Shown: positions 1 to 64,000 of the stretch, piece by piece
Layout of the letters: the number at the start of each line of letters is the position of its first letter
How positions within the stretch are numbered: the stretch's first letter is position 1
Virus record (IMG/VR): IMGVR_UViG_3300037400_003033
Location: 747 to 64,746 of that record
Direction: 5' to 3' (one strand)
Origin: a virus
Taxonomy: Duplodnaviria > Caudoviricetes
Length of the DNA: 64,000 nucleotides
The notes under the pieces: generated by a model
Database searches by the model: none
What the model saw: only the letters and a program-made list of their open reading frames with translations
Told to the model about the DNA's origin: nothing
Program-made: the position numbers and the translations under genes

Positions 1-82
1 TTATCTCACGTTCCTAGAAAGAATAAAGGAGATTCTTATGAAGTATACAGTATTCTAACTTAAAATTAGTTAGGAGAAAAAT

Positions 83-850
83 ATGAGTAGAAGCTTTAAG
101 AAAAAACCTTATCATTCTATTTGCAAATCTAGAGGCGATAAATGGTGTCGCCAACAGTATCATAAAGAACGCAGACAGAAAGATAGGAGATTGTGTAAAG
201 AAATGGAAGGTCGTATTGATAAAGAACTTCTTTACAATGATCGTTGCTTTCTTTGCACAAAAGATGGTGTTCAGCCTGAAGAAAAGTTTATCAACGAAAA
301 CATTGATTATTCTTTGAGATTCGCTGATAAATGGGGTTGGTCATCAGATGGAGGAAATTACTATTGGGGCGGCAAAGATGAATACCGCAGAGATTTTGAA
401 AGACAAATCTTTGGCTTAGATTATAAGTATGGTATTAAGCGTCAGTCCCTTTGGGAAAAATACAAGGATTACGTTGATTTGGTTTATAATGAAGATAAGC
501 CACTTTATACAGTAGTTCTTAAAAGAGTAGTTATAGAAAAAGTAAATTGGGGTTTTTACATGCCTTGGAGTTCTGAATTTGCAGGTAAACGCAAAGAAGA
601 AAAGAAGTATATAACTACTGAGATTTATCCTCCAAAATATAAGCCTGAAGAAGGTTGGGAGATAATTCATTGGTGGAAACGAAAAAATTATCTTCTTAGT
701 CTTTCTAATTGGGATTTGTTTGGGTTTTTGTTTAGAAGTAGAATTATTCCGCTTAATTTCAAAAACGAAAAACAATTGGTTGATTGGTTCAGAGAAAACG
801 AAGAAACAATCATTGAAAAATGGATGAGAGCTTTCTTGTTGAGAAAGTAA
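83..850 (+). CDS. Hypothetical phage protein (255 aa, basic N-terminus)
   Basis: ORF with AGGAG RBS; no recognised motif. Confidence 0.8.
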   Translation: MSRSFKKKPYHSICKSRGDKWCRQQYHKERRQKDRRLCKEMEGRIDKELLYNDRCFLCTKDGVQPEEKFINENIDYSLRFADKWGWSSDGGNYYWGGKDEYRRDFERQIFGLDYKYGIKRQSLWEKYKDYVDLVYNEDKPLYTVVLKRVVIEKVNWGFYMPWSSEFAGKRKEEKKYITTEIYPPKYKPEEGWEIIHWWKRKNYLLSLSNWDLFGFLFRSRIIPLNFKNEKQLVDWFRENEETIIEKWMRAFLLRK

Positions 851-852
851 TC

Positions 853-881
853 TTGACAAAAAATAATTTGTGTTTTATAAT
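853..881 (+). promoter_or_regulatory. Sigma70-type promoter for leader 1 / tRNA cluster 1
   Basis: TTGACA (853-858), 17 nt, TATAAT (876-881). Confidence 0.9.
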
Positions 882-913
882 ATAGTCACAAGTTAAATTA
901 AAAGGAAAACAAA

Positions 914-1012
914 ATGAAAAATTCTTGGAATAATTACAGTGCAGATTCTCTCATTATTGCGACACTTAATAGTGGCGTATCGTATGAACCTGCCTATGAT
1001 CCAAGAACGTGA
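914..1012 (+). CDS. Leader peptide 1 (32 aa, MKNSWNNYSADSLIIATLNSGVSYEPAYDPRT)
   Basis: AAGGA RBS, ATG 914, TGA 1010-1012; between promoter and terminator ahead of tRNA cluster; not in ORF track. Confidence 0.8.
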   Translation: MKNSWNNYSADSLIIATLNSGVSYEPAYDPRT

Positions 1013-1066
1013 CGGAAGCTGAGTTTATTATATAAAGGCTTCTGACGCAAATCAGAAGCCTTTTTT
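1013..1066 (+). terminator. Attenuator 1: intrinsic terminator with overlapping antiterminator
   Basis: AAAGGCTTCTGA-cgcaaa-TCAGAAGCCTTT plus T run (1034-1066); CGGAAGCT (1013-1020) can pair with GGCTTCTG (1037-1044). Confidence 0.8.
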
Positions 1067-1071
1067 ATTTT

Positions 1072-1154
1072 CGGTTCGTGGTGAAATTGGCAGCACACGC
1101 TAGACTTAGGATCTAGTGCCGCGAGGCGTGAGAGTTCGAGTCTCTCCGAGCCGA
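1072..1154 (+). tRNA. tRNA-Leu(TAG)
   Basis: Cloverleaf, CTAGA-CTTAGGA-TCTAG anticodon arm, long variable arm, GTTCGAGTC T-loop. Confidence 0.95.
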
Positions 1155-1163
1155 CTAACATTT

Positions 1164-1236
1164 GGGATATTGGTAAAATGGTGCATACGCCTGACTGTCA
1201 CTCAGGAGAGCGCGGGTTCAATTCTCGCATATCCCG
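1164..1236 (+). tRNA. tRNA-Asp(GTC)
   Basis: GGGATAT/ATATCCC acceptor; CCTGA-CTGTCAC-TCAGG. Confidence 0.95.
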
Positions 1237-1244
1237 CTACTTAT

Positions 1245-1329
1245 TGGTAGGTGTGCCGAATGGCTGAAGGCAGCGGACTGTAAATCCGTGACATCAGAAA
1301 CGTTGGGGGTTCGAGTCCCTCCCTGCCAA
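1245..1329 (+). tRNA. tRNA-Tyr(GTA)
   Basis: TGGTAGG/CCTGCCA acceptor; GCGGA-CTGTAAA-TCCGT; long variable arm. Confidence 0.95.
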
Positions 1330-1338
1330 CTAAAATTT

Positions 1339-1409
1339 GGGTTAGTAGTAAAATGGTTATACAGCGGACTGTTAATCCGTAGACGCAGGTTCAATTCCTG
1401 CCTAGCCCG
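1339..1409 (+). tRNA. tRNA-Asn(GTT)
   Basis: GGGTTAG/CTAGCCC; GCGGA-CTGTTAA-TCCGT. Confidence 0.95.
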
Positions 1410-1415
1410 CTTTAT

Positions 1416-1488
1416 CTGTGTGTGGGAGAGCGGTTAATCCACTTGTTTTGGGAACAAGGCTTCGTAGGTTCGAGTCCTACCATACAGA
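1416..1488 (+). tRNA. tRNA-Pro(TGG)
   Basis: CTGTGTG/CATACAG; CTTGT-TTTGGGA-ACAAG. Confidence 0.92.
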
Positions 1489-1593
1489 CTACCCCCGAGT
1501 TGGGCGGGATTAGGTATACAATACCCAACGACAATTACTCTTTGCAAAGAGAGTGCGGTCTTTCACATTCTACCTAATGAATGTGAGCATTTT

Positions 1594-1681
1594 GGAGTAT
1601 TGAGTTAGCGGCTATACGGGCGGTCTTGAAAACCGTTGACATGCGATGAGCGTGGCGCAAGTTCGAGTCTTGCATACTCCG
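1594..1681 (+). tRNA. tRNA-Ser(TGA)
   Basis: GGAGTAT/ATACTCC; GCGGT-CTTGAAA-ACCGT; long variable arm. Confidence 0.95.
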
Positions 1682-1813
1682 CTAAGATTAAAGCGCCTTT
1701 GATGGGATTCTCTAATTAGCCCATCAATTAAAACTAAATGGCAACGCGCTAGTTAGATGTATAAGTTGAGCATTTGGTAAGCAAAGGTTCTGCAAGGTCG
1801 CCTTTGGTTTTTT

Positions 1814-1887
1814 GGGACGGTAGTTCAATTGGCTAGAATACGTGATTTGTAATCATGAGGTTGGGGGTTCGATTCCCTCGCCTTCCG
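1814..1887 (+). tRNA. Atypical tRNA: TGT (Thr) anticodon on a tRNA-Ala-like body, imperfect acceptor stem
   Basis: 5' part identical to the tRNA at 1984 except anticodon TGT vs TGC; acceptor GGGACGG/GCCTTCC with G3-U70 and two mismatches. Confidence 0.65.
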
Positions 1888-1983
1888 AAAAAATGACTCC
1901 CCGTTTCTTGCGCAGAAACTTGAATGAGTAAAAATCGAAAGGTTTAACCGAACTTTATTCTAGGTAAAGATGTAGGTAATTTT

Positions 1984-2057
1984 GGGACGGTAGTTCAATT
2001 GGCTAGAATACGTGATTTGCAATCATGAGGTTGGGAGTTCGATGCTCCCCCGCTCCA
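1984..2057 (+). tRNA. tRNA-Ala(TGC)
   Basis: CGTGA-TTTGCAA-TCATG; G3-U70 pair; A73. Confidence 0.9.
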
Positions 2058-2063
2058 CTAAAT

Positions 2064-2219
2064 CCAAGCGTAACAGTTTGGGGCGTTTGGTTAATGAAGT
2101 ATGTTAGATCTTTTCGGGCAAACTGAACCGATACGTTTACACTCGGCAGTAATAACATCGAGGAGTGCAAACGGAACAAAACTAACTAGTCGTATGACGT
2201 CTGCGACGATAAACCCGAA
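2064..2219 (+). ncRNA. Putative structured ncRNA, unknown class
   Basis: Helices CCAAGCG/CGTTTGG, TTCGGG/CCCGAA enclosing CGTTTACACTC/GAGTGCAAACG. Confidence 0.45.
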
Positions 2220-2231
2220 CACCTTTTTTAT

Positions 2232-2302
2232 GGGCCGTAGATGGCGAGGTGCCATGTCTCTTTTGCAAGGAGAATTAGCGGGTTCGACTCCCAACGTGTC
2301 CA
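2232..2302 (+). tRNA. Atypical tRNA-Ala(TGC)-like element
   Basis: TCTCT-TTTGCAA-GGAGA; GTTCGACTC T-loop; bulged acceptor with G3-U70 and A73; D arm ATGGC/GCCAT. Confidence 0.55.
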
Positions 2303-2347
2303 CTAAACTAACATCTTAAAAAAGTTAATATTATTGAGGATTTTAAT

Positions 2348-2719
2348 ATGTTAGATAAAAAACAAGCAGAGAAAATAAGTCAATGGACAAACCATCAGCA
2401 AGTGCTGATGAAGTATGGACAATTTGCAAAATCTTCTTTAACAAAAGAAGAAGTTAAGACTCTTCGCCCTGAAAGAGACGAAAAGTTTATTAACAGTGTT
2501 ATCCTTACACCTTGTGTTATTTGTATGACACCTAATGAAACAGAAGACAGATTCTATCCAGAATTTTGGCTTCAAGTAAAAGGATGGTACGGACAAGACA
2601 AATCTTGGGTATGTTTTTCTCCTAATGGAAAGGAAGAGATAAAAACATTTTTGAAGATTGCTAAAAAACATCTTTCTTCTGCTACAATTAAAGAGGAAGT
2701 AAATTACTTCCCTTACTAA
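2348..2719 (+). CDS. Hypothetical protein with C-terminal YFPY tag (putative head-packaged)
   Basis: GAGGA RBS; ends IKEEVNYFPY; AAGTTAA motif upstream. Confidence 0.85.
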   Translation: MLDKKQAEKISQWTNHQQVLMKYGQFAKSSLTKEEVKTLRPERDEKFINSVILTPCVICMTPNETEDRFYPEFWLQVKGWYGQDKSWVCFSPNGKEEIKTFLKIAKKHLSSATIKEEVNYFPY

Positions 2720-2724
2720 TTTTT

Positions 2725-2808
2725 GGAAGTGTGGCTGAATTGGCAAAAGCACCAACCTGCTAAGTTGGGTACCTTCGGGTAATGCACGGTCGGAACGTGT
2801 CACTTCCG
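2725..2808 (+). tRNA. tRNA-Ser(GCT), non-canonical T-loop
   Basis: GGAAGTG/CACTTCC; CCAAC-CTGCTAA-GTTGG; T-loop GTCGGAA. Confidence 0.88.
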
Positions 2809-2812
2809 TATA

Positions 2813-2872
2813 GGCAAAAAGAGTTCCTATTTAAAGAGAAATTGGGTTATTTCACAGTAATACTCTTCGCCA
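2813..2872 (+). ncRNA. Small RNA motif copy A (GGCAAAA..GTTCCTAT..TCGCCA)
   Basis: Shares ends and a covarying helix with copy at 4782-4843. Confidence 0.5.
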
Positions 2873-2877
2873 ATTAT

Positions 2878-2950
2878 GCGTTATTAGTGTTAGCGGCTAG
2901 CACGGCTGCCCTCCAAGCAGCAAGCCTCAGTTCGAATCTGTGATAGCGCT
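2878..2950 (+). tRNA. tRNA-Gly(TCC)
   Basis: GCGTTAT/ATAGCGC; GCTGC-CCTCCAA-GCAGC; U73. Confidence 0.92.
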
Positions 2951-3056
2951 CTAAGTGGTACTCTTAGAAATAAGAGCATTGGGAAAGCTTCTAAGGTGCA
3001 GAGCCTTAGCGGAACGGTTAAGACAATATGTGGGGATTCATAGACCGTTCGTTGAT

Positions 3057-3130
3057 GGGAGTGTGGCTACAATGGTACAGCAGCGGTCTCCAAAACCGCC
3101 ATTCTGCACGTTCGAATCGTGCCGCTCTCG
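3057..3130 (+). tRNA. tRNA-Trp(CCA)
   Basis: GGGAGTG/CGCTCTC; GCGGT-CTCCAAA-ACCGC. Confidence 0.93.
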
Positions 3131-3134
3131 TAGA

Positions 3135-3163
3135 TTGACAAAATTTTACTTTCGTGGTAAAAT
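3135..3163 (+). promoter_or_regulatory. Sigma70-type promoter, extended -10
   Basis: TTGACA-17-TAAAAT with TG at -15/-14. Confidence 0.85.
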
Positions 3164-3206
3164 TAAGCCATAAGGAAAACAAGTATTCCTTTAACCAAAA
3201 ATACTT

Positions 3207-3460
3207 GCGGTTGTAAGACCTAAGAAACCCTTTGCTTGTTTGGGTGGTGAGAAACAGGTCGCGCCCTAGCGTAGCAGGCGTTATGTGTAATCGTAAACAC
3301 TTCGGAGGAATTGGTTGTCCCAACGTTAGTATAAGCGGCTGGTTACCGTAAAACCATTATTTTATAAAACAATTCAGCTTCTAGTGGCTAACGCACAAAT
3401 CTCTGTTAGCGTTCCTACTTTAACGATAGGTAGGCAAGACCTTCGGCAAATTACAATTCG
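3207..3460 (+). ncRNA. Putative large multibranch ncRNA, unknown class
   Basis: Closing TTGTAA/TTACAA helix and at least six internal hairpins; no ORF with RBS; directly after a promoter. Confidence 0.55.
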
Positions 3461-3481
3461 GTAAAGTTGCCAAACTTTTAT

Positions 3482-3569
3482 GGGTTAGTCAGTTAATATG
3501 GACTAAGCTCCGCCAATGAAAACCTACAATGGACGGGCGGGAATGTGGGTTCAAGCCCCATCTAATCCA
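3482..3569 (+). ncRNA. tRNA-like RNA with Ala-type acceptor and no canonical anticodon loop
   Basis: GGGTTAG/CTAATCC (G3-U70), A73, T arm GTGGG-TTCAAGC-CCCAT, CCGCC/GGCGG stem around a 21-nt loop. Confidence 0.65.
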
Positions 3570-3639
3570 TCTTATTACACTAAAAAATGTATAGTAGGAG
3601 GATACTATACTTGGCAGGTTAGAAATAATCTGCCATCAT

Positions 3640-3712
3640 GGTTCTTAGGACAAAAAGGTTGAGTCGCCACCCTTTCAAGGTGGAGGAGTGGGTTCGATCC
3701 CCGCAAGAACTA
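3640..3712 (+). tRNA. tRNA-Glu(TTC)
   Basis: GGTTCTT/AAGAACT; CCACC-CTTTCAA-GGTGG. Confidence 0.9.
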
Positions 3713-3936
3713 TCGGGAGAAAATCCAATAAGTCGCTCGGAGTAATCGACGAAAATTACGCGCGTTAAAGTAGTTGATGAATTATACGAGAGTGCTACCC
3801 TGATTAAAGGTAGTGGTGGAAGTTGTCGGCGGATAACGTTCATGCCACCTAAATAAAGGCTTACGCAAACCCTTAAGGGATAAGCCAGAAAATGATAAAG
3901 GTATACTGTAAGTTTCACCACACAGGACTTTCCCTT
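3713..3936 (+). ncRNA. Putative structured ncRNA, unknown class
   Basis: Hairpins GTCG/CGAC, CTACC/GGTAG, GGTGG/CCACC, GGCTTA/TAAGCC. Confidence 0.45.
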
Positions 3937-4012
3937 CGAGGTGTATCCCCTCACTCTGATAAGGTGTTGAAAGGGTAGTTGGTTCAGGCAGGTTCAACTC
4001 CTGCGACCTCGA
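3937..4012 (+). tRNA. Atypical tRNA-Ile(GAT)-like element lacking a D arm
   Basis: CGAGGTG/GACCTCG acceptor, CACT-CTGATAA-GGTG, T arm GCAGG-TTCAACT-CCTGC, CTA trailer. Confidence 0.55.
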
Positions 4013-4046
4013 CTAAACCCATTAAGCGATTGGGTAAACACATCGC

Positions 4047-4075
4047 TTGACAAATTTCATTCTTTATGATAAGAT
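4047..4075 (+). promoter_or_regulatory. Sigma70-type promoter
   Basis: TTGACA-17-TAAGAT with extended TG. Confidence 0.75.
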
Positions 4076-4098
4076 AATTACATAAAGAATTTATTCGT

Positions 4099-4175
4099 TT
4101 CGGGTTGGAGCACTGGTTGTGGCTCACCAGCCTCATAAGCTGGACATCGGGACTGTTCGATTCGGTCACCCGAGA
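4099..4175 (+). tRNA. tRNA-Met/Ile2 (CAT)
   Basis: TTCGGGT/ACCCGAG; CCAGC-CTCATAA-GCTGG; lacks the three G-C anticodon-stem pairs of initiators. Confidence 0.85.
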
Positions 4176-4227
4176 CCTTGCTAGATAACTTAGTAAAGAA
4201 GTATTGCGGGGATAGGCTCCCGACGAG

Positions 4228-4298
4228 AAGGAAATGGTGTAAGAGTAACACAGTAGCCTGGGGGGCTAACGTTTCGGATTTACGACCCGATTTCCGAG
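4228..4298 (+). tRNA. Degenerate tRNA-Pro(GGG)-like element
   Basis: D arm GTGT/ACAC, TAGC-CTGGGGG-GCTA, non-canonical T-loop TTTACGA, 5-bp acceptor. Confidence 0.45.
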
Positions 4299-4323
4299 GG
4301 CTAGTTGATTAAGTTATCGAACT

Positions 4324-4500
4324 TGCTACACGAAGAAAGTGTTGTCTGACTTTTATTGGACAATCGGTCACCGTCTTTTATCAGACCCTGATGGTAGCAT
4401 TTTACGACAACCTGAATAGGCGGTGAATTGTGGTTGTCATTGTCTAGAAATGGCGGTTGAAGACCTTAAAAGAGAAGTGGCTTTGCCACTTCTTATCGCC
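4324..4500 (+). ncRNA. Putative structured ncRNA, unknown class
   Basis: TGCTAC/GTAGCA, GACAAC/GTTGTC, AGAAGTGGC/GCCACTTCT helices. Confidence 0.4.
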
Positions 4501-4533
4501 CGCTTACAAGTTAATTTTATAGGAGAAAAGAAT

Positions 4534-4638
4534 ATGTTTACAACAGTATTTACCAAGACAGTTAAAACTACTCATAAACAGCACACAGTCTTTATGTGTA
4601 AACATATTGCTGAGTCTTCAGGAGAAAATATCAAGTGA
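4534..4638 (+). CDS. Leader peptide 2 (34 aa, MFTTVFTKTVKTTHKQHTVFMCKHIAESSGENIK)
   Basis: AGGAG RBS then ATG 4534 (track ORF 4423-4638 is over-extended); followed by terminator and tRNA cluster 2. Confidence 0.85.
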   Translation: MFTTVFTKTVKTTHKQHTVFMCKHIAESSGENIK

Positions 4639-4667
4639 CGATGTAGAAAAAACTTGTATTTTGTTTT

Positions 4668-4699
4668 GAAGGCTTAGTAGAAATACTAAGCCTTTTTTT
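4668..4699 (+). terminator. Attenuator 2 terminator (antiterminator partner at 4608-4619)
   Basis: AAGGCTTAGTA-gaaa-TACTAAGCCTT plus T run; TGCTGAGTCTTC pairs 12 bp with GAAGGCTTAGTA. Confidence 0.85.
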
Positions 4700-4706
4700 A
4701 TTTTAT

Positions 4707-4777
4707 CCGCAGGTTGCATAATGGTAGTGCTTTGGACTGAAGATCCAAAAGTTGGGGTTCGATTCCCTGTCTGCGGG
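4707..4777 (+). tRNA. tRNA-Phe(GAA)
   Basis: CCGCAGG/TCTGCGG; TTGGA-CTGAAGA-TCCAA. Confidence 0.9.
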
Positions 4778-4781
4778 CTAT

Positions 4782-4843
4782 GGCAAAAGGTGTTCCTATG
4801 CTGATGAAGCAATACACTGTTAATGTATCTATACACCTCGCCA
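4782..4843 (+). ncRNA. Small RNA motif copy B
   Basis: Related to 2813-2872; has ATACA-CTGTTAA-TGTAT hairpin with an anticodon-like loop. Confidence 0.5.
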
Positions 4844-4848
4844 AATTT

Positions 4849-4919
4849 GCTGAGTGGTAGGACGGCTCCTATTCCCCCTCATAAAGGGAAGAAACTTTGG
4901 TCGGCACAAAGATTCAGTA
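4849..4919 (+). tRNA. Atypical tRNA (CAT anticodon; Met or Ile2), non-canonical T-loop
   Basis: GCTGAGT/ATTCAGT; loop CTCATAA; T arm CTTTG-GTCGGCA-CAAAG. Confidence 0.6.
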
Positions 4920-4922
4920 TAC

Positions 4923-4996
4923 GGGCTCATAGCTCAATTGGATAGAGCAACGCCCTTTTAAGGCGTGGGTTCCCAGTTCAATCCTGGGTGGGCTCA
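4923..4996 (+). tRNA. tRNA-Lys(TTT)
   Basis: Canonical cloverleaf; ACGCC-CTTTTAA-GGCGT. Confidence 0.95.
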
Positions 4997-5003
4997 TTTG
5001 CAT

Positions 5004-5075
5004 TTCTCCGTGGTGTAATCGGTAGCACAAGGCACTCTGGATGCCTTGGTTTGGGTTCGAGTCCTAGCGGAGGAA
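5004..5075 (+). tRNA. tRNA-Gln(CTG)
   Basis: AGGCA-CTCTGGA-TGCCT. Confidence 0.93.
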
Positions 5076-5078
5076 TAT

Positions 5079-5151
5079 GTGAGTATGGTATAATGGATAG
5101 TGCCTTTGGCTACGAACCAAATGAACGGGAGTTCGATTCTCTCTACTCACG
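5079..5151 (+). tRNA. tRNA-Arg(ACG)
   Basis: GTGAGTA/TACTCAC; TTTGG-CTACGAA-CCAAA. Confidence 0.93.
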
Positions 5152-5157
5152 CAATTT

Positions 5158-5229
5158 CGTTCTCTAACTCAATGGTAGAGTGCCGCCCTTACAAGACGGA
5201 GGTTGTAGGTTCAAGTCCTACGGGAACGA
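5158..5229 (+). tRNA. tRNA-Val(TAC)
   Basis: CGTTCTC/GGGAACG; loop CTTACAA. Confidence 0.93.
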
Positions 5230-5231
5230 CT

Positions 5232-5304
5232 GTATCCATAGTGTTAGCGGTTAGCACAAAAGATTGTGGATCTTTTAGGATGGGTTCGAATCCCATTGGA
5301 CACA
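5232..5304 (+). tRNA. tRNA-His(GTG), no encoded G-1:C73
   Basis: AAAGA-TTGTGGA-TCTTT; base -1 is T, base 73 is A. Confidence 0.9.
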
Positions 5305-5308
5305 CTAT

Positions 5309-5380
5309 CGGCTATTAGCTCAACGGTAGAGCAGCACACTCTTAATGTGAATGTTGTAGGTTCAAATCCTATATAGCTGA
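5309..5380 (+). tRNA. tRNA-Lys(CTT)
   Basis: CGGCTAT/ATAGCTG; loop CTCTTAA. Confidence 0.92.
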
Positions 5381-5390
5381 CTTATTTTAT

Positions 5391-5463
5391 GCCGTCATAG
5401 CTCAATTGGTAGAGCACCTGACTTGTAATCAGGGGGTTGTAGGTTCGAGACCTATTGGCGGCT
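5391..5463 (+). tRNA. tRNA-Thr(TGT)
   Basis: GCCGTCA/TGGCGGC; CCTGA-CTTGTAA-TCAGG. Confidence 0.95.
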
Positions 5464-5466
5464 CAA

Positions 5467-5537
5467 TGCTCGCGACATTGCTGGGTAGTGGCTGGTCTGC
5501 AAAACCAAGAGGCACGGTTCGATTCCGTGGCGGGCTT
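5467..5537 (+). tRNA. tRNA-Cys(GCA)
   Basis: loop CTGCAAA; T arm CACGG-TTCGATT-CCGTG. Confidence 0.85.
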
Positions 5538-5541
5538 TCTC

Positions 5542-5570
5542 TTGACTTTTTAATCCTTTCTTGATATAAT
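5542..5570 (+). promoter_or_regulatory. Sigma70-type promoter
   Basis: TTGACT-17-TATAAT. Confidence 0.8.
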
Positions 5571-5601
5571 ATAATAAATCTTAACATTCAGGGGTAAAAT
5601 T

Positions 5602-6042
5602 ATGAGTAATGCTTATAACGATTGGAAAAAGGATATGGAATCATATACCAAGTTTTTCAAAAGGGGCGATAAAGCATTTAAGGGTATTTGCTATAAAGAT
5701 GATTATTGCACTGACGGAATGAATTACGAATTCTGTGATTTGTTGGTAAAGGATGTTGTTGTTCACAAACAGATTACACATACTGAAAAACTTCCACCAC
5801 TTGAAGAAGAAAAATTAGCAAATTTTGAAGACACTTTCAAAGTTCTTATTGTTCAAGTTGGAACCTCTTCAAGAAATCCTGATGGAACCTATGACGAGCA
5901 TTATGAAAAAACTCTTTATGTTTTCCATAACGATTGGTTAATGTCAGACGGAAAAGATTTGTTTGTTGTTGACGAACACTACATTAAAGAGTGGACTGAA
6001 ATCACTGAGCAGGAGTATGTTAAGATAAATAAAGGAGATTAA
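5602..6042 (+). CDS. Hypothetical protein
   Basis: 146-aa ORF after promoter. Confidence 0.8.
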   Translation: MSNAYNDWKKDMESYTKFFKRGDKAFKGICYKDDYCTDGMNYEFCDLLVKDVVVHKQITHTEKLPPLEEEKLANFEDTFKVLIVQVGTSSRNPDGTYDEHYEKTLYVFHNDWLMSDGKDLFVVDEHYIKEWTEITEQEYVKINKGD

Positions 6043-6408
6043 ATGTCAGACGAACAAAAAAAGTATGTTCAAGACTTCACAAGTGGAGACGATGAAAAGA
6101 CGGGACTCGAAAAAAGAGTTATGAATTGTGAGGGTTTATCAACAGACGATAAACTTAAAATTATAAGAGCAATTGAAAAAAGTGGAGATTCTATTTTTGG
6201 TGTACCACCAGTATATAGTGAACCATTTAAACCAATTACTCAACAACCTTGGTGGGGCGGTTTACAAGTAACAACTAACGGTAATCATGTTGATCCTAAT
6301 CAGCCAGTTCTTTATAGAACTAGTGATGAAGATTTGTTTAGTACTACTGCAAATAATATATATATGCAACAAGACAAAAGTTGCAACGAAAATGGTGATA
6401 CAGACTAA
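6043..6408 (+). CDS. Hypothetical protein
   Basis: AGGAG RBS, abuts upstream gene. Confidence 0.8.
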   Translation: MSDEQKKYVQDFTSGDDEKTGLEKRVMNCEGLSTDDKLKIIRAIEKSGDSIFGVPPVYSEPFKPITQQPWWGGLQVTTNGNHVDPNQPVLYRTSDEDLFSTTANNIYMQQDKSCNENGDTD

Positions 6409-7043
6409 TGCTTTACTGTGAAAAATATATAAATAAAAAAATTGTTGCGAGACAAATTGTTTGTTGGCTCGCAACTGTTGTTTTGTTCTTAGGAACTTTC
6501 CTTGCGGGACATATAACCACAATAAAAAAAATTGGACAAGCATCTTTTACAGATTCTAAAACAATTGAAATTCCTATTGATTGGGAAAACCCTTATAAAG
6601 ATTTAGTAAGAGATGAAATTGCATATTACATAATAGAAGTTAACAAGCCAATGAAAGGCGATAATAATCTTGCGGTGGCGATTCTATTACACGAGAATCC
6701 AAAGCAAAACCCTTACGCTGTTAACGTAAATGCAAATGGAACAACTGATAATGGAATGTTCCAACTTAATTCTGCTTATCAACTTTACTTTGCTGGCTTA
6801 TACTGGCCTTTTGATAAGTATGATTCAAATATGAGTTTTGATTGGAGTAATTGGCAACACAACACTTGGGTTGCACTTCACTTAATCAACGACCTTTATA
6901 AAGATTTTGATGGCGATGTTGAAAAAGTAATTGCTGCTTATAACGCAGGGCCCGCGCCAGTCATAGCGGGCGATATTCCAAAGTCTACGATTGATTATCG
7001 AGATAGAATTTTAGCGATTTATACATTATTATGTAATTCATAA
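6408..7043 (+). CDS. Lytic transglycosylase (SLT domain) with N-terminal membrane anchor
   Basis: LHENP catalytic Glu, GMFQLNS, AAYNAGP motifs; N-terminal hydrophobic helix. Confidence 0.9.
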   Translation: MLYCEKYINKKIVARQIVCWLATVVLFLGTFLAGHITTIKKIGQASFTDSKTIEIPIDWENPYKDLVRDEIAYYIIEVNKPMKGDNNLAVAILLHENPKQNPYAVNVNANGTTDNGMFQLNSAYQLYFAGLYWPFDKYDSNMSFDWSNWQHNTWVALHLINDLYKDFDGDVEKVIAAYNAGPAPVIAGDIPKSTIDYRDRILAIYTLLCNS

Positions 7044-7047
7044 AAAG

Positions 7048-7079
7048 AGCCTGGCTAAATGCCAGGCTTTACTTTTTTT
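7048..7079 (+). terminator. Intrinsic terminator overlapping next promoter (TTTACT 7068, TATAAT 7091)
   Basis: AGCCTGGC-taaat-GCCAGGCT plus T run. Confidence 0.8.
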
Positions 7080-7114
7080 GGTTTTCGTGGTATAATTTTT
7101 CTAGTGAGGAAAAT

Positions 7115-7408
7115 ATGAGAAAAGAAATTGTTTACTTTAATGGCGGTTGGTACGCTATGCTGTTTGGCTATATAACTCAAAGACTTTTAGGAGATTTTGT
7201 TCAGAATCCAATTCTTAATTTTCTACTTGTTGCTGCAGTATTTATAGCATTTTATTTTGTTGGAATAAAAGTTTGTGAAAAGATTTGGAAAGAACCGAAA
7301 CAGAAAAAAGAATTGCTTGATTGTGATGAGTGTCCAAAGAAATATACTTGTAGTAAAAGCAATCCAAGTCGCGAAGAATGTAAAGGAAGATTTGATAAAG
7401 AGGAGTAA
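7115..7408 (+). CDS. Small membrane protein with C-terminal Cys cluster
   Basis: Two hydrophobic segments; CDECPKKYTC. Confidence 0.75.
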   Translation: MRKEIVYFNGGWYAMLFGYITQRLLGDFVQNPILNFLLVAAVFIAFYFVGIKVCEKIWKEPKQKKELLDCDECPKKYTCSKSNPSREECKGRFDKEE

Positions 7409-7411
7409 ACT

Positions 7412-7738
7412 ATGAATAAAGCAGAAGTTTTAGAGTTCTTGGAACAGCAGCACTGGCAGGACGGCGACGGCAATGACTTTTCAGGTGAAGGAGCCATTAA
7501 ATCTATTTGGGGATACACAAAAGACAAATGTATTTCAATTCACAAAGTTCATTACACAATTGATCCTATCTTTAATTTTCCTTGCGGCGATACAGAGGCT
7601 TGCCTCACTTTGATTATACCAAAAATTGAAGCAATGGTAGATATGGATTCCATTAATTACGAAGAATACACTTGGATTGGTTCTCAAGATCTTTCTCACG
7701 GTTCTAAGAACTTAAAAGAACTTATGGAGGCAGCATAA
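7412..7738 (+). CDS. Hypothetical protein
   Basis: GAGGAG RBS. Confidence 0.8.
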   Translation: MNKAEVLEFLEQQHWQDGDGNDFSGEGAIKSIWGYTKDKCISIHKVHYTIDPIFNFPCGDTEACLTLIIPKIEAMVDMDSINYEEYTWIGSQDLSHGSKNLKELMEAA

Positions 7739-8037
7739 TGACAATTGGTGCAGAATTGAGAGCCATTAGGGATGGTGCAGTAGAAGATACCAAACAGGAA
7801 ATAAAAGATTGGTTTGATGAGCACATGGATGAACTAAAGGGCGCGGCTCTTGGTGGAGCTGATTGCATTGTATATAACGACGAAGAAACTTTCAAATTCT
7901 TTGAAAAATTGTTTAATGAAAATGAAATTATATTATCTGATTTCTGTTCTGAACAATCAATTGAAGTTGAGTTTAGTTGGACAGAACAAGAAATAGTAAT
8001 TTCTTGGAATGAAATGTTTACGGAGGAACCAAAATGA
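7738..8037 (+). CDS. Hypothetical acidic protein
   Basis: TAATG coupling, GGAGG RBS. Confidence 0.8.
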   Translation: MTIGAELRAIRDGAVEDTKQEIKDWFDEHMDELKGAALGGADCIVYNDEETFKFFEKLFNENEIILSDFCSEQSIEVEFSWTEQEIVISWNEMFTEEPK

Positions 8038-8393
8038 TTGGAAGAGAAGCATTCAAAAAAATTGTAGAACTTTATAAAAAGTTCGATAAGAAAACCGACG
8101 ATTTTAATACCAAGTTAGAAAATCTGCTTAATACAGATTTTGAATCAGATAAGCCAATCTATGATGGTTCTTGTTGGTTATATTGGCCTATTGACGGTGT
8201 AAGACAGATGCTTAAAGAAGTTCTCATAGATTGCGGCGAAACAGAAGAAGGAGCATCTTGGTGGTTGTGGGAAAATGACTTTACATTCCCAACAGAAATT
8301 GGTCTTAATGGAGAAGAATTTGAAATCAACTCTATTGATGACGCTTACGATTACTTTGTAAAGTTGAATGAACTTAAAGAGAAGGAGAAATAA
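8034..8393 (+). CDS. Hypothetical protein
   Basis: ATGA overlap, GGAGG RBS. Confidence 0.8.
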   Translation: MIGREAFKKIVELYKKFDKKTDDFNTKLENLLNTDFESDKPIYDGSCWLYWPIDGVRQMLKEVLIDCGETEEGASWWLWENDFTFPTEIGLNGEEFEINSIDDAYDYFVKLNELKEKEK

Positions 8394-9247
8394 TGCCTAA
8401 TCATGTTCAAAATGTTTTAACGTTCAGTTCAAGAGAAAGTCTTGAAAAAGTTATGAACGCTTTAAAGCCAGGCTGGACAGAAGAAGACGGATTTAGGTTT
8501 GAATGGATTGTTCCATTTCCAAAGACCAAAGAAGAATGTCCACAAGAATACATTTGTGAAGATCCAGCTGCGGCTCATATACAAGCAGATACTGAAAGAC
8601 CTTGGCTAAATTGGTATGAATTTCAGTGTAACGAGTGGGGAACAAAATGGAACGCTTACGAAGTATCATTTGAAGGTAATGAGCTTTGGTTTCAGACTGC
8701 TTGGTCTCCACCAATTCCAGTTCTTGAAAAACTCGTAAATAAATTGCCTAAAGGGACTGGCATTGAATATAAATGTTCAGAAGAGCAAGGTCCATTATAT
8801 TGTGCTGAAGGCTATATCACAGATCAAAGTTTTGATTTAAATGAATTTGATGAATACTCAGATGAAGCTTACCAAATGGCTAACGACCTTTGGGGTGAGT
8901 ATTGGTATCAAGAAGAAGAAACTGGCGAATGGTTTACAGAAGATAGTCCAGGGGCATTTCTTGATGGAGATGGACAATGGCGCTTCTATAATATAGAAGA
9001 CGAAGATGCTTTTAATAAAGAAAAAGCACTTAGATTCCATCAATTATATGGTAAACCATTTGATGATATGATTGTCGAATGTGCAGAAAGTACAAACATT
9101 AAATTCTTGGAAGAAACTTTCGGGTTTGTTCGTATTTCAGAAAATGAATATAAATTTAATATTGATAACTATGTTAATTCTTTCGATGAGGCAGAGCACG
9201 TTCAGAATTTTAGCCAAGAGTCACTTGACAAAGAAGAAATAGCATGA
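8393..9247 (+). CDS. DUF1281/YubB-like ferredoxin-fold protein
   Basis: MPNHVQN start, WGTKWNA and FQTAWSPP motifs. Confidence 0.75.
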   Translation: MPNHVQNVLTFSSRESLEKVMNALKPGWTEEDGFRFEWIVPFPKTKEECPQEYICEDPAAAHIQADTERPWLNWYEFQCNEWGTKWNAYEVSFEGNELWFQTAWSPPIPVLEKLVNKLPKGTGIEYKCSEEQGPLYCAEGYITDQSFDLNEFDEYSDEAYQMANDLWGEYWYQEEETGEWFTEDSPGAFLDGDGQWRFYNIEDEDAFNKEKALRFHQLYGKPFDDMIVECAESTNIKFLEETFGFVRISENEYKFNIDNYVNSFDEAEHVQNFSQESLDKEEIA

Positions 9248-9277
9248 TATAATTTTTTTATTAAAAAGGAGAATTAG

Positions 9278-9733
9278 ATGCTTACAAACGAAAAACTTGA
9301 AGAAATTGGCAAAGAATATTTGTCTGCTATTGGAGATATTCCAGCAGAAATCCTTGTAAAAGCAGAAGGAAAAGTTCAGTTGGATAATGGTACTGAATTT
9401 GAAGTTAATGGAGTTTTATTTTCTGTAGGAAAATTTCCTTACTCACCATATCCACACTTAGCAGTACATCTTTCTCAGGGGGCACATGAAAGAGGCTGTG
9501 TAATTTTCTCAAAAGCAGAACACTATGGAGAAGCTTTTGATGAATACAATTTGAAAGGTGTTAAAGCAAATGCGCCTACAGTTTTTGATCTTGCTGATTT
9601 TGAAAAGTTTAAGAAAGATTTAAAAATTACAAATGAGGTTGTTAAAGAGCCTTATCTCGATCAGCTTAAAAAAATGGAAGATGATTTGTCAGAGTACAAG
9701 AAATTCTTGAAAGATGCAAAGATTGTAGAGTAA
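9278..9733 (+). CDS. Hypothetical protein
   Basis: Promoter TTGACA 9225-TATAAT 9248; AGGAG RBS. Confidence 0.8.
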   Translation: MLTNEKLEEIGKEYLSAIGDIPAEILVKAEGKVQLDNGTEFEVNGVLFSVGKFPYSPYPHLAVHLSQGAHERGCVIFSKAEHYGEAFDEYNLKGVKANAPTVFDLADFEKFKKDLKITNEVVKEPYLDQLKKMEDDLSEYKKFLKDAKIVE

Positions 9734-9735
9734 TA

Positions 9736-9760
9736 AAAAGGCGCTTCGGCGCCTTTTGTT
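9736..9760 (+). terminator. Intrinsic terminator
   Basis: AAAAGGCGC-TTCG-GCGCCTTTT. Confidence 0.85.
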
Positions 9761-9776
9761 GTTTATGGAGAAAAAG

Positions 9777-10466
9777 ATGAATTTGGATAAATTTTACTTA
9801 ACAAGTGATAGCCACTTGTTTCATAAAAATATAATTAAATATTGCAATAGACCTTACGAGTTTACTTGGGAGGCTGTTAAGCAGATGAACGAGGATATTC
9901 TTTCTCAGTTCGATAAATTGCCTGCAGGCTCAACAATTATAAACCTTGGTGATATTGCTCTTAATGGTTCTTTAACTTTCGATACACTCAAGGCTTGTAT
10001 CGACAGAATGAAGAAGAATGGCAAGAAACTTTGGATTGTCCTCGGAAATCACGATAGAGAGATGCATCTTAGAGTAAAGGATTTTAAGGGAAAATATAAC
10101 AGCCCATATGAGTTGTTTACTGCTCTTGGCTTTGATAGAGTTTTCCCATACCCAATACTTTTGGAGGATAAATTCTTGATGAGCCATGAGCCAGTATATT
10201 TGGCTCCAGGAAGTAATCTCATTAATATTTATGGTCATACTCATGACATTGATATTTCAGAGGATTATTTCTGCCACGAATGCGAGAACTTTGCTATGAT
10301 GGAAAGAGTAAAAGCCGAAGGAATTACCGAGCAGACAAATCTCGATATTGATACCGAAGCAATCTCTGATCCTACAAAGACAGTTGATTTAAAGAATTAT
10401 TTCAACGCTTGCTGGGATAAGCATCATGATATTCTTAAATTAACAGATGTGTTTACAAAATTTTAA
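9777..10466 (+). CDS. Calcineurin-like metallophosphoesterase
   Basis: SDSHLFH, LGD, GNHD, SHEP, GHTH motifs; start moved to ATG 9777 behind GGAG. Confidence 0.9.
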   Translation: MNLDKFYLTSDSHLFHKNIIKYCNRPYEFTWEAVKQMNEDILSQFDKLPAGSTIINLGDIALNGSLTFDTLKACIDRMKKNGKKLWIVLGNHDREMHLRVKDFKGKYNSPYELFTALGFDRVFPYPILLEDKFLMSHEPVYLAPGSNLINIYGHTHDIDISEDYFCHECENFAMMERVKAEGITEQTNLDIDTEAISDPTKTVDLKNYFNACWDKHHDILKLTDVFTKF

Positions 10467-10499
10467 TTTCGTGATATAATTTTTGTAGTGAGGTAAACT

Positions 10500-10988
10500 A
10501 TGATTGAAAAACTTTTGGAAGAAATTAAAAATCTTACAGAAACAAGAAGAAAAGAGTATAGAAATGCATCTGCTCGATTGCGTTTTTATTGGTTTAAATA
10601 TAAAAACGTAGAAAATGTGGAATGGTACAAGGCATCATTCGCTTTGATGATTTGTTTGTTTATAAGTGAATCAATTGCACTTTTTATGAAGCCAAGCGCA
10701 GTAGATCCATTTGCTTATATGGTCTTAGCACTTTGTTTTATAAGAATTGGTTATTCACTTATTTATAATGCAAAATATAAATACTTTATTCGCGATAGTA
10801 AAAAGCAATACGAATTGGCACTTTATCGTCTTAAAAATACTTTGTATTTACAGCAGAGAGCAATTCAAGGTTCTTTAGTTGAAGATGCTGCTGGAAACAA
10901 TGAAAACAACAAAGAATTCATTGATGGACTTTATGACGGTATTAAATCACAGTATGAAGATGAATTAGGAACTAGGTTTTTAAGTTAA
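10500..10988 (+). CDS. Two-helix membrane protein
   Basis: Promoter TTTACA 10452-TATAAT 10475; two hydrophobic segments. Confidence 0.8.
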   Translation: MIEKLLEEIKNLTETRRKEYRNASARLRFYWFKYKNVENVEWYKASFALMICLFISESIALFMKPSAVDPFAYMVLALCFIRIGYSLIYNAKYKYFIRDSKKQYELALYRLKNTLYLQQRAIQGSLVEDAAGNNENNKEFIDGLYDGIKSQYEDELGTRFLS

Positions 10989-10992
10989 TATT

Positions 10993-12012
10993 ATGAAATT
11001 TAAGAATAAACATATTTCAAAATCTTCAGAAATAAAGCCAATAGAACCCGTAATCATTAATATCTTAGCGATTGCGGGTATTTTGTCTAATACAGCAGGC
11101 TTAATATTGTCTATGGTTTTTGCTAGTAATCATGGAAATACTTTACCAACTGCATTGTGTTTATGCTTTCAACTGATTGTTTGGTGTTTTAGAAAGAAAT
11201 TACCATATTCTGTTACTGCAATATTGCTTACTGCGGGTTGTACAAATGTTTTATTTCCATTGATTTTATTGGCAGATAAGAAAGGACTTAGCGGCTCTTT
11301 CGTTTTCTATCTTTTTATTGCTCCAGTTGCTTATGGAGTTTCTTTGAATAAAAAGAAATGGTTATTCGTACCATTTTTAACGCTATTAGAATATTTGGCT
11401 ATTTTTACTTATATAGATTGTCATGTATTTAATCCAGGAGACAGAAACATTGTTCTTTATAACACAAGTTTTTCTGTTGGTTATTCATTCGTATTCTTTT
11501 TTACTTACTTTTTTGCAAACATTAGTTTTACTTATAATGAGAAATTACTAAAGTTAACATACCACGATGAATTAACACAGTTATATAATAGAAGAAAGTT
11601 AGATAATGATTTAAAAAATAAGCATTTTAGATTTATTGCTATGATAGACATAGATAATTTCCACGAGTGTAATAATGAACACGGTCATCAGTTTGGAGAT
11701 TTGTGTTTAAAGAAACTTGCAGATATTTGTTTGTTTGTTAGCAGTGATGAATTTAAAGTTTACAGATATGGCGGTGAAGAGTTCATAATTCTTTCAAGAC
11801 TTGGCACTCAAGAAACCATAACTAAAATTAAGAACATTCAAAATTTATACTATCAAGCACTTGGAATTACTGTAAGTGTTGGTGTAGCACAGAATGCTGA
11901 TTATCTTACTTATAAGCAAGTAGTTAAACAAGCAGATGAAAATATGTTCTTTGTTAAGCAGCACGGTAAAAATGGTATTAGTTTAGATGGTACTAATTTA
12001 GTAAAAAGTTAA
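10993..12012 (+). CDS. Membrane-bound diguanylate cyclase (GGDEF domain)
   Basis: About six N-terminal TM helices; DELTQLYNRR, MIDIDNF, GHQFGD, RYGGEEF, TVSVG, ADENM. Confidence 0.92.
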   Translation: MKFKNKHISKSSEIKPIEPVIINILAIAGILSNTAGLILSMVFASNHGNTLPTALCLCFQLIVWCFRKKLPYSVTAILLTAGCTNVLFPLILLADKKGLSGSFVFYLFIAPVAYGVSLNKKKWLFVPFLTLLEYLAIFTYIDCHVFNPGDRNIVLYNTSFSVGYSFVFFFTYFFANISFTYNEKLLKLTYHDELTQLYNRRKLDNDLKNKHFRFIAMIDIDNFHECNNEHGHQFGDLCLKKLADICLFVSSDEFKVYRYGGEEFIILSRLGTQETITKIKNIQNLYYQALGITVSVGVAQNADYLTYKQVVKQADENMFFVKQHGKNGISLDGTNLVKS

Positions 12013-12016
12013 TTAT

Positions 12017-12601
12017 ATGGATTTCGAAGATGTAATTTTCACAGAAGATTTAAGAATTAGTAGCGGCGAAACAGCACTTGATAATTTGTTTACAAGAACA
12101 ATGACAGAAGTGTTTTCGCCAATGTTCTTAAAGAAAATAAATAGATATTATAACAGAACTTTAGTATTCAAAGATTTTAAGCAAAACAGTAATGTAATGT
12201 GTTACACTCAAGGCGAAAAGGTCTATATAAATAGACCTTTATTTGCTTCAGTTCCAAAAGAAAAATCTATGAATTACATAATGCATGAAATGTTTCATGT
12301 ATTAAATAACACTGGCAAGTTTCCAGAGCTTGCTGTATTAAATAAAAAATTACTAACAATAGTTGCAAATTCCGTTGAGAAAGAAAACATAGCAGAATTT
12401 TTAACGGGAAAAAAACAAAATCTTCATTCAGATTGGCGCGGTGAAGTTATCAATTACTTATGTAATAATTCTATCAATTGGGATCTAGCATTAGGTACAA
12501 CAAAAGAAGCCTACCGAGAAACACTAGAAGAAAGTGGTTTGTTTAATATGAAATCTGCTTGGTGGCAAAAGAGATTCCCATTGACAAAAAAAGAAGAATA
12601 G
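12017..12601 (+). CDS. Putative HExxH zinc metallopeptidase
   Basis: YIMHEMFHVL; MDFEDVIFTE N-terminus. Confidence 0.65.
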   Translation: MDFEDVIFTEDLRISSGETALDNLFTRTMTEVFSPMFLKKINRYYNRTLVFKDFKQNSNVMCYTQGEKVYINRPLFASVPKEKSMNYIMHEMFHVLNNTGKFPELAVLNKKLLTIVANSVEKENIAEFLTGKKQNLHSDWRGEVINYLCNNSINWDLALGTTKEAYRETLEESGLFNMKSAWWQKRFPLTKKEE

Positions 12602-12615
12602 TGTATAATTAAAGT

Positions 12616-13053
12616 ATGAAAGATGATAACTTATACTATTTGCAATTAACAGTTTATCAATACGATAAAAACAAAACGAAAATGGATTACTCAATTATTC
12701 CTGTAACATTCACGGATTACGACAAAGATGGTCTTCCAATGTCTTTGAAATCGGGAGTATCTGATGAAGTAATAAATATAGAAAACATGCTTTTCTCAGA
12801 TAGTTTTTTAGATAAAGATTATTGTAAAGAAGAATATGATGACGCTTTGCAGTTTCTTGGTGAAGTTCATGATAAGAAAAAAGAAGGAAAAGCGGTTAAA
12901 ACATCTATCCTTGTTTATAATCCTTGGGGATTAGGAGCAGAGGAAGAAGAAGTTATGAAAAGATGGTTAAAACATTTTTTCAAAAAACGATGGTTTTATA
13001 AATTCAAATATTTGAAGTTCTTGAAGAAGAAAGAAAGTTTGAAACAATTTTAA
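12616..13053 (+). CDS. Hypothetical protein
   Basis: Promoter TTGACA 12581-TATAAT 12604. Confidence 0.75.
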   Translation: MKDDNLYYLQLTVYQYDKNKTKMDYSIIPVTFTDYDKDGLPMSLKSGVSDEVINIENMLFSDSFLDKDYCKEEYDDALQFLGEVHDKKKEGKAVKTSILVYNPWGLGAEEEEVMKRWLKHFFKKRWFYKFKYLKFLKKKESLKQF

Positions 13054-13056
13054 TTA

Positions 13057-13083
13057 AGAGACTGGGTAATACCCAGTCTTTTT
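13057..13083 (+). terminator. Intrinsic terminator
   Basis: AGACTGGGT-aat-ACCCAGTCT plus T run. Confidence 0.85.
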
Positions 13084-13142
13084 AGTTTACAAAAAATTAA
13101 ATATATGTTATAATTATTTCAGAAAGAAATAAAGGAGAAACT

Positions 13143-13799
13143 ATGGAAGAAAAAGAAGTAAAAGACTCTTGCGGAGAAGGACAGATTTTAGATTTATCAG
13201 CACTTGGCGCTCCAAGCGAACCAAAGAATTATTTGGTAAGAAATCATTACTACTTCAACGAAGAGATCAATCCTGATACAACAAGAGCTTTGATTATAAA
13301 TCTGCATGAAGTAGCACTTACAATTGCAGGTGCTTGTATTGAAACAGGTAATAAACCTGCAGACATCGAACTTCATATCAATTCAAATGGTGGAAGTCTT
13401 TCAGACGCACTTCAGATTGTTCAGGTAATCAAAGATATTCAGAGCGGAAAGGCTTGTCAGATTGGCGACGCTTTGGTTCCTATCAAAGTAAATACACATA
13501 TTGAAGGTGAAGCCGATTCAGGTGCTTCCCTTATCGCTTGTGTTGGAAATTACAGAACTTGTTCTAAGTATGCTATGAGTCTTATTCACCCAATGAGAGC
13601 AATAGATACAATGCCTAAGACTCAGGAAGAGCAGGAAGTTGCTATTGCAAATAACAAAAATTGGAATAGCATTTACAAAGGTGTTTATCTTGAGCATTCT
13701 AAACTTACAGAAGAACAGCTTGATACAATGTTCAAAACAGAAACTTATTACACACCTGAGCAGCTTGTTGAATTCGGTCTTATCGACGAGGTAGTTTAA
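13143..13799 (+). CDS. ClpP-like protease subunit
   Basis: HINSNGGS, ADSGAS (Ser), LIHP (His), EFGLIDEV terminus; promoter TTTACA 13086-TATAAT 13109. Confidence 0.85.
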   Translation: MEEKEVKDSCGEGQILDLSALGAPSEPKNYLVRNHYYFNEEINPDTTRALIINLHEVALTIAGACIETGNKPADIELHINSNGGSLSDALQIVQVIKDIQSGKACQIGDALVPIKVNTHIEGEADSGASLIACVGNYRTCSKYAMSLIHPMRAIDTMPKTQEEQEVAIANNKNWNSIYKGVYLEHSKLTEEQLDTMFKTETYYTPEQLVEFGLIDEVV

Positions 13800-14239
13800 T
13801 GGGAAAGAAGAAAGAAGTATTTGTTGATGCTTTCGGTGATGCTGGACAGCCAGCAAAAAAGAAGAAACTGAAGAAAGATGGTTTTTTTAAAAAGCTCAAA
13901 GCAAAAATTGATGAGCTTTTTGATTCAGAAAATTTAACATTCAATGGAAAAGTTTTAATGTTGCTTATCTATGGAATGGTTTCTTCAATCGGTTTGATTG
14001 CTATGGCATCAATGGGCGACGTTATTGTTAAACTTATTTGGGCGTTCGCAAGATTTACAGCAGACTGCCCAACATTCGGTCCACTTTATGGAATTTGTTG
14101 GTTTACATTTGTTGTAAGTTTCTTGTCATTTCTTGCTTTGATGATTCTTAACGAAGCAGCTACTTTTATAAAGGCAGATAACGACGATGATATGCCAGAA
14201 CTTTTAACAAGTATTTTTGAAATAGTAGAGGAGAACTAA
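13799..14239 (+). CDS. Membrane protein
   Basis: Two hydrophobic helices; TAATG coupling. Confidence 0.8.
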   Translation: MGKKKEVFVDAFGDAGQPAKKKKLKKDGFFKKLKAKIDELFDSENLTFNGKVLMLLIYGMVSSIGLIAMASMGDVIVKLIWAFARFTADCPTFGPLYGICWFTFVVSFLSFLALMILNEAATFIKADNDDDMPELLTSIFEIVEEN

Positions 14240-14241
14240 TT

Positions 14242-14769
14242 ATGAAGGTTTATGTTAGTGGAAAAATGACAGGTCTTTCAGAAGAAAAAATTTGGGATAA
14301 TTTTAGAAAAGTTGAAACTTTTCTTGCTAAGCATGGACATTACGGTCATGAAAAAATTGAATCTGTCATGAACCCAGCTGTTACATATGCGATGCAGAAG
14401 TTCAATGCTTTCTCGTATGAAGATTGGCTGCACGTAGACTTCGCAATGCTTGATGCTTGTGATGCAGTTGCTCTTCTTCCAAACTGGAAAGATTCAATGG
14501 GAGCAAAGCGCGAAATTGCTTATGCTTACAAACACGGTAAAGAAGTTTGTTATCCAAACTTCATTCCTGCAAATGGTCGTCCTTTGTTTAAGTTTGACGG
14601 TGAAAAGTATAACAACTTTTATAAAGACGAAGAGCTTACAAAGAAGGTTGCCCTTGAAGTTGAAAAGTACGATACACGCAAGGCACTTGATAATCTCTTA
14701 GATGAATTCTGCGAGAGAAAGGCAAAAGAAACTTTGGAGGAAGAGATTGGACAAATACGAGCTCGCTGA
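14242..14769 (+). CDS. DUF4406 / nucleoside 2-deoxyribosyltransferase-like protein
   Basis: KVYVSGKMTG, NPA, MLDACDAVALLPNWKDSMGAKRE. Confidence 0.8.
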   Translation: MKVYVSGKMTGLSEEKIWDNFRKVETFLAKHGHYGHEKIESVMNPAVTYAMQKFNAFSYEDWLHVDFAMLDACDAVALLPNWKDSMGAKREIAYAYKHGKEVCYPNFIPANGRPLFKFDGEKYNNFYKDEELTKKVALEVEKYDTRKALDNLLDEFCERKAKETLEEEIGQIRAR

Positions 14770-15061
14770 GATACTCACAGCCGCTGCAGATGGAATTAAG
14801 GGTTGGTCAAAAGTAAAGGAAGCAGAATCCAAACTTGACGGACTCAGAAGAATATGTTATAATTTTTGTAAAGCGACAGTAATGGACGCTAACGAAATTC
14901 CTTCGTTGTCTTTACACGAACTTGGTGTTAGCAGCCCAATTGACGCTATAATTATGAAAATTAATAAATTTAATAATTCATCAAATAACAGTTATTTAAA
15001 ACGAGAAGCAGATGAACTTTACAGACAATTAACTTCAGAAGAACCGCCAAAGGAGGACTAA
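14747..15061 (+). CDS. Hypothetical protein
   Basis: Probable TTG start at 14747 after GGAGG (track start 14702). Confidence 0.65.
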   Translation: MDKYELAEILTAAADGIKGWSKVKEAESKLDGLRRICYNFCKATVMDANEIPSLSLHELGVSSPIDAIIMKINKFNNSSNNSYLKREADELYRQLTSEEPPKED

Positions 15062-15286
15062 ATGGCAGAATTCTCATTTGAAATCAAAGAAAAACTTGGA
15101 ACAATTTCTACGAGTGGCAAATACTCGAAAGAATTAAATATTATTTCATATAATGGCGCGGAGCCAAAGTATGATTTAAGAAACTGGACTACCGAAGAAG
15201 ATGGTTCAAAAAAAATGCAGAAAGGTTTGACTCTTACAAAAGAAGAAGTTTTGAAACTCAAAGAACTTCTTGCTACAATCAACTAA
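15062..15286 (+). CDS. PC4/YdbC-family ssDNA-binding protein
   Basis: KELNIISYNGAEPKYDLRNW..KMQKGLTLT. Confidence 0.9.
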   Translation: MAEFSFEIKEKLGTISTSGKYSKELNIISYNGAEPKYDLRNWTTEEDGSKKMQKGLTLTKEEVLKLKELLATIN

Positions 15287-15295
15287 GGAGGCAAT

Positions 15296-15490
15296 ATGTT
15301 TTTTCCATTGATAATAACAATTAACTCACTTGCTTTACTTCTTTGTTTATTTTGCGCAATTACAACAACAAGTGTTGGTGTTTTTATTATGGAAGTAATT
15401 TTTATTGTTCTTAACGCTTATTGTATTGTTGTAAATGTTAGAGCTTATAGGAGAAATAAAAAGTGTTCGGAAGAGAAAAACCAAAACTGA
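15296..15490 (+). CDS. Small membrane protein
   Basis: AGGAGG RBS; two TM helices, basic tail. Confidence 0.7.
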   Translation: MFFPLIITINSLALLLCLFCAITTTSVGVFIMEVIFIVLNAYCIVVNVRAYRRNKKCSEEKNQN

Positions 15491-15675
15491 TAAAATTTTA
15501 TGGCTTTGAAAGCCCTGACGGAAGTGGAATACTTTATGGTTCCACCGACCCAAAAGAAGCAGCAGAACTTGCCCACGGAATGAAGATGTGGAAAGATGTT
15601 GTTACGGGTGAAGCCAAGAACATTTATGGTGTCCCAGAGGGTGCCAAGAAGCATAAGAAAAAGAAGAAGAAATAA
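15463..15675 (+). CDS. Small basic protein
   Basis: ORF with poly-Lys tail; start uncertain. Confidence 0.55.
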   Translation: MFGREKPKLIKFYGFESPDGSGILYGSTDPKEAAELAHGMKMWKDVVTGEAKNIYGVPEGAKKHKKKKKK

Positions 15676-15756
15676 TTTACAAAATTTTATTTTCGTGATA
15701 TAATAAAACTGTAAGGAAGGAAGACCTTACAGTTTTTAATTTTTAGGAGTATAACT

Positions 15757-18024
15757 ATGAACTTACCAGCTTGTAAAGCAGAAATGGACAAATTCTCTAA
15801 AGGTTTGCTTTATCAGATTGTTCCTAACAAATCATTTAGCAATGTTTGCTACACTTACCGCATTTCTAACAGACTTGCTGGTAGTGTTTATCGTATTGCT
15901 TTGAATGATCAGCTTCCTGAAGAGTTACAGGAATGGTTGAAGACTATCGAGTTCGCTCATATTAAGTTGCAGCATTATGCAAAGCATCAGAGTTTGGACT
16001 TTAAGTTTTCAGCTCCAAAAATCAGAGCGGTTTATGAGAAACTTAAACCGTTGTTTGATGATCCAGTTCAGGATGTTGATAATATGTACGACATCTTTGA
16101 AGATTATATCTTCAAAATGTTGCGCGATTGGGAATGTCTTACAAAGTATTTCACAGAGGAAGAAGTAAGATATTTGGATACTCTTTATCCAGAAGAGTGT
16201 ATAATTGATGGAAAGCCAGTTTATCACATGCTTCCACAAGACGTTGGATATCCACCAGGATTAACAGCAAACGAGTATTTGCTTTTGATTTTGCAGAACC
16301 CTGAAGAGTGGTTTATGAATCAGGCTCAGGCACAAGCCCAGGCTAATCAGAGAAATAGACAACAGAACAATGGTACTCAGGGTGGTTGTAATACAAATCA
16401 GAGCAGTTCTTCAAGTGGTGGTCAGCCAGACGAATCTGATATGAACCACAATAAAGAAGAGAAGGACAAGCCTAAGAAGAACAACCAGCAGCAGAATGGT
16501 CAGAACGGACAAAACGGTCAGAGTGGTCAGAATGGACAGCAGAATCAGCAACAGCAGAACCAAAATCAGAATGGTTCTCAGAATGGACAGCAGAATCAGC
16601 AGCAGGGTATGGGAACTGATCAACAGAACCAGGACGCTGCAGCAAATACTCAGACACAGGATTGGAAAGATGCAAAAAATCAGAATGAAAATAGCGGCTC
16701 TCAGAATAAAGGTGGCTCTTCTTCTAACAACAAAGATGGAGATACTGAAGATAGAGATTCACAAAGTGCTGGCTCCTCAGGTGGACAGAGTAAATCTGAC
16801 GATAAATCTGAAAGCGGATCAGACGGAGTAGGCGGAGGTTCTTCAGATGAAGAAAAAGGCAGTGAAGACAAAGAATCCTCTAACGGGGGAAGTTCATCTA
16901 AAGACGGAAATGACTCCGACGACAGAAACGGAGATTCTAGTTCTAGCGGCGGAAGCTCTGATAGAGGAGACTCAACCGAAGATGAACAGAACTCAAATGC
17001 AGGCGGAAGTGAAGAAGATGGTGAGAAGTCTGAAGATGACGGATCCACAGCTTCTAACGACGCATCTTCTGAAGGTTCTGATGAATCTAGTGGAAGCGGA
17101 GAAGATTTATCAGGAGACGGAAATGAATCCGAAGACGATTCTAACAGTGAATCAGAGGCTGAAGGCGATAATGCAGATCAGTCAGGCGAAGGAGGAGATA
17201 GCCAGGATTCAGAAGATGGAATGGCTGGAGAAGAAGCTGATGGAGATGTAGAAGAACCACATCAGCCAACAAAAGAAGAACTTGAAGAAATGATTAAGAA
17301 CTTTGTTCAGAAACTTGTTACAGACTATCAGAAAATGATGGAAACAAAGGCTGAACAGTCTGCAGCACAGAACCAGGAAATTGCAGGCTACTCTCGTGGT
17401 GGTGGCGGTGGACAGGGCACAGTTCTCGCAGATGGTTGTTCTAACTGGGTTGATTTTGAAGGACTTGAAAAAGAAGTAAAGGAACTTTTGATTAACCGCA
17501 GTATCACAACTTCTAAGAGAGATCTTCTTTACAACTATAACCGTGGACGCGGTTGTGGTGATGTTCTTACTCCACGTTATCGTGAAGAAACACGCTATGA
17601 AGATGTTCCAATGACAGTAATTCTTGATGTTTCAGGTTCTATTTCTGAAAAGAATATTTTGGGATTCTGTAATATCTTTAAGAATGTTTCAAAAATGGTT
17701 GATAAGAAATGTACAATTGTTTTGTGGGATACAGAACTTCGTGCAATCTTTGATTCTAGAGATGAAATTAAAGCAGTTTCAGGTGGTGGAACAGATATTG
17801 GAGCAGGTATTAACTATGTTAAGAAACAGATGCAGCCATCTGATATTGGAAACCTTTTCGTAGTATCAGACTGTTGTGATAATCTTGAAGAGTGGAACCT
17901 TGAAGGATTTGATACATCTTACCTTGTATGTTGGAGTGGTATGAATGCCATTGAACAGTATGCAGGTAATAAGTTCAACGAGTTCTGTGGACAGTTCGAA
18001 AAGATTTTGGTTAAGAACGATTAG
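15757..18024 (+). CDS. DUF2201-like metallopeptidase/vWA protein with long Q/N and S/D/E/G low-complexity linker
   Basis: EFAHIKLQH; C-terminal MIDAS DVSGS, GGGTD, VSDC; promoter TTTACA 15676-TATAAT 15699. Confidence 0.85.
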   Translation: MNLPACKAEMDKFSKGLLYQIVPNKSFSNVCYTYRISNRLAGSVYRIALNDQLPEELQEWLKTIEFAHIKLQHYAKHQSLDFKFSAPKIRAVYEKLKPLFDDPVQDVDNMYDIFEDYIFKMLRDWECLTKYFTEEEVRYLDTLYPEECIIDGKPVYHMLPQDVGYPPGLTANEYLLLILQNPEEWFMNQAQAQAQANQRNRQQNNGTQGGCNTNQSSSSSGGQPDESDMNHNKEEKDKPKKNNQQQNGQNGQNGQSGQNGQQNQQQQNQNQNGSQNGQQNQQQGMGTDQQNQDAAANTQTQDWKDAKNQNENSGSQNKGGSSSNNKDGDTEDRDSQSAGSSGGQSKSDDKSESGSDGVGGGSSDEEKGSEDKESSNGGSSSKDGNDSDDRNGDSSSSGGSSDRGDSTEDEQNSNAGGSEEDGEKSEDDGSTASNDASSEGSDESSGSGEDLSGDGNESEDDSNSESEAEGDNADQSGEGGDSQDSEDGMAGEEADGDVEEPHQPTKEELEEMIKNFVQKLVTDYQKMMETKAEQSAAQNQEIAGYSRGGGGGQGTVLADGCSNWVDFEGLEKEVKELLINRSITTSKRDLLYNYNRGRGCGDVLTPRYREETRYEDVPMTVILDVSGSISEKNILGFCNIFKNVSKMVDKKCTIVLWDTELRAIFDSRDEIKAVSGGGTDIGAGINYVKKQMQPSDIGNLFVVSDCCDNLEEWNLEGFDTSYLVCWSGMNAIEQYAGNKFNEFCGQFEKILVKND

Positions 18025-18119
18025 TATAATGAGAGCAGGGACACACCTGCTCTCTATAATTTACAAAAAAGCGAGTTTATGATATAATAAATTAAGATTT
18101 AGTTAAACGGAGAAAAAAA

Positions 18120-20204
18120 ATGGAATCAACATTTAATATGGCTGCTACCGCAGAAGCATTTCAGATTTTGAGTAGCAATTTGTATTCAAATCCAAAATTA
18201 GCAATTATTCGTGAGTTAAGTACAAACGCTTATGACTCACATCGTGATGCGGGCAAGGATGACGAGCCTTTTTATCTGCATCTTCCAACAGAGAGTGAAC
18301 AGTTCTTCTGTATCAGAGATTTTGGAACTGGTATCCCTGAAGATTTGATTTATAACATTTATGTTAATTACTTCACATCTACAAAATCAGACAGAGAAGA
18401 TCAGACTGGTTATTTTGGACTTGGTTCAAAGACTCCATTTTCTCTTGTTGATAAATATTTTGTAACTTCTTACAGTGAAGGCAAGAAGATTACTTACAAG
18501 ATGGAAAAGAAAAACGGTTTACCTACCGTTGAAAAAATAAATGAAGAGCCTATTGGTAATGAGCCAACGGGACTTGAAATTAGATTTGATTTGAAAAATC
18601 TTCCAGGCTGGGAATACAGAGAATGGGATCGTGAAGCACGCGAATTCTTTAAGGGAACTTCATTCCTCCCTGATATAAATACACTTAATGAAGACCCAAG
18701 TTTTGATTGGGAAGCATTCGCAAAAGATAGAGAGTTCTATTCTATGGACTCTATCAAAATTGGTTCTTGTGGTTATAGCCCGAAGATTACTGTTAATGTA
18801 GCAGGCGTAAATTTTAAAGTTGATATTGATGACTTGAAAGCACGCGGTGACGAAATCAAGAGTTGGTTCCGTTCTGCGGGTGTTGAGGAAATCAATATTA
18901 TGTCGGGCAAATCAGATGTATCTCTTACACCTTCTCGTGAAGTTTTACACTATGACGACAAGACAGTTGAATTTATCTGTAATGGTGTAAAGAAAGTTAT
19001 CGGTGAATACTATGATAAAATCAATCAGAACTTCGATAACTACCATTTTACAGATGCAGTTAAACTTCGCGCAAATCAGTCTTATGATACTGATTTGAAC
19101 GCAAAGATCGAAAACAAGATTAAAGATCTTTTCTTCAGCAAGTCTTTGATTATAAGACGTGGTGGAAGAGGAGCACATCTTGATGTTTCATCACCAGTAT
19201 CATACAACACTGGTTGGCGCGGAACCCCTGACAAATACATCTTCGTAGACTTCAATGGAATTAAGTCTACAGTTAAGCAGGGCGTAGTAGATAACTTCTT
19301 ATCACTTCAGACATTTGATGATAAGGGAAAACTTACTTCTACTTCATTTGCAAATGTTGTTAAGTCTTTTGACCCAGACCACGATTACGTTGTTTTGTTC
19401 CCTAAGGATTACAAGAATGCCGACAATATGAAGGCTTGTAAGGAGTTCTTGGGTGATGACGTAAAGTGCGTTAAGTGGGCAGACTACTGCGATGCAAAGA
19501 AAGAAGCAAGTGGTAGAAAACTTGGTTTCAAAACTCAACAGACTATGACATTTAGACGTGTTAATGGTCAGAACCAGGGAACAACTTATGGTTATTACAG
19601 AAGTGGTACACCTGATTTGGCTGCAGATGAAATCGGTGTTCTTATCGAAGAAACACTTGCAGGAAGAGCATCTGATTATATCAGAATTCTTAATGACCTT
19701 GATATTGATTACAATGTTGTTGTAAGACCTTGTAAGGATACAGTATTCAAGAAGTACAAGGATAAGGGTTTTCAAACTCTTAAAGAATATGTTGATGATG
19801 TTGTTAAAGCAAACATCGACAAAATCAAAGTAGAACTTGAGAACTGTAGAAAGAAAGAAGCAGTTGCTGCAGTAACTAAGGGTTATTATGACGAGAAGTT
19901 TGCAGAAGTAATCAATGATCCAGCTTACGATGAACTTGAAGCAGATGAGAACTTCAAGTTGTTAAGAGAGTTGTACACAAAAGAAGTATTCGATGCAGAA
20001 TATCACAGATCATTCACTATGTGTGGAGTTGATGATGTTCCAGAATATAAGATTGACTTTTCTGCTTATCCGATGTATAATTTATGTAAACAAACAATAA
20101 GTTATGACGCGGAGAATTACAGACTTCTTTTCGACTATATGAAACTTTGTCGAAAAGACCCTTCATTTCAAACTCAAAAAAAAATTGAAGAAGCAGCCGC
20201 TTAA
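18120..20204 (+). CDS. rIIA-like protein with N-terminal GHKL (HSP90-like) ATPase domain
   Basis: LYSNPKLAIIRELSTNAYDSH, IRDFGTGI, STK, GYFGLGSKTPFS; promoter TTTACA 18060-TATAAT 18083. Confidence 0.85.
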   Translation: MESTFNMAATAEAFQILSSNLYSNPKLAIIRELSTNAYDSHRDAGKDDEPFYLHLPTESEQFFCIRDFGTGIPEDLIYNIYVNYFTSTKSDREDQTGYFGLGSKTPFSLVDKYFVTSYSEGKKITYKMEKKNGLPTVEKINEEPIGNEPTGLEIRFDLKNLPGWEYREWDREAREFFKGTSFLPDINTLNEDPSFDWEAFAKDREFYSMDSIKIGSCGYSPKITVNVAGVNFKVDIDDLKARGDEIKSWFRSAGVEEINIMSGKSDVSLTPSREVLHYDDKTVEFICNGVKKVIGEYYDKINQNFDNYHFTDAVKLRANQSYDTDLNAKIENKIKDLFFSKSLIIRRGGRGAHLDVSSPVSYNTGWRGTPDKYIFVDFNGIKSTVKQGVVDNFLSLQTFDDKGKLTSTSFANVVKSFDPDHDYVVLFPKDYKNADNMKACKEFLGDDVKCVKWADYCDAKKEASGRKLGFKTQQTMTFRRVNGQNQGTTYGYYRSGTPDLAADEIGVLIEETLAGRASDYIRILNDLDIDYNVVVRPCKDTVFKKYKDKGFQTLKEYVDDVVKANIDKIKVELENCRKKEAVAAVTKGYYDEKFAEVINDPAYDELEADENFKLLRELYTKEVFDAEYHRSFTMCGVDDVPEYKIDFSAYPMYNLCKQTISYDAENYRLLFDYMKLCRKDPSFQTQKKIEEAAA

Positions 20205-20303
20205 TTAAAACCAGCCTTCGGGCTGGTCATTATGATTTACAAAATTTTGAATTCGTGTTAAAATATTAACATAAAGAAAAACAAATAAGGAAGGAAGAAA
20301 ATT

Positions 20304-21800
20304 ATGAGTATTTCACAAAACATTTATGACTACATCGAGTTGTCAAAAATCACAAAGCAGCCGATCTTGCTGATTTCTAACCCAGGTTATGGTAAAACAA
20401 CATCTATTACCAATTGGGCAAAAGAAAAAGGCTATCACTATGAACAGTTGATTGGTTCACGCTTTAGTCCTGATGATATTATGGGTTATCAGGTAAATGA
20501 GCCAGGAGCTCCAACACTTATTCAGAAGGATCCAATTTGGTTCCAGCGTATTATCAGCGCAGAGAACGACGGAACACCAACAGTTCTTTTCTGTGATGAG
20601 ATTTCAACTTGTTCTGAACAGGTTCAGGGTTCTTTGCTTTCGCTTATCTTCGACCGCAGAATTGGTAATGGTAAGGAATTGCCAGAAGATTGTATCATTA
20701 TTGCAGCTGCTAACTATTCAGAAAACTTGCCAAGTTTTATGAATATTATGGCACCAACAATCAACCGTTTCTGTATTGTAAACCTCCTTTGGGGATACAA
20801 CAACGCTGAAGTTATTAAAGAGTGTCTTGTACATCAGACACCAAAAACAAGAGCAGTTTCAGAAGTTGACGAAGACGAAATTGAAAAAGAATATAACGAG
20901 ATGATTAACGATCTTATCGTTAAGTATTCTCGCGTTGATAGTTCTCTTGGTTATATCGACCTTCAGAACCACGATATTGCAAATATTTATAAGAGAAAGG
21001 GAAATGTTTATAACATCCTTTCTTGGCGTTCAATTACTTACTTGAAAGAGTTCGTAAAGGCTTTGGCTAAACTTGGTATTGATGACCCAGTTGTTATCAA
21101 GAATGTCTGCGCAGGTATGATTGGACTTGGTTCAAACAACTTCAAGACAGAAGACCAGGTTGAAGCATTTATCAACTTGGTTGCTGACCACGTTAAGCAG
21201 ATTGTTGAAGCCAACGTTAATGACGGTATGGATACAGCAATCGATCCAAACGCTAAACTTTCTGATATTATCAACGAGTATGTTGCAAGACTTGAGTCTT
21301 CAAACACACTTGGTTCTACAAAGTATGAAAATGCTTTGATTGATAAGATTTCTCAGAAGTATGGTGATTGGACAGAAACCTACAGAAGATTGGAAAAGGC
21401 TGTTGAAGCAGCAAAGAAGAGCGGCAACAAGGTAGTACCTGAAGCAACTGAATTCATTAACGATATGGATTCTATCGCACTTCTTATCAATAAGGTTTCT
21501 CAGCAGAACGCCGAAACAATCGCCGATATTCACCAGTCTTGCTCAGGCATGTATAACAACTTACTTGGAACAGACAACAAGTTCTCTAAAGAAATTTATG
21601 GAACTTTGGCACCACAGGTTATCAAATCTGTAATTCTTGGAAAAGACAAGAATGGCGACGTATGTCGTGTAGGTGTGTTTGGTGAAGGTAAGAAATCTTA
21701 TGTTGTAATTCCAGGCAGCACTAAGGTTTTCAAGGCTACACTTTCAAGACTTATTCGTGAAGACAACTTCGAAAAGTTGACTCTCGACAAGATCTTGTAA
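20304..21800 (+). CDS. MoxR-like AAA+ ATPase
   Basis: Walker A SNPGYGKTT, Walker B LFCDE, AAANY, NRF; promoter TTTACA 20236-TAAAAT 20259. Confidence 0.88.
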   Translation: MSISQNIYDYIELSKITKQPILLISNPGYGKTTSITNWAKEKGYHYEQLIGSRFSPDDIMGYQVNEPGAPTLIQKDPIWFQRIISAENDGTPTVLFCDEISTCSEQVQGSLLSLIFDRRIGNGKELPEDCIIIAAANYSENLPSFMNIMAPTINRFCIVNLLWGYNNAEVIKECLVHQTPKTRAVSEVDEDEIEKEYNEMINDLIVKYSRVDSSLGYIDLQNHDIANIYKRKGNVYNILSWRSITYLKEFVKALAKLGIDDPVVIKNVCAGMIGLGSNNFKTEDQVEAFINLVADHVKQIVEANVNDGMDTAIDPNAKLSDIINEYVARLESSNTLGSTKYENALIDKISQKYGDWTETYRRLEKAVEAAKKSGNKVVPEATEFINDMDSIALLINKVSQQNAETIADIHQSCSGMYNNLLGTDNKFSKEIYGTLAPQVIKSVILGKDKNGDVCRVGVFGEGKKSYVVIPGSTKVFKATLSRLIREDNFEKLTLDKIL

Positions 21801-21806
21801 TTAAGG

Positions 21807-21835
21807 GAGGGGCTAGTGATAGCCCCTCTTTTTTT
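21807..21835 (+). terminator. Intrinsic terminator
   Basis: GAGGGGCTA-gtga-TAGCCCCTC plus T7. Confidence 0.9.
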
Positions 21836-21838
21836 GAG

Positions 21839-22375
21839 GTGTATATGATTGATAATGTAAATTTTGAAAAAGACATTTGGTGTAGCGGTGAAGATTGCGA
21901 CATACAAAATGCAATAGTGAGAGATTTCTTTGAAAAACTTTGGGACACTTCAATGCAAGGTCAGAATACAGATACCCAAATAATTCTAGATATATTAGAA
22001 AGCTATTGCGACGGAGATAAAGAAGTTCTTAATGAATTTTTCTACGATGTTGTTAGCGACGGTGAAGTAACTGACAGAGATCTTGAAAAGTGTTATGAAG
22101 ATGTTTACTGTGAATGGAAGATTGGAACTTGCACAGAAGACGGTGTAGCAAAAGAAATCATGTTCATAATGAATACAAGTGAAAGCCCTTATTTTAGTTG
22201 GGATGAAAATCTTGATAATTTTGACTTTATCTTTATCGATCCATCTAAGCCACGCAACTTAGACAGCACTACAATCAATTGGATTGAAAAAGAAGTAAAC
22301 GGCTTAACACTTGGTTCAGGTGGAACAGTACAGATAAATGATGTGCTTGATATTTTGAAAAAAGCAAGAGGTTAG
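21839..22375 (+). CDS. Hypothetical acidic protein
   Basis: GAGGT RBS; start may be ATG 21845. Confidence 0.75.
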   Translation: MYMIDNVNFEKDIWCSGEDCDIQNAIVRDFFEKLWDTSMQGQNTDTQIILDILESYCDGDKEVLNEFFYDVVSDGEVTDRDLEKCYEDVYCEWKIGTCTEDGVAKEIMFIMNTSESPYFSWDENLDNFDFIFIDPSKPRNLDSTTINWIEKEVNGLTLGSGGTVQINDVLDILKKARG

Positions 22376-22376
22376 A

Positions 22377-22637
22377 ATGACAGTTGATGAACTTAAACAG
22401 AAATTAGTAGATAATGATTGTGAAGATACAATAGTATTTGAAAACCCTGACTACGCAGACGCGTTTGTTGGAGTCACTATGGAAGATATTGCAGTTTACG
22501 ATTTTGATAAAATGGTTGAATGTCTTATGAAACAAGACAACATTCCTTACGAAGAAGCTGCTGAGTTCATCGACTACAACACCATTGGTGCCTATTTTGG
22601 AGAGAAGACACCAATCATTATTAGGAAACTTTTATGA
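22377..22637 (+). CDS. Small phage protein of unknown function
   Basis: GAGGT RBS. Confidence 0.8.
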   Translation: MTVDELKQKLVDNDCEDTIVFENPDYADAFVGVTMEDIAVYDFDKMVECLMKQDNIPYEEAAEFIDYNTIGAYFGEKTPIIIRKLL

Positions 22638-23158
22638 GAACAGATCTATGTGTATCATTTCAATTTGTAAGACGCTTAGAAATCTATCTCTGTTATAACG
22701 AAAATTTAAACAGAGTTATTGCTTGCACAGAAAAAGATTTTGAAGTTGATTCTTTTAATGAAGAATCTAAAATAAGTGATTATAAACCTTTCTATGTTAT
22801 CAACATGGGCGGTTTTGAAAAAGAATTAAATGAAATGTTTCATGGTACTGTAACTGTTGGTGAGCCTTGGGTTGAAAGTTTTTATAACTCTAAAGAATTT
22901 AGAGCATCAGAATTTAAGTTGCTTTTGATTTTTGCGAAAGATGCTTTTGATAATGAGTTGTTAACTTGGAATACTATAAAAGACAAAACTAAAGGTCATG
23001 ACTTTTATAATCTTGTAGACCCAAAGGATTTTGATTTACTAATTAAAATAACTCAGTTTGAAACAACTCACGAAGGTGAAGAAGTTTTTACTGATAAACA
23101 AATAGCGTACGACACAAAAGAAGGAAAGGTTATATTTGATAGTTTTGGAGGAGTTTGA
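22634..23158 (+). CDS. Hypothetical protein
   Basis: ATGA overlap. Confidence 0.75.
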   Translation: MRTDLCVSFQFVRRLEIYLCYNENLNRVIACTEKDFEVDSFNEESKISDYKPFYVINMGGFEKELNEMFHGTVTVGEPWVESFYNSKEFRASEFKLLLIFAKDAFDNELLTWNTIKDKTKGHDFYNLVDPKDFDLLIKITQFETTHEGEEVFTDKQIAYDTKEGKVIFDSFGGV

Positions 23159-23688
23159 TGGCAACAACATTGGATGACTTTGATAGATATGATTCACTTT
23201 ATTATACTCACTCAGAAGAAGAACCAGCTACCTCCTACTTGATTTTTAATTGTGGAACATATTATGTTTATAAAAAAGATGAGGAATATTATCTCCTATC
23301 TGAAGAGCAAATGACTTGCGAAACATTTGGGGATAAAACTTGGCTTGATGATTATGAGTTCATTCAACCATTAGAATTATTCTTTAGAACGAGAGAAGAA
23401 AATGTAACGAGATTGTTTCCCGAATTTAATTTTGATAATTTTAAGAAACACTCTAGGTATAGATTAGAAACTGCTAAACTTTTAATAAGCAAACTTAATT
23501 ATACTGTTATTAGCAGCATTATTAAGGATTATGTTAGAAAACTATTATGCTTAGATGATATATTTGTTGAGTTTGATACAGAGCCAGCGCATCTTTCAAT
23601 TATGCAAGTAGTCAGACACGACGTGCGTAAGTTTGTATATGACATAAAACGCGAAGCGGTGACAACAGATGCATTCGAGGTGTGTTAG
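23155..23688 (+). CDS. Hypothetical protein
   Basis: GGAGGAG RBS; ATGA overlap. Confidence 0.75.
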   Translation: MMATTLDDFDRYDSLYYTHSEEEPATSYLIFNCGTYYVYKKDEEYYLLSEEQMTCETFGDKTWLDDYEFIQPLELFFRTREENVTRLFPEFNFDNFKKHSRYRLETAKLLISKLNYTVISSIIKDYVRKLLCLDDIFVEFDTEPAHLSIMQVVRHDVRKFVYDIKREAVTTDAFEVC

Positions 23689-23753
23689 TGGATTTTGTAA
23701 TTTGTGTTATTATAGGAATTATCATTGGTGTACTCATACCAGTGAAAAAATAA
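23688..23753 (+). CDS. 21-aa hydrophobic microprotein (MDFVICVIIGIIIGVLIPVKK)
   Basis: GAGGTG RBS, GTG start overlapping upstream stop; not in track. Confidence 0.55.
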   Translation: MDFVICVIIGIIIGVLIPVKK

Positions 23754-23772
23754 ATTCATAGTTTTACTTCCA

Positions 23773-23799
23773 GCGGGTAGGCGGGTGCCTACCCGTTTT
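23773..23799 (+). terminator. Intrinsic terminator
   Basis: GCGGGTAGGC-gggt-GCCTACCCGT plus T run. Confidence 0.8.
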
Positions 23800-23833
23800 G
23801 CGTTGTTTGAACCATTACACCTAAGTTAAATGT

Positions 23834-24292
23834 ATGAACTTAGACGAACTATTAGATGAAAAAGAAGCTGAGGTTTTAGACGAGGCTATACATATAAAAG
23901 CATCAGATTATGAAAGACATTGGGTTGAAATGTCAAAAGAAGAGGCCGCTGCTTACAACAAGGAACACGGAACTCATATTCATGGATATTGGGAATATCC
24001 TCACAGAGTAGCTGCGGGCTTAAAGTTCGGAGATAATAGAATTTCACATCACAAGAATAAAGACAAACACGATAACAGAAAAGAAAACGTAGTTGCTCTA
24101 AGTAGAGCAGAACACTGCCGCGTAGAACCAAATGCAAGAAAGCATTTTAAATGTTCTGTACCAGGTTGCGGTAATGAACATTATGCTCACAAACTATGTT
24201 TCAAACATTATATGCAGAAATACAGAAAACACGATTTCGGAAATTATAACAAGGATAAGAATAAATCCAAGGATGAACGTAAGGATAAATAG
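23834..24292 (+). CDS. HNH-motif protein with C-terminal zinc finger
   Basis: SHHKNKDKHDNRKENV..EH; CSVPGC..HKLCFKHY. Confidence 0.75.
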   Translation: MNLDELLDEKEAEVLDEAIHIKASDYERHWVEMSKEEAAAYNKEHGTHIHGYWEYPHRVAAGLKFGDNRISHHKNKDKHDNRKENVVALSRAEHCRVEPNARKHFKCSVPGCGNEHYAHKLCFKHYMQKYRKHDFGNYNKDKNKSKDERKDK

Positions 24293-24352
24293 TTTACAAA
24301 AAATCATTTTCGTGGTATAATTTCCTAAGAAGTAAAAAGAAGGAAGGAAATT

Positions 24353-25351
24353 ATGAATCCAGATGATTTTAGAGATGCGCTACAGAACTTTGCATGGAAT
24401 AATGCTTACAGTCTTTCTAGCAATTGGTATGATAGCGATGACTGTTATAGTACAGTAAGTAGACATTACAATTATAACCCTTATGATCTTCTTAGACCAT
24501 CACGCGACATTCAGTTTATACCTGCAAAATTTAGTCTTAAAGTAAGAGTTAATCCAACTTGTGAAAATGAAACTTTCTATTTTGAAAGACCTAACTGCGA
24601 TAACAAAGTAGACGTAGAAAAAATAAATCCTAAACTTATGAACGAAAACGGTAAGGAGATTTCCTACGCAGCTTCATTCTCAGAGGCTGAACATAATGTA
24701 ATGTATAACGATACAGAAATAGATAATAAAAAAGATATTTACAATATCGAAGAAATTACTATTGGCATTTGGGATTATACTTTAGATATTTCTTTTGAAG
24801 AATATAAAAAGATTAGAGAAGACACAGAGGTTGCTACTAATTATTTTTTGAAAGCAAAAAAACAGTTTGAAAAAAACTTCAAATCTGTATTGTGTGAGAA
24901 ACTTCTTAAAGAGAAAAAAATTGCTCCAAAAATTTTCAAAGATTATATTAACAAAGCAATCAGCGATATTGAAGTAAACGTTAGTATTGAATTACAGTCA
25001 GACAGTTTCTATAAGAACGAACATGATAGTAATCACAAGATTGGTGTTTGGGATTTATATGGAAAGCAGGAATATACAGAACTTGTAGATCCATTTGCTG
25101 AAATAGACAAATACACAGAAAATGTTAATATTGCTGAAAAATTATCAACAGAAATATTCTACCTTATTGAAGAAATGGGTGACAAGTACAAAGATAATGT
25201 TGAAGATTATCACGAATGTATTAGAAGCCTTTTGATGGAATTGGGCAGACATGATGTTGCTAAAATTTATGGTGAGCGCGTTGACGAGGCTTTTAGGGAC
25301 AGACAAATGGAAAAGCTTCGCACAATGAGACAGCGCGAAGCTGCAGAGTAG
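24353..25351 (+). CDS. Hypothetical protein
   Basis: Promoter TTTACA 24293-TATAAT 24316; 332-aa ORF. Confidence 0.8.
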   Translation: MNPDDFRDALQNFAWNNAYSLSSNWYDSDDCYSTVSRHYNYNPYDLLRPSRDIQFIPAKFSLKVRVNPTCENETFYFERPNCDNKVDVEKINPKLMNENGKEISYAASFSEAEHNVMYNDTEIDNKKDIYNIEEITIGIWDYTLDISFEEYKKIREDTEVATNYFLKAKKQFEKNFKSVLCEKLLKEKKIAPKIFKDYINKAISDIEVNVSIELQSDSFYKNEHDSNHKIGVWDLYGKQEYTELVDPFAEIDKYTENVNIAEKLSTEIFYLIEEMGDKYKDNVEDYHECIRSLLMELGRHDVAKIYGERVDEAFRDRQMEKLRTMRQREAAE

Positions 25352-25360
25352 GAGGTGTTT

Positions 25361-25960
25361 ATGACTCTTTATGATTTTATGCAGCACCAAGACCATGTAA
25401 GCGAAGACACTAGTGATACTATATATGATTGCATCGTAACCGTTGAATGGGATTGGGCTGATGCTTATGATGTTAAACCTGGCGATTTTTATGCCGAGTT
25501 TGTTAAAACAATTTACAAATGTGTTGAATTTGAAAAAGTAAACGCAGGTGGTGTTTGGATTGTAAATTGGAGTGGCTTTGTAGAAACTTATTCAGACATC
25601 TTCAGAAGATTCTATGAAGAATATGGTTTTGAAATGCCCGAAGAAGATGATTTCGTTTATGACACAATTCAGTATATTCATTATTGGATTAGTGGACAGA
25701 TAAATCTCAGTATGGCAACTTGGCTTATTAGAGAACTTCAAAATGTTGGAGCTGATAAAAAAGTTGATCCAGTCCTTAGAGCAACAACAAGCCTTGTCAA
25801 GGCTGTGGGTGAACTTCTTAACGAAGACCCAGATTCTCAAGAAAAAGTAAGAGAGGCAGTTGGTACATTAGCGGAAGAACTTACTAAAGCAGGCAAGACA
25901 GAACTTGCCGAATACTGTTTGGCTCAAACAAACATGTGCGCCACTTTCGTACCAATGTAA
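25361..25960 (+). CDS. Hypothetical protein
   Basis: AGGAGGT RBS before ATG 25361. Confidence 0.8.
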   Translation: MTLYDFMQHQDHVSEDTSDTIYDCIVTVEWDWADAYDVKPGDFYAEFVKTIYKCVEFEKVNAGGVWIVNWSGFVETYSDIFRRFYEEYGFEMPEEDDFVYDTIQYIHYWISGQINLSMATWLIRELQNVGADKKVDPVLRATTSLVKAVGELLNEDPDSQEKVREAVGTLAEELTKAGKTELAEYCLAQTNMCATFVPM

Positions 25961-25965
25961 TAAAC

Positions 25966-26367
25966 ATGATAAGCATAACAGTTCCTTGGAATGAAGATGA
26001 AAAGGTAGAAGTAGAAGTAACTATAAAAAGCAAAGAGCTTGCAGAAGCTCTTTGCACTAGTTCAGGCGACTCTTTTACTGATGAAAGTTTTACAGACCCA
26101 TTAGCAAACTTAACAGACGAAGAAATTTGTATTTATACACGCGATTATGGTAATCCTGGCGGACTTGGCATTTATATATTAATAGAAAGAGCAGTAGCAG
26201 ATCAACTTGAACCTTTATGGGAAACTTTAGGAATTGAAGGTTATCAGAGCGTAAGAGAATCTGTATTTGATATGATGGAAGAAGGTTGGTTCCCACTCTT
26301 TAATGTAAAAATAGGAAACGAAAAATACACATTCTCATTTAGACATAGGCTGTTAAAACACCTATAA
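25966..26367 (+). CDS. Hypothetical protein
   Basis: Probable start 25966 (track 25936). Confidence 0.7.
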   Translation: MISITVPWNEDEKVEVEVTIKSKELAEALCTSSGDSFTDESFTDPLANLTDEEICIYTRDYGNPGGLGIYILIERAVADQLEPLWETLGIEGYQSVRESVFDMMEEGWFPLFNVKIGNEKYTFSFRHRLLKHL

Positions 26368-26416
26368 TTTACAAAAAATCATTTTCATGGTATAATTTTC
26401 TCAAGAGGTAAAACTT

Positions 26417-27004
26417 ATGACAGACAAAGAAGTTTTTATGCATTTGGCTGAAGTTATGGATTTCAATGCTCTGCCAGATGAAGAAAAATATTTAATTTGC
26501 GATTATCTACATTATAATCTTACTTATTGCATGGATTTTGAAGATAGAGATAAAGAAAAGAGAGAAAAAAAATATAATTATCATTGGAATGGTTTTGAAG
26601 ATTCTAGATATAGCGGTGAAGTTTCTGGACCTTGGGGATTTGAAGCAACTGGTGTTGCACCAGACCTTCAAAAATTTGCCTTCCACACTGGATATTCGAA
26701 TATATTTGATCAATCTACAGTGAAAATTTTGGAAGTAAAACAAGGCTATGGAATACTTCTTGAAGAAGATTTAGTTCTTAATGATAATTTTTTTAAATTT
26801 AAGTTTTGGGACTGTAACGAAGAAACCATAGATTTTAGCGAACTTGGAAATTTTGAATGTGAAATTGGCTCTGATCGTCTTATGTTTTTACAAAATAAAG
26901 CAACAGTTTTAAGAGCAACAATTGAAAAACTTCAAGAAGAATTAAAAACAGTTGAAGATGATATAAACCACTTTACTGTAGAAACTTTTGCGGAGGCAGT
27001 ATGA
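26417..27004 (+). CDS. Hypothetical protein with C-terminal coiled coil
   Basis: Promoter TTTACA 26368-TATAAT 26391; GAGGT RBS. Confidence 0.8.
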   Translation: MTDKEVFMHLAEVMDFNALPDEEKYLICDYLHYNLTYCMDFEDRDKEKREKKYNYHWNGFEDSRYSGEVSGPWGFEATGVAPDLQKFAFHTGYSNIFDQSTVKILEVKQGYGILLEEDLVLNDNFFKFKFWDCNEETIDFSELGNFECEIGSDRLMFLQNKATVLRATIEKLQEELKTVEDDINHFTVETFAEAV

Positions 27005-27273
27005 AACTCAGAAAGGAATTAAATGACAAATTAGTTGAAGCCATAGAGAAACCAAATGGCTCTTATTATAAAGGTCGTATGACTCTTGAAGAGCGTAAAG
27101 AAATCGAAACTCGTGGCTTTGAAATTAAATCTATGTCCATCTATATGGATGGCAGCGGAGAAGATTGGATTAGGTACAAAGGTAGAACCTACGCGATTCA
27201 CGCCGCAAGGAATTGGGAAAAACTTGAAAAGGACGGTGTTAACTATGGTGGAAAGAGTTCAAGATGTTCTTGA
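27001..27273 (+). CDS. Hypothetical protein
   Basis: GGAGG RBS; ATGA overlap. Confidence 0.7.
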   Translation: MKLRKELNDKLVEAIEKPNGSYYKGRMTLEERKEIETRGFEIKSMSIYMDGSGEDWIRYKGRTYAIHAARNWEKLEKDGVNYGGKSSRCS

Positions 27274-27772
27274 TAAACTAGCAAGAACTAATGATTATAA
27301 AGCACTTGATATAACTGAAATTGGTTTACTCACTCGCTTTCTTCATGACAGTGCAGTGGAGAAAAGGAAGGGGGTAGAAGAGCACGAAGATTATCATGAC
27401 TATGACGACTATTTAGTTGGTGATGAACAAATGCAAATCGAAAGTACTTTAATAAAAGAAGATAATCTTCATGATTATTATAACGAAGTAGTTATAAATT
27501 ATAATCATAATATATTTACTTTTTGCTTTTGGGAATCGCATAGCATACCCCGTAATTTTGATTTTAACACACTTATTGATTTTAAGTGGAAAGTTGAAAT
27601 AAATAATACAAACACATTAATTTTTAATATGATTAAAGAACTTGATGAAGTTAATGAACAAATATCAGCTCTCTTAAAGAGAAGGGCTGAATTAACAGAT
27701 AACATTAACGGTTATAGTAATTCACTAAACAATATATTTGTTGATTCATTTTCGGAGGAAAAGAATGGCTGA
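27245..27772 (+). CDS. Hypothetical protein with C-terminal coiled coil
   Basis: Probable start 27245 (track 27086); architecture like 26417-27004. Confidence 0.7.
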   Translation: MVERVQDVLDKLARTNDYKALDITEIGLLTRFLHDSAVEKRKGVEEHEDYHDYDDYLVGDEQMQIESTLIKEDNLHDYYNEVVINYNHNIFTFCFWESHSIPRNFDFNTLIDFKWKVEINNTNTLIFNMIKELDEVNEQISALLKRRAELTDNINGYSNSLNNIFVDSFSEEKNG

Positions 27773-28112
27773 AGTAACATCATTTAGTGATGAACCTGAA
27801 GAACTCACTTGGGAAGAAGTTGAAAATTCTTTTGACACTTGGATAGACGACATAGATCCCGATATTAAGGAAGGTCCAGGAGCAACTGGCTATTCTTATA
27901 GTCAAATGCTTAGGGCTTTCAAAGCAGGTTATAAACTTATGAAGTATGGCGCTGCTATTTGGAAAGACGAAGATGAAGAAAAAGAGCCTAACGATGAAGA
28001 TAGCAAGTTTACAGAAGTAATGTCCAGTCCAGATCTTGAAACAACCATTGAAAGTCTTAAACAGTTACTCCGCCTTGGTGGTGGTGGGAACTTCCTTTCA
28101 GGGCTCAATTAA
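27765..28112 (+). CDS. Hypothetical acidic protein
   Basis: GGAGG RBS before ATG 27765. Confidence 0.75.
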   Translation: MAEVTSFSDEPEELTWEEVENSFDTWIDDIDPDIKEGPGATGYSYSQMLRAFKAGYKLMKYGAAIWKDEDEEKEPNDEDSKFTEVMSSPDLETTIESLKQLLRLGGGGNFLSGLN

Positions 28113-28168
28113 GTCACCAAGATTTACAAAAATTTAAAAATATGGTATAATATTATCAGAAGGAAAAA

Positions 28169-29491
28169 ATGATAACAGAAGAAATTTCCGAAATGCTCGG
28201 ATATGATTACAGCACTTTAAATGATTACTCAAATAATTGGAAACCAGTCGATGAACTCGCCTGGTTAAATCAGTTTCAAGACAGACGTTTTATTCGTGAA
28301 ATAAAAGACGAAGAACGCGAGTATTTTGATAGGGGTTGGCATGAACTAAGAGAAGCCAAACCTGACCTGCAAATCTCTTATAGAGATTTTGTTGATAACA
28401 AGATTGAAGTTGATGGGCAGCGAAGAAAGTTATTTAAATACATCAATGATAAGGAATTATCAGAGCTTGTTGGAAAGTATAAACTACCAAAGACAAAACT
28501 GTATTTGGTTATTTCCACAAACTTTGATGATTTCCTAATGTGTTCAACAAAGAACCCTTGGACTGCTTGTACTGATTTAACAAATGGTGATTTCAGATTT
28601 ACAACAGTCGGCAATATTTTTACTAAAGGTAGGTTTATTGCTTATGTAACAGATTTGGAAAAGAAAGAATTTAAAGGACTTGAAAGTTATAAAATGTTCT
28701 ATCGCTGCTTTGGTTTTGTAAACAAAGACGGTGAAATGGTTGGAAACATTTGGTATCCAATTAAAACTTATATGGCTTTTCAAGACGAACATTTTAAATG
28801 TGTAAGAGATGTAAAGAATAAAGATGCCAAGTATGGATTTGACAAAGTTTACAACAAAGCAGATTTCTTTGTTTATCCTTATTTGGATTATTCAATTCTT
28901 GATACAGATACAGATAAGTATTACTTCTCAGATGATTATCTGAGATTCCACCCGATTGTTCAGTACAGCAATGGAGATGTGGTTGCTTATTCTGATAAAA
29001 TAAAATTCGAAGGCGATTGCCTATTTAATATGCTTTGGAGAAATTGTGATGTATGTGGAACTGTTAGAGGCAATATTCAAACTGTTGGCGATCACAATTA
29101 TTGTCCTGATTGTTATGACAAAGCACAAATAGAATGTAGTAATTGTGGAAAAGAAACTTTATTAAAAGAAGCACATTTCACAGAAGACAATACCTGGATA
29201 TGTACCGATTGTATTGAAAAACTTTATGGAAGAAAAGATGTTAAAACTTGTTCTTGTGGAACTCTCATAAGAATGAAGAAAAAAGACCATTGTAAATATT
29301 GTCGTTCTGAAAAGACAGATGCCTTTAAGAATGATGAGTTTGGTTATTTCAAAAATGGAAATTATAATAACCTTTATACTTATTGGCGGCACGCATATGT
29401 TCCCGATAGTAGAGGTAATTGCATACCGCCGCATCTTAGATATGATGATGACGTATTCTCAGAAACAGAAAAATATTTATGGCATGATTAG
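28169..29491 (+). CDS. Hypothetical protein with tandem CxxC zinc ribbons
   Basis: CDVC, CPDC, CSNC, CTDC, CSC, CKYC; promoter TTTACA 28123-TATAAT 28146. Confidence 0.8.
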   Translation: MITEEISEMLGYDYSTLNDYSNNWKPVDELAWLNQFQDRRFIREIKDEEREYFDRGWHELREAKPDLQISYRDFVDNKIEVDGQRRKLFKYINDKELSELVGKYKLPKTKLYLVISTNFDDFLMCSTKNPWTACTDLTNGDFRFTTVGNIFTKGRFIAYVTDLEKKEFKGLESYKMFYRCFGFVNKDGEMVGNIWYPIKTYMAFQDEHFKCVRDVKNKDAKYGFDKVYNKADFFVYPYLDYSILDTDTDKYYFSDDYLRFHPIVQYSNGDVVAYSDKIKFEGDCLFNMLWRNCDVCGTVRGNIQTVGDHNYCPDCYDKAQIECSNCGKETLLKEAHFTEDNTWICTDCIEKLYGRKDVKTCSCGTLIRMKKKDHCKYCRSEKTDAFKNDEFGYFKNGNYNNLYTYWRHAYVPDSRGNCIPPHLRYDDDVFSETEKYLWHD

Positions 29492-29500
29492 GAGGAAATT

Positions 29501-29851
29501 ATGGATAAGTTTTATTTGGTAAAGTCTAATCCAAACTGGGCAGATGAAATTGATTTTGAAGGATTTGATCTTTTTAGCGAAGATGAATATCAGAACGAAT
29601 TGGCAAAATTTAAAAAACTTTCAGACGACGGTAGATCTTGCAGTGGCTATTGTGGCTCAAACGAAGAATATGAAGTTAGTGCAAGCCAAGTATTAGGAGA
29701 TCTTGAAAGAGCCAAAGTAATTGATATTGATGAACACGCTTTTCTTTTTGAAAACTTTGGAAGTCATTATGGTACAACTCATTATAGTTGGTGGGACGAC
29801 TTAGATTACGACGAAGATGAAGATTATGATGAGGACGAAGACGAGGAATAA
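29501..29851 (+). CDS. Hypothetical acidic protein
   Basis: AGGAGG RBS; D/E tail. Confidence 0.8.
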   Translation: MDKFYLVKSNPNWADEIDFEGFDLFSEDEYQNELAKFKKLSDDGRSCSGYCGSNEEYEVSASQVLGDLERAKVIDIDEHAFLFENFGSHYGTTHYSWWDDLDYDEDEDYDEDEDEE

Positions 29852-29867
29852 TTATTAAGGAGTTCTT

Positions 29868-30377
29868 ATGGGTGCAAGAAATATGAAAGCAATAAACAGA
29901 TTTCTACCAAAAGGTAAAAGAGAATTCTCCACATTTGATGAACACATTAACTATTTAACTAAACAGATAGATGATAACGAAGAATGTATCAAAGAATGTA
30001 ATGAAGAAATTAAAGAATGGCTAAAGGAAATCGAAGAAGTAAAAGCAGCAAAGAAAGCAGCTGAAGAAAACCCATTAGAGCATGTACCAACAATTTGGCT
30101 TGGTGGTTGGGCAGATACAGATGCAAAGAAGCAAGAAGTTTATGAATGGTGTCAGGCACACGAAATAAAATATCACCCTGAAGTGATTGGAAACTTCTAT
30201 GAAGAAAACCGTAAAATGCCTAATCATAAAAAACCTAATTATGATTTCATAACAGCGTCTTCTAGCACTTCTAGTATTAGATATGTAAGATGTGTTGATT
30301 GTTATGAAAAGTGGATAATGGCTGGTAAGCCATCACTTAAAGACCCAGATGCTTTTGAAAGATATTTAAAAAATTAA
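29868..30377 (+). CDS. Hypothetical protein with N-terminal coiled coil
   Basis: AAGGAG RBS. Confidence 0.8.
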   Translation: MGARNMKAINRFLPKGKREFSTFDEHINYLTKQIDDNEECIKECNEEIKEWLKEIEEVKAAKKAAEENPLEHVPTIWLGGWADTDAKKQEVYEWCQAHEIKYHPEVIGNFYEENRKMPNHKKPNYDFITASSSTSSIRYVRCVDCYEKWIMAGKPSLKDPDAFERYLKN

Positions 30378-30385
30378 AAATAATG

Positions 30386-30414
30386 AAGCCCTGCTTTTAG
30401 CAGGGCTTTTTTTT
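30386..30414 (+). terminator. Intrinsic terminator at the +/- strand convergence
   Basis: AAGCCCTGCT-ttt-AGCAGGGCTT plus T run. Confidence 0.9.
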
Positions 30415-30491
30415 GTGCGTTGCGTTGTTGGAAACATTACAGCACTTCTCCGACAAACTCTCGCTTTTAAAAAAAAAGGAGGTTCTTCGAT

Positions 30492-30905
30492 TTAGTTTCT
30501 CATCGCATTAGCGTTCCAATCGCCAATTGTATAAGGTTTTTCTCTTCTCAATGTTGAATCATCTTCTTTATAGCCGTCAGAAACTCCAGTAGTGTTGTAC
30601 TTAGGTCCTTCGCCATCAGATCTTGCACCGCCATTATAAACCATTTTACTTGAATCAGTTGTGTTTCCGATAGCAGTAGCAGTTCTACCATTAAGGATTG
30701 GAGTAACTCCTGGGTCTTTATCTTGACGATATTTTGAAGCGTCTACATTACTTCTGTAAATATAAGCATTTTCGCCATTGCCAGTTTGTTTAAGAACGTC
30801 GTCTGAAACTTGCTGAAGACTACCATTTACACGAGTAAATGTGTGATTATATTCGAAACTGTCTGATGCATCAACTACGCCATTATTATTTAAAGTCTTT
30901 GCCAT
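30492..30905 (-). CDS. Hypothetical protein, likely virion-associated
   Basis: AGGAG RBS; G/N/D/T-rich; last gene of late block. Confidence 0.75.
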   Translation of the reverse strand: MAKTLNNNGVVDASDSFEYNHTFTRVNGSLQQVSDDVLKQTGNGENAYIYRSNVDASKYRQDKDPGVTPILNGRTATAIGNTTDSSKMVYNGGARSDGEGPKYNTTGVSDGYKEDDSTLRREKPYTIGDWNANAMRN

Positions 30906-30950
30906 TATTTTCTCCTATAAATAATTTAATAGGGCCGAAGCCCTATTTTA

Positions 30951-32072
30951 TTATTTTCCTGTTAAAGCTTCTTTAACACCTTTTCCAATAAGTCTAAACT
31001 CTTCGTCAGCACCTTTGTAAGTGTCTTTAACACCAGATATAAAAGCTTTACCTTTTTTAACACCTTTCTTGATGAATCCGCCTAAATTTTCTTCTGTATA
31101 GCGACGTCTTTGTTCTGCATCTGACCAGCCCTTAAGGTGAGCATCGATATCTGCTTTTGTACCTTTCCAGTCAGTAGCCTTAAATTTTTCTCCAGATATA
31201 ACACTGTTTATAAAGCTCTTGTTGTTTTCTCCAATATCTCCCAAAGCAGAGAAACCATCTTTTGCTCTTCCAGCTTTAAATGCTTCAATTGCTTTAGAAA
31301 TCTTAGCGATAGCTCCGCCATCTGGGTTATCATTTGCAATAACTGTTGTTCCTACTGCACCGAGTAAGATTACTCCAGAAATTAATGTAAATACAAGATT
31401 CTTAAGTCCTCTTGCACCTTTTCCAAGAGTTTTCAACTCTTTAGAATACTGTTTACAAATCTGTTTATATTCTCTTTTTGCAGAAGCGTCTCCGCCCTTA
31501 TATCTTGTTTCACATTTAAAGAGTTTATTAGAGGCTTCTTTAAGCGCAGATGCTGATTTCTTAGAAAGTGCAGCTTCCTGCTTCATTCCTTTCTTAAAAT
31601 ATTTAGCAGCTTCTTTTTCTGCTCTCTTAGAAAGTTTAGCAAGATATTTAGATGCAGAATTGTTCTTGATGTCTTCACAAAGAACCATTTCTTCTTCTGT
31701 AAGAAGTGATATTCCGTAGTTATCTCTAGAATAACGAATTGCTGATTCTCTTAAAGAATTTCCTTTCTTGCATTCACAAGGTTTCTTACCACAGTCTGGG
31801 CATTTGTCATCGTCTTCTTCATCGTCGTCATCAGAATCGTCCTCGTCGTCTTCATCGTCATCTTCGTCGTCGTCTTCTGTATCTGCAGATGCTTCACCAC
31901 CAGTGCAACCAGTCTTGCTTGTTCTTACTGAAGCCTGAGCCTCTTCGTCGTCCTCATCTTCGTCATCATCAGAATCTTCTTCATCTTCGTCCTGATCTTC
32001 TGCTCTTTCTTCATCCTGATCCTTTGCTTTTTCAGCTTCAAGCATCATTTTAACATAATTTTTAAAATCCAT
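30951..32072 (-). CDS. Putative internal head / scaffold-like protein
   Basis: MDFKNYVKMMLE start, poly-D/E tract, CPDCGKKPCEC, LRE/LTE/LCE motifs, hydrophobic helix. Confidence 0.6.
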   Translation of the reverse strand: MDFKNYVKMMLEAEKAKDQDEERAEDQDEDEEDSDDDEDEDDEEAQASVRTSKTGCTGGEASADTEDDDEDDDEDDEDDSDDDDEEDDDKCPDCGKKPCECKKGNSLRESAIRYSRDNYGISLLTEEEMVLCEDIKNNSASKYLAKLSKRAEKEAAKYFKKGMKQEAALSKKSASALKEASNKLFKCETRYKGGDASAKREYKQICKQYSKELKTLGKGARGLKNLVFTLISGVILLGAVGTTVIANDNPDGGAIAKISKAIEAFKAGRAKDGFSALGDIGENNKSFINSVISGEKFKATDWKGTKADIDAHLKGWSDAEQRRRYTEENLGGFIKKGVKKGKAFISGVKDTYKGADEEFRLIGKGVKEALTGK

Positions 32073-32182
32073 TTGTATCTCCTTTCGAGTTGTCGGATTA
32101 GACTTAATTGCTTCTCTAATATAAAGGCGAAAGGCCGCTTAAATATTAAATTACGCAAAGGGCGCACTCCACACCTATATAA

Positions 32183-33016
32183 TTAACTTATTTTAGTCTT
32201 AGGTAAAGCATATTGATTTCTTGCTACTATTTTTCTATAATCGTTTGGAAGGTTTGCTAATGCGTTGTCCATTACATTACACTTACATGTCCAAGAGATG
32301 TAATCATTCATTATCAAGCCAGTAGGATAAACATTGTTTACTTGATAGAGTTTGTATTTATCTGTTAGGATAATATCACCTTCAAGGATTACATCTCCAC
32401 AGTTCTGATAAACTCTATCCAGCACTTCTATTTTTTCTTTTCTGTTTGGGTAGAGTTTTACATTAACAGCATTTATGTTTTTTGCCTCTTCCATATCACC
32501 TTCATAACTTAATTCAAGGACAGAAGATTTTTTATTGGCGTCATTTATAAATGCTGCTATTGATTTATACTTTGTTAAATCTAAATCAAGTAAATTTACA
32601 AAGTTTTTGCTTGTTAAACAAAATCTATTATTTTCTGTTTTAAGATGTAGTATTTCTTCAGTGGTATTTTTTACTATTAATGTTCCCGCTTTCTTATCCT
32701 TTAAATCTCTAATTGCACAAACCATTCTAGCAAAATTAAATTCAAAGTTCATTGTGTCTTCTGTCTGTACAAAATTATTAAGGTTTATATTATTAGTCCA
32801 CTCGTTTGTATTATACAATGCTCTCTGTTCAAAATGTGGTAAATAAATTCTCCCATTAATTGCTTCATTATAGATTTCAGACTTTTCAGTTTTCTCTCTA
32901 TCAAGCATAAAGATATAACACTTTCTTCCCTGAAGTTCAACAGCAGCGTCGTGCTGCTTTGACTCGTACTCTAACTGAGAAGAAGACTGAAATGCATCTA
33001 CATAATTAAAAGCCAT
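32183..33016 (-). CDS. Neck / head-closure protein (T4 gp14-like)
   Basis: N-terminal E..GRKCYIF..D...IYNE pattern; adjacent to gp13-like gene. Confidence 0.55.
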   Translation of the reverse strand: MAFNYVDAFQSSSQLEYESKQHDAAVELQGRKCYIFMLDREKTEKSEIYNEAINGRIYLPHFEQRALYNTNEWTNNINLNNFVQTEDTMNFEFNFARMVCAIRDLKDKKAGTLIVKNTTEEILHLKTENNRFCLTSKNFVNLLDLDLTKYKSIAAFINDANKKSSVLELSYEGDMEEAKNINAVNVKLYPNRKEKIEVLDRVYQNCGDVILEGDIILTDKYKLYQVNNVYPTGLIMNDYISWTCKCNVMDNALANLPNDYRKIVARNQYALPKTKIS

Positions 33017-33025
33017 TTTTACTCC

Positions 33026-35488
33026 TTAACCGAAGAAGAACCCTAATGGCTCTTGTTCTTTTTTCATATTTTCCAAGGCTTCTTGACAAGCGGCTTTACC
33101 ACGCTCATACATAGAATCACCATTAAGAGTTACTGGAAGACCACCGCTTGAAAGTTGTGAACCATACTGTCCTCTTACTTCACCTTGAGCCATTCTTATT
33201 TTTCCATAAACGTATTGAATAATGTATGGGTCTCTAAGTGCTTTAATTGGGTCTATTGGAGCCTTGTAGCAAATTGTTACTGTAAGATATTTTGTTATAT
33301 TGTTTGGAAGAATAAACAATCTATTATTATAAACTCTCCAAGATGGTTGAATACCTAAAGCCATTTCCATAGAGTCTATACTCATAAGAGAAATATAATA
33401 ATCTGTTACAAATCCTCTTCCGTAGAAGTTGTTAAATCCGCCACCGCTTCCCATCATTGCATTTAAGAATGAAAGTGAAACTATATCTTCCATATCATTG
33501 TCGAAAGCACCAGTATAAAATCCAATAGGGAATAATGGCTTGAAAAGAATGTCTGTTATGTCGTGCCAATCACCTATAACCTGTGGAATTAAATAACCTT
33601 CTTCTGGGTTTCCTTCAAGCTGAACTTTATAAGTATTCTCTTCATCGTTTCTATACTTCTTATAAAGATTGATTGCTTCATCGAGATATAATCTTATCTG
33701 ACTATCTTTTATTTCTATAGGAATTAAATCATTTGAAGAATACTCTTTTACTTTTTCGATAAATTCTTCATAGTTCTGCTTAAGCGTATCTTTCTCTGGG
33801 TTTGTTCCTTGAGCAGATTTTGTCTTTCCGAATAATATATCTGCGGCATCACCTGCAACAATTACATAAGCACTGTCGCCTTTTGTTTCAGAAACCAAAA
33901 CCAATCTGCCAAGTTTGTCTTTGTAAACACTAGCAATTCCTTCTGGATATTTACTCTTTATAAAAGCAACTACTTCGTCGATAGTCATATTCTCTGGGAA
34001 TACTATATCTGTTGCTCCTTGATCAGTTGAGATTTTTAAACCTTTGCCTTCGAGTTCTATTTCCTCATCGTCTGTGAATTCTTTTTCACCAACAAGAATT
34101 GCTGCAGTTGCTTTTTCATCACCATAAATAGAACCTTCATTTACTGTGAAGTAAAGACTTTTTAACCAAGCTTCTGTATCACCGTCTGATTCAAAGTAAG
34201 CTCTGATAAACAAATCGTCTTTACCAGTAAATACGAATTCTTTTATATAATCTGCGAATGTGTATGAGTCATTTGACTTTTGAAATGTTCCGTCAGAACT
34301 TCTCCAATCGCCAGAACTATAATAGTAGAATAAACCATCATAGTTAAGAACGAGAGAGATATTATCAGAACATTCTGCTACTAAATCTGTTAAAGATTCT
34401 TTAAATATATTTTTTCCTGAATAGTGGAAATCTATATAAGGAATTGAAGTATCATATTTTGTAAGTTGTGTTGTTGCTGGAGTAAAGTTTTCCTTATGCT
34501 GCAATTTTGATTTAACTATTACTTCTTCATAACAATATTCTTTTTCATCATTTCCAAGTGTTAAAATTGTTTTTGAGGCAACTCTCTTAATTGGTGATAT
34601 AAGAACTGCTTTAAGTAATTCACCATTTAAGAAGATATACATCACGGAACTGTCAATGTCTACTTCTATATTATCTAATGAGATTGCATTATTATTCCAA
34701 GGAATAGTAGTCATTTTTTCTTCTTCACCTTCTTTATAAACAAATTTTAATTTAGAAAGTGTAATTCCATTTTCTTCTGCTTTTACATGAGATATTTTTA
34801 GACTACCAGTTTCCCAAAGCAAAGAAGATATTTCATATTCTCTTGCTGGTATTGTTCCATAAGTAACTGAAGATACTTCCAAGAAGTCCATTAAGTTGTT
34901 GCTTTCTGCTCCGTCAAATATAGTAATATTTTTTCCAGGGATTGTGCTTCTTACTGCAACTATTTCATTTGTTGTTTGATCTGGGTCTATTTCTGCTTTA
35001 TATTTAGAAGGGTCTAGTTCGAAATTTATTTTATTTTTTAATGCGCTAAAAGTTGTTTCTTTCTTTAATGTAAATACGGCAGTTCTTTGTATTTCACCAT
35101 CTACTTGTATACAGAATGAATAATCGCCAGCTGGTAAAACCTCCCAAGTTCCTTTTTTTCTTAAATAAGCTGTTGTATGAGATTCTGCTTCTGATGCTGC
35201 TAACCAGAAACTTAAATGAATGTTGTCTTGTAGAGATTCAAGATTAGCACCATCAAAACTTAATTTTTTGTTTAATTTAGCATAAGCACCAAACTTGCCA
35301 TCAGCACAAAAAGAAATACCATCAATTGTATCTGGTGATTTATTAACTAAAGCATATTCTGCTTTATCTTCCTCACCAGACCAATATAATAGTAAATCTT
35401 TTTGATATTCTCTTAATGATATTTTTTGATCTTCGTAAAAGAATTTATCTATATCTGAATCTTTTTTGTAAATGTAGTTCTCAACCAT
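33026..35488 (-). CDS. Neck / head-tail adaptor (T4 gp13-like C-terminus) with large N-terminal extension
   Basis: IEIKDSQI..YLDEAI and IRMAQGEVRGQY..LNGDSMYERGK motifs. Confidence 0.65.
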   Translation of the reverse strand: MVENYIYKKDSDIDKFFYEDQKISLREYQKDLLLYWSGEEDKAEYALVNKSPDTIDGISFCADGKFGAYAKLNKKLSFDGANLESLQDNIHLSFWLAASEAESHTTAYLRKKGTWEVLPAGDYSFCIQVDGEIQRTAVFTLKKETTFSALKNKINFELDPSKYKAEIDPDQTTNEIVAVRSTIPGKNITIFDGAESNNLMDFLEVSSVTYGTIPAREYEISSLLWETGSLKISHVKAEENGITLSKLKFVYKEGEEEKMTTIPWNNNAISLDNIEVDIDSSVMYIFLNGELLKAVLISPIKRVASKTILTLGNDEKEYCYEEVIVKSKLQHKENFTPATTQLTKYDTSIPYIDFHYSGKNIFKESLTDLVAECSDNISLVLNYDGLFYYYSSGDWRSSDGTFQKSNDSYTFADYIKEFVFTGKDDLFIRAYFESDGDTEAWLKSLYFTVNEGSIYGDEKATAAILVGEKEFTDDEEIELEGKGLKISTDQGATDIVFPENMTIDEVVAFIKSKYPEGIASVYKDKLGRLVLVSETKGDSAYVIVAGDAADILFGKTKSAQGTNPEKDTLKQNYEEFIEKVKEYSSNDLIPIEIKDSQIRLYLDEAINLYKKYRNDEENTYKVQLEGNPEEGYLIPQVIGDWHDITDILFKPLFPIGFYTGAFDNDMEDIVSLSFLNAMMGSGGGFNNFYGRGFVTDYYISLMSIDSMEMALGIQPSWRVYNNRLFILPNNITKYLTVTICYKAPIDPIKALRDPYIIQYVYGKIRMAQGEVRGQYGSQLSSGGLPVTLNGDSMYERGKAACQEALENMKKEQEPLGFFFG

Positions 35489-35492
35489 ACAT

Positions 35493-35600
35493 TTAACTTT
35501 TGTGTTTATCTTTACTCCAATACTTCTTATCTAAGATATGTAATGTGGTAATAAGACAAATACTTAAGATTGCACCTATTATAACACCAATTGGATCCAT
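35493..35600 (-). CDS. 35-aa single-TM microprotein (MDPIGVIIGAILSICLITTLHILDKKYWSKDKHKS)
   Basis: GAGAGG RBS, TAATG coupling to upstream gene; not in track. Confidence 0.6.
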   Translation of the reverse strand: MDPIGVIIGAILSICLITTLHILDKKYWSKDKHKS

Positions 35601-35923
35601 TATATTACTATCCTCTCAATTCCTTCAAAATAAGCATCATGTTTTTGGTCGTAAATCTTGCCAAAAACAATTTCTTGGGCTAAACAACCTTTCTTATAAG
35701 CGTTTGGTTCTATTTCGTCTTCTGTTTCAAAGTCTACTCCAAACCAACCTGGCACTATAGTTTCTGCGTTAGCAATCTTTCCAACTACAGAATTATACAT
35801 AGAAGAATAAACTTCTATACTTCCAAGTTCTTTTATTGACAGCTTCGCCGCTTCTGCTATTTGCTTATTCTTTTTCTTGTCTGTTAGTTCCGATGATGGA
35901 CTATTATAAATAATTTTTAACAT
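35600..35923 (-). CDS. Hypothetical protein
   Basis: GGAG RBS; 107-aa ORF. Confidence 0.7.
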   Translation of the reverse strand: MLKIIYNSPSSELTDKKKNKQIAEAAKLSIKELGSIEVYSSMYNSVVGKIANAETIVPGWFGVDFETEDEIEPNAYKKGCLAQEIVFGKIYDQKHDAYFEGIERIVI

Positions 35924-35975
35924 CCTAACTCCAATTTTTTCTCCCTTTTTGAAAAAAGGGAGTTTCTTCGATTAA

Positions 35976-36875
35976 TTATAAATTAATATCCTTTTTTGTC
36001 AAACGTAGATAGTTCATAATAGTTTCCGCTATCTCCCTGATTTCCTTTTGGGCATGTTCGTCAACTCTAAGGTGTAAGAACTTTTTCCAATCTTCTAAAG
36101 TACCAGTTACAACAATTGTAGATGCTGCACAGTTTGGCAATATCTGTCTTGCATCTTCTGGCTTTGCACCATTATCAATTGCCTTGAAATAAGCATCTTC
36201 TATTGTCTGAAGAATATCATCGTCAAAAGCCTCACACTTAATAAATCTAATGGAATGATTAAACTTATTACCGCTGTAATTACAATATCTCTGGCTTTCC
36301 TGAGAGAACGACAAAGAACGATGTCTTACAATCTGATGAGTAAAAGAACGACTTCCTACAATTTCAAAAGTATAGGCTTTATGTTTTGTTAAATCACCAC
36401 ACATTTTTTCTGCTTCTGTACCATAAAATACCACATCTGTGGGTAGACGAATTGCTTCATTTCTGCTAAAAATATAAGGATAATCTTTTGCCAAGAAAGC
36501 ACTAATTATCTCTCTATCTTCTTTAAAATCGTCTGACTCTTCTTTTGTAAGCTCATACCAAGCTCTTATGTTTCCAGAAATATAAACATATTTCCCTTCT
36601 TTGCTACTTGTAATATTAAAATATCTACTTTTATCACTGCGAGCAAAAAGATGCTGCCAAAACTTTAGCCAATATTCTTCTGTAACTGCAAACATTTTTC
36701 TTTCGTGTTCAAGTACAGAAGTATGTCCTCTATTTACAATTCCTTTAATAAATCTTTCATAAGATTCATCAGAAATCTTGTCTTGTGATTTGTAGCACAC
36801 TCTACCAGCATATTCAATCTTTCTCCCTGGCTCTGCCAAGTCAATTAATTTTACATTATTCTTTACATATTCCAT
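35976..36875 (-). CDS. thyX: FAD-dependent thymidylate synthase
   Basis: GRVCY, GHTSVLEH, RSFTHQIVRHRSLSFSQESQRY, ARQILPN, FLHLR. Confidence 0.95.
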   Translation of the reverse strand: MEYVKNNVKLIDLAEPGRKIEYAGRVCYKSQDKISDESYERFIKGIVNRGHTSVLEHERKMFAVTEEYWLKFWQHLFARSDKSRYFNITSSKEGKYVYISGNIRAWYELTKEESDDFKEDREIISAFLAKDYPYIFSRNEAIRLPTDVVFYGTEAEKMCGDLTKHKAYTFEIVGSRSFTHQIVRHRSLSFSQESQRYCNYSGNKFNHSIRFIKCEAFDDDILQTIEDAYFKAIDNGAKPEDARQILPNCAASTIVVTGTLEDWKKFLHLRVDEHAQKEIREIAETIMNYLRLTKKDINL

Positions 36876-38240
36876 TTATTTTTTCTCCGTTTTTTTGCAG
36901 AAATCAAAAAATTTAATTTCGTCTTTTTTGCATTCATTTCTTCCAATACACTCATCTCTAAGTTTTGAAACTTTTTTTGCGAAATTCTTTAAAATTGTTG
37001 CCTCTTCTCTATTTGCTTCATCAAGTACAAAACTATAAAACAAGCCACCCTGCTCAAAACAACAATTGCCGCCTTGTTTTACTAAGCTGTTTAATGTTCC
37101 AGATATTGCAAAGACAAAATCAGCAGGCACTATTAATGCATCATCATTCATTTTTTCTTTCAAGAATGTAAGAATTCTTATTGCTTCATCAAAAAAATTA
37201 TAATTTCTTGCTAAATAATATTTTGCTTCACCAGAACCGTCGTTTACTTCATATATTGTAACTCCATTACAAGGTCTTGAAAAAGTATCGTGTATTACTC
37301 CTTTATAATCTCCTATTCCAAGAGTAAAAGTTCCATAATCATCACAAACCTGAATTCCTCTACAATAAGTATCAAATAATCTTTCTGCTTCTCCGTTTCT
37401 TTCTTTAAAAAACCTGTTTATTATTGTTGGGTTTACATCTGTGCATTTTAATTTTGTTTCTTCTTCTGTACACAAAGAAGTTGTCCAATAATCATCAAAT
37501 CTAGCAGCTGATATTGCTTCTCTTATAAAAGAATCTTTTTCTACATATTCTGTTCTTTGTCTTTCTTGATATAATAACGCTATAGAAATTTCATCTGGCT
37601 TAGCTTCTCTTAAAATTTTTAAATCGTTTATTAATATTTCTTTATTCTTTTCTAAAGAAATTTCAGACCAATAAGATATTAAATCTACAGCTGTATACAT
37701 TCCTAATTCATTTGCATATTTCATTAATTCTATTGTGTTTTTTACTGGTGGTAACCTGTTTTGATTTTTTAAAATTTCTTCATCGAATGTTTGTATACAA
37801 AATGTTAATAATTTAAAATTATATTTTGCTAACATTTCTAGCCATTCTTTTGATATATATGCAGTATGTAATTCTATTTGCTTTGGGATATTTTTCCACT
37901 CTTTTGGAAGAAGTTTTAAAAATTTTTCAAATTCTTCAACACTTAAATAATTAGGAGTTCCACCCCCAAACGCTATTAATGAAAATCTTCTACCTTTTAT
38001 TACATTTTTATATTTTTCAAACTGCTTTGGTAAATAATTAAAATAATAATCATTCACTTCTTCTTTTGTTGCTTTTGTTGTTCCTCTATAAACACAAAAT
38101 TTGCAGCTCTTACCGTTTACGCCATGACAAAATGGATTATGAACATAACCCATTGTTAATGCTTTTTTTGATTTCTCCCAAAATTTTTCCACTTCCTCAA
38201 AAGGAATAAATTTTTCTGGATCGTATTTCATATAAGCCAT
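36876..38240 (-). CDS. HemN/HemW-like radical SAM protein (atypical Cx7Cx2C)
   Basis: YVHNPFCHGVNGKSCKFC, FGGGTP, IQTFD..L..QNR, AVDLI. Confidence 0.75.
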   Translation of the reverse strand: MAYMKYDPEKFIPFEEVEKFWEKSKKALTMGYVHNPFCHGVNGKSCKFCVYRGTTKATKEEVNDYYFNYLPKQFEKYKNVIKGRRFSLIAFGGGTPNYLSVEEFEKFLKLLPKEWKNIPKQIELHTAYISKEWLEMLAKYNFKLLTFCIQTFDEEILKNQNRLPPVKNTIELMKYANELGMYTAVDLISYWSEISLEKNKEILINDLKILREAKPDEISIALLYQERQRTEYVEKDSFIREAISAARFDDYWTTSLCTEEETKLKCTDVNPTIINRFFKERNGEAERLFDTYCRGIQVCDDYGTFTLGIGDYKGVIHDTFSRPCNGVTIYEVNDGSGEAKYYLARNYNFFDEAIRILTFLKEKMNDDALIVPADFVFAISGTLNSLVKQGGNCCFEQGGLFYSFVLDEANREEATILKNFAKKVSKLRDECIGRNECKKDEIKFFDFCKKTEKK

Positions 38241-38242
38241 TT

Positions 38243-38500
38243 TTATATCTCCTCAAATAAATTTTCAAATTCTTCCATTGTATAGACTTCAAACCTACCA
38301 TCTTCAAAAGCAATATAATTATTTTCTTCTATTGGCTTTGAAGAACAATTGTTTAGAATGTCTGGTTTTGGTGATTTTGTTGTACTTAAAGTCCATATGA
38401 TTTTATCAGCGCCACCGACAAAATCTTCAAGCTCTTCTTTGTTCTTTCCAGTCCAAAGAAGTGCTTCAAAAGTTTTTTTGCTTCTATAAGTTTTTATCAT
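38243..38500 (-). CDS. Small phage protein of unknown function
   Basis: Minus-strand promoter TTGACA 38535-TATAAT 38512; YRSKK..EALLWTGKN. Confidence 0.75.
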   Translation of the reverse strand: MIKTYRSKKTFEALLWTGKNKEELEDFVGGADKIIWTLSTTKSPKPDILNNCSSKPIEENNYIAFEDGRFEVYTMEEFENLFEEI

Positions 38501-38517
38501 ACTTAAATTATAATGTT

Positions 38518-39900
38518 TTACTTAATTTTTGTCAAGTCAGAGTCAAGAATTGAAATATCGTCATAACCCTCTTTCTTATACAAAGTAACTCTTTGTTTTG
38601 AGTGCTTAAATAAATATTTATTCCCAGCATCTATAAAATCATAAAAAATACCTTCTTTCTTTTCTTTTGTAATTCTCAGTACACGACCAATTTTCTGAAT
38701 AGTTTGAGTTTGTGCTTTGCCACCACTTGCCATTATGAGAACTTTCATGTTTGAAATAGAAATACCTTCATTAAGAATTGAAGAACCTATAAGAACTGGT
38801 ATTTCTCCATTATTAAATTGTTTGATTATTTCAAGTCGTTTGTTAAGAGGATCATCACCTTTGAGATATACCGCCCCAGGAATTGTTTCTTCAAGTTCTT
38901 GACCATGTTCAAGAATTCTTGTAAGGATACAAATATAACCACCTTCTCTATGCTTCTCTACAATGTTTCTAATTACATTATTTCTTGTTTTATTATGAAC
39001 AATTCCCAAATCATTTGCAGAAGGGTAATCAAAAGTTTCTGGGCAATCAACCTTTACTAAATTAATTTTTGCTTTTGCCATTACTCCGTTATCAGAAAGT
39101 TCTTTTGATTTAATTTGAATTCCAATACTTCCAAATTGCTGTCTAATTCTTGCGAAGTCTAGTAGATTACCATTTGAAGGGGAAGCAGAAAATCCATATT
39201 TTAATGGACAACCAAATGAGGCATAAAATTCCTGAAATGTTTTTGAAGAATGTTTATGAACTTCATCTGCTAATACCATTTGAAATCTTGTTAAATCTAA
39301 TTTTTTTACAGATTGAATTGTAGACACCATACAGTATCCTTGTCTTACACCATTACCAGAGCAGAAACCACAATCAATTCCTTTATCTCTAAAGTCTTGT
39401 GCAAGCTGAGCACCGAGTGTTGCTCTATCTGTTAATATTAATGTTGGAAGATTTGTAAGTTTTAGCCAAGCAGCCATAATCGAAGATTTACCAGCAGAAG
39501 TTGGAGCACATACAATCATCTTATTTGTTTTAAGTAATGCTCTCAGTGCCCTTACCTGATGTTCAACATAATCAAAGTTTGGTAAGAAAGATTTTAATTC
39601 TTCATCTGTCCACTCTTTGTCCTGAAAATCAAAATGAGTTCTTTTATCGTCGAAATGTTCTATTGTTATATTATTATTTTTACAGAAAAGGATTACTTCT
39701 TTTGCAAGTCCTGCAAAACCGACAAGTCTTCCTTTAATATTTTTCATTAAAGGAACGTGCTTAAGTTTTTTAATATCATATCCTGCTCTTGAAAAACAAG
39801 CAGAATTATCATCGTAAGTTTGAAATTTTTCTATTCTTTTTAGTTCTTTGTCATCACCACTTATCTGAATAGTGGCATCAGTTAATAAAAGCTGTATCAT
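38518..39900 (-). CDS. SF2 DNA helicase, UvsW-like
   Basis: APTSAGKS, LADEVH, GFSASP, QKIGRVLR; start moved to ATG 39900. Confidence 0.9.
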   Translation of the reverse strand: MIQLLLTDATIQISGDDKELKRIEKFQTYDDNSACFSRAGYDIKKLKHVPLMKNIKGRLVGFAGLAKEVILFCKNNNITIEHFDDKRTHFDFQDKEWTDEELKSFLPNFDYVEHQVRALRALLKTNKMIVCAPTSAGKSSIMAAWLKLTNLPTLILTDRATLGAQLAQDFRDKGIDCGFCSGNGVRQGYCMVSTIQSVKKLDLTRFQMVLADEVHKHSSKTFQEFYASFGCPLKYGFSASPSNGNLLDFARIRQQFGSIGIQIKSKELSDNGVMAKAKINLVKVDCPETFDYPSANDLGIVHNKTRNNVIRNIVEKHREGGYICILTRILEHGQELEETIPGAVYLKGDDPLNKRLEIIKQFNNGEIPVLIGSSILNEGISISNMKVLIMASGGKAQTQTIQKIGRVLRITKEKKEGIFYDFIDAGNKYLFKHSKQRVTLYKKEGYDDISILDSDLTKIK

Positions 39901-39936
39901 AACAAATATGATACAGCTTTTATTTTTATTTGTCAA
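39887..39936 (-). promoter_or_regulatory. Sigma70-type promoter with 14-bp inverted repeat covering -10 and the helicase ATG
   Basis: TTGACA 39936-39931, 17 nt, TATCAT 39913-39908; AAAAGCTGTATCAT-7-ATGATACAGCTTTT. Confidence 0.7.
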
Positions 39937-39942
39937 GAAACA

Positions 39943-42876
39943 TTATTTTACTTCTGTAACAGTTCCAGTGTTCTTGTCGAGTGTCATAGTAACATTGATT
40001 TCCTCAATTGTTCCTGTTGGAATTACTACAACGTCTACAAAAATTTGATCCTGCTGTGAAGTTTCAGTAGTGTTGTTTGTTTCATCTGCTATTACTTTGT
40101 AGTAAGAAAGTCCACCACCTGCCTTGAATGATTCAAGAATTGCAGTTACATTACCGTTAATCTTAGCAACGTAGTCGCTAGTATTTGGCATGAAGATGTA
40201 TCCCTTCAAAGCAACTTTAATCTTCTTCTTGATATCTACAATCATTCTCTGAGTGTGAATCTTTGTAAGAACTGAATTAATTCTCTGCAAAGTCTTCTCA
40301 CCGTAAGCAACGATTGAACCGTCCTTGAACTTAACAAATGGATTGATTCTGTTGTATTCAACATACAACTCATCTCTATCTGTTTCGTTTGGATACTGCT
40401 CGATATCAATAGCAGAAATCTGTCCGTTAGTTTCACCTGCTGGTGCGTACCAAGAACCTGCTGTCTTATCAACAGTTACATATTTAGCTGCCATAATTAC
40501 AGATGGCATTACCCAAATATATTTTCCTTTTGAAGAAGTTGTATCAAGAACTTTGCACCATGGCCAGTAAGTAGCAGCCATTGTTGAAGTCAAAGCAGTT
40601 GCTCTACCATAGCCTCTACCGTTGTGCCAATCAATTACAGCTTTCTTAGAAAGTCCAACTGGTGGGTCAACGATTGTTACTGCATCTCCTCTATCTTCAC
40701 AAAGATTAATCAAAGCAGTCTGAACTGTTTCTGATATATCATCTGGAGCGATGATTACATGGAAGTCATACAAATCTTTGTTAGCAAGCAATGAAACTTT
40801 TGGAGCCATTACTTCTTCGAAAAGTTCTGCACCGCCGTCAACTGGAATACCGTCTGTACCTACCATATAATCATAGTAAGCATAAGAACTTTCGTCAATA
40901 TCTGAAGATTTCTGTACGCTATCTGCATCAACTGGTGCACCAAGTGTGAATGAACCAGCTTTGAACTGAACGTTTTCATCTTCATAATCGTTTTTGATTA
41001 CTTTAACGTTTACATAAGCAGAACCACCATTTTCTGGTGCTTCATTCATAATTGTATCGAAACGATTGTCAACGTCAGCATAGTTGATAGAAACATCTTC
41101 GAATGTTTCCTTAACTGCGCCACCAACCTTTACAACGATATCTCTCTTCTTTGGATATGTTCCGTCTGGATTAGCAATTGGAGAAGTAGATTCGTACTGC
41201 TCGATTGTAATCAAACCTGCTGTTCCAGTACCACATTCTTTAGAAGTATAAATTGTCATATCTTTTGCGATTGCAGGAACTGCATCGTGTCCAACTACTG
41301 GGTCGTCAAAACCTGTAGAAGTGTAATTTGCTGCATCTTTCTGAATGTCCAAAAGATTCATATAAACTTCTGGAAGGTTTTCCATTCCGATATCTGCTGC
41401 TGTGATATTAGAAAGAACTGGAGTGTCAACACTACCAGTAGAAATAAATCTAATCTTCTTAGAATTAGTATCTCTAGTAATTTCAACATCAATATAGTTC
41501 TGTCCATCAATTGAACCAATTACTTTTGAGTTTGTTTCAAACAAGAATTTTCCAAAAGTACCTTCAGCAACTTCAATTTTAGAACCATCACCAGTTTCAT
41601 TTGTGAAGAATACGATAGAATTTGTAGACTCTTCATATTTTACATCGAAACCATCAAGTACAGAATCAGAGTTAATAATCTTTGTTGTTTCAGACTGGTT
41701 AGAATCGTCGAATACTTTAATAGAGTAATCTGCGAAGTTATTGTTTGTAACAAAGTTCTTAAGATTAGAAATAACTGCGTCTGTTTCTTCATCTACGATG
41801 TAGTTTGAAGACAAGAACAAGTTCTTGTTATTGATAACGTTATTTTCACTGTCTACGATAGACATATTTTCTGGAACTTTATATCCTTTAATTTCAATGA
41901 ATGAACCAGCAACTTTATCAAGATTTACAAATACCAATTTTGGTGCTGCGCCTTCTACTTCCTGTAAGAATACACCTACGTTGTAGTAAGAACAAACTTC
42001 ATTAAGTTTACTTGCTAAATCTTCATAAGTATTTCCTTCTGGAAGGTTAATTGTAAGTTCATATTCTGTTCCGTTCTTATTAAGAATGAACTTCTTTTCA
42101 CCTACAATGTTTGTTGGTGCTGTTGTGCTGAATGCTTCACCATCACCATTGTTAGAATTAGAAAGCTGCAAAACTGCAAGTGCATTTGTACCAGAAGCGA
42201 TTGCTTTTCTTACTGCTTCTACGAAAATTTCTTTTGTATTTGAAGTTGTAAGTTTTACAAAAACATCACCAGTCTGTTTCATTTCTCCATTCTGTTTGTA
42301 ATTAACAGCGAATGAGAAAAGACCTGCTGCAATATTTCCATTAATAAGTGCTTCCCAAGTTCCAGATGTTCCATCTTCAGAGTTCTGATTGATAATCTGT
42401 GAAAGAATAGAACTCTGTGGAAGTTTTCCACTTGCTGGAGATCTTACGAAGAATACTTTTGACTCACCGTTTGAGTTTGTGAGTTTTGTTGTGTAAATTT
42501 TTCCGTTGTAATAACCGTTTGTTCCAATAAGAACATCTGTTCCTTTTGAGAACTGAACATAACCCTTAGCTGCTTCAATAGCATTTTTAACAACTATATT
42601 CGAAGGTGTTGCTGTTGCATCTGCTACACGAGTAAAGAGAACTTTACCACCTGCAGAAAGTACATTTTTTACAGCCATACCAGAATATCTGTCGCTAAAA
42701 GGTTCACCAAAGGCAGCCTTGAATTCGTTCCAAGAAGTAATTTCTGTAGGAACGCCGATTTCACCCTTTGAAGCATAACCAACTATTGCAACTGTTGTGC
42801 CAGTTGTAGTTTTTGGGTTTTCAAACTGGGTTCTATCATTAATGTTATAATAAATACCAGGGCCTCTATTTGCCAT
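39943..42876 (-). CDS. Tail sheath protein (T4 gp18-like)
   Basis: PGIYYNIND..AIVGYASKG start; WYAPAG, INPF, YGEKTL, QRMIVDIKK in C-terminal domain. Confidence 0.95.
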   Translation of the reverse strand: MANRGPGIYYNINDRTQFENPKTTTGTTVAIVGYASKGEIGVPTEITSWNEFKAAFGEPFSDRYSGMAVKNVLSAGGKVLFTRVADATATPSNIVVKNAIEAAKGYVQFSKGTDVLIGTNGYYNGKIYTTKLTNSNGESKVFFVRSPASGKLPQSSILSQIINQNSEDGTSGTWEALINGNIAAGLFSFAVNYKQNGEMKQTGDVFVKLTTSNTKEIFVEAVRKAIASGTNALAVLQLSNSNNGDGEAFSTTAPTNIVGEKKFILNKNGTEYELTINLPEGNTYEDLASKLNEVCSYYNVGVFLQEVEGAAPKLVFVNLDKVAGSFIEIKGYKVPENMSIVDSENNVINNKNLFLSSNYIVDEETDAVISNLKNFVTNNNFADYSIKVFDDSNQSETTKIINSDSVLDGFDVKYEESTNSIVFFTNETGDGSKIEVAEGTFGKFLFETNSKVIGSIDGQNYIDVEITRDTNSKKIRFISTGSVDTPVLSNITAADIGMENLPEVYMNLLDIQKDAANYTSTGFDDPVVGHDAVPAIAKDMTIYTSKECGTGTAGLITIEQYESTSPIANPDGTYPKKRDIVVKVGGAVKETFEDVSINYADVDNRFDTIMNEAPENGGSAYVNVKVIKNDYEDENVQFKAGSFTLGAPVDADSVQKSSDIDESSYAYYDYMVGTDGIPVDGGAELFEEVMAPKVSLLANKDLYDFHVIIAPDDISETVQTALINLCEDRGDAVTIVDPPVGLSKKAVIDWHNGRGYGRATALTSTMAATYWPWCKVLDTTSSKGKYIWVMPSVIMAAKYVTVDKTAGSWYAPAGETNGQISAIDIEQYPNETDRDELYVEYNRINPFVKFKDGSIVAYGEKTLQRINSVLTKIHTQRMIVDIKKKIKVALKGYIFMPNTSDYVAKINGNVTAILESFKAGGGLSYYKVIADETNNTTETSQQDQIFVDVVVIPTGTIEEINVTMTLDKNTGTVTEVK

Positions 42877-42950
42877 ATTTTCTCCTTTTCTGACTTACTT
42901 ACTGTCATTAATATTATCTTATTGTTGTAAAGATAAAAGTAAGGTAAAAT

Positions 42951-43355
42951 ATGGAAAATAAAAAATTTATAGAAAAATTAAGCAATATTTTTATTGATGA
43001 AAATTATTCTTATACAAAGACAAATTTTATAAATCAACATTTTAATGTTATCATAACTTGTCCAGAGCACGGGGATTTTTTGGTTGAGCCAGCAAATGCT
43101 TTATACCATCATTCTGGATGTCCACTCTGTAAGAATAAAAAAATTTCTAAAAATAAAACTTCAACCACAGAGAAGTTTATAAAGAAAGCAATGAATGTTC
43201 ATGGTGATGAATATGATTATAGTTTGGTGGAGTATGTTGATAACAAGACAAAAGTAAAAATTATTTGCAAAGAGCATGGAGTTTTTGAACAAACACCAAA
43301 CAATCATTTAAGAGGTTGTGGATGCCCGACTTGCGCTTTAGAAAGAAGCTTCTAA
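42951..43355 (+). CDS. Homing-endonuclease-type zinc-ribbon repeat protein without nuclease domain
   Basis: Two repeats ITCPEHGDF..CPLC / ICKEHGVF..CPTC, YDYSLVEY. Confidence 0.7.
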   Translation: MENKKFIEKLSNIFIDENYSYTKTNFINQHFNVIITCPEHGDFLVEPANALYHHSGCPLCKNKKISKNKTSTTEKFIKKAMNVHGDEYDYSLVEYVDNKTKVKIICKEHGVFEQTPNNHLRGCGCPTCALERSF

Positions 43356-43493
43356 AATTCCATTTCTAACAAGATTTGAAATCTGTTCTACTAAATCTGT
43401 ATCTGGATTAGTAATTGTTATAGACTCATAAGCAGGAATTCTTCTTCCGTTTGTTAATGTTACTACTTTATTTGTTTTGTTTGTTACTTTCAT
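43338..43493 (-). CDS. 51-aa protein between tail-completion and sheath genes
   Basis: GGAG RBS; MKVTNKTNKVVTLTNGRRIPAYESITI..; not in track. Confidence 0.65.
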   Translation of the reverse strand: MKVTNKTNKVVTLTNGRRIPAYESITITNPDTDLVEQISNLVRNGILEASF

Positions 43494-43502
43494 CTTTTCT
43501 CC

Positions 43503-44105
43503 TTAATATTTTTCCAAAGCGTAAATATGTGAATTTATAGAGCCTATAAACTTATCATTAACTCCGATAGGGTAGTCAAAATAAGCTCTTGCTATTTCTA
43601 TTGTTCCAGTTCTTGTTGTTATTTTATCCTTATCTGTTTCAATTTCAACCGAAGATTCATTCTCAAAATCTTTAGCCTCCATTGTTACCCACTGTCCATT
43701 TAATTTTGTGGCGTATGGTCTATTAAAGGGCATACCCATAACAATCTGCATTTGGAGTAAATCACCTTGACTTTCTTTAATAGCGTTAATTGTTACTTTG
43801 TATTGAAGTTTGGCAATTACTGGTGCTCTAAAGCGATAAGTTTTATCAATCAATAATTCTTTATAACCACCTAACTGCTCTTCTGGGTTTATTTCTATTC
43901 CAGACAAATAAAAGGAAATAAGTGGACCTGGCTTCTGACCATTTTCTGTATTTTGAGAATAACGTGCGAATGCGACTGGCGGAGTAGCGTAAATAATTTG
44001 AACCGCATCGTTACCTTCCCCCATATTATAATCATGAGTTATTGTTTCTAATGCTTTCTTTACAGTTAAGGCATACTCCTCAAATGTTTCAAACTTGTCT
44101 TCCAT
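43503..44105 (-). CDS. Tail completion / sheath terminator (T4 gp15-like)
   Basis: VQIIYATP, PLISFYLSGIE, PVIAKLQYKVTI; position before sheath. Confidence 0.55.
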   Translation of the reverse strand: MEDKFETFEEYALTVKKALETITHDYNMGEGNDAVQIIYATPPVAFARYSQNTENGQKPGPLISFYLSGIEINPEEQLGGYKELLIDKTYRFRAPVIAKLQYKVTINAIKESQGDLLQMQIVMGMPFNRPYATKLNGQWVTMEAKDFENESSVEIETDKDKITTRTGTIEIARAYFDYPIGVNDKFIGSINSHIYALEKY

Positions 44106-44671
44106 TAATTTCCTTCTGTTATATATTTTTGTGCTTGCGCCTGAAAAGCACTAGCAATTGTTTTTGCTGTTGCTAAATCATAAAACGCTTTAATTCTTTG
44201 ATAAGCCTCGTTTCCTGGAGTTGGTGTACTTGAAGGTATCATACCAGTTTTCTTTATGATTTCTTGACAAAGAACTTGCTTTATTTCATAAGAAGTTTGT
44301 TTATCTCTTGGAAGATTTTTAAAATCTTCAACTGCTTGTTTCCAATCTTCTTTATTAATGTTTTCAAAAACATCTTTTAAGTCTTCAGCATATTTTTTTC
44401 TTGCTTGCTCCATTTTGTTCATTTGTTCTTTTACGATTGGAGCATTCTTTTCTTTTTTAAAAATTCCTGGAAAACTTTCTCTTGCATTTCCTAATGTATT
44501 CTTAAAAGAATTAGCAACAGATACACCGCCCTTAAATAACATTGCAGTTACCCAAGCAGACAAAAGTCCAGCAGAACCAATTCCTAATATTTTTCCTATA
44601 ACACTAAAAAGTCCTTCTTCAAGAACTTCATTTGCCTCTTTTTCTTCGTAATATTCTTTGAAAGTTTTCAT
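44105..44671 (-). CDS. Putative head-packaged protein with hydrophobic helix
   Basis: MKTFKEYYEE..VLEE then GLFSVIGKILGIGSAGLLSAW. Confidence 0.6.
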   Translation of the reverse strand: MKTFKEYYEEKEANEVLEEGLFSVIGKILGIGSAGLLSAWVTAMLFKGGVSVANSFKNTLGNARESFPGIFKKEKNAPIVKEQMNKMEQARKKYAEDLKDVFENINKEDWKQAVEDFKNLPRDKQTSYEIKQVLCQEIIKKTGMIPSSTPTPGNEAYQRIKAFYDLATAKTIASAFQAQAQKYITEGN

Positions 44672-44681
44672 TTTTACCTCG

Positions 44682-45080
44682 TTATAACAAATCTCTCAAA
44701 CCTTTGTTTTTATTCTTTGATAAAATTCTAGCTGCAGAAGTTGAGAATCCACCATATACATATGCTCTCCATTCTGGGGCATCTTCATCTTCTCCAAATC
44801 TCTTTGTTGCTATTCTAGATAATTTATCATAAAGTTTTTGAGAGTCTTCAGATTTTAAATATTTTTTTATTTCACTTCTTGAAGCATAAGCGTTAAATCT
44901 ATGGCTTATTTTATTTTGAATTTGAGAAACTAATCTTTCATTTCCTGGAGTTGCTCCACCAGAGTAATCCCAATATGTTTTACCTTTTTCTATATAAGAA
45001 CCCCTTTTGTTTCCTTTATAGTCTGGTTTATGAGTATAGTTTCTTTTTTCAAGTAATAAACCAATATCTTCAAATTTCAT
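44682..45080 (-). CDS. Putative head-packaged protein
   Basis: MKFEDIGLLLE N-terminus. Confidence 0.6.
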   Translation of the reverse strand: MKFEDIGLLLEKRNYTHKPDYKGNKRGSYIEKGKTYWDYSGGATPGNERLVSQIQNKISHRFNAYASRSEIKKYLKSEDSQKLYDKLSRIATKRFGEDEDAPEWRAYVYGGFSTSAARILSKNKNKGLRDLL

Positions 45081-45541
45081 TACATCTGTCCTAAAGCTTC
45101 TTGAGTGCTTACAGAAGGCTCGCTTTCTGTAGCGTCATTGCCTTCTACTTCTCCCCTATTCTCTGTTTCAGTAGAAGCTTCTTTTGGGGCTTCTTGACCA
45201 CCAAACAAATCATCTAATTCTTTTTTATAATTTTCTAAAGCGGTAAAAGCAGCCTTCTTTAATTCTTTGATAAGTTCTGGTTTTATTTCTTCTGGAATTT
45301 TATTTTCTCTTGGGGAACCAATCATACCGCTATCGCAAACTTTTTCACAACATCCGTAAACACCAAAGCGGCTTGCTTCTCCATTAACTATTCCAAGAAT
45401 AGAACCCTGAAGTCTTTCTAAGAAATAAGAAGTTCCAAATTGCTGATTTCCTATTCTGCTTTTAAGTGCTTTTACAGCAAAAATCTTTTTTAATTGATCG
45501 GAAGCGTTTGTATTACTACCAAGTATTTCATCCAAAGTCAT
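45080..45541 (-). CDS. Hypothetical protein
   Basis: TAATG coupling. Confidence 0.75.
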   Translation of the reverse strand: MTLDEILGSNTNASDQLKKIFAVKALKSRIGNQQFGTSYFLERLQGSILGIVNGEASRFGVYGCCEKVCDSGMIGSPRENKIPEEIKPELIKELKKAAFTALENYKKELDDLFGGQEAPKEASTETENRGEVEGNDATESEPSVSTQEALGQM

Positions 45542-45843
45542 TAGTTTGCCTCCTGCACTGAACCAAATAGTTCTTCTAATTCTTTTTTTGTGTTTTCATA
45601 ATCTTTATAAACTTTTTCTTTAAGTTCTGAAAACAACTGTGTTTTTTCTTCATCTTGTAAACTTCCATTCTCTAAAATGTTTTGAATTATATTTGTAATT
45701 TGATAATCTACACTTAAACCACTTACTTGTCTTTTTATTGAAGATATTATTGTTTTCTTCAATAACAAAGAATTTATTCCTTTATTTGAATTACCTTCAA
45801 GTGATTGTTTAATAACTTCTATACTAAGCATTGTTTTCCTCAA
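45541..45843 (-). CDS. Hypothetical protein
   Basis: GAGG RBS; AAGTTAA upstream. Confidence 0.75.
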   Translation of the reverse strand: MRKTMLSIEVIKQSLEGNSNKGINSLLLKKTIISSIKRQVSGLSVDYQITNIIQNILENGSLQDEEKTQLFSELKEKVYKDYENTKKELEELFGSVQEAN

Positions 45844-45870
45844 AATTAACTTTGTTTTTTTAATTAACCA

Positions 45871-46926
45871 TTAACCTATATTAAAAAATTTATAAGTACC
45901 TCTAGTATAATCGCCAATACCAGAACCGTTTCCAGTAATATTCAAACAATTACTTTCTACTTTGGCGTCAGCAGTATTTACTCTTGTGTCGTCCCAGCTT
46001 CCATCATATCTAACTGATGGAAGCCAATCAGTATTCCAATACGTCATAGCACAAATACATCTATGCCAAGCACCATATTCATGATAACCATTTTGGCTTA
46101 TGAATGGGCCGCTCACATAGTGCTGAGTTCTTTGTTCGTAAACAGGGATTAATGTTATTTTAGCAACCCATCTAACAACAGTTTTCCAAAATCCACCCAA
46201 AAAATCACTAATCCAAGATCTATGTGATTCTTCATGTCCACGGTCTTCTTCTCTATTAAATAGAAAATATTGTCCAGAATGATATTCTACGCTACAATGT
46301 GCGGTTTCGGCACTTGGATTTAAAAAAACATTAAAATCATTTATATTGCTATAACCAGTTGTTTTAACATCTCCAGAACCTTCTTCTTCATGATTAAAGC
46401 ACTGACTTATCCATGATGTATGCCATTCTTGGTCACCATTAGAAACAAAAGAACAGCCAGCTTCTCCATCTACATGTAAAGATCTGTTATTAACAGGATA
46501 CCAATCTGCGCCGCCGAAATTTCCAGAAATTCCTGTACTATTTTTTGATTTACCTCTAAGAAAAACTCTTACTCCAGCACTTACTCCTAAAAAACGATAT
46601 TTGATACCATTATCACCGTCAGTAGTATCTATAACTAATCCTTTCCTATGAGAAACTGGACGATAAAAATTCGTATCATCTTTTGCAAAATATAACGATT
46701 TACTTCCCATCACAACATCGTTTGTTTTAGGGTCTGTCTGATATTCATTTGTTTGTGTTGCCCTATTATATGTTTTTGGAATACAAGCGTTTTTATAACT
46801 ATTATGATTAAGTGTTAAACTTCCAATATCTGAATAATATGCTACAAATGGAGCTCTGTTTAATAACTCCAAGGCGCCAACCTCTGTATTATTTTCATCT
46901 TTTAATCTTAATATTTTATTTGCCAT
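45871..46926 (-). CDS. Hypothetical protein, possibly virion surface/fibre-related
   Basis: G/N/W-rich 351-aa ORF; AAGATAA-4-ATG start. Confidence 0.7.
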   Translation of the reverse strand: MANKILRLKDENNTEVGALELLNRAPFVAYYSDIGSLTLNHNSYKNACIPKTYNRATQTNEYQTDPKTNDVVMGSKSLYFAKDDTNFYRPVSHRKGLVIDTTDGDNGIKYRFLGVSAGVRVFLRGKSKNSTGISGNFGGADWYPVNNRSLHVDGEAGCSFVSNGDQEWHTSWISQCFNHEEEGSGDVKTTGYSNINDFNVFLNPSAETAHCSVEYHSGQYFLFNREEDRGHEESHRSWISDFLGGFWKTVVRWVAKITLIPVYEQRTQHYVSGPFISQNGYHEYGAWHRCICAMTYWNTDWLPSVRYDGSWDDTRVNTADAKVESNCLNITGNGSGIGDYTRGTYKFFNIG

Positions 46927-46961
46927 ATATTTATCTTAAAATAAAAAAAAGTTTTGTCAAT

Positions 46962-46989
46962 AAAAAAGGCTCGCTTAAAGCGAGCCTTT
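46962..46989 (-). terminator. Intrinsic terminator
   Basis: AAAGGCTCGC-ttaaa-GCGAGCCTTT with T run on - strand. Confidence 0.8.
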
Positions 46990-47007
46990 CGTTATTATTT
47001 CTTATTA

Positions 47008-48090
47008 TTAGAACATAAGAAGTTCTACACATTCTTTAACTGTTCCAACGTCTGTTGTTCCAGTTTCTTTAGAAGTATCCAAAGCATCTTTCAGAGCATT
47101 GATTTTTGAAACAAGTTTTTCATCTGTAATTTTATCAAGTGCTTTATCAAGTGCTGACTTAAGAGCATCGATATCTTTATCGTCTGTAGAAAGAGAAGCG
47201 TCTGTTTCTTCTGCACCACTTTCTTCGTCTTCTGTGATAAGATCTCTTGTTTCAGAAAGCTCTTCGCTTTCTGCGATTACATCGTTAATTCTTTCAACGA
47301 TTTCTTTTCTTGATTCCTGAAGAGTTTTATTTCCAATAACTGCAAGTCCAACAAACTCTTTAAGTTTTGTGTCTTTAACAGCCAAGAAAGCAGGGTTTTC
47401 AGAAAGAAGATCTTCCATAACTGTGTAATCACCATCCATCATATCTTCAACTGCTTCCAAGAAAGTCTTTTTGAACTCTGGGTCTTTCAAGAGTTTCTCT
47501 GCTTTTGCGTTAGCGTTTGTGATGATTGTTCTGTCTTCATCTTCGTTAATGATAGATACTCTTACAGGGTCTACCCAGTTAAAGTATTTAATTGATGAAC
47601 TTGGTGATTCTGAAATAAGTGCTTCATAGTTCTTGAAGAATGGCATATTTGCTACGTCCTGGATTTCTTCATTAATACCATCAAGTTCCACATAATTGAT
47701 TACATCACTATTTTTTCCTGCAAGAGCATTTACAACACTTTCAGAGAGTTCTGTATTCTGCTCGTCAGATTCATCTTCGAAGGCTTCTGCTAAAGCTGCT
47801 GTGTCGTAAGCGTCAGCGCTGAAATATTCCCTAGCGGCGTTAGCAAATGAGTTCTCCTCTTCTACAATTTCGATTGGGTCGAAAGATTCTAATGTAAGAA
47901 CTTTTCCGTCGAAATTATAATCTGCTGTATAAAGTGCTCCTGTCTGGGTATCAGCCATAAGAACTTTGTCAGAATATGTCTCAAGAAGAACAGCATTTGC
48001 TGATTCATTTATAAGACTTCTACAAAGTTTTTCTAAATTCTTATTGGAAAAAAGTATATAATTACTAAGTTTGCTTTTTGTAAGTTCCAT
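47008..48090 (-). CDS. Acidic prohead core / scaffold-like protein
   Basis: Many L/I-x-E motifs (LINE, LLE, LISE, LSE, ITE); near portal. Confidence 0.5.
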   Translation of the reverse strand: MELTKSKLSNYILFSNKNLEKLCRSLINESANAVLLETYSDKVLMADTQTGALYTADYNFDGKVLTLESFDPIEIVEEENSFANAAREYFSADAYDTAALAEAFEDESDEQNTELSESVVNALAGKNSDVINYVELDGINEEIQDVANMPFFKNYEALISESPSSSIKYFNWVDPVRVSIINEDEDRTIITNANAKAEKLLKDPEFKKTFLEAVEDMMDGDYTVMEDLLSENPAFLAVKDTKLKEFVGLAVIGNKTLQESRKEIVERINDVIAESEELSETRDLITEDEESGAEETDASLSTDDKDIDALKSALDKALDKITDEKLVSKINALKDALDTSKETGTTDVGTVKECVELLMF

Positions 48091-48153
48091 TGTTTTCTCC
48101 TAATATAACTTAACTTTGTTGACAAAAAAAAAGATTAAAGGTATAATCACGAT

Positions 48154-48402
48154 ATGACTGTAGAAATAAACGAAGAGCAAATACCAGAACAACAATTAAA
48201 GATTTTAACGCAAACTGCGATAAGTATTTTAAAAAAGACTAAGCAACAGTATGCTTATGTTTATTCAAGAGTAGCAAACGGGCTATATGTTGGATATTTT
48301 TATTTAGACCAAGATGTTTTTAAAAATTGTTTCTTTTTTACTGATGATATAGTTAGGAATTACATGAACATTCTTCAGGCATCACCTTCGAAAGGGCTTT
48401 AA
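48154..48402 (+). CDS. Hypothetical protein
   Basis: Promoter TTGACA 48119-TATAAT 48142, ATG near predicted start site. Confidence 0.65.
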   Translation: MTVEINEEQIPEQQLKILTQTAISILKKTKQQYAYVYSRVANGLYVGYFYLDQDVFKNCFFFTDDIVRNYMNILQASPSKGL

Positions 48403-48805
48403 TTAAATCTATACTCTTTCTTTTAATAACGTTAAAATTTCCTTTTGCTATATCAATTTTATTAATTTTAAAAGGTTTTCTGTATTCCTCTTTTATTGAT
48501 AGATTTTCTACCATAATTTCAGAGTTATTTATTTCCAGAACTTTTAAAACGTCTCCTCTCTCTAATTCTTTATAAATTTCAAGCATTGGAGAGTTATCTT
48601 TTTGCAGTAATGATTTTATTTCTTGAGAAGTTGCCAATGGTGTTGTCATTACTGTTTCATTTATTACTATATTATTTTCTTTAAGATGGTCGCTAGCTGG
48701 ATACAAAGTTGAAATAGTTTCAATTATATCTTGCTCACTAATTGCTGGAACCATCTCAGTTTCGAGTCTTTTTAAAATACTATTTATCGTGTTTCTGCTG
48801 TCCAA
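48353..48805 (-). CDS. Hypothetical protein
   Basis: 150-aa ORF directly after portal. Confidence 0.7.
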   Translation of the reverse strand: MDSRNTINSILKRLETEMVPAISEQDIIETISTLYPASDHLKENNIVINETVMTTPLATSQEIKSLLQKDNSPMLEIYKELERGDVLKVLEINNSEIMVENLSIKEEYRKPFKINKIDIAKGNFNVIKRKSIDLIKALSKVMPEECSCNS

Positions 48806-48811
48806 TTTTTA

Positions 48812-50812
48812 TTACTCTTCCTCTTCACTTAACAATCTTTCTTCTGTGATTAGTTCTTCACCCTTTCTAGTTTTAACTTTTTTATAAACTGAAAATGAAT
48901 CATTAGCAAAAGAAAGACCACCAAGTTCATTTTCATAATAAAGAGCCATTCCAGAATCATTAACTGCTTCAACTTCTTCTTTAATTAATAATTCTTTAAC
49001 TTTATTTATAAACTCATTATTTGAAAGCCCTTCCTCAACTTCTTCTTTTATAAGATTTGCCTCTTTTTCTTTTTGGTATTCTTCGTAGGCTTTCATTAAT
49101 TTAGAATAATCTTCCTTATGCTCAATAAGAATGTCTTTACCGAATGCTTTTACCATTACTTTTGGAGATAACTCTTCTGTTTGAACTGACATCATAGGTG
49201 CTGGAGCTGCTCCCATATCTGTTGGAGGCATTCCGCCTGCTCCCATATCTGCTGGAGGCATTCCGCCACCCATTCCCATTCCACCCATCATATCTCCGCC
49301 CATTCCACCTTGTTGAGCAGCAAGTGAAGCCATTTCGATATCTTTTTGAAGATTGATATCTGCAATTTCCTTCTTTGACATTTTCATTACATATTTAAGA
49401 ATAAAATCTTTAGGGAATAAATTAGTTCCAAGCATTGCAGAAATAAGAGAAATCTTTTGATTAAGATATTCAATATCCATAATCTCTTTAACGTTTGAAG
49501 GTGGTGTTAATTCAATTCTGAAATTCTTTAAATCTGCTTTTTTCTTTTTCTTAAAGAAAAGTTCAACTGCAGCAATTTTTGTAAGACCTTCTTCTATATA
49601 ATACTGAATACGTTCAATAAATCTAGCGAACTTAACATCCTGCATAGCAAGAGAGCCCTTTTGACCGCCCATTGCATTTCCATCAGAAGTAAATCCTAAG
49701 AACTCAGGTGGGATATTAAGTGTCCAAAGAAGCTCATCTCTAAACATTCTAATATCATCAATATTATTAAGACCCTGGCCAGGTTGTAATGTTGTAACTT
49801 CTGTACCTGCCTGCCCTTCTCTTGTAGGAATAAAGATATCCTGAGTAACTGAAAGAGCAGCCGCAGTTTTGTTAATATTTCCTTTATCATCCATTATTTG
49901 ATTTGAACGATAATTATTCTTTATTTTCTGTACATATCTATTTGCTTCATTAGTTGAAAGATTACCGCAGTCAATTTTAAATACTCTTCTTTCTGGTACA
50001 CGAGCCAAACGATAAATCATTACTGCGTCTTCAAGCATTGTATAACGTCTATAAGTTCTTACACCTGGGTCTAACAAAGAAAGTCCATAAGGTGCAAATT
50101 TTTTATTTGAAATCTTAAAATGAACTATCTGCCAAGGCTGAAGTTTATAAACAACTTCGTGATTCTTTTCGTCTTTTTCCATTACATTAGAATAGTCTGT
50201 ATCATCAAAAGCATCAGTTCTATAAGTGTAAAAAGCAAGTCTACCGTTCTTTTCTACACGATTTACTTTATCTGTTTTTAAGTATCTTATTCTAGCAACT
50301 TGTGTTGGATGTTCATAACTATCAGGAATAATCTCATAGAAGTTATCACCAAGTTTACAGGTTTCAATAAATATAGACCAAAGTTCTTTATTAAGGTTTA
50401 ATCTTACATGGAACAAATCGTCAAGTATATTTTTTATATCTTCATCGTTTGAATAAACCTTTACAGTATTACCTTCAACGTTTTTTTGTGTTCCATCATC
50501 TGCAATTGTTTGAAGACCTCTAGACAAGAATGGACAAGCAGCCATTTCTTCGTATGTATCATAATAAGCAGCTCTATTCTCTGGCGAAAGTCTATTATTT
50601 AATGTATTATTTTGAGAACCAAAAGCATCACCAAAACTATTAATACCACCGTCATAACCAAAGTTATTAAGGTTACTTGAGAGTTCTTTTTCTTCTTTTT
50701 TTGTAACTTCCGTTTTAGTTGTTTCTGGAAGTTCATTTATCGCATCTATTTTTTGCTGTATCTGTTGTGAATGTCTTAAATCTATAAATTGTTCTTTTCC
50801 GTTTTTAATCAC
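48812..50812 (-). CDS. Portal protein (T4 gp20-like)
   Basis: PYGLSLL, LEDAVMIYRLARVPERRVFKIDCGNL, DIFIPTREG..GTEVTTL, IDDIRMFRDEL. Confidence 0.95.
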   Translation of the reverse strand: MIKNGKEQFIDLRHSQQIQQKIDAINELPETTKTEVTKKEEKELSSNLNNFGYDGGINSFGDAFGSQNNTLNNRLSPENRAAYYDTYEEMAACPFLSRGLQTIADDGTQKNVEGNTVKVYSNDEDIKNILDDLFHVRLNLNKELWSIFIETCKLGDNFYEIIPDSYEHPTQVARIRYLKTDKVNRVEKNGRLAFYTYRTDAFDDTDYSNVMEKDEKNHEVVYKLQPWQIVHFKISNKKFAPYGLSLLDPGVRTYRRYTMLEDAVMIYRLARVPERRVFKIDCGNLSTNEANRYVQKIKNNYRSNQIMDDKGNINKTAAALSVTQDIFIPTREGQAGTEVTTLQPGQGLNNIDDIRMFRDELLWTLNIPPEFLGFTSDGNAMGGQKGSLAMQDVKFARFIERIQYYIEEGLTKIAAVELFFKKKKKADLKNFRIELTPPSNVKEIMDIEYLNQKISLISAMLGTNLFPKDFILKYVMKMSKKEIADINLQKDIEMASLAAQQGGMGGDMMGGMGMGGGMPPADMGAGGMPPTDMGAAPAPMMSVQTEELSPKVMVKAFGKDILIEHKEDYSKLMKAYEEYQKEKEANLIKEEVEEGLSNNEFINKVKELLIKEEVEAVNDSGMALYYENELGGLSFANDSFSVYKKVKTRKGEELITEERLLSEEEE

Positions 50813-50893
50813 TTCGAAACCTCGATCATCTTTTCTTTAATTAACTTGACAAAAAAACTACTTAGGTGTAAACTCTTGGCAAAGGAGAATAAG

Positions 50894-51073
50894 ATGGGTT
50901 ATAATTTTAATCTTGAACAAAATGAAGCAGAACTTTTAATGAATGCTTTACAAAACCAAACAAACGGCATACTTATGAAGATACAATCTCAGTTCGCAGA
51001 ACAAACCAAGCAGCCAGAAAAAGAAGAGGATGAGTTATTAGTGGAGGATAGCGATGGCACTAAAGGAAATTAA
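50894..51073 (+). CDS. 59-aa hypothetical protein
   Basis: Promoter TTGACA 50846-TAAACT 50869; AAGGAG RBS before ATG 50894. Confidence 0.7.
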   Translation: MGYNFNLEQNEAELLMNALQNQTNGILMKIQSQFAEQTKQPEKEEDELLVEDSDGTKGN

Positions 51074-51773
51074 TGTTAGTAAAGGGTTTGAGAATTATTC
51101 CCAAAGAAACAATGAGGTTTTGCCAAGTGTTGCTTGTGGGCCAACAAATATGGTTCAGGCGTTAGAATACTCTGGTTGGGAACTTGATAAAAATAAGCTT
51201 CCAGAACTAAGTCAGCCAGAAGACAAACTTATGAAATTTACAAGAACAAATGAAACAGTTCTTAAATATTACGAAACAAAATATAAAAACATGTATAAAA
51301 ACTGGGTTGAAGAAAGCAAAAGATTAAAAGCAGATGGACAAGAAATTTGGCAAGTAGACTGTCCAAAAGCGAATGCCCCTAACGAAGTTCATGACGTAAT
51401 GAATTTTGCTACAAATGTTTTTCTTGGTTATACACAGAAAGATATAGAAGAGGGCCATTTTGCAACTTGGTTAACAAATTTTGATGAAGATTATTTAGTT
51501 GAAATGCTAAAAAGAGGTTTACCAGTTGTTACTTCTGTAAGATTTAAAGATTTTGGACACTATATCACAATTGTTGGTGCACAGTACAAAAAAGATTTAG
51601 ATAAGAACAATATTGAAAATTATATTATTGACAACACATACGGAAGATTTGATTTTAAACGCGAAGTTTATGAAAAAACAAGTGGTAATGATAACCTATT
51701 ACCAAGAAAAGAATTACTCGCAAGAGTAAGACCAGTTATGCATTGTTTCAGGAAAGGAGCAATAGTGCTATAA
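51054..51773 (+). CDS. Peptidase C39-like protein
   Basis: YSQRNN..ACGPT (Cys), GHYITIVG (His), IIDNTYG. Confidence 0.8.
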   Translation: MALKEINVSKGFENYSQRNNEVLPSVACGPTNMVQALEYSGWELDKNKLPELSQPEDKLMKFTRTNETVLKYYETKYKNMYKNWVEESKRLKADGQEIWQVDCPKANAPNEVHDVMNFATNVFLGYTQKDIEEGHFATWLTNFDEDYLVEMLKRGLPVVTSVRFKDFGHYITIVGAQYKKDLDKNNIENYIIDNTYGRFDFKREVYEKTSGNDNLLPRKELLARVRPVMHCFRKGAIVL

Positions 51774-51774
51774 T

Positions 51775-51803
51775 AAAAAGCCCTGCAAAAGCAGGGCTTT
51801 TTT
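51775..51803. terminator. Bidirectional terminator
   Basis: AAAAAGCCCTGC-aaaa-GCAGGGCTTTTTT between convergent genes. Confidence 0.9.
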
Positions 51804-51804
51804 A

Positions 51805-52749
51805 TTAATAAGGGAAATAATCTTCTTTTATTTGCTCTTCACCAGTTTTAAGATATCTTCTTAAACCTTCATAATCTGGGTTGTTATAATCTGCTGTAAA
51901 ATAGCCAGTATAATCTTGATACTTTTCTGGGTCTTTTGGCTTTACACAAACAGCCTGTGCTGGTTTAGCAGAAGCATTAAAGTTTGCTGTTGAACCTTGA
52001 TAAAGTGTACCATTAATTAAAACAACTGGGTTTTTATAGTAATTATTTCCAGCACCACGCCAGATAATCTTAATTTGTCCTTCTGGTTTTACCCCAGAAG
52101 AAGCTAATTTCTTTACATAAGAAGACAAAGAAGTTGCACCTTCCATTGGTGGTTTATCGGTAAAAGTGTTAATCTTGTAGATAGCGTTTCTTCCAGCTCT
52201 TTCATCATGTGAAAGTGTTTTAGCATTTACGATTTCTTTACCTTCTTCTTTTGCTTTCTGAATTTTTTCAGACTTATATGCTTGACGAGTCATTCTTCTA
52301 TATGTTTCAAAAGAACCATCGTCGTCTTCCAAATCGTTCTTGTAAACATCTTCTGATACGCCTAAAGATTTTACCAAAGCAGTCAAATCCTTTACGAGTT
52401 CTGCTTTAACCTGTTCTCCACTTTCCACTTTTGATTTTTCACCTGGCTTTGGAACTGGACCAACTTCATTAGGCTCAAAAGTAATTCCAGGGGCACTCTT
52501 ATTATAGTTTCCCAAGAAATCATCAGTAATTTCTTGCCACTGTCTCCAAACATCTGCTGGGAGCTTACTCTTTTGTTTTGCCAAAGAAGTATTCAAAAGC
52601 CCCAAGAATCTCTGGAACTTTGCTTTATCATTTTTTCTTATAGCAGTAATCACTAAATTTGCATAAACAGATATGTTCTTTTTAGGATCTGCTTCTATAT
52701 CAGATTTTAAATCTTCAAGAATTAAATCAATATCCATTTTAGTCTCCAA
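51805..52749 (-). CDS. Putative head-packaged protein with YFPY tag
   Basis: LILE near N-terminus; ends QIKEDYFPY. Confidence 0.7.
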   Translation of the reverse strand: METKMDIDLILEDLKSDIEADPKKNISVYANLVITAIRKNDKAKFQRFLGLLNTSLAKQKSKLPADVWRQWQEITDDFLGNYNKSAPGITFEPNEVGPVPKPGEKSKVESGEQVKAELVKDLTALVKSLGVSEDVYKNDLEDDDGSFETYRRMTRQAYKSEKIQKAKEEGKEIVNAKTLSHDERAGRNAIYKINTFTDKPPMEGATSLSSYVKKLASSGVKPEGQIKIIWRGAGNNYYKNPVVLINGTLYQGSTANFNASAKPAQAVCVKPKDPEKYQDYTGYFTADYNNPDYEGLRRYLKTGEEQIKEDYFPY

Positions 52750-52755
52750 TATAAA

Positions 52756-54684
52756 TTAACTTATAAGCCATTGCCATATATTATAGGCGTCGTCTGCGAA
52801 TCCTTCTGGCATTCCTTGCTCTTCAGTAAATCTTTCTATAGCTGCTTCTTTTTTCTCCTCATAATCCTCATCATAATCAGAATTACCATTACTAACAGTT
52901 ACTTCTCTACCTTCCTCGTCAACAAAAGCAACTTTCTTATTAGCCTCATCGCCTTTCGGCATCTTTTGCTTAATCTTTTGAAGATTATAAAGTAAGATAG
53001 CCATTGCCATTATATCGTCATCGTGAGAACCTTCTGTGTGGTCTGGTCTTCCACCTGCCCATACCCAAGTTTTCATTTGGTCAACAAGACGTTGTGAATG
53101 TGGGTGAAACAACGGCCAGTAGTCGTCTTCCGCCATATAGTCAATAAAACAGTCGGTAATCATTTCACGAGATTTAACTGTTGTCATCCATCCAGTCCAA
53201 ACTTGTGTTTTATCATGTTTATTAATCTTCTTCATTTTGTACATATTTTCATAATTATAATTATAGTACAAATCGTTAAAGACTGCTTCACCAATAGAGT
53301 TACATTCTACATAAATATAAGCGTTGTTGTAATATTTTCCCAAATCATTTACAAGTTTGGCACCCTCTTTTGTGGATATTCTTCCAAGATATTCTGCTAC
53401 CTGCTCTCCTAAATCCAAATCCAGAACTTGTATAGATGTGGAGTCGTCTGCCGTTCCTTTCGCAACGTCCATACCAATACCATATCTATGACCTTTCTCT
53501 GGCAATGTCCAAAACCATAATCCTTTCCAGTGTCTTGCACCAAGATCTCCTTCTTTTATAGGATTTAAAACTCTTTCCTGAACCTTTTCCAAAACTGTTT
53601 TTGAGAACACAGAGTTTCCCATTACAACGAAGTCTTGCAAAATTTCCTGACGATATTTTACTTCTCCAGAAGTTTTAAACTGGTAAGCAAGCCAAGGATT
53701 TTCTTTTGGCTTTTCCGCAATTGGTCTAAAGAACTCTTCTGCTTCTTTTTTTACGGCAGGGTTATTCCAATAATCTCTGTCCTCGAAATATTTTAGTTTG
53801 TCATTGTATCCTTTATGTGGTGTAATTGTTGGGTAGTCAGGACACATCCACCATTGAACATCATAAAGAACGGCTTCTGTCATTGGGTCATATCCGCCAC
53901 AATTCTTTAATTCTTGTACCTGTTCATAGTACAATTGTCCTTCACCAGTTGTTCCGTTAGGCGTACTAACTATAAATATAGGCGCACCTGTTTTGGCAGC
54001 AGATGGTACAACTGAAGAAACAATACCTTCAGCAATACCCTTTGTTTGATAGAAACCAAACTCATCAAGTAAAAGTATAGTAGGTGAAGTACCACGCCCT
54101 GCTGATTTAGACCTTGCAAATGTATCTATTTTTGATTTATTACTAAACTTACATCCTTTCTGATTATTAATAATATCTTTTACACCAGTCCAAAATGGAA
54201 TATTTTTAAAATTGTCTTTTATCTTTTCATAAACGTCTGTTGAAGATTTACCGTCTTTAGATATTACAACACCCCACTGAGAATCGAAGAATACAATTCT
54301 CCAAAAGAAAATTAAAGCCATAAGTGTTGAAAGACCAGTCTGACGAGATTTTGTCAAAACAACCTTTTTATGGAAAATAAAATCTTTAAGAATTTCTTTT
54401 TGGTAGTAATATAAATTACTTCCTGGAAGTTCACCAACACCAGGAAGTGTAAAAGAACAATATTTAGAAATAAAATAATATGGTGATTTTTGACACAAGT
54501 ATGTTTCAATACCTACGTCTATTAATTCTTTGGTTTTATCGTAATAGACTGTCTCAACAAACTGATTCTTTGCATGTTTAAGACAGTCATTAAATGTGAC
54601 ATAAGTATTTTTGTCTTTTTTTATTTCATAGTCTTTTATCTTTTTTAAAACAGACTCTTTAAATTTTCTTTCTTTCTCTGTCAT
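52756..54684 (-). CDS. terL: Terminase large subunit (T4 gp17-like)
   Basis: KSRQTGLST, LLLDEFGF, VSTPNG, GMDVAKG, VECNSIG, HDDDIMAM. Confidence 0.95.
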   Translation of the reverse strand: MTEKERKFKESVLKKIKDYEIKKDKNTYVTFNDCLKHAKNQFVETVYYDKTKELIDVGIETYLCQKSPYYFISKYCSFTLPGVGELPGSNLYYYQKEILKDFIFHKKVVLTKSRQTGLSTLMALIFFWRIVFFDSQWGVVISKDGKSSTDVYEKIKDNFKNIPFWTGVKDIINNQKGCKFSNKSKIDTFARSKSAGRGTSPTILLLDEFGFYQTKGIAEGIVSSVVPSAAKTGAPIFIVSTPNGTTGEGQLYYEQVQELKNCGGYDPMTEAVLYDVQWWMCPDYPTITPHKGYNDKLKYFEDRDYWNNPAVKKEAEEFFRPIAEKPKENPWLAYQFKTSGEVKYRQEILQDFVVMGNSVFSKTVLEKVQERVLNPIKEGDLGARHWKGLWFWTLPEKGHRYGIGMDVAKGTADDSTSIQVLDLDLGEQVAEYLGRISTKEGAKLVNDLGKYYNNAYIYVECNSIGEAVFNDLYYNYNYENMYKMKKINKHDKTQVWTGWMTTVKSREMITDCFIDYMAEDDYWPLFHPHSQRLVDQMKTWVWAGGRPDHTEGSHDDDIMAMAILLYNLQKIKQKMPKGDEANKKVAFVDEEGREVTVSNGNSDYDEDYEEKKEAAIERFTEEQGMPEGFADDAYNIWQWLIS

Positions 54685-54692
54685 AATGCCTC

Positions 54693-56615
54693 TTAGTATG
54701 GGAAATAATTTACTCCTTCATACATATTTTCTCTATACTCTTTATTTACTCTGTTTTGGATAATATCGCTTTGAAATTTTTGACGCCACAATCTGTTATA
54801 AGCGCTCATTATTTTCCAAGCAATATCTTTATATTCTTCTTTGTTATACTCGCTATATTCTTCTCTTTCTTCATTATATTCAAAAGCCGTGTTTGGTAGC
54901 CAGCGAACATTCTTTCTATTAAAAGGGTACCCTTTTTCAATAATAAATTCTGTTTCATTACCAACACGATCTCCGATGATTAATCTAACAGTTCTTCCAG
55001 CCATTCCATTATAACCATTTCCTTTAAGTCTTAATTGCTCAGGACTTTCTTCTGGGATTTGGAAGCCTCTAATATTTTTTGATTTCATTTCTGCAGCAAA
55101 TTGCTTTTGAACAGCTGCATGAATTTCATTAAGTTTCTCACCTGTTTTTTTATTTTCAAGGTAATCTTTAACTCTATCTTTACGATAATAAACAGTTTGG
55201 TTTGGGTTGCCTCTATAAACACCAGATGCTTTTAAAGGCATAGTTTTTTCTTCTACCCCTTTAATTGCTTGGAATAATTCATCAAGCAAAGTATCTCCAA
55301 CTTTGTTTTCAACCTTTCCTTCAGAATTGTGTGCTTTCTTAGAATATTTTACTTGATAATAATGCTCTGGGTCTCCTTCAAGATAATATCTTTTTGCACC
55401 TGCTTTCTTTTCATATATATGTTTCTCTATTTTACCATCTCTCACATAAGAGCTTAAGCCACTTTCATAATTTTCTGGATATTCTTTATCTGTTGCTTTC
55501 TTTGAGATAGATTTGTAAACTTTCTTTCCTTTAATTTTTTCAAGAAGTTCATTATAATATTTTTCACTTAGTTGATTTTTTAATCTTCCTAATGCTGCGT
55601 TTAAAGTTTTAGAATCTATTTCTTGTGGCTTTCCAAAAGTTGTTTCACCTTTCTTTGTATATCCTCTTTCACCTTCGTGTGGGTCAACTGCAGGTGTGGC
55701 TTTGTAATCAGCCATTGTCTTACCTTTCATTTTACCAACTGGAATAGGAATTTTCTTCAAAAGTTCTGTAGGAATTTTTGACAAATCTCCGCCAGTAACC
55801 TCATCGCCATTTTCGTCATTTTGATCCAAGAACCAAACTGTGATGTAGTCGTCTTTTCCATCATCAGTTGTTTCCCACTCAAAGGCCAACTGATAAGATT
55901 TACCAGTCTTCATATTTCTGATAATATAAAGTGGCGCTCGTTTAGAATATTTATTATAATAATATTCATCACATCTAGTACACCATTCAGTCGGCGTTTC
56001 TTCACCATTTTTAATATAGAAAGAAGCTGCTTTAGCGCCGTCGAATGAGGTTGGTGACATTAGTTTCCAAGTACCGTCGTCATAAAGATTTTTTACGTCC
56101 TGTATTTCACCAGAGCCTTTTGATTTTTTTCCGTGATTTCTTTGCTCTCTCTGAATGTCTTTCTCTAATTCATGTAATGTATCAATGCTTGTGAAATTCC
56201 AGCTACTTCTTTCCATCAATGATTGGAAGGCAGTCATTTCTTTTACCCAAGGTTTTTTATAAGATTTAAGAACTTCATAAAAACCATCAGTGTTTACAAC
56301 GTCGGCAAGAAGGCTGCTATTTGGACTACAGTCTTCGCCATCGTCATCATCATCATTACTATAGCAGTCAGTTTTTGATAATAATAGCTGAACACCATAA
56401 GTTGTCTCTTTAACGCCTAGCTGTTGGCATCTTTCAAAAAAATATCTTAAAATAGACTTTAAAGCGTTTGGGCATTTTTGTGCTGCGATTTTGAATGAAT
56501 TATTTATTTTTACACCAACTTGATTTGCTTTAATTGCTGAGATTGTTTCATCGGCATTTGAAAAATTATATCCTTCTGTAAGAAGTCTTACATATTTATA
56601 TTTAATGTTATCCAT
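54693..56615 (-). CDS. Putative head-packaged protein, EWCT-domain paralog A, YFPY tag
   Basis: LLTE N-terminal motif; TEWCTRCDEYYY..YSK.APLYIIRN; ends MYEGVNYFPY. Confidence 0.75.
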   Translation of the reverse strand: MDNIKYKYVRLLTEGYNFSNADETISAIKANQVGVKINNSFKIAAQKCPNALKSILRYFFERCQQLGVKETTYGVQLLLSKTDCYSNDDDDDGEDCSPNSSLLADVVNTDGFYEVLKSYKKPWVKEMTAFQSLMERSSWNFTSIDTLHELEKDIQREQRNHGKKSKGSGEIQDVKNLYDDGTWKLMSPTSFDGAKAASFYIKNGEETPTEWCTRCDEYYYNKYSKRAPLYIIRNMKTGKSYQLAFEWETTDDGKDDYITVWFLDQNDENGDEVTGGDLSKIPTELLKKIPIPVGKMKGKTMADYKATPAVDPHEGERGYTKKGETTFGKPQEIDSKTLNAALGRLKNQLSEKYYNELLEKIKGKKVYKSISKKATDKEYPENYESGLSSYVRDGKIEKHIYEKKAGAKRYYLEGDPEHYYQVKYSKKAHNSEGKVENKVGDTLLDELFQAIKGVEEKTMPLKASGVYRGNPNQTVYYRKDRVKDYLENKKTGEKLNEIHAAVQKQFAAEMKSKNIRGFQIPEESPEQLRLKGNGYNGMAGRTVRLIIGDRVGNETEFIIEKGYPFNRKNVRWLPNTAFEYNEEREEYSEYNKEEYKDIAWKIMSAYNRLWRQKFQSDIIQNRVNKEYRENMYEGVNYFPY

Positions 56616-56631
56616 ATAATTAACTTAAAAT

Positions 56632-56657
56632 AAAAAAGCCCGTCGTTTTGACGGGCT
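56632..56657 (-). terminator. Intrinsic terminator
   Basis: AGCCCGTC-aaaac-GACGGGCT plus T6 on - strand. Confidence 0.85.
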
Positions 56658-56675
56658 GTAATTAATCAATTTTAA

Positions 56676-57803
56676 TTAGTATGGGAAGTAGTTAACATCT
56701 TCTTTTACAAGTTTTTTAATCTTTGCTTTGTTAATAGCTGATCTTACTAAATTTGACAGCTTACCCTCGGTTTCCAGAGCTTTTTTTGCCTGATTATAAG
56801 CCTCTTCTCCGTATTTTTCTTTAATATGATTACACTCTGCGTTGAAATTTGCAACTATATCTGGACCAGCTTTTACATCGGCGTTTATTGCTGCGTCTAA
56901 TGATTTTGCTGCAAATTTTAATTCTTTATAAGCGCCAGCAAATGCTTTACCATCTGCTGCTTTCTCTGCTCCATACGCTTTTGCTTTTGAACCATATTCT
57001 TTACCATACTTTGTGGCAGTGTCTTTAAATTCAATTCCTTTCTTGTGAAGTTCTTGAGCAAATTCATTAGTTCTATCTTCAGCTCTGCTGTAGTTGTATT
57101 CTTTTCCAGCCTTATCCATTTCGCTTTGTGCTGCTTCTCTTTTAACGTTTTTTACGCCACCAACAACACCAGGAGCGGCTGCAAGAGCAGCTGTTGCACC
57201 TAAAGCAATTGCGCCTCTCTTAAGATGCTTCTTTAATTTATCTGCTGAGAAAGCTTCTTCAAGTGTTTCCTCAAATATTTTTGTCAGTTTTTCTTCTGTC
57301 ATTTTTGTTTCTCCAATACTATTAACTTCTTCAAAAAGATTTACAAAATAGTCGTCTACTATGCTATCTTCAAAAATAACACCCTGGTTTTCCAAAGCAT
57401 TTTCCAAAGCCTCGCGAACAACACCAGCCTTTACAATATGGCCGAATTTCTTGTTCCAAGCATCACAATAAGCCTGAGCTGCGCTTCCTCTTGTTTGATG
57501 TTTAGCTGCCTGTGCTGCTAATGCTGCTCTTTTTGCTTTTTCTTCTTCAGCATCTTTTACTCTCTGGAGTGCTACTTCTCTTTTCTGAGCATTATCTGGA
57601 TCGTGTGCAATTTTATAAGCAGCGTTCTTAGAAAGGCTACCCATCCCTGCTTTGTTAAGTCTAGTAGAAATCTGTCTTTCTGTGATTTTACCAGCTACAT
57701 ACAAGTCTGCAAGCTCTTTTTTAAGTGCTTCCCAATCTTCTTCTAGCAATTGCTCTCTTTTAAATCCTTCTGCTAAAAGTTCTGCCATTATGTCGTAATT
57801 CAT
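56676..57803 (-). CDS. Putative head-packaged helical protein with hydrophobic segment, YFPY tag
   Basis: LLAE, LLEE, TLEE motifs; GAIALGATAALAAAPGVVGG; ends VKEDVNYFPY. Confidence 0.7.
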   Translation of the reverse strand: MNYDIMAELLAEGFKREQLLEEDWEALKKELADLYVAGKITERQISTRLNKAGMGSLSKNAAYKIAHDPDNAQKREVALQRVKDAEEEKAKRAALAAQAAKHQTRGSAAQAYCDAWNKKFGHIVKAGVVREALENALENQGVIFEDSIVDDYFVNLFEEVNSIGETKMTEEKLTKIFEETLEEAFSADKLKKHLKRGAIALGATAALAAAPGVVGGVKNVKREAAQSEMDKAGKEYNYSRAEDRTNEFAQELHKKGIEFKDTATKYGKEYGSKAKAYGAEKAADGKAFAGAYKELKFAAKSLDAAINADVKAGPDIVANFNAECNHIKEKYGEEAYNQAKKALETEGKLSNLVRSAINKAKIKKLVKEDVNYFPY

Positions 57804-57813
57804 TTATTTCTCC

Positions 57814-59046
57814 TTAATTGTTGCTTTCTTCGCCTAAAACGTTTCTTCTAATTCTTTCTTTTTTTCCACCATTATTGGTGTAATATCCATATCTTTCTTT
57901 CTTTTCTCTTTTTTGTTCTATTTGATCATTAATTTTTCTACTGTTTTTATAGAAAGCATCTCTTTTAGCATGAACTAATTTAAAAATACCTTCTTCAATT
58001 TTGCGAAGAGTTTCTGGGCTAATACTTGTACCAGAAGAATTAAAGTCACCATGAGGTCTATATCCGCCTAAACTTGTTCTTGCGTCTACTTTGCTTTCCC
58101 ATCTCTTACCATTTGTATCAATAACAGCAAAACTAACATACTGTGGATCTATCCATTCTCCACTACCAACTGTGTCTGGTTTAGCATCCCATTTTTCATC
58201 ATGCACTAATTCTACCTTTGCTACGTTATCTTTACCAGCATAAAGTCTATTAACAGCACTAATAACTGGCTCAACAACTCTAGCAAAATGCATAGAAACC
58301 ATATCGTTTTTGATGCCACTATGTCTCTCACTTGCTTTTCTTTTCTTTAAGGATTTTTGTGTTACTTCTTTTTTAAAATAATCGCCGTTTTTGTCAATTC
58401 TTCCAGTACCGTTTTGTAAATCCTTTTCATGAATTCTCATGTTTCTATAATATGTTTCTGGGTCAAAAGCTTCACCAAGCATTTGCTTAAAACGGTTTGT
58501 TACATGGTCTTCAAAACCTGGGCGATGTTTGCTTGGAATATTTCCATTATACTTTTTGCTAACTTTGGAATATCTTTCCTCTGCTCTGTTAAGCATTTCT
58601 TTATCATATCTTTTGTAATTTGCATGATATGATTTAGCATGTAATTCAAACCATTTATAAACAAAAGATCCAATTGGGTCTTTTGCTGGTGTATTTCCAC
58701 CATTATCATAAATTTCTATTTTATATCTTGAATTATAATCATCTCCACCTTTATTGTTTGTTTTCTCAGTGTTATAATAAACATTACCTTCTGCGTAATT
58801 GTCTGTATAGAAATTCTTAATAATATCACCGTCGTATTTTTGGCCTGCAAATTTTTTAGTAAGAACTCTACACAAAGTTTGTGTCTGATGATTTGATATA
58901 TCTTCAAGGCCGCCGTACAATTTTTTTGCTCTTGCCTTCTTTTTAGCAATTGCGTCTGGCTGGCTTGTTTTCAATTTACGATATTCATCGTGTGAAATTG
59001 TAATATTATTTTCAAGTAATAATCTTAAAGTGCTTTCTGTAATCAT
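57814..59046 (-). CDS. Putative head-packaged basic protein
   Basis: MITESTLRLLLE N-terminus; no YFPY tag. Confidence 0.65.
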   Translation of the reverse strand: MITESTLRLLLENNITISHDEYRKLKTSQPDAIAKKKARAKKLYGGLEDISNHQTQTLCRVLTKKFAGQKYDGDIIKNFYTDNYAEGNVYYNTEKTNNKGGDDYNSRYKIEIYDNGGNTPAKDPIGSFVYKWFELHAKSYHANYKRYDKEMLNRAEERYSKVSKKYNGNIPSKHRPGFEDHVTNRFKQMLGEAFDPETYYRNMRIHEKDLQNGTGRIDKNGDYFKKEVTQKSLKKRKASERHSGIKNDMVSMHFARVVEPVISAVNRLYAGKDNVAKVELVHDEKWDAKPDTVGSGEWIDPQYVSFAVIDTNGKRWESKVDARTSLGGYRPHGDFNSSGTSISPETLRKIEEGIFKLVHAKRDAFYKNSRKINDQIEQKREKKERYGYYTNNGGKKERIRRNVLGEESNN

Positions 59047-59054
59047 ACTTTACC

Positions 59055-60998
59055 CTATCCTTTAATTAACTTTCTAAATCTGTTTACAATATTTACAGAT
59101 TCATACATATTCTTTTTATAGTTTCCCTCAGCTCTGTTTTGAACAATTTCACCCTTGAACTGTTTTCTCCAAGTGTTAAATATGTATTGAGCAACATCGA
59201 AACATATATCTTTCATTTTTTGTGGAACTTCAGTACTGTCTTGTAAGTCAAACCAACATTCCATATCTTCTTTTCTTAATGGAACTTTTTTAAACTGGGT
59301 ATAAAGTGTTCCAACAAAATCATCTTTGTTTTTATAAACTCTAATGCACCAATTAGTTCCAGGGGCATGACTATCTCCACCGTAGAATCCACCCATTCCA
59401 TTTATTCTTCTATCAAGCTCTTTAGCTCTTTTTGTACGTGCTCTGTATCTAAAAGAACCAATTTCCATATTTTGAAACTCATACTGTGGGAAAGCGGCTT
59501 TTAATTTTCCTACTGCATATTCTTTCATTTGAGCATTAAATATTTTTTCTTTTTTTGCAGACTCGTCATATTTTTGATTTGCCGCTCTTATAGCACTTTT
59601 AGATGCATATACCGTTCTTTCAGGTTGTGCTTTTGCTCTTTCTGAAACAGGATTTGACAATTTTGCAAAGTCTTTTGTAGGAATACTATATCCCATTTCA
59701 TAAAAGCCAACATACTGCAAAATTGTTCTGGTATAGCCCATTGCTGTTGCTTCATTTACGCTTGGTTTAATTCCAGCCTTTTTAGAAGCAACAAGTTCTA
59801 CATATTCATCTGGATTACCCAAAAAGTAATATCTTACCTTTCTTGCTTTTGGAAAATATTTATTTTCTACCTTTATTCCGTTTTCTACATAATTAGTTAA
59901 TGCGTCTTCTTTTTTATCTCCTTTAAAAGAACCATGTATGGAAGTAACTCTAACTATATCTCTATCACTAAATCTTTCAGTGTAATTTGGGTTTCTGTCG
60001 CCTCTTTCTACGGCATGCTCATCCAATTCTTTTGCTATTCTTCTCTGATATTTTTTATCAACTATTTGCTCTTTTGACCAAGTTTCTTTATCAGCGTTGA
60101 TATATCCAGGTCTCTTAGCATCTGGGTCTGATTCATTTTTGGCTGTATTGTAATCAGCCATTGTTTTTCCTTTTGATTTACCCGCTGGAATAAGAATGTG
60201 TTTTAAAAGTTCATTAGGTATTTTTGATAAATCACCTTGTGTAATTTTGTCTCCTTTTTTATCATTTTGATCTAAAAAGTGAACTATTACTATTTCCTTA
60301 TCTGTATCCCAAGAAGTATCCCAAGTGAAAGCCATTTGATAAGATTTACCAGTCTTCATATTTCTGATAATATAAAGCGGAGCTTGCTTAGAATACCTTT
60401 TATAATAATATTCATCACATCTAGTACACCATTCAGTTGGGGTTTCTTCACCATCTTTAATATAGAAAGAAGCTGCTTTAGCCCCTTGAAAAGAACTTGG
60501 TATCATTAATTTCCAAGTGCCGTCATCATAAGTGGTTTTAACGCCGTTTAAATCACCACCACCTTTAGCGGCTTTACCATGTTTAGATTGTCCTTCCTGA
60601 ACTACTTTTTCAAAAGTATGCAAATCATTAACGGTAGCGCCAAGCCATTCTTTTTCATTCATTAAAGTTTGGAATTCTTTTAATTCCTTTACCCAAGGCT
60701 TTTTTCTAGATTTGAGAAGTTCATAAAAACCATCTGTTCTTATAATATTTTCAAGATTAGTAGGTGGAACTTTTGAAAGTAAAAGTTGAACACCATAAGT
60801 TGTATCTTTAATACCAAGTTCGTTACACTTCTTGAAAAATATTCTTAGTTTTTCACAAGCGTAGCCCCATTTAGTTTTATCCTTATATTCTGGTAATAAT
60901 TTTACACCAATCTGATTTGCTTCAAGTGCATCATATACTTCTTCGTCATTTGTAAAATTATAGCCTTCTGCTATTACAATTGCGCTCTCAAAATCCAT
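59055..60998 (-). CDS. EWCT-domain paralog B (no YFPY tag)
   Basis: Homologous to 54693-56615; ends MYESVNIVNRFRKLIKG. Confidence 0.75.
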   Translation of the reverse strand: MDFESAIVIAEGYNFTNDEEVYDALEANQIGVKLLPEYKDKTKWGYACEKLRIFFKKCNELGIKDTTYGVQLLLSKVPPTNLENIIRTDGFYELLKSRKKPWVKELKEFQTLMNEKEWLGATVNDLHTFEKVVQEGQSKHGKAAKGGGDLNGVKTTYDDGTWKLMIPSSFQGAKAASFYIKDGEETPTEWCTRCDEYYYKRYSKQAPLYIIRNMKTGKSYQMAFTWDTSWDTDKEIVIVHFLDQNDKKGDKITQGDLSKIPNELLKHILIPAGKSKGKTMADYNTAKNESDPDAKRPGYINADKETWSKEQIVDKKYQRRIAKELDEHAVERGDRNPNYTERFSDRDIVRVTSIHGSFKGDKKEDALTNYVENGIKVENKYFPKARKVRYYFLGNPDEYVELVASKKAGIKPSVNEATAMGYTRTILQYVGFYEMGYSIPTKDFAKLSNPVSERAKAQPERTVYASKSAIRAANQKYDESAKKEKIFNAQMKEYAVGKLKAAFPQYEFQNMEIGSFRYRARTKRAKELDRRINGMGGFYGGDSHAPGTNWCIRVYKNKDDFVGTLYTQFKKVPLRKEDMECWFDLQDSTEVPQKMKDICFDVAQYIFNTWRKQFKGEIVQNRAEGNYKKNMYESVNIVNRFRKLIKG

Positions 60999-61007
60999 AT
61001 TGTCCTC

Positions 61008-61829
61008 TTAGTATGGGAAATAACTTTCTTTTACTACTTTACGATTTCTCCCTGTTGGATCTAACTCAACAGGCTGCAATCTTTGAAGTGTATCACTTCC
61101 AATCTTTTCAGTTGTAAACTGTGGTGGCTCCTGGTCTGGGATATCAAAGTCAAAATCTATCTTTTCTGTTTTTCCACCAACTGTTAAAGTATTATTTGCT
61201 TCGTTATATTTAACGTCTTTACCAGCAATGTTCATTTCATAAGTGTTAGCATTCTTTACTATTGAATTAACAATCTTTGCTGTATCTTTTACACTATTAA
61301 ACAATGATTTTGTAGATAAACCAAGTCCACCAAGCATTCCTGCTATAAGTGTTGAACCAATTAAAGCTGGTTTAATCTTTTTATTAAATACTGTTTTAAA
61401 ATCTTCTTCAAGCAAGTCTTCAGTAATTACTGATGCCTGGAACTTTTCCTTAAATTTCTGTATAAATGTTTTCTGTTGCTCTGGTTTTTTAATTGTTAAA
61501 ACTTCTGCAGGAACATCAATTCCACCACCATTGTCAAAATTTACACGGCAAGAACCATCTGCTTTAAATACTAAGTCTGTAGTCTTATAATCTTGTTTTG
61601 CGTTTACTTTATCTAACAGACCTTTCTTTTTAAGATATTCAATAACTGCACTTACGCTACCTTTTGTTGCTACTCTTCTTGTACTAATATCTGCAGTTTT
61701 AGTATAATCTTCGTCTTTACCACCAGTTTTATCATAAGCAGTTCTTTGTTTTACAGCGTTAGTTACTGCCAATGCTTGTCCGTTTCCAAGCTCTATGTTC
61801 ATTTCATTTAAGATATCATTAATTGTCAT
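61008..61829 (-). CDS. Putative head-packaged two-module protein, YFPY tag
   Basis: ILNE, internal VITEDLLEED, hydrophobic helix, ends VKESYFPY. Confidence 0.7.
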   Translation of the reverse strand: MTINDILNEMNIELGNGQALAVTNAVKQRTAYDKTGGKDEDYTKTADISTRRVATKGSVSAVIEYLKKKGLLDKVNAKQDYKTTDLVFKADGSCRVNFDNGGGIDVPAEVLTIKKPEQQKTFIQKFKEKFQASVITEDLLEEDFKTVFNKKIKPALIGSTLIAGMLGGLGLSTKSLFNSVKDTAKIVNSIVKNANTYEMNIAGKDVKYNEANNTLTVGGKTEKIDFDFDIPDQEPPQFTTEKIGSDTLQRLQPVELDPTGRNRKVVKESYFPY

Positions 61830-61865
61830 GTTAACCTCTGAGATTATACAATTAACTTAAAAAAT

Positions 61866-61890
61866 AAAACCCGCTAATTAGCGGGTTTTT
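61866..61890. terminator. Intrinsic terminator
   Basis: AAAACCCGC-taatta-GCGGGTTTT. Confidence 0.85.
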
Positions 61891-61893
61891 GAA

Positions 61894-62625
61894 TTAATAG
61901 GGAAAGTAATTTTCTTTAATTGTCTTATTCTTTTGATAAATCCAAAAAGTAACTTCTCCGTCTTCACTTTCAGCTTCGTACATTTCATATTTACTTTTTG
62001 TTTTTTTATTTAGTATTTTCAAAGCCGAAAGTAAAATTTTATTTTGTTTAGCAATTGCTTTCGGATCTGTTTCTTCTTCTGGTTTTATTTTAAGAGTTAA
62101 ATAACTATATTGTTTATTCTCAGGGTCGTAAGATGCTTTAACGTTATAATATTCATTTTTATATTTTACTTTTATATTTGTTAGTCTTCTGCTAGAAATC
62201 TCTTCCTCTAAAACATCTTCTGTTATCATACTGTCATACAGTTTTTTCCATGCTGAGTAGCTGCGTCCATCATGACCGTCTATACTAAGATGATAATAAT
62301 CAGTGTTTAAAAGGTCAATAGCGGCTTTTACAATATCCGCCCCTTCTTTATCTATAAGATCTTCCAAAAAATCTTTCATTGGAGTAACCTGAAGATTTTT
62401 ATCATTTTGGTTATCATCATAGTTGTCTTCCAGTTTGTTAGAAATTGTGCTTAAATAATTTACTGTATTTTTATCCTGAACTACTTGCTGTGTTTTTGGT
62501 TTTGGCTTTACAAATTTATTCTTTAAGTTTCCTAAGCTTCCAGCTGCTGCTGGGCTAGCCAATGTACCAGCAGCAAGCATTGCTGCAACTGTTTTTTTAA
62601 ATTTACTTGTTTGTTCTGTTATCAT
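61894..62625 (-). CDS. Putative head-packaged two-module protein, YFPY tag
   Basis: MITE then signal-like helix; internal ITEDVLEEEIS; ends IKENYFPY. Confidence 0.7.
   Translation of the reverse strand: MITEQTSKFKKTVAAMLAAGTLASPAAAGSLGNLKNKFVKPKPKTQQVVQDKNTVNYLSTISNKLEDNYDDNQNDKNLQVTPMKDFLEDLIDKEGADIVKAAIDLLNTDYYHLSIDGHDGRSYSAWKKLYDSMITEDVLEEEISSRRLTNIKVKYKNEYYNVKASYDPENKQYSYLTLKIKPEEETDPKAIAKQNKILLSALKILNKKTKSKYEMYEAESEDGEVTFWIYQKNKTIKENYFPY
62193..62226 (-). repeat. 34-nt repeat encoding ITEDVLEEEIS, copy 1
   Basis: 33/34 identical to 63175-63208. Confidence 0.9.
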
Positions 62626-62626
62626 A

Positions 62627-63862
62627 TTAATTAACCTCCGACTTTTTTTTGGAAGAATACTTTATACTTCTATAAGTATTTAGCGCCTTCATTCTTCTGT
62701 TTTCTCTGTTGTTATGAATAACGGCAACATCGTAAGCTCCAATTGCAAAACCAGTAAGCCCCATCATATTTCCCGTAAGGAGAGAAATTGTTCCACCTAG
62801 CCCACCTAATAAAGTAAAAATACCAAGGTCTCTAAGAATAACTTTAATTGCTGGATCATTCATGCTGTCCTTTATTTGCCTCTTTGCCTCTTTTAAAACA
62901 GCAACCATTTGCTTTTCCAGCTCTTTTGCATCTTCTTTTGTTTCGGGTGTAACATTATCATTAAATTTTTTTAGTTCTTTAATATTCTTTAATTCTTCTT
63001 GCGCTTTTTTAAGCTGAAGAGTTGTTTTCTTAAATGCTTCTATGGCTCCAGATGATATTGCTTTACCCTCTCTTTTTTTCATAGCGGCACTCATTCTGGT
63101 AATAATTTTATTTGAATCACTTTCAAATTTATTTGCCAATTTTTCAAGTTTATCAAGTTTCTTTGTAACCTTTTTAGAAATCTCTTCCTCTAAAACGTCT
63201 TCTGTTATTCCTCTTGTAAGTGGTGCTTTATTAGCAAGAATAACTTGAAGATTTGGCAACTTCAAAGATTTAGCAAAGTTTACATTCTTCAAATCATCAT
63301 CTACGAATTTAACCTTATCATATTTCTGGCAAATGTTCTTAATTACCATACCTTTCTTTTCTGGGTCGTTTGCTCCAGGATATGCTTTAATTTCGTCATT
63401 TACTGCTGCAGAAATTTCTGACTTAAGTCTATCGCCAATAGGACTAAGTTTTCCATTATCATCTTTAACCTTTAAGAATGCTCTTAAGGCAGCATCTACA
63501 ACATCTTGCAAACCTCTGGCTGTCAAGAAAGCGATATCATAGTTTGCTTTGACATGTGCGTCAAGCAATCTCATCTGCCTAAGAAGTGGTGTTCCACCTA
63601 CGATTGATGCATATACTTTTTCTGGGTCTCTGAACTCTTCATAAGAAAACCAACCCCTATGAGTTGCTGCGTCAGGGTCTTTTGCATATTGATCTGTGGA
63701 AAGTCTAACTGGGTCTTTTCCAGGTTCTCTTTTTATAATACCAATTGCTTTTGAGTCTGCCTGTAGCAAACAATCATCTATATCAAAAAGTATACATCCT
63801 TTTTTGCCTTTTTCAAGTGGCTTTATTTCTTCTACTATATTTATTGCGTCTTGAAAATCCAT
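62627..63862 (-). CDS. HAD-superfamily phosphatase domain fused via ITEDVLEEEIS to a helical/TM module
   Basis: ILFDIDDCLL, FLTARG, KFVDDD; C-terminal hydrophobic helices. Confidence 0.75.
   Translation of the reverse strand: MDFQDAINIVEEIKPLEKGKKGCILFDIDDCLLQADSKAIGIIKREPGKDPVRLSTDQYAKDPDAATHRGWFSYEEFRDPEKVYASIVGGTPLLRQMRLLDAHVKANYDIAFLTARGLQDVVDAALRAFLKVKDDNGKLSPIGDRLKSEISAAVNDEIKAYPGANDPEKKGMVIKNICQKYDKVKFVDDDLKNVNFAKSLKLPNLQVILANKAPLTRGITEDVLEEEISKKVTKKLDKLEKLANKFESDSNKIITRMSAAMKKREGKAISSGAIEAFKKTTLQLKKAQEELKNIKELKKFNDNVTPETKEDAKELEKQMVAVLKEAKRQIKDSMNDPAIKVILRDLGIFTLLGGLGGTISLLTGNMMGLTGFAIGAYDVAVIHNNRENRRMKALNTYRSIKYSSKKKSEVN
63175..63208 (-). repeat. 34-nt repeat encoding ITEDVLEEEIS, copy 2
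   Basis: 33/34 identical to 62193-62226. Confidence 0.9.
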
Positions 63863-63888
63863 ATTATTCTCCTAATTATATAATTAAC

Positions 63889-63999
63889 TTAATATGGAAA
63901 ATAATCTTCTTTAAGGAGTTCTTCATTGTTTACAACAACTGTGTCTGCTGTATAATTTCTTTTGAGATAGTCTCCTTGACTTTCATTTTTTAAAGGTTT
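63889..63999 (-). CDS. 3' end of a truncated CDS with YFPY tag
   Basis: KPLKNESQGDYLKRNYTADTVVVNNEELLKEDYFPY-stop; runs off window; not in track. Confidence 0.75.
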   Translation of the reverse strand, partial: KPLKNESQGDYLKRNYTADTVVVNNEELLKEDYFPY

Positions 64000-64000
64000 T

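Follow-up and report, generated by a model that had tools for sequence, protein, structure and literature searches.

The window analysed here, a stretch of 64,000 nucleotides, makes up most of a 64.7-kb metagenomic virus record with an estimated completeness of 28%. Because its relatives lie on contigs of 222-232 kb, the phage itself must be very large. Between positions 1072 and 5464 the window encodes 21 tRNA genes, the first of which, tRNA-Leu(UAG), begins at 1072. The elements upstream of this gene and the first tRNA cluster are as follows:

853-881, + strand: sigma-70 consensus promoter, TTGACA-17 nt-TATAAT, agreeing with 12 of 12 consensus positions
902-906, + strand: Shine-Dalgarno sequence AAGGA, read from the sequence, 7 nt 5' of the ATG start
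914-1012, + strand: leader ORF of 32 codons plus TGA (MKNSWNNYSADSLIIATLNSGVSYEPAYDPRT), led by the Shine-Dalgarno sequence, its translation being inferred
922-929, + strand: 5' strand of a long-range helix, UUCUUGGA, inside the translation-initiation region, pairing with 1000-1007
1000-1007, + strand: 3' strand of the long-range helix, UCCAAGAA, codons Asp-Pro-Arg, ending 2 nt 5' of the antiterminator
1009-1020, + strand: 5' strand of the putative antiterminator, with its core at 1013-1020 and outer pairs at 1009-1011 that overlap the stop codon
1034-1063, + strand: intrinsic terminator hairpin, 5' arm 1034-1045, loop 1046-1051, 3' arm 1052-1063
1061-1071, + strand: terminator U-tract, adjoining the first tRNA gene
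1072-3131, + strand: putatively gated tRNA genes, Leu(UAG), Asp, Tyr, Asn, Pro, Ser(UGA), Thr, Ala, Ser(GCU), Gly and Trp

The initial annotation had described a consensus promoter, an ORF at 914-1012, a terminator and tRNA-Leu in this order, and all four were found where it had placed them. Transcription is inferred to start near 888. The window contains 5 exact copies of the promoter pattern where 0.02 would be expected, an excess indicating that the phage really uses such promoters, and a promoter of the 853-881 type is retained in all leader-bearing relatives. The Shine-Dalgarno sequence is likewise kept in relatives and is unpaired in the fold of the nascent RNA. The terminator stem comprises 12 bp (-16.8 kcal/mol) and is followed by UUUUUUAUUUU, the U-tract ending one base 5' of the tRNA-Leu start. 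Two features required of a leader attenuator are present: promoter and regulated genes are separated by a short ORF that has a ribosome-binding site of its own (translation has not been shown), and an intrinsic terminator stands between this ORF and those genes. The leader peptide had no Pfam or PHROG match, the PHROGs search being negative for three leader peptides, and the variable sites among close variants fall at codon positions 1/2/3 in numbers of 4/3/7 (7 of 14 at the third position), which is a weak signal of coding constraint.

A promoter scan from the terminator to position 3135 found no site scoring above 9/12, so the eleven tRNA genes at 1072-3131, among which a 123-aa ORF is located, appear reachable solely via read-through of the terminator.

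Further along the tRNA array, strong promoter-like sites at 3135-3163 (11/12) and 4047-4075 (10/12), both with TG, divide it into separately driven parts. The spacer at 3164-3638 contains a weak tRNA-model match at 3482-3569 (25.8 bits, below the gathering score), 3' of the 3135-3163 promoter. A tRNA-like gene at 5466-5537 was missed by ARAGORN and matched the tRNA-Sec model weakly (29 bits); inspection by eye shows an anticodon loop of 7 nt with GCA (Cys), which would explain the Cys codon of the second leader described below. U34 is present in every four-codon-box tRNA of 1072-5464 (Leu, Pro, Ser, Thr, Ala, Gly and Val), the pattern of a minimal decoding set with a single tRNA per whole box. 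AAGTTAAAT, considered as a recurrent promoter-like motif, had 3 matches in the window where 3.35 were expected and, showing no enrichment, was discarded.

The initial annotation had further claimed that the segment directly after the stop codon can form 8 bp with the 5' arm of the terminator. Such a pairing was recovered between CGGAAGCU (1013-1020) and GGCUUCUG (1037-1044), comprising six Watson-Crick and two G-U pairs, and folding extended it by three outer pairs, in which 1009-1011 meet bases 1046-1048 of the terminator loop, so that positions 1037-1048 of the terminator have an alternative partner in the leader. The 1013-1020 region is the best complement of the terminator 5' arm within the whole 143-nt leader. 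The duplex energy in the window, -11.4 kcal/mol against -8.0 +/- 1.9 for shuffled sequences, is only marginally better than chance (p about 0.056), and the window sequence alone would not support the antiterminator claim. What raises the antiterminator above chance is the occurrence of compensatory changes and of the same stop-adjacent placement in diverged relatives, as detailed below.

When the nascent RNA ending before the terminator 3' arm was folded, each of the five variants tested gave the antiterminator a probability of 0.99. With the RNA complete, the best antiterminator-enforced fold was 0.8-4.5 kcal/mol worse than the terminator fold across five variants; for the window, the antiterminator was 2.2 kcal/mol worse than the terminator fold and separated from it by a barrier of about 10.7 kcal/mol. 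Over seven variants the barrier from antiterminator to terminator ranged from 7.0 to 11.6 kcal/mol, which by a rough estimate would make the antiterminator long-lived relative to the time the polymerase spends on the U-tract. The requirement that the antiterminator exclude the terminator and be energetically competitive with it was met, and the outcome named in the initial annotation as refuting its proposal, an antiterminator never competitive in folding, did not occur.

To place the ribosome on this RNA, it was given a footprint reaching from -15 to +13 relative to the A site, in a model that considers only geometry and no kinetics. With the A site at codons 2-29 the antiterminator probability was 0.99; it fell to 0.73 at codon 30 and 0.2 at codon 31, and was 0 at codon 32 and at the stop codon. 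Ribosome position can therefore select the fold, as a leader attenuator requires, in the footprint model and without experiment. According to the initial annotation, 1013-1020 would be masked when the ribosome is at the stop codon, and a ribosome stalled earlier would free the antiterminator, for which folding under ribosome-footprint constraints was suggested as a check; both the folding model and the comparative sequences fit this proposal. Without any ribosome the antiterminator still formed with a probability of 0.99, and nothing in the RNA competes with it, which predicts that read-through is the default of the untranslated leader and that termination needs a ribosome at the end of the ORF.

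Relatives of the locus were located via the flanking upstream gene, which encodes a 255-aa protein with 62 homologues at 40-100% identity. Loci (given here as L numbers) were taken from the contigs of these homologues, from a profile scan of metagenomes and from L002, the sole relative returned when IMG/VR was searched with the flanking-protein profile. The leader was found in L002/L010, L004, L005, L007, L008, L009, L011, L012, L013, L018, L049 and L051, and its layout is common to seven sequence-distinct relatives with flanking-gene identity down to 27%. These variants include six clearly distinct leader peptides and seven distinct post-stop segments. The leader ORF measures 28-33 codons and ends right at the antiterminator in six diverged versions. 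In L008 the leader lies further downstream, immediately 5' of tRNA-Leu, and it is missing in L003, L052, L006, L014-L016 and L050, where the tRNA array is absent or organised otherwise. Cultured relatives were sought by megablast, by tblastn of the 255-aa protein and by sensitive blastn against 50,697 phage records, but generic tRNA-Leu similarity was the only result. The flanking 255-aa protein had no PHROGs or Pfam match, and three other nearby proteins had no Pfam match. A terminator-motif scan of the viral collection matched 27 stretches, of which the one on L002's own contig alone has tRNAs behind it; the others were rejected as related units and taken for unrelated terminators.

In every variant with the terminator on its contig (L009, whose contig ends before the terminator, was left out), the best partner of the terminator arm within the leader of about 145 nt begins at +1 to +3 relative to the stop codon's first base, the exception being L018 with -4. 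The post-stop segment itself varies. That of L004, UAGGAGCU, carries a C-to-U change matched by a G-to-A change in the terminator arm; that of L013 is CAGGAGCU; and that of L005, AUUAGAAGC, is an exact 9-nt copy of the terminator 3' arm. L008 combines the segment AAAGGUAGUCUA with a different terminator stem (AGGCUCC with GGAGCCU) and the stop codon TAA. L018, whose flanking protein is 27% identical, has an antiterminator of 13 bp and -16.5 kcal/mol that was equalled in 0 of 500 shuffles. The L049 antiterminator is the 6-bp GAAGUC (p = 0.27). MAFFT misregisters the antiterminators of L005 and L018; covariation was therefore counted in the W/L004 group alone (W being the window), and the other variants were considered singly. 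In this alignable group of five distinct sequences, 98% of cells were paired over the 11 antiterminator pairs, compared with 36-49% in slid controls; two pairs had changed on both sides and four on one side with pairing kept, and covariation was greater in the antiterminator than in the terminator. A shuffle control of the covariation was weak (36 of 500), with only five distinct rows, and for this reason the argument rests mainly on the constant position of the segment despite the turnover of its sequence.

A second conserved structure joins the two ends of the ORF. In the window, the extended long-range duplex formed by 922-929 and 1000-1007 has an energy of -16.6 kcal/mol against -6.7 +/- 2.2 for shuffled sequences, none of 1000 being as good. 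An equivalent helix between the initiation region and the segment preceding the stop codon, built from different sequences, was present in all eight variants tested (p from 0/1000 to 0.037), for example UAAUGGAU with AUCCAUUA in L004, UAGAUAUGG with CCAUAUCUA in L018 and GAAUAUGGUU with AACCAUAUUU in L049. The 5' strand holds an in-frame AUG in four of five lineages, all except the window type, and this AUG was taken as the start codon in L004, L005 and L018. The long-range helix accounts for the conservation of the C-terminal codons (YDP) at the nucleotide level while the remainder of the peptide is replaced. We infer, without a test, that the helix shuts the ribosome-binding site once the ORF has been transcribed, so that only the first, polymerase-coupled ribosome is timed, and it may stack on the antiterminator.

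Several further features of the related loci were recorded. The L007 array (7990-8463) is reduced to Leu, Val, His, Lys and Thr, apparently by a deletion that fused the beginning of cluster 1 with the end of cluster 2, and its leader DNA is nearly identical to that of the window at a flanking-protein identity of just 64%, a contrast that points to mosaic recombination. L018 carries at 9515-9588 a tRNA whose UUA anticodon would decode TAA stops, the L018 leader itself ending in TGA, and four copies of tRNA-Glu(CUC) (644-1692 and 9957-10031). A tmRNA gene lies 5' of the array in L002 (5950-6352), L004 (5239-5641), L005 (6228-6629), L006 (4635-4963), L007 (6025-6354) and L018 (4012-4381), and genes for T4-type RNA ligase 1 are close by in L004 and L005; taken together, these look like a translation-maintenance locus. 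In the leader-less L003 (7745-7895) and L006 (7760-8019), the position of the leader behind the homologue of the 255-aa gene is taken by a GC-richer stretch that appears structured by eye and was not folded.

Comparison of the leader codons with the tRNAs behind the terminator revealed a match in the window, with exceptions among the relatives. The cluster-1 tRNAs serve Leu(CUN), Asp, Tyr, Asn, Pro, Ser, Thr, Ala, Gly and Trp, four-codon boxes being counted as wholly read because their tRNAs all have U34. On this basis 25 of 31 codons of the leader at 914-1012 (Leader 1) are readable by cluster-1 tRNAs against 50% expected (binomial p = 4e-4), and Leader 1 ranks first in this respect among the 188 small ORFs of the window. 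All ten cluster-1 amino acids are present in it, and the residues unserved by cluster 1 number 7 of 32 (the start Met, Lys, two Ile, Val, Glu and Arg). Its synonymous codons are rarer than expected (p = 0.02). A second leader at 4534-4638 (Leader 2) precedes a block of Phe, Lys, Gln, Arg, Val, His and Thr tRNAs together with the Cys-like tRNA at 5466-5537; this block serves 23 of its 33 codons, including 19 consecutive residues within the set (probability about 1e-9). Neither leader fits the tRNA set of the other (p = 0.99 and 0.98), and the comparison of the two on their exclusive sets gave a Fisher value of 1.3e-5.

The relatives gave a mixed picture. L005 has one leader before a 19-tRNA array, the sole strong terminator of the array being at this leader, and the peptide gains Phe, Lys, Val, Cys, His and Arg. 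The L018 leader has 27 of 30 residues in its own tRNA set (p = 0.008), and the L004 leader matches its own set at p = 0.04, with Phe, Arg, Ile and Asp lacking matching cluster tRNAs. No own-set enrichment was found in the L008 leader (p = 0.6), and the window-type leader of L007 stands ahead of the reduced array with p = 0.92. The codon match is statistically modest, since the tRNA set covers about half of all codons, and the leaders, being homologous, are not independent samples for it. A unit unrelated in sequence is found in phiCbK, a cultured Caulobacter phage, where gp083 (45 aa, L054 2541-2678) and an annotated terminator precede a Pro-Pro-Lys-Lys-Leu-Leu-Leu-Ser-Ser tRNA block. P, K, L and S make up 23 of the 44 residues of gp083 (p = 5e-5); an antiterminator was not tested for in this unit. 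The phiCbK region (L054 = 47000-53000) has annotated rho-independent terminators at 1121-1167, 2746-2770 and 4466-4503, each directly before a tRNA block.

Taken together, the parts, the two exclusive folds, the masking geometry, the conservation and the codon bias, all obtained by sequence, folding or comparison, lead us to favor, with moderate confidence, the interpretation that 853-1072 regulates a phage tRNA operon by leader-peptide attenuation, a ribosome-mediated control of transcription that is tuned to the supply of the tRNAs behind it. According to this model, host RNA polymerase would start at the consensus promoter and a ribosome would load on the 32-codon leader. A prompt ribosome, reaching the last two codons or the UGA during transcription of 1037-1071, would cover 1009-1020; with this strand covered, the terminator hairpin would form and transcription would stop at the U-tract, one base short of tRNA-Leu. 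With a ribosome delayed anywhere in codons 2-29, or none loaded at all, 1009-1020 would pair with 1037-1048, the terminator could not nucleate, and the polymerase would enter the eleven tRNA genes. Since the leader consists mostly of codons of the gated tRNAs, slow decoding of those codons is the most likely signal, and such a signal would amount to negative feedback on the phage's own tRNA supply. It is inferred that the ORF is translated, that the ribosome and the polymerase are coupled, and that read-through occurs and responds to tRNA supply; the identity of the physiological signal is likewise an inference. Tight coupling of ribosome and polymerase in particular is assumed, the host being unknown and no experiment, transcriptome or ribosome data being available for the phage.

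An attenuator need not be tuned to its tRNAs. It could be generic, reporting overall translation capacity through ribosome loading and speed, with the amino-acid match left over from ancestry or due to chance. Consistent with this, delay at any of codons 2-29, or no initiation at all, yields the antiterminator in the model; L008 lacks the codon match, in L007 it is disrupted, and several residues of the L004 leader are without a matching tRNA; and the tRNA sets are so large that q is about 0.5-0.6. Such an account does not readily explain why the compositions of Leader 1 and Leader 2 are opposite and fit their respective blocks (Fisher 1.3e-5), why Leader 1 comes first of 188 small ORFs for cluster-1-readable codons, why the composition of the L005 leader shifts along with the merged array, or why the unrelated phiCbK gp083 shows a like match, and we regard it as rather unlikely. 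Whether tuned or generic, the presence of an attenuator at 853-1072 is a conclusion that we hold with good confidence.

Two readings dispense with the attenuator. The ORF may be an ordinary small phage gene followed by an ordinary terminator, the tRNAs being expressed by leaky read-through or from unrecognised promoters, and the complementarity after the stop codon representing a 3'-end or stability structure or the remnant of a duplicated terminator arm. The ORF is listed by gene callers in several contigs, its C-terminal VSYEPAYDP is kept between the two main leader types, and the exact 9-nt copy of the terminator 3' arm in L005 is what a duplication would give. However, the peptide is without a family match, relatives differ entirely in its N-terminal two thirds yet keep the antiterminator next to the stop codon, and the long-range RNA helix accounts for the conserved C-terminal codons; moreover, the U-tract abuts tRNA-Leu and leaves no space for a further promoter, and 30 other matches to the terminator motif in the viral collection are not followed by tRNAs. 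This makes an ordinary gene improbable in our judgment. Alternatively, the timing of infection rather than the ribosome might set read-through, the ORF being incidental, with late read-through brought about by an antitermination factor, by a polymerase that the phage has modified, or by a phage-specific promoter located in the conserved ACAAGTTAAAT. The window, L004, L005 and L008 do share an 11-nt motif that lies 3' of the -10 box and 5' of the Shine-Dalgarno sequence, and L018 has at the equivalent place TATAAATA, which we take to be the T4 late-promoter consensus. Against this, AAGTTAAAT is not enriched in the window, control by timing leaves unexplained both an ORF of constant length that ends exactly at the antiterminator and the co-variation of segment and terminator, and we give it very little credence.

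A wider hypothesis can be put forward, tentatively and with more doubt than belief, in which each tRNA sub-operon of the lineage has its own codon-matched canary leader that measures decoding speed block by block, so that tRNAs are replaced on demand, the arrangement having evolved independently in unrelated phages such as phiCbK. The trigger could be, for example, host anticodon nucleases or a host shut-off that depletes tRNAs, and the leaders, if the hypothesis is true, would be translation-coupled sensors for tRNA homeostasis or counter-defence. Phage tRNA genes are usually viewed as passive cargo co-expressed with their neighbours; an attenuator ahead of them would mean that the phage gauges decoding speed and adjusts its own tRNA supply, and would bring a textbook circuit of amino-acid biosynthesis genes to a new class of targets. 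It would also bear on the question why phages carry tRNAs, whether to compensate for codon usage or to replace tRNAs lost to shut-off or tRNA-cleaving defences. A full-text literature search, which did not cover subscription-only papers, found no account of leader-peptide or attenuator control of tRNA genes, and the look-alike unit in cultured phiCbK has gone unremarked. As the element is only about 220 nt long and has a consensus sigma-70 promoter, it is directly testable in a reporter.

Amino-acid leader attenuators of enterobacteria are known from trpL, hisL, leuL and pheL and from the multivalent thrL and ilvL. The unit described here resembles them in having a promoter, a short ORF and a terminator whose 5' arm has an alternative partner that is covered by a ribosome at the end of the ORF, and in that slow decoding of chosen codons would lead to read-through; thrL and ilvL also mix several amino acids. 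It differs in its targets, which are tRNA genes instead of biosynthetic enzymes, in its sensor, which comprises 10-11 amino acids mostly occurring 1-5 times each in place of runs of a single amino acid, and in the long-range helix that closes the initiation region. Unlike in trp, no hairpin of the 1:2 type competes with the antiterminator, and the untranslated state is predicted to be read-through; the trp-type criterion of a 1:2 hairpin that hides the antiterminator in an untranslated leader, with termination as the default, is not fulfilled, and the only other conserved helix (922-929/1000-1007) excludes the antiterminator strand. Rfam detected no trp, his, leu or thr leader and no T-box, either at the gathering threshold over the whole window or at E <= 1 over 800-5700, its output in the window consisting of tRNAs and sub-threshold noise only.

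T-box riboswitches share the cell-level logic by which the state of tRNA decides between terminator and antiterminator, but they bind uncharged tRNA directly, without a ribosome, and control synthetase, transport and biosynthesis genes. Antibiotic-resistance attenuators, found by Term-seq, combine a short uORF with a terminator and an antiterminator. As in the present unit, any stall of the lead ribosome in the uORF leads to read-through and the untranslated state is not termination; theirs, however, is a stall caused by a drug and a specific nascent peptide, with a resistance protein as target, whereas decoding speed is the likely signal here and tRNAs are the target. A likeness also exists to Leader 2 (4534-4638) and to phiCbK gp083, each a small ORF with a terminator, enriched in the amino acids of the tRNA block behind it. 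Pending an experimental test, we conclude that the unit would work like a multivalent leader-peptide attenuator of the thr/ilv type, without the hairpin that makes termination the default, and in this resembles the uORF attenuators of resistance genes.

Follow-up and report, generated by a model that had tools for sequence, protein, structure and literature searches.

The window analyzed here, a 64,000-nucleotide stretch of a rumen phage genome, carries two units in which a short open reading frame (ORF) led by a ribosome binding site (RBS) is followed by a strong intrinsic terminator and then by a tRNA array. Each unit is interpreted as a ribosome-dependent transcription attenuator of the trp/his type, located before tRNA genes instead of biosynthetic genes, an interpretation to which we assign a probability of roughly two in three. 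Because the leader is spelled in the amino acids of the downstream array and is accompanied by an RNA switch, each tRNA block is probably made only when those codons are decoded slowly. The initial annotation had proposed an attenuator from the order of ORF, terminator and tRNA genes and from leader composition; this proposal gains support from competing antiterminators, from the geometry, reading frame and pairing kept in relatives, and from a permutation test.

Organization of the two units

The order of promoter, RBS, ORF, terminator and tRNA is present in both units (Table 1). The tRNA starts given by ARAGORN and Rfam agree with the hairpin coordinates, placing the beginning of both arrays directly after a terminator preceded by an RBS-led ORF as first annotated, and the earlier start call for leader 1 is likewise correct. 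The T-run of terminator 1 abuts the tRNA-Leu gene (start 1072), and terminator 2 ends about 1 nt before tRNA-Phe (start 4707). The unit 1 promoter and the 5′ UTR motif ACAAGTTAAAT..AAAAGGAAA are kept even in relatives whose neighbouring protein is as little as 41% identical, and the 5′ UTR motif ACAAGTTAA..AGGA of leader 1 recurs before leader 2. A promoter scan of positions 4180-4534 found none, and unit 2 is most likely fed by the candidate promoter further upstream, through a CAT-anticodon tRNA and a structured RNA.

Table 1. Coordinates of the features of the two leader-tRNA units, counted from the first letter of the window.
Feature	Position	Strand	Description	Basis
Promoter, unit 1	853..881	+	Perfect TTGACA-17-TATAAT	12/12 in consensus scan
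Leader ORF 1	914..1012	+	32 codons; AGGA at 903-906, 7 nt upstream	
Hairpin closing leader ORF 1	922..1007	+	8 bp (922-929 with 1000-1007) and inner helices	RNAfold
Antiterminator 1	1013..1044	+	8 bp, 1013-1020 with 1037-1044; inner helix 1024-1028 with 1032-1036	
Terminator 1	1034..1071	+	12-bp stem; hairpin 1034-1063, T-run 1061-1071	
Array 1	1072..3131	+	Leu(TAG), Asp, Tyr, Asn, Pro, Ser(TGA), Thr-like, Ala, Ser(GCT), Gly, Trp	ARAGORN, Rfam
Promoter, candidate feed of unit 2	4047..4075	+		Consensus scan
CAT-anticodon tRNA between promoter and leader 2	4099-4177			
Structured RNA upstream of leader 2	about 4180-4505			
Leader ORF 2	4534..4638	+	34 codons; AGGAG at 4521-4525, 8 nt upstream	
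Hairpin of leader ORF 2	4531..4608	+	12 bp; start-codon region 4531-4542 with codons 22-25 (4597-4608)	RNA folding
Antiterminator 2	4609..4678	+	26 bp in three helices, 4609-4636 with 4652-4678	
Terminator 2	4668..4705	+	12-bp stem; hairpin 4668-4695 and T-run	
Array 2	4707..5537	+	Phe, CAT-anticodon tRNA, Lys(TTT), Gln(CTG), Arg(ACG), Val, His, Lys(CTT), Thr, Cys-like	ARAGORN, Rfam

Thr is common to both arrays, and array 1 has a 123-codon ORF embedded at 2348-2719. Two tRNAs of array 2 are non-canonical and conserved in relatives, namely the CAT-anticodon tRNA at about 4849-4920 and the Cys-like tRNA at 5466-5537, the latter scoring 29 bits in Rfam against the tRNA-Sec model; a canonical Cys tRNA is found at its place in the relative L012. 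Both are plausible as genuine members of the array. Genes for Rnl1, a metallophosphatase and tmRNA are carried beside the arrays in relatives.

Competing antiterminators and terminators

In each leader the antiterminator shares a strand with the terminator, making the two structures mutually exclusive, and its 5′ strand is placed, on geometry only, where a ribosome completing the ORF would sit. The 5′ strand of antiterminator 1 consists of the first bases past the stop codon and its 3′ strand is the terminator 5′ arm, while the corresponding strand in unit 2 spans codons 26-34 and the terminator 5′ arm lies within the 3′ strand. When the ORF end is masked in folding, the terminator alone forms. 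Antiterminator 2 is the minimum-energy fold of the whole leader, terminator included (-30.5 vs. -16.0 kcal/mol for terminator 2), with an equal duplex found in 0/300 shuffles. Antiterminator 1, at -9.6 kcal/mol, is weaker than its terminator (-16.8 kcal/mol), and single shuffle tests of this structure are each borderline (P 0.04-0.09). When the 34 terminator-like hairpins of the genome are ranked by complementarity of the 110 nt upstream to the terminator 5′ arm, the two located before tRNA arrays rank first (unit 2) and second, with duplex energies of -16.7 and -11.4 against a mean near -5.6 and folding gains of -18.8 and -13.1 against a mean near -2.9.

Folding revealed no clear 1:2 protector helix in either unit, and the hairpins internal to the ORFs (922-1007 and 4531-4608) involve no pairing with the antiterminator strand. 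If a ribosome were to halt exactly at the stop codon of leader 2, the top 12 nt of this strand would be exposed just behind it, so that timing, not simple occupancy, must do the work in this unit. Both terminators are spanned by contigs of rumen RNA libraries (800-1127, and 4012-4439 joined to 4506-4711), an observation compatible with read-through, contigs being unable to show 3′ ends or to exclude DNA carry-over.

Conservation of the switch in relatives

Ten leaders were compared, comprising six variants of leader 1 and three of leader 2. All of them keep a good RBS and a frame open over 25-36 codons while peptide sequence and length drift, and the spacing from stop codon to stem is kept at 21-32 nt. 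Across variants the antiterminator strand is found at or just after the stop codon of leader 1 and inside the last ORF codons of leader 2, and in each variant it is complementary to that variant's own terminator arm. Its position for antiterminator 1 is 0 to +11 after the stop codon in the window, L016, L012, L013 and the distant relative L015, and in L009 by folding. Covariation is seen where a C-G pair of the window is a T-A pair in L012; the L013 antiterminator has nine perfect pairs (P = 0.003), and terminator 1 carries compensatory changes among relatives. In variant B and L013, the 3′ strand of the hairpin closing ORF 1 has the start-codon region as its partner instead.

Correspondence between leader codons and tRNA arrays

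The initial annotation described leaders written in the amino acids of their own arrays, and a recount agrees: leader 1 contains each of the ten amino acids of cluster 1, with 25 of codons 3-32 belonging to the set and codons 3-13 wholly in it, and codons 1-24 of leader 2 are confined to M, F, T, V, K, H, Q and C. This match, assessed by binomial, proteome windows and a partition test, is better than chance. In-set codons make up 25/32 of leader 1 (background 0.537; binomial 0.004; 1.1% of proteome windows) and 25/34 of leader 2 (background 0.369; binomial 1.5e-5), the latter level being reached by 0/16,439 proteome windows and by 2/387 short ORFs, leader 2 included. The partition test was exact, covering all 24,310 splits of the 17 non-shared amino acids into two array sets; 3/24,310 splits do as well for whole leaders (p = 1.2e-4), the real split is the single best of 24,310 for the leader parts upstream of the switch (p = 4e-5), and it is the best of 6,435 in L012, values to be read with the codon pattern having been noticed post hoc and its repeats in relatives being homologous, not independent.

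The candidate sensing codons of leader 1 are about 2-29, and five residues among these approximately 28 codons are off-set (K, I, I, V and E); codons 25-34 of leader 2 are structural. Matches at the codon level partly need wobble or expanded decoding, as for CTC and CTT by Leu(TAG), and the leader in L001 uses CAA while its array carries Gln(CTG). Substitutions in the sensing part of close variants stay among the array's own amino acids, comprising T>S, P>S, N>S and A>D in leader 1 and V>T and H>C (two bases each), H>Q and QH>C in leader 2.

The expectation that leader composition tracks cluster content in related genomes holds in part. It is borne out by L013, in which a single leader before a single merged array draws on 18 different amino acids across 30 codons (P = 0.015), with array-2-only residues at 10/29 compared to 7/63 in leader 1 of split genomes (Fisher 0.018) and an Arg codon, AGA, that matches the Arg(TCT) tRNA of L013. 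It is also borne out by the L010 lineage, which has lost both arrays together with both leaders and retains only terminator 2. Three relatives speak against it: the match between the L015 leader and its array does not exceed background (15/25 vs. 0.59, or 18/25 vs. 0.655 with the Ile tRNA added), leader 2 of L006 is unchanged though all that is left of its array 2 is a Phe fragment, Thr and Cys, and tRNAs are present in L014 with the leader absent.

L015 and L006 are points in favour of a different reading of the same structures, namely that the units are real translation-coupled attenuators reporting general translation capacity or transcription-translation coupling, as in the pyrBI/pyrE type, with the codon match incidental or a by-product of RNA-structure constraints. 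The structure evidence is independent of codon identity, and the hairpins of leader 2 force reverse-complement codon pairs (ATG/CAT, TTT/AAA and ACA/TGT); however, the set rule ends exactly where the structural tail of leader 2 begins, two-base changes occur among the in-set substitutions, the merged array of L013 is preceded by a leader of mixed composition, and the real amino-acid split ranks first or within the top three of 24,310. On balance, a sensor of general capacity is considered unlikely.

Proposed mechanism and what sets the switch

Under codon-specific attenuation, RNA polymerase would transcribe the leader as a ribosome begins on the short ORF. A fast ribosome would be over the last codons and stop codon while polymerase makes the terminator, covering the antiterminator 5′ strand (positions 1013-1020 in unit 1 and 4609-4636 in unit 2); with this strand covered the terminator hairpin would form, and transcription would stop a few bases before the first tRNA gene. 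A ribosome stalled early, where an aminoacyl-tRNA is scarce, would leave the strand free to pair with the terminator 5′ arm, and polymerase would enter the array. Shortage of any one of about 8-10 tRNA species could open the whole array in this manner. As the sensing codons are drawn from the amino acids of their own array, each array would be under negative feedback from its own products and the matching host tRNAs. The leaders are presumably translated, with read-through responding to stalling or tRNA supply, and candidates for the physiological trigger are anticodon nucleases, codon mismatch and starvation; the presence of Rnl1, metallophosphatase and tmRNA genes beside the arrays of relatives suggests a link to anticodon nucleases.

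The tRNA genes lie behind a strong terminator, so some antitermination is needed, and a factor other than the ribosome could in principle supply it with the ORFs as bystanders, be it an antitermination protein of the phage or its host or a directly bound RNA, for example uncharged tRNA in a T-box-like manner. The highly conserved 5′ UTR motif common to both units could be a binding site for such a factor, but an Rfam search of positions 1-7000 at E <= 1 returned no T-box (RF00230) or other known cis-regulator, every variant keeps the frame and a good RBS although the sequence drifts fast and the genome is AT-rich, the antiterminator strand is always at the ORF end, and the codon match would be left unexplained, making this explanation improbable. 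Marginally less credible still are ordinary small early genes with leaky terminators, whose hairpin would stabilize the mRNA 3′ end after an RNase P cut at the first tRNA with no control by stalling: the identical 36 nt of terminator 2 form an ordinary terminator in the unrelated phage L004, gene callers list the ORFs as genes in relatives, and in L031/L039, another phage, a small ORF lies directly before tRNAs without a terminator, but the peptides are conserved in neither sequence nor length, the ordinary terminators of the genome are without upstream complementarity, leaders vanish together with arrays, and the partition test speaks against it.

Beyond the attenuator reading of these two units, we lean slightly towards a broader model in which phage tRNA arrays are under closed-loop control, with multi-codon leaders acting as an OR-gate sensor for any of the 8-10 encoded tRNA species and with the module (shared 5′ UTR, ORF, antiterminator and terminator) being duplicated, and re-coded when arrays split or merge. 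To our knowledge, control of this kind has so far been described only for amino-acid and synthetase genes, and a literature search found no published description of leader-peptide attenuators gating phage tRNA arrays. If true, the model would represent a general, undescribed viral way to monitor and repair host decoding capacity, including after anticodon-nuclease attack.

Comparison with known systems

The trpL, hisL, leuL and pheL leaders of enterobacteria are leader-peptide transcription attenuators of amino-acid biosynthesis operons. The phage units resemble them in having a translated short leader (presumed in the phage), an intrinsic terminator and an antiterminator that shares a strand with it, and in the proposed logic whereby a finished leader favours termination and a stall at hungry codons favours read-through. 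Unlike these leaders, the phage units precede tRNA genes rather than enzyme genes, their regulatory codons are a mix of 8-10 amino acids matching the array repertoire instead of a run of a single amino acid, and they are without a clear 1:2 protector helix. The unit 2 antiterminator is about twice as stable as its terminator, so the default state of this unit would be on, a further difference from the trpL type.

Multivalent attenuators are known from the ilvGMEDA (Ile/Val/Leu) and thr (Thr/Ile) operons, where shortage of any of the amino acids relieves termination. These leaders likewise mix codons for several amino acids; however, they cover two or three amino acids of one pathway, whereas the phage set is that of the tRNA genes that follow and is re-sorted when the arrays of relatives merge or split. 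In the pheST attenuator, the pheM leader controls phenylalanyl-tRNA synthetase, providing a precedent for attenuation of the translation apparatus with charged tRNA sensed through a leader peptide, as proposed for the phage. The pheST attenuator governs a synthetase serving a single amino acid rather than tRNA genes, and it is not a phage system.

Lacking a leader ORF, the T-box riboswitches of Gram-positive bacteria recognize uncharged tRNA by direct binding and contain a conserved Stem I, with a specifier loop, and a conserved T-box sequence. The choice between terminator and antiterminator is set there, and would be set in the phage, by the state of specific tRNAs, but the phage units have a leader ORF and no RF00230 match at E <= 1. 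Pnkp and Rnl1 of phage T4 repair tRNA-Lys cut by PrrC, and phage tRNA arrays replace cleaved or degraded host tRNAs. The phage described here appears to face the same problem, its relatives having Rnl1, metallophosphatase and tmRNA by the arrays; compared to repair or constitutive tRNA supply, the leader units would add a sensor and feedback.

Genomic context of the tRNA region

The window covers the whole of a 64.7-kb contig, with a G+C content of about 33%, minus its first 746 bases. Since this neighbourhood is found in relatives on contigs of 220-230 kb, the window is most probably part of a jumbo phage genome. Near-identical sequence is present in bovine and sheep rumen samples, and a nucleotide-level comparison with 50,697 phage records gave no cultured relative, the matches being at the tRNA level only. 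The tRNA region of relatives has genes for a T4-type RNA ligase 1, a metallophosphatase and NAD salvage, as well as a tmRNA, upstream. In the relatives L010, L012, L013 and L015, the genes in the upstream 10 kb include those for NAD synthase, a nicotinamidase-like isochorismatase and a NUDIX protein, and a GGDEF-domain gene lies downstream of the tRNA region.

Organization of the two tRNA units

ARAGORN identified 21 tRNA genes within 1072-5464, all on the positive strand; Rfam confirmed 20 of these and added a weak Cys-like tRNA at 5466-5537. This Cys-like gene, an Ala(TGC)-like gene (2230-2306) and a CAT-anticodon gene with an odd T-loop (4849-4920) were missed by ARAGORN. Two arrays are formed, each preceded by a leader ORF and a terminator. 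Unit 2 is itself preceded on its probable transcript by a CAT-anticodon tRNA followed by a structured RNA. Both units have the 5′ UTR motif and a large part of the terminator in common and therefore look like duplicates of one module with re-coded ORFs. The motif, ACAAGTTAA(A)TT..AGGA, occurs at 4521-4533 in leader 2 and at 900-913 and upstream in leader 1, and is kept to the most distant relatives better than the leader ORFs; it may serve as a site of processing or of protein binding, or act as a translational element.

Coordinates of the two units in the window and of homing-endonuclease-like ORFs in related contigs
Feature	Sequence	Position	Strand
Unit 1 promoter, perfect sigma-70	window	853-881	+
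Leader ORF 1, 32 codons, AGGA ribosome-binding site	window	914-1012	+
Terminator 1, 12-bp hairpin and T-run	window	1034-1063, T-run to 1071	+
Array 1, tRNA-Leu(TAG) to last tRNA, Trp	window	1072-3131	+
Promoter of unit 2 transcript (probable start)	window	4047-4075	+
Leader ORF 2, 34 codons, AGGAG upstream	window	4534-4638	+
Terminator 2, hairpin with T-run	window	4668-4695	+
Array 2, from tRNA-Phe	window	4707-5537	+
Homing-endonuclease-like ORF	L001	14470-15210	
Homing-endonuclease-like ORFs	L006	5443-6130, 7047-7700	
Homing-endonuclease-like ORF	L012	11127-11579	
Homing-endonuclease-like ORF	L008	2075-2515	
Homing-endonuclease-like ORFs	L015	12684-13097, 13806-14501	

Match between leader composition and the downstream array

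The initial annotation had proposed that each leader is an attenuator matched in its codons to the tRNAs behind it. Its residue counts for leaders and arrays were all reproduced on recounting, and the composition match exceeds chance against the phage proteome. Against a background of amino-acid frequencies computed from the long ORFs of this phage, residues served by the downstream array account for 25/32 of leader 1 (0.537 expected; binomial 0.004) and 25/34 of leader 2 (0.369 expected; binomial 1.5e-5), a level reached by 0 proteome windows of 34 residues. All 10 amino acids of array 1 are present in leader 1, as occurs in 4.5% of proteome 31-mers, and 8 of the 9 of array 2 are present in codons 1-24 of leader 2, as occurs in 1.8% of 23-mers.

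A partition test conditioned on the leaders themselves, in which the 17 amino acids not common to both arrays are split 9 + 8 in all 24,310 ways, is more telling than these background comparisons. For whole leaders, just 3 of the 24,310 splits fit as well as the real one, and when the test is restricted to codons upstream of the RNA switch described below, no other split does as well. The match was noticed post hoc and the probabilities are thus optimistic, though still well beyond the reach of a few dozen implicit trials.

A competing RNA fold in both leaders

The initial annotation had not looked for an antiterminator, so searching for one tested the attenuator proposal independently. By geometry and folding, antiterminators that compete with the terminator are present in both units, in support of that reading. 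In unit 2 the antiterminator comprises 26 bp in three helices, its 5′ strand (4609-4636) coinciding with the last ten ORF codons and the stop, and its 3′ strand (4652-4678) containing the terminator 5′ arm. It is the minimum-energy fold of the complete leader 2 (-30.5 kcal/mol vs -16.0 for the terminator), and an equal duplex arose in 0/300 shuffles. The rule by which leader 2 uses only eight amino acids ends at codon 24 because the tail is structural. In unit 1, terminator-arm bases 1037-1044 form a helix with the eight bases directly 3′ of the stop codon (1013-1020), to which an inner helix adds 5 bp. Masking the ORF end, which mimics a terminating ribosome, leaves the terminator alone to fold, while masking the first ten codons and, in addition, a footprint leaves the antiterminator in place. 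As an internal control, the 5′ arms of all 34 terminator-like hairpins of the genome were compared with their 110 nt upstream, and the tRNA-array terminators rank 1 and 2 by both complementarity measures.

The best reading of this arrangement is attenuation of the trp/his type applied to tRNA genes. Rapid decoding of the leader would stop transcription before the array, whereas slow decoding of any codon of the matching set would allow the antiterminator to form and open it, resulting in negative feedback on the pooled host and phage supply of those tRNAs. Part of the data would be explained by a translation-coupled switch whose codon match is incidental, or by a switch driven by a factor or RNA with the ORFs as bystanders; however, neither accounts jointly for the partition test and the placement of the switch. 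The same joint evidence stands against ordinary small genes with leaky terminators, which also explain part of the observations. As for what might deplete tRNAs and so trigger such attenuators, attack by anticodon nucleases is an idea prompted solely by the repair genes near the tRNA region of relatives.

Conservation and drift among relatives

Contigs were fetched through a neighbouring protein of 255 residues, for which the protein collection contains 62 relatives; they carry leader 1 in six variants and leader 2 in three. The leader peptides vary in sequence and range from 25 to 36 codons. The variants keep the promoter, 5′ UTR, open frame, placement of the antiterminator strand and stop-to-stem distance (21-32 nt). 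Each variant's antiterminator strand complements its own terminator arm: a C-G pair of the window is replaced by T-A in L012 and L007, the antiterminator of L013 forms nine perfect pairs (P = 0.003), and those of L009 and L015 have yet other sequences. Compensatory changes are found in the terminators as well. In the codons upstream of the switch, substitutions between close variants remain within the amino-acid set of the array, two of them needing two base changes.

L012, L013 and L010 speak for leader composition tracking array content, and L015, L006 and L014 against it. L012 resembles the window in having two leaders and two arrays; of 6,435 splits, the real one ranks first there. L013 has a single leader before a single merged array of about 20 tRNAs; the 30 codons of this leader cover 18 different amino acids (P = 0.015), 10/29 of its residues are of the kind shunned by leader 1 in genomes with split arrays (Fisher 0.018), and its Arg codon fits the L013 tRNA Arg(TCT). 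In the L010 lineage both arrays, both leader ORFs and both antiterminators are gone, leaving terminator 2 as a plain terminator. Against this, the L015 leader fits its array, interrupted by endonuclease-like ORFs, no better than background, leader 2 of L006 is unchanged though a homing-endonuclease insertion deleted most of array 2, and no leader was found for the small tRNA set of L014. The deletion in L006 looks recent. The array sequence recovered behind the L008/L009 leader is incomplete, and this leader does not enter the composition scores.

Motif scans and rejected candidates

Just upstream of the window, at about 440-560 of the full record, a promoter and a hairpin with T-run precede tRNA genes Leu(CAA) and Gln(TTG). 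This was rejected as a third attenuator, containing at most a leaderless 19-codon ORF with Leu or Gln at 4/19 positions, which is not significant. Two contigs of one unrelated phage (L031 and L039), in which a basic ORF of 41 codons lies immediately before tRNA-Glu, were rejected for lack of a terminator and of a composition match. Scanning viral contigs for the 5′ UTR motif gave 47 matches, of which 44 are by chance, one is the known close relative L002 and two are L031 and L039. The sole match to the terminator type of relative L009 was an unrelated GC-rich contig. Scans for the patterns of the two terminators recovered the close relative and L004, an unrelated phage in which an identical copy of terminator 2 follows a structural gene, without tRNAs. 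At L004 4466-4492, 36 nt of terminator 2, including the T-run, lie directly before a promoter and a large endonuclease-like ORF, suggesting that terminator cassettes may travel with mobile endonuclease genes.

Remodelling of the arrays and nearby structured RNAs

Among close relatives, tRNA sequences diverge strongly while spacers and leaders are nearly identical, which suggests cassette-like replacement of tRNA genes. Within array 1, tRNA-Thr(TGT) (1815-1887) and tRNA-Ala(TGC) (1984-2058) are nearly identical over their 5′ two-thirds, and the acceptor stems of both are poorly paired. Homing-endonuclease-like ORFs (HNH, GIY-YIG, DUF559 and PD-(D/E)XK) lie between or replace tRNA genes of relatives and appear to drive rapid array remodelling; in L006, tRNA-Phe is cut off at the anticodon loop by such an insertion. 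One tRNA of L009 (2693-3410) is interrupted, within or beside its anticodon loop, by about 650 nt with a 149-codon ORF; the insert resembles an intron that encodes an endonuclease.

Between the tRNAs, the stretches 3135-3570, 3715-4015 and 4180-4505 are non-coding, conserved and apparently structured, and several end in T-arm-like motifs. Strong promoters (3135-3163 and 4047-4075) precede the first two structured regions. No Rfam family was matched at E <= 1, save for a weak tRNA-like match at 3482-3569.

Presence in rumen RNA libraries

In rumen RNA runs, available as contigs only, 30-40% of the words of 800-5700 are present. Metatranscriptome contigs span 800-1127, from upstream of the promoter across leader 1 and its terminator into tRNA-Leu, and others extend from 4012 to 4711 across leader 2 and its terminator. 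Depth is highest over promoter-proximal structured RNAs at 3138-3472 and 4024-4460, and these best-covered parts fall in the structured non-coding stretches. Such contigs carry no information on ends, strand or level and may derive from DNA carry-over; they establish no more than the presence of the region in RNA libraries, with molecules spanning the terminators. Neither the low cover at 4572-4735 in three runs nor the ending of contigs near 4440-4460 can be taken as termination.

Implications and comparison with known attenuators

The purpose and expression of phage tRNA arrays are an active open question, with codon compensation, host tRNA degradation and escape from anticodon nucleases among the proposed roles. 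If the leader peptides are sensors, tRNA supply would be set by demand rather than constitutively, and depleting selected tRNAs is predicted to open one array while the other stays closed. The units would then offer compact natural parts reporting the availability of defined tRNA sets. The full-text literature searched, including the phiCbK genome paper and with older work on the T5 tRNA region outside its coverage, described neither an attenuator nor a leader peptide acting on tRNA genes. A leader-peptide sensor of this kind would bring genes whose products are RNAs within the reach of classical attenuation. The logic is that of classical attenuation; what is regulated, and a leader of many amino acids matched to an array, are new.

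Follow-up and report, generated by a model that had tools for sequence, protein, structure and literature searches.

A strain-specific mosaic tRNA gene with a threonine anticodon in the tRNA array of a jumbo phage fragment

The tRNA gene with a TGT anticodon at positions 1814–1887 of the phage DNA analysed here is probably a very young, strain-specific mosaic gene, a by-product of recombination without an established role. Its 5′ two-thirds match the neighbouring tRNA-Ala(UGC) gene except at one anticodon base, its 3′ third comes from a different tRNA, and the whole gene lies in an insertion that is absent from four relatives.

The Phage Fragment and Its tRNA Array

The window, by which we mean the whole 64-kb stretch of DNA analysed, belongs to an IMG/VR virus record of 64.7 kb with a CheckV completeness of 28%. 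Genes for rIIA, a tail sheath and a portal protein mark it as a piece of a jumbo myovirus genome; the G+C content is 34%. ARAGORN finds 21 tRNA genes between 1072 and 5464, and searches of GenBank phages with megablast and blastn returned no close relative of this array, only scattered tRNA matches. ACA is the commonest threonine codon in the window (534 of 964, or 55%) and makes up about 3% of all codons. As the original prediction had stated, a normal tRNA-Thr(UGU) is present at 5391–5463, with an Rfam score of 69.9 bits and a cloverleaf energy of -25.2 kcal/mol. Directly 3′ of it, at 5466–5537, lies a weak tRNA-Sec-like match (29 bits). The features needed for the argument are as follows.

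1594–1681, plus strand: tRNA-Ser(UGA), called by ARAGORN and Rfam; the discriminator, G1681, bounds the insertion site on the left
1682–1887, plus strand: strain-specific insertion of 206 nt (spacer A and the mosaic tRNA), absent from L005, L010, L011 and L024
1682–1813, plus strand: spacer A, 132 nt, containing an 8-bp hairpin and, immediately 5′ of the tRNA, a weak hairpin with a trailing T6
1810–1865, plus strand: Ala-derived block, identical at 55 of 56 positions to 1980–2035 (four T and nt 1–52 of the gene)
1814–1887, plus strand: mosaic tRNA gene with a TGT anticodon (1848–1850) and G73; CCA is not encoded
1861–1887, plus strand: foreign 3′ third (T-arm, 3′ acceptor strand and G73), overlapping the Ala-derived block at TTGGG
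1888–1983, plus strand: spacer B, which in relatives lies directly between tRNA-Ser(UGA) and tRNA-Ala(UGC)
1984–2057, plus strand: established tRNA-Ala(UGC), with G1-C72, G2-C71, G3.U70, A4.C69 and A73
2232–2304, plus strand: atypical Ala(UGC)-type tRNA with a 5-bp D hairpin
5391–5463, plus strand: canonical tRNA-Thr(UGU), called by ARAGORN and Rfam, with G1-C72 and C2-G71

Before the first tRNA, a small ORF (914–1012) lies between a consensus promoter (853–881) and a strong terminator (1034–1063). The ACA and ACG codons of this leader had been read as consistent with a first tRNA cluster that counts a threonine decoder. In the relative L003 the ORF is 98.7% identical (10832–10930) and keeps the same two codons, and the first tRNA cluster there has no TGT tRNA; the leader argument is therefore uninformative on the gene at 1814. 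In L005 and L006, the N-terminal half of the leader ORF has diverged and the ending ...VSYEPAYDP is kept.

A Mosaic of Two tRNAs

The TGT gene is called as a tRNA both by ARAGORN and by Infernal with the Rfam model RF00005, wherein 1814–1887 scores 50.5 bits and the Ala gene at 1984–2057 scores 56.2 bits, both above the gathering score of 29. ARAGORN sets the boundaries at 1815–1887 for Thr(tgt) and 1984–2058 for Ala(tgc). The original prediction took these genes, whose starts are separated by 170 nt, for a duplicated tRNA with a single anticodon switch, identical from the 5′ end through the variable loop except for TGT versus TGC. This description stands for the 5′ two-thirds: across the 56-nt block formed by nt 1–52 and the four preceding T, the sole mismatch is T1850 versus C2020, which is nt 37 of the gene and position 36 of the anticodon, and the longest exact repeat between the two genes is 40 nt. 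It does not extend to the 3′ third, wherein the genes differ at nt 53, 61, 63, 65, 67, 69, 70 and 74. The contrast between one difference in nt 1–52 and eight in the last 22 nt gives a Fisher p of 1.5e-4, at a cut that was picked post hoc. Near-identity to a tRNA of another isotype combined with a point change in the anticodon, as expected of an alloacceptor shift, is thus found for the 5′ two-thirds only. The two acceptor mismatches and the G73 that had been noted in the TGT copy are both recovered, since Infernal gives C5.C68 and G7.G66 as the non-standard acceptor pairs of this gene (A4.C69 in the Ala gene) and the discriminator is G, versus A in the gene at 1984.

The 3′ third matches a tRNA of another class. 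A scan of IMG/VR with the 3′ 25 nt matched one contig, L009, in which nt 48–74 (27 nt) recur exactly as the 3′ end of a type-II tRNA. L009 is an unrelated, G+C-rich virus, and the matched tRNA has a long variable arm, the loop CUUGAAA with the anticodon UGA, and the 5′ strand GGAAGGC. Prokaryote genomes, scanned in the same way with 24 nt, yielded one further case: a Planctomycetia MAG (L026) shares these 24 nt exactly, within a long-arm tRNA-like gene that also starts with GGAAGGC. The GGAAGGC of both tRNAs pairs perfectly with the 3′ strand of the TGT gene; the two matches show the natural pairing partner of this strand and are not put forward as donors. Set opposite the Ala 5′ strand GGGACGG, the 3′ strand GCCUUCC produces exactly the two acceptor mismatches observed. 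U70 pairs with A3 in both exact-match tRNAs, so that the G3.U70 of the gene at 1814 would be a by-product of the fusion and not a retained alanine determinant. G73 is among the identity elements of bacterial tRNA-Ser (Table 1, PMC9976931), and a type-II origin of the 3′ end therefore accounts for both G73 and U70. As judged from these alignments, all 74 nt of the gene can be explained by the Ala gene (nt 1–52), a type-II tRNA 3′ end (nt 48–74) and one substitution.

Among 179 tRNAs gathered from all loci, none fitted as the donor of the 3′ third. The tRNA-Tyr of the window matches the T-arm at 19 of 20 positions but has a different acceptor strand, and was rejected. A plain tandem duplication, through unequal crossover between the Ser and Ala genes of one genome, was likewise rejected: such an exchange should have left spacer B flanking the hybrid on either side and given the hybrid the 3′ end of the Ser gene, and the window shows neither.

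A Strain-Specific Insertion

Relatives of the locus were retrieved via flanking genes. In the closest, L024, the neighbouring ORF is identical, and 2 of 718 aligned nucleotides are different from those of the window; the neighbouring ORF of L010 and L011 is 98% identical to that of the window, and a flank protein of L005 is 65% identical. In all four, tRNA-Ser(UGA) is followed by the 95–96-nt spacer B and by tRNA-Ala(UGC), with no TGT gene, the Ser-spacer B-Ala module being identical across relatives such that the four may represent one lineage. The Ala gene is 100% identical in all four, spacer B is 100% identical in L005, L010 and L011 and matches at 95 of 96 positions in L024, and L005 and L010 also share an identical tRNA-Ser(UGA), with spacer B directly 3′ of it. 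The flanks of the insertion site are identical or nearly so in the four relatives. The insertion begins exactly 3′ of the discriminator of tRNA-Ser(UGA) and ends at the discriminator of the TGT tRNA, and TCCG is common to both edges.

A shifted copy is thus kept in none of L005, L010, L011 and L024, which fits the option, raised in the original prediction along with a check of relatives, that the TGT gene is a decaying duplicate or pseudogene. Absence from relatives, which that prediction had named among the findings that would speak against it, is seen in four of four. A more distant relative, L008, also carries a canonical, syntenic tRNA-Ala(UGC), followed as in the window by the atypical Ala-like tRNA. 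Retention of the Ala gene in four relatives and its synteny in L008, with the TGT gene in none of them, supports the TGC gene as the resident and the TGT gene as derived, such that the anticodon would have shifted from Ala to Thr. Loss of the TGT gene in all relatives, instead of an insertion in this strain, is less parsimonious, and the 5′ identity would then also require gene conversion.

Spacer A (fold z-score -1.9) has no homologue in the fetched loci, elsewhere in the window, in the whole record of the closest relative or in IMG/VR. Comparison of the insertion with that whole record gave short T-arm matches only. Exact-pattern scans of IMG/VR with the shared anticodon arm (TGY) and with spacer A returned 0 matches each, and neither IMG/VR nor the fetched loci yielded a second copy of the TGT gene. 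No promoter or terminator was called within 1682–1983.

Turnover of the tRNA Array

The content of tRNA genes varies widely among relatives. In L003 the unit of spacer B and tRNA-Ala(UGC) is missing, with the junction exactly at tRNA 3′ ends (L003 11940–11990 versus window 2058–2100), and tRNA-Ser(UGA) is directly followed by the conserved element that lies 3′ of the Ala gene in the window. These differences fit gain and loss of ‘spacer + tRNA’ units via recombination in the conserved region of the T-arm and 3′ acceptor strand, from which occasional hybrids such as the gene at 1814 would be expected. Genes resembling homing endonucleases (DUF559, HNH_3 and NUMOD3) lie inside the tRNA arrays of relatives and are plausible candidate drivers of this mosaicism.

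Endonuclease-like genes: L010 3969–4622; L013 3531–4148; L022 4328–4843, 6806–7420 and 10664–11290; L023 7630–8229

Several further observations concern the arrays of this family. In the window, the stretch 3′ of the Ala gene gives a weak permuted-tmRNA match (2033–2092, 18 bits), and relatives carry a tmRNA of their own upstream of the tRNA array (L003 8950–9352; L014 3349–3677; L016 2636–2963; L023 1565–1935), with tags ending in ...YAMAA, ...YALVA or ...YAMVA; the matching part of the present contig precedes the window. In L022 (6434–6510) and L023 (6428–6503), syntenic tRNAs directly precede Ala(tgc); ARAGORN gives one of them the anticodon TTA, of the ochre-suppressor type, and calls the other Tyr(GTA). 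This pair may represent a further anticodon change in the phage family. The only TGT tRNA called by ARAGORN in the overlapping loci L002 and L003 (IMGVR_UViG_3300032030_000136) is an 82-nt tRNA with a long variable arm at L003 14350–14431.

Acceptor Stem and Folding

The conserved core of the TGT gene is fully present in the register that starts at 1814 (U8, A14, G18-G19, U33, T54-T55-C56 and A58), and the tertiary nucleotides G53 and C61 are also intact. The acceptor stem, by comparison, is not a continuous helix of 7 bp: five of the seven pairs are standard with a start at 1814 and six of the seven with a start at 1815. In the latter register the stem reads G-C, G-C, A-U, C.U, G-C, G-C and U-G, and U8 is lost. 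The 5′ strand can thus slide by one base, and the G3-U70 of the TGT gene is for this reason register-dependent. The earlier statement that both tRNAs keep G3-U70 is accordingly right for the Infernal register (start 1814) and wrong for the ARAGORN register (1815), in which the pair is A3-U70.

The calculated cloverleaf energy is -12.4 kcal/mol with a start at 1814, and -16.7 kcal/mol (with one linker nucleotide) or -14.9 kcal/mol (with a 3-bp D stem) with a start at 1815, such that the second register is better by 2.5–4.3 kcal/mol; the Ala gene at 1984 reaches -16.1 kcal/mol. The unconstrained MFE fold of the TGT gene contains no acceptor stem. The folding models thus predict a trade-off, wherein the 1815 register gives up G3.U70 and U8, and the 1814 register keeps the tertiary core with a weaker helix.

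Proposed Origin of the Mosaic Gene

The route that we favour would begin with a 206-nt ‘spacer + tRNA’ cassette entering a recombination-prone array directly after tRNA-Ser(UGA). The first 52 nt of its tRNA and the four preceding T would have been copied from the resident tRNA-Ala(UGC), and the last 27 nt (T-arm, 3′ acceptor strand and G73) would come from a type-II tRNA with the 5′ strand GGAAGGC, the two sources overlapping in TTGGG, 5 nt of microhomology where the T stem begins. A single C-to-T transition would then have turned UGC into UGU, in the direction of the mutation bias expected at 34% G+C; recombination, moreover, is mutagenic in its own right. The acceptor stem would be defective and slip between two registers because its halves were never selected to pair. 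The mosaic gene is probably co-transcribed with its neighbours and would mature poorly, and its presence may well be neutral.

Several points speak against a mere by-product. The chance that the sole difference falls within the anticodon is about 3/52. The divergence between the window and L024 (2/718) predicts only about 0.14 substitutions per 52 nt, and a neutral hit exactly at the anticodon is therefore improbable, although the case was picked for that very change. The tRNA core is intact, and the score of 50.5 bits falls within the range of the neighbouring tRNAs (43.6–70.3 bits). An extra UGU decoder could be advantageous, with ACA the commonest threonine codon. Finally, no donor was found for spacer A in IMG/VR and the fetched loci, or for the 3′ third in these and in prokaryote genomes.

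Aminoacylation Identity and Alternative Explanations

The bacterial alanine set consists of A73, G2-C71, G3.U70, G4-C69 and G20, and the bacterial threonine set of G1-C72, C2-G71, G4-C69, G5-C68, G35 and U36 (Table 1, PMC9976931). With G73 and A4-U69, the TGT gene lacks A73 and G4-C69 of the alanine set, and its G3.U70 is present in the Infernal register and replaced by A3-U70 in that of ARAGORN; the corresponding elements of the resident Ala gene are A73 and A4.C69. The threonine anticodon elements G35 and U36 are present (1848–1850). From the threonine acceptor set, the 1814 register retains G1-C72 only and the 1815 register G1-C72 and G5-C68; pair 2:71 is G2-C71 in both registers, versus C2-G71 in the phage tRNA-Thr at 5391.

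The description of the TGT gene as an Ala body carrying a Thr anticodon is not borne out by the body itself. Outside its orthologues, nt 8–48 of the Ala gene are closest to the phage tRNA-Thr (32 of 41 positions) and then to the L008 tRNA-Ala (30 of 41), and the best GenBank phage matches of the Ala body are annotated as tRNA-Thr; the body is diagnostic of neither isotype. Alanine identity resides in the acceptor end, part of which is lost in the gene at 1814. The second, atypical Ala(UGC) tRNA offers a view of the same determinants elsewhere in the family. It adjoins the regular Ala gene and is conserved, with homologues called by ARAGORN in L003, L005, L008, L010 and L022; the window copy (2232–2304) was missed by ARAGORN and Rfam.

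Homologues of 2232–2304: L003 12114–12187; L005 3843–3916; L008 5802–5871; L010 960–1033; L022 6532–6603

Despite compensatory changes at 10 pairs between its two sequence forms, this tRNA is invariant in G1-C72, G2-C71, G3.U70, UGC and A73. Alanine decoders that appear to be under selection in this phage family thus keep G3.U70 and A73 through extensive covariation, versus the G73 of the gene at 1814. Any matured product of this gene would be more likely to be taken up by ThrRS via G35 and U36 than to be alanylated.

Uptake by ThrRS is the core of the leading alternative, namely that the gene was recruited as a working extra tRNA-Thr(UGU), charged through G35 and U36 and adding to the supply for ACA decoding, which we regard as possible but rather unlikely. 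The single change in the copied part is exactly the one that yields a threonine anticodon, ACA accounts for 55% of threonine codons and about 3% of all codons, and the core is intact with a good covariance-model score. Saks et al. in 1998 are said to have found that an E. coli tRNA-Arg with a UGU anticodon can replace tRNA-Thr. The better-folding register, moreover, is free of G3.U70, which is an anti-determinant for yeast ThrRS (PMC9976931). Yet the acceptor helix is weak, and C2-G71 and G4-C69 (Table 1, PMC9976931) are missing in both registers, as is G5-C68 in the 1814 register. A canonical tRNA-Thr(UGU) is already available at 5391, and the gene is missing in four of four relatives, the near-identical strain included.

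A tRNA of dual identity is improbable. Here the transcript would be processed at 1814, present G1-C72, G2-C71 and G3.U70 to AlaRS, and insert alanine at ACA (and ACG) codons. G3.U70 is a dominant and transplantable AlaRS determinant, and a tRNA-Tyr given this pair accepts both amino acids (PMC9976931). The Infernal register does supply G3.U70 together with U8, but U70 is of foreign origin, the pair depends on the register, two mismatches lie below it, and A73 and G4-C69 are missing. In yeast, three of the four threonine anticodons, when placed in tRNA-Ala, had a minimal effect on growth and were well tolerated (bioRxiv 10.1101/2022.11.23.517754). In the phage, 534 ACA codons of its own genes would be affected in the window alone, and the TGT gene is not conserved. 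ThrRS, the E. coli enzyme included, hydrolyses Ala-tRNA-Thr in trans, as summarised in PMC9976931 citing PMC7337962, and could thus clear the mischarged product.

The anticodon loop has its own possible use. Phage tRNAs can offset anticodon nucleases, and the TGT gene differs from the phage tRNA-Thr at position 32 of the loop (U versus C), as a decoy or cleavage-resistant spare against a host nuclease targeting tRNA-Thr(UGU) might. We consider such a counter-defence role very unlikely, since the TGT gene just has the anticodon stem-loop of the Ala tRNA, lies in no recognisable defence or anti-defence context and is without conservation in relatives. Very unlikely, too, is an artefact in the form of a chimeric contig or a wrong base at 1850: the sequence is a metagenome assembly with a 40-nt exact repeat and an insertion seen in one contig only, but the unique spacer A is joined to phage sequence on both sides, the TGT base is linked over 15–40 nt to the foreign T-arm as well as to the Ala-type 5′ part, the T-arm abuts spacer B, and the path is not obtainable from any combination of known alleles.

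Relation to Known Systems

The mosaic gene, read as a recent product of recombination, resembles several known systems in part. In alloacceptor remolding, or anticodon shift after duplication, a near-identical paralogue of another isotype acquires an anticodon point mutation (Rogers and Griffiths-Jones, 2014, as presented in PMC9976931). Here, only the 5′ two-thirds were copied, the 3′ third is foreign, a single strain is involved and the new identity is putative. Remolding of mitochondrial tRNAs is a further example of alloacceptor shift. Vertebrate tRNA-Thr with G4.U69 likewise combines a threonine anticodon with an acceptor G.U that AlaRS can read; it is mischarged by AlaRS and cleared by ThrRS and ATD (PMC7337962; PMC7302879). 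Those genes are conserved and abundantly expressed, with sound stems and the G.U at pair 4:69, whereas the phage gene has it at pair 3:70 in one of two registers, along with two mismatches and G73.

Engineered anticodon variants of tRNA-Ala and transplants of G3.U70 share with the phage gene an Ala-type 5′ body and a non-Ala anticodon (bioRxiv 10.1101/2022.11.23.517754; PMC9976931). Unlike the gene at 1814, the engineered tRNAs retain A73 and an entire alanine acceptor stem. Hybrid tRNA genes also arise naturally via unequal crossing-over or gene conversion, as in the tandem tyrT genes of E. coli and the conversion of serine tRNA genes in S. pombe. In these cases, as here, recombination in conserved tRNA segments yields chimeras and changes in copy number; the phage gene differs in that its partners are of different isotypes and its 3′ donor was not found.

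Significance

Were the product of the gene to be charged, its import would be greater, as it combines a threonine anticodon with a possible AlaRS determinant. Under dual identity, if true, the phage would replace threonine by alanine, deliberately or tolerably, at its own commonest threonine codon, or alternatively titrate the editing activity of host ThrRS, and the gene would be a natural counterpart in a bacterial virus of the problem posed by vertebrate tRNA-Thr(G4.U69). As the recombination by-product that we favour, the mosaic tRNA is a strain-level snapshot of the turnover of phage tRNA arrays, in which tRNA 3′ ends are the sites of cassette gain and loss. Recombination in the T-arm can fuse two tRNAs, and one transition can then reassign the codon, thus providing the raw material from which alloacceptor tRNAs are made.

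Follow-up and report, generated by a model that had tools for sequence, protein, structure and literature searches.

A candidate ribosome-mediated attenuator before a nine-tRNA cluster in a distant T4-like myovirus

The tRNA region and the leader-2 module

The window studied here, that is, the whole stretch of 64,000 nucleotides that was analysed, comes from an IMG/VR virus record of 64.7 kb that is estimated to be 28% complete. The presence of rIIA, tail sheath and portal genes marks it as a distant T4-like myovirus, and its portal is at most 31% identical to that of any cultured phage, so that it has no cultured relative. When positions 4000-5600 were compared with cultured phages by blastn, only tRNA-to-tRNA matches were obtained. 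Twenty-two tRNA genes lie on the plus strand within 1072-5539 (ARAGORN, including a relaxed run), and nine of them form cluster 2, which is preceded by a short open reading frame named leader 2. The features at this locus are the following.

4047-4075, plus strand: candidate sigma-70-type promoter (TTGACA, 17 nt, TAAGAT with TG), the nearest recognisable one upstream of leader 2
4099-4177, plus strand: tRNA-Met(CAT), upstream of leader 2; in relatives tRNA-Met sits within cluster 2
4182-4498, plus strand: conserved structured RNA of about 320 nt, lying after tRNA-Met(CAT) and directly upstream of the leader-2 module
4507-4525, plus strand: 5' UTR of the leader-2 module, with a CAAGTTAAT motif in common with leader 1 (889-897) and the Shine-Dalgarno (SD) sequence AGGAG at 4521-4525; invariant in seven copies
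4532-4607, plus strand: helix H1, 4532-4542 (including the ATG) with 4597-4607 (codons 22-25), predicted only without a ribosome on the leader
4534-4638, plus strand: leader-2 ORF, 34 codons plus TGA (ATG 4534-4536, TGA 4636-4638)
4537-4593, plus strand: putative sensor stretch, codons 2-20 of the ORF, FTTVFTKTVKTTHKQHTVF
4608-4679, plus strand: antiterminator of 27 bp (4608-4623 with 4664-4679, 4625-4630 with 4657-4662, 4632-4636 with 4652-4656)
4668-4706, plus strand: intrinsic terminator, 12-bp stem (4668-4679 with 4684-4695), GAAA loop and T7-A-T4 tract, adjoining tRNA-Phe (4707)
4707-5539, plus strand: tRNA cluster 2, in the order Phe(GAA), Lys(TTT), Gln(CTG), Arg(ACG), Val(TAC), His(GTG), Lys(CTT), Thr(TGT), Cys(GCA)

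The last gene of the cluster, tRNA-Cys(GCA) at 5466-5539, is reported by the relaxed ARAGORN run only, and it fits a TGT codon of the leader. A 145-nt spacer (4779-4922) between tRNA-Phe and the first tRNA-Lys is the site of tRNA-Met(CAT) in three relatives (L003, L020 and L008), the last of which also carries a tRNA-Ser there. Elsewhere in the tRNA region of the window there are several degenerate or unusual tRNA-like elements; a weak extra tRNA-Ala(TGC)-like call (relaxed ARAGORN) and a sub-threshold Rfam tRNA match (25.8 bits) fall at 2232-2301 and 3482-3569.

No recognisable promoter stands directly upstream of leader 2, and its transcript may start at the candidate promoter at 4047-4075 and run through tRNA-Met and the structured RNA. 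The latter has 92 predicted pairs, 18 of them with compensatory changes among five sequences, and no match in Rfam. On the plus strand, neither the gap between the terminator and tRNA-Phe nor cluster 2 itself contains a sigma-70-type promoter, so that cluster 2 would be expressed only through read-through of the terminator.

A third CAAGTTAAT motif is found in the window at 50812-50848 on the minus strand, 27 nt before the GTG start of the portal gene, and is followed by a mini-ORF of six codons (ATG ATC GAG GTT TCG AAG TGA) that overlaps the portal start. The related motif CAAGTTAAW / AAGTTAAWW was considered as a phage promoter and rejected, as it is not enriched over shuffles.

Codon content and alternative helices of leader 2

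Leader 2 encodes MFTTVFTKTVKTTHKQHTVFMCKHIAESSGENIK, with the SD sequence 8 nt 5' of the ATG and the end of the ORF 29 nt from the terminator. A reading made from the sequence alone had listed codons 1-24 of this ORF, and sequence and translation agree with that list. It had also pointed out that both AAA and AAG occur in the leader and that both Lys tRNAs follow, as they do (tRNA-Lys(TTT) starts at 4923 and tRNA-Lys(CTT) at 5309), and that CAG is matched by a CTG tRNA-Gln, which was found at 5003. The correspondence is broader than these examples. All 19 of codons 2-20 specify residues within the alphabet of the cluster-2 tRNAs (F, K, Q, R, V, H, T, C), an alphabet that makes up 34.8% of the residues in the long ORFs of the window; over codons 2-24 the count is 22 of 23 positions, with a binomial P of 1.3e-9 against this background of 0.348. 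No other run in the six frames of the 64-kb window is as long as these 19 residues; the runs that come next have 12, and several of them are of low complexity. When these 57 nt were shuffled 200,000 times at matched composition, 17 of 19 was the maximum and none reached 19. Read in their other two frames, these 57 nt give only 7 and 3 residues in the alphabet, so the signal is specific to the reading frame. The ORF, its SD sequence and this alphabet match are thus established in the present analysis.

Codons 22-24 (C, K and H; TGT AAA CAT) are not counted as free sensor codons, because they are perfectly complementary to ATGTTTACA and engage in a helix that covers the start codon. The match between leader and cluster also has exceptions in the window: cluster 2 contains a tRNA-Arg, yet leader 2 has no Arg codon, and leader 2 contains a Met codon, yet there is no tRNA-Met in cluster 2. 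Moreover, the ACC and GTC codons of the leader need four-way wobble by U34 tRNAs. Pfam and NCBIfam searches with the peptides of both leaders identified no family. An Rfam search of positions 1-7000 of the window with E up to 1 gave no Thr_leader, His_leader, Leu_leader, Trp_leader, Phe_leader, T-box or other cis-regulatory family, and the only match over the leader region was sroB, at chance level (E = 0.42, below the gathering score).

The window also contains a paralogue of leader 2, named leader 1, which is organised as follows.

853-1070, plus strand: leader-1 module, with a consensus promoter, a 32-codon ORF (914-1012), an antiterminator (1013-1020 with 1037-1044) and a terminator (1034-1063) that lies 8 nt before tRNA-Leu

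The two leaders have in common a CAAGTTAA 5' motif and a terminator core, AAGGCTT...AAGCCTTTTTT. In the leader-1 peptide, 26 of 31 residues fall within the alphabet of cluster 1 (P = 0.008). When only the residues exclusive to one alphabet or the other are counted, leader 1 divides 24:3 and leader 2 divides 0:12 (Fisher P = 1.2e-7); the two alphabets are nearly disjoint, and each fits its own cluster.

The RNA of leader 2 can adopt two mutually exclusive structures, both of which use positions 4668-4679. One is the terminator, whose hairpin and U-run occupy 4668-4702, at -16.5 kcal/mol; the other is the antiterminator, at -30.5 kcal/mol, whose 5' strand consists of the final ORF codons and extends one base into the stop codon. 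The sequence-only reading had placed a 12-bp antiterminator in codons 25-29. Its location was right, since TGCTGAGTCTTC at 4608-4619 covers the third base of codon 25 through the second base of codon 29 and pairs with GAAGGCTTAGTA at 4668-4679; its extent was underestimated, for these 12 pairs (four of them G-U) are one part of a competing helix of 27 bp that joins 4608-4636 to 4652-4679. When the complete leader is folded, the structure of minimum free energy (z = -3.7) contains the antiterminator. Adding the 5' arm of the terminator to the leader changes the folding energy by -20.0 kcal/mol, a gain that none of 500 mononucleotide shuffles attained (mean -3.4, sd 2.1). The terminator and the two exclusive helices, together with their significance, are therefore results of this work. 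On the other hand, leader 2 has no strong 1:2 protector or pause helix of the kind that makes an untranslated leader terminate, the only candidate being a weak pairing of 4580-4590 with 4609-4617 that lies within 1 kcal/mol of an alternative. Helix H1 comprises 11 pairs and is invariant across copies. In leader 1 the antiterminator begins right after the stop codon, and its pairing was matched by 2 of 500 shuffles.

Two mutually exclusive helices are all that would be needed for a switch operated by an RNA-binding factor (uncharged tRNA as in a T-box, a protein or a metabolite), in which the ORF would be incidental, and the tRNA region is indeed rich in structured RNAs. We consider a switch of this kind highly improbable, given that no T-box or other riboswitch family appeared at E up to 1, that SD, start, frame and stop of the ORF are all conserved, and that the alphabet signal depends on the frame (19 vs 7 and 3).

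Conservation and natural variants among relatives

IMG/VR provided only one close relative. Further relatives, which are animal-gut metagenome contigs of up to 233 kb, were reached through homologues of the ORF at 83-850 (40-98% identity) and of the ORF at 5602-6042, and a pattern scan of metagenomes added four. Together they give ten copies of leader 2 with five distinct peptides, in all of which the SD sequence, ATG, frame and TGA are invariant. The ORF has undergone two indels, both of 3 nt, while indels of 1, 1, 2 and 3 nt occur in the SD spacer and in the loop. A longer ORF that would start from a GTG (4423-4638) was considered and discarded, as 1-nt spacer indels break it upstream of the ATG in L008 and L033. 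The leader-2 module as a whole keeps about 93% DNA identity, vs 61-89% amino-acid identity for the flanking proteins.

Among the changes within the ORF, four are synonymous at the third position, codon 7 occurring in three synonymous forms and codons 19, 20 and 25 having one change each. All five of the replacements at sensor codons stay within the alphabet of the cluster, namely V10T and H17C (two base changes each), H14Q, the loss of Q16, and R in place of QH. In L033 the leader's Arg codon is CGC, and the genome has a tRNA-Arg(ACG). Similarly, the tRNA-Met that is found within cluster 2 of relatives is a match to Met codon 21. The leaders of L003 and L020 use CAA for Gln, where the tRNA-Gln of the cluster is CTG.

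Pairing in the antiterminator is kept in 97.5% of cells across the copies; in six pairs one partner has changed with the pairing retained (GGA to AAG facing UUU, for instance), and pairing is lost only at two terminal pairs in one lineage. The position of the stop codon inside the antiterminator helix is conserved. With this, conservation of both frame and pairing is established for leader 2. No double compensatory change was observed in the leader-2 helices across copies, because the relatives are too close. In the case of leader 1, the antiterminator and the terminator arm covary: a C-G pair in the window and in L013 is replaced by U-A in L008 and L006, and L036 has the intermediate C.A. True compensatory change in support of the alternative pairing is confined to this paralogue, and leader 2 itself provides none.

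Some natural variants bear on the purpose of the module. In the lineage of L004 (about 75% identity in a flanking protein), the cluster-2 tRNAs have been lost, and the ORF and the 5' strand of the antiterminator have been lost by a separate deletion; the terminator is kept, directly after the structured RNA, and is followed by remnants of tRNA sequence (region 12655-13016 of L004). The structured RNA is also retained in this lineage. These losses would be expected if the sole purpose of the ORF and the antiterminator were to let transcription pass the terminator into the tRNAs. The same arrangement can be viewed otherwise, with the hairpin as the terminator of the upstream structured RNA, leaky to a degree that lets the tRNAs be made, and the ORF either untranslated or coding for an unrelated small protein, for instance a beta-strand-prone peptide of Thr, Val, Phe and Lys. 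L004, where the terminator directly follows the structured RNA without a leader, agrees with such a view, as does the fact that Thr, Val and Phe are typical beta-formers. It is nevertheless quite improbable in our judgement. The chance that six distinct residue types would all fall in a set of 8 out of 20 is 28/38760 (7e-4), and a plain terminator gives no reason to expect either a 27-bp helix that sequesters its arm or the conserved place of a stop codon inside that helix. Moreover, the replacements H to C and QH to R are non-conservative for a folded peptide, yet they remain within the tRNA alphabet; the peptide belongs to no Pfam or NCBIfam family; and L004 lost the ORF and the antiterminator along with its tRNAs, which argues that they serve the tRNAs.

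In L006 (45% identity) a single leader precedes one merged tRNA cluster and its peptide mixes both alphabets, a match without significance because the merged set is so large. The succession of promoter, UTR motif, short ORF, terminator and tRNA-Leu recurs in L011 (41%), with a different peptide and terminator. Of the leader-1-type peptides of distant relatives, that of L011 has no alphabet match (14/24) and that of L008 matches its cluster weakly (21/32). In L029 an endonuclease-like ORF takes the place of the genes from Phe through Lys, leader 2 is unchanged, and tRNA-Thr and tRNA-Cys remain; in L012 the clusters have been fused by a deletion, and an unchanged leader 1 stands before Leu-Val-His-Lys-Thr. 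Codon-by-codon co-variation of leader and tRNA set could not be demonstrated among these relatives, as leaders change more slowly than tRNA sets, and the rearranged sets behind unchanged leaders in L029 and L012 indicate that no co-variation takes place on short time scales. It was also observed that in L029, where the leader-2 terminator lies at 4290-4483 on the minus strand, the downstream ORF is homing-endonuclease-like and is preceded by the same motif, ACAAGTTAAT, as the leader modules.

Ribosome position and a proposed attenuation mechanism

The effect of a ribosome on the fold was modelled at equilibrium by masking the RNA to 11-15 nt past the A-site codon, which is the footprint assumed here. 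With the ribosome at codons 25-35 (including the stop), the model gives the full 12-bp terminator, and at codons 14-21 it gives the antiterminator with zero terminator pairs. At codons 2-13, two states are predicted within 1 kcal/mol of each other (-36.4 vs -35.5, terminator vs antiterminator), an ambiguity that arises because 4580-4590 can pair weakly with 4609-4617. Without a ribosome, the antiterminator and the start-codon helix are predicted, which would make read-through the default state, unlike in trp. It had been proposed from the letters of the sequence that stalling in the sensor codons frees the antiterminator in exactly the classical attenuator geometry. The first part of this proposal agrees with the model for codons 14-21, while codons 2-13 are left ambiguous; the second part does not hold, given that a strong 1:2 protector is absent, the ribosome-free default is read-through, stalls favour the antiterminator without ambiguity at codons 14-21 only, and the helix has 27 bp. 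Leader 2 would therefore, according to the folding model, act in an attenuator-like manner, but with an open default and without the strong protector helix of trp.

The best-supported reading, with which composition statistics, folding statistics and comparative data agree at the level of sequence and model, is that leader 2 controls the nine-tRNA cluster at 4707-5539 as a transcription attenuator operated by ribosomes and feeds the supply of tRNAs back on their transcription; we give it a probability of roughly 0.7. Transcription would enter from upstream and a ribosome would load at AGGAG and the ATG. When the codons for Phe, Thr, Val, Lys, His and Gln (and Cys) are decoded fast, the ribosome would reach the last codons and the TGA and cover 4608-4651, which contains the 5' strand of the antiterminator. 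With that strand masked, 4668-4679 would pair with 4684-4695 and RNA polymerase would stop 5-10 nt before tRNA-Phe. If, on the contrary, the ribosome stalls in the sensor codons (most clearly at 14-21), or if no ribosome has loaded, 4608-4636 would be free to pair with 4652-4679 once the latter is made, a presumed kinetic order of folding in which the terminator would be blocked and the tRNA genes transcribed. The outcome would be negative feedback, in which short supply of the tRNAs that decode these codons turns on the phage copies and restored supply turns them off.

Since the predicted ribosome-free fold contains the antiterminator and the start-codon helix, loss of translation alone would open the gate, and each amino acid is represented by just 1 to 7 codons, far below the his or phe leaders. 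It could thus be argued that leader 2 reports only whether translation is running, terminating when it is active and allowing read-through at shutdown, with the alphabet playing no part in sensing. This simpler account is unlikely, as it leaves unexplained why 19 of 19 sensor codons lie in the alphabet of the downstream cluster, why leader 1 has the complementary alphabet, and why the replacements in relatives all stay within the alphabet. The proposed design has partial counterparts among known systems.

T-box riboswitches bind uncharged tRNA directly, with no need of translation, and choose between terminator and antiterminator before translation-related genes. Leader 2 would likewise join tRNA status to the choice of a terminator, but it has a conserved ORF and no T-box motif. 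In the attenuator of pheST with its pheM leader, stalling at codons that a single tRNA species reads acts through a terminator on a gene needed for translation. The pheL leader of pheA is likewise an attenuator leader (PMC3082878). pheM and pheL sense one amino acid by a run of Phe codons, and pheST encodes a synthetase, whereas leader 2 uses a mixed alphabet and would regulate tRNAs. Multivalent attenuators are found in enterobacteria, where the thr leader responds to Thr/Ile and the ilvGMEDA leader to Ile/Leu/Val, the general principle being described in PMC1183508. Leader 2 resembles these in having a short leader ORF, codons for several amino acids, a terminator before the first regulated gene and an antiterminator that is predicted to depend on ribosome position. 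It differs from them in that it would regulate phage tRNA genes instead of biosynthetic enzymes, its codons match the tRNAs encoded downstream, for six to eight amino acids at once, it lacks a strong 1:2 protector so that the untranslated state would be read-through, and it has no relation to an Rfam leader family.

Phage tRNA genes have usually been explained by codon-usage matching and, lately, as decoys or replacements against tRNA-cleaving defences, and tRNA-Lys, which is present in cluster 2, is a target of anticodon nucleases. A full-text search of the literature, to which older work on the tRNA regions of phages T5 and T4 is external, gave no account of leader-peptide control of tRNA genes. 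Phage tRNA arrays have been described as a counter-defence against tRNA-cleaving immunity that replaces depleted or cleaved host tRNAs (PMC11555353); the portion of that source considered here concerns tRNA function and describes no demand-sensing control of tRNA transcription.

If the attenuator reading is true, a leader written in the alphabet of its own tRNAs would constitute a direct, demand-driven feedback on tRNA supply, and the logic of classical attenuation, familiar for amino-acid synthesis, would be applied to the decoding machinery as such. Ready-made controls are at hand in the division into two alphabets and two clusters, in the lineages with natural deletions and in the variable in-frame spot. 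Should the design be general, the tRNAs that a phage expects to be scarce in its host could be predicted from sequence only. A more speculative extension, which we hold as tentative, is that leaders 1 and 2 together serve as an alarm for tRNA depletion, each sampling codon by codon the decoding capacity for half of the genetic code and opening its own tRNA block only upon depletion or cleavage of the corresponding host tRNAs, such as anticodon nucleases or host shut-off might cause. The tRNAs would then be an inducible, self-limiting counter-defence and not a constitutive supplement, and the hypervariable codons 14-17 (HKQH, QKC, HKQC and HKR) might tune which tRNAs are most closely watched.

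Additionally, relatives encode a phage tmRNA with tags ending in AMAA or ALVA, about 0.4 to 2 kb upstream of the homologue of ORF 83-850 (L003 6950-7352, L006 9228-9629, L008 8239-8641, L010 7635-7963 and L012 6820-7149), and the window begins downstream of the position that this tmRNA occupies in them.
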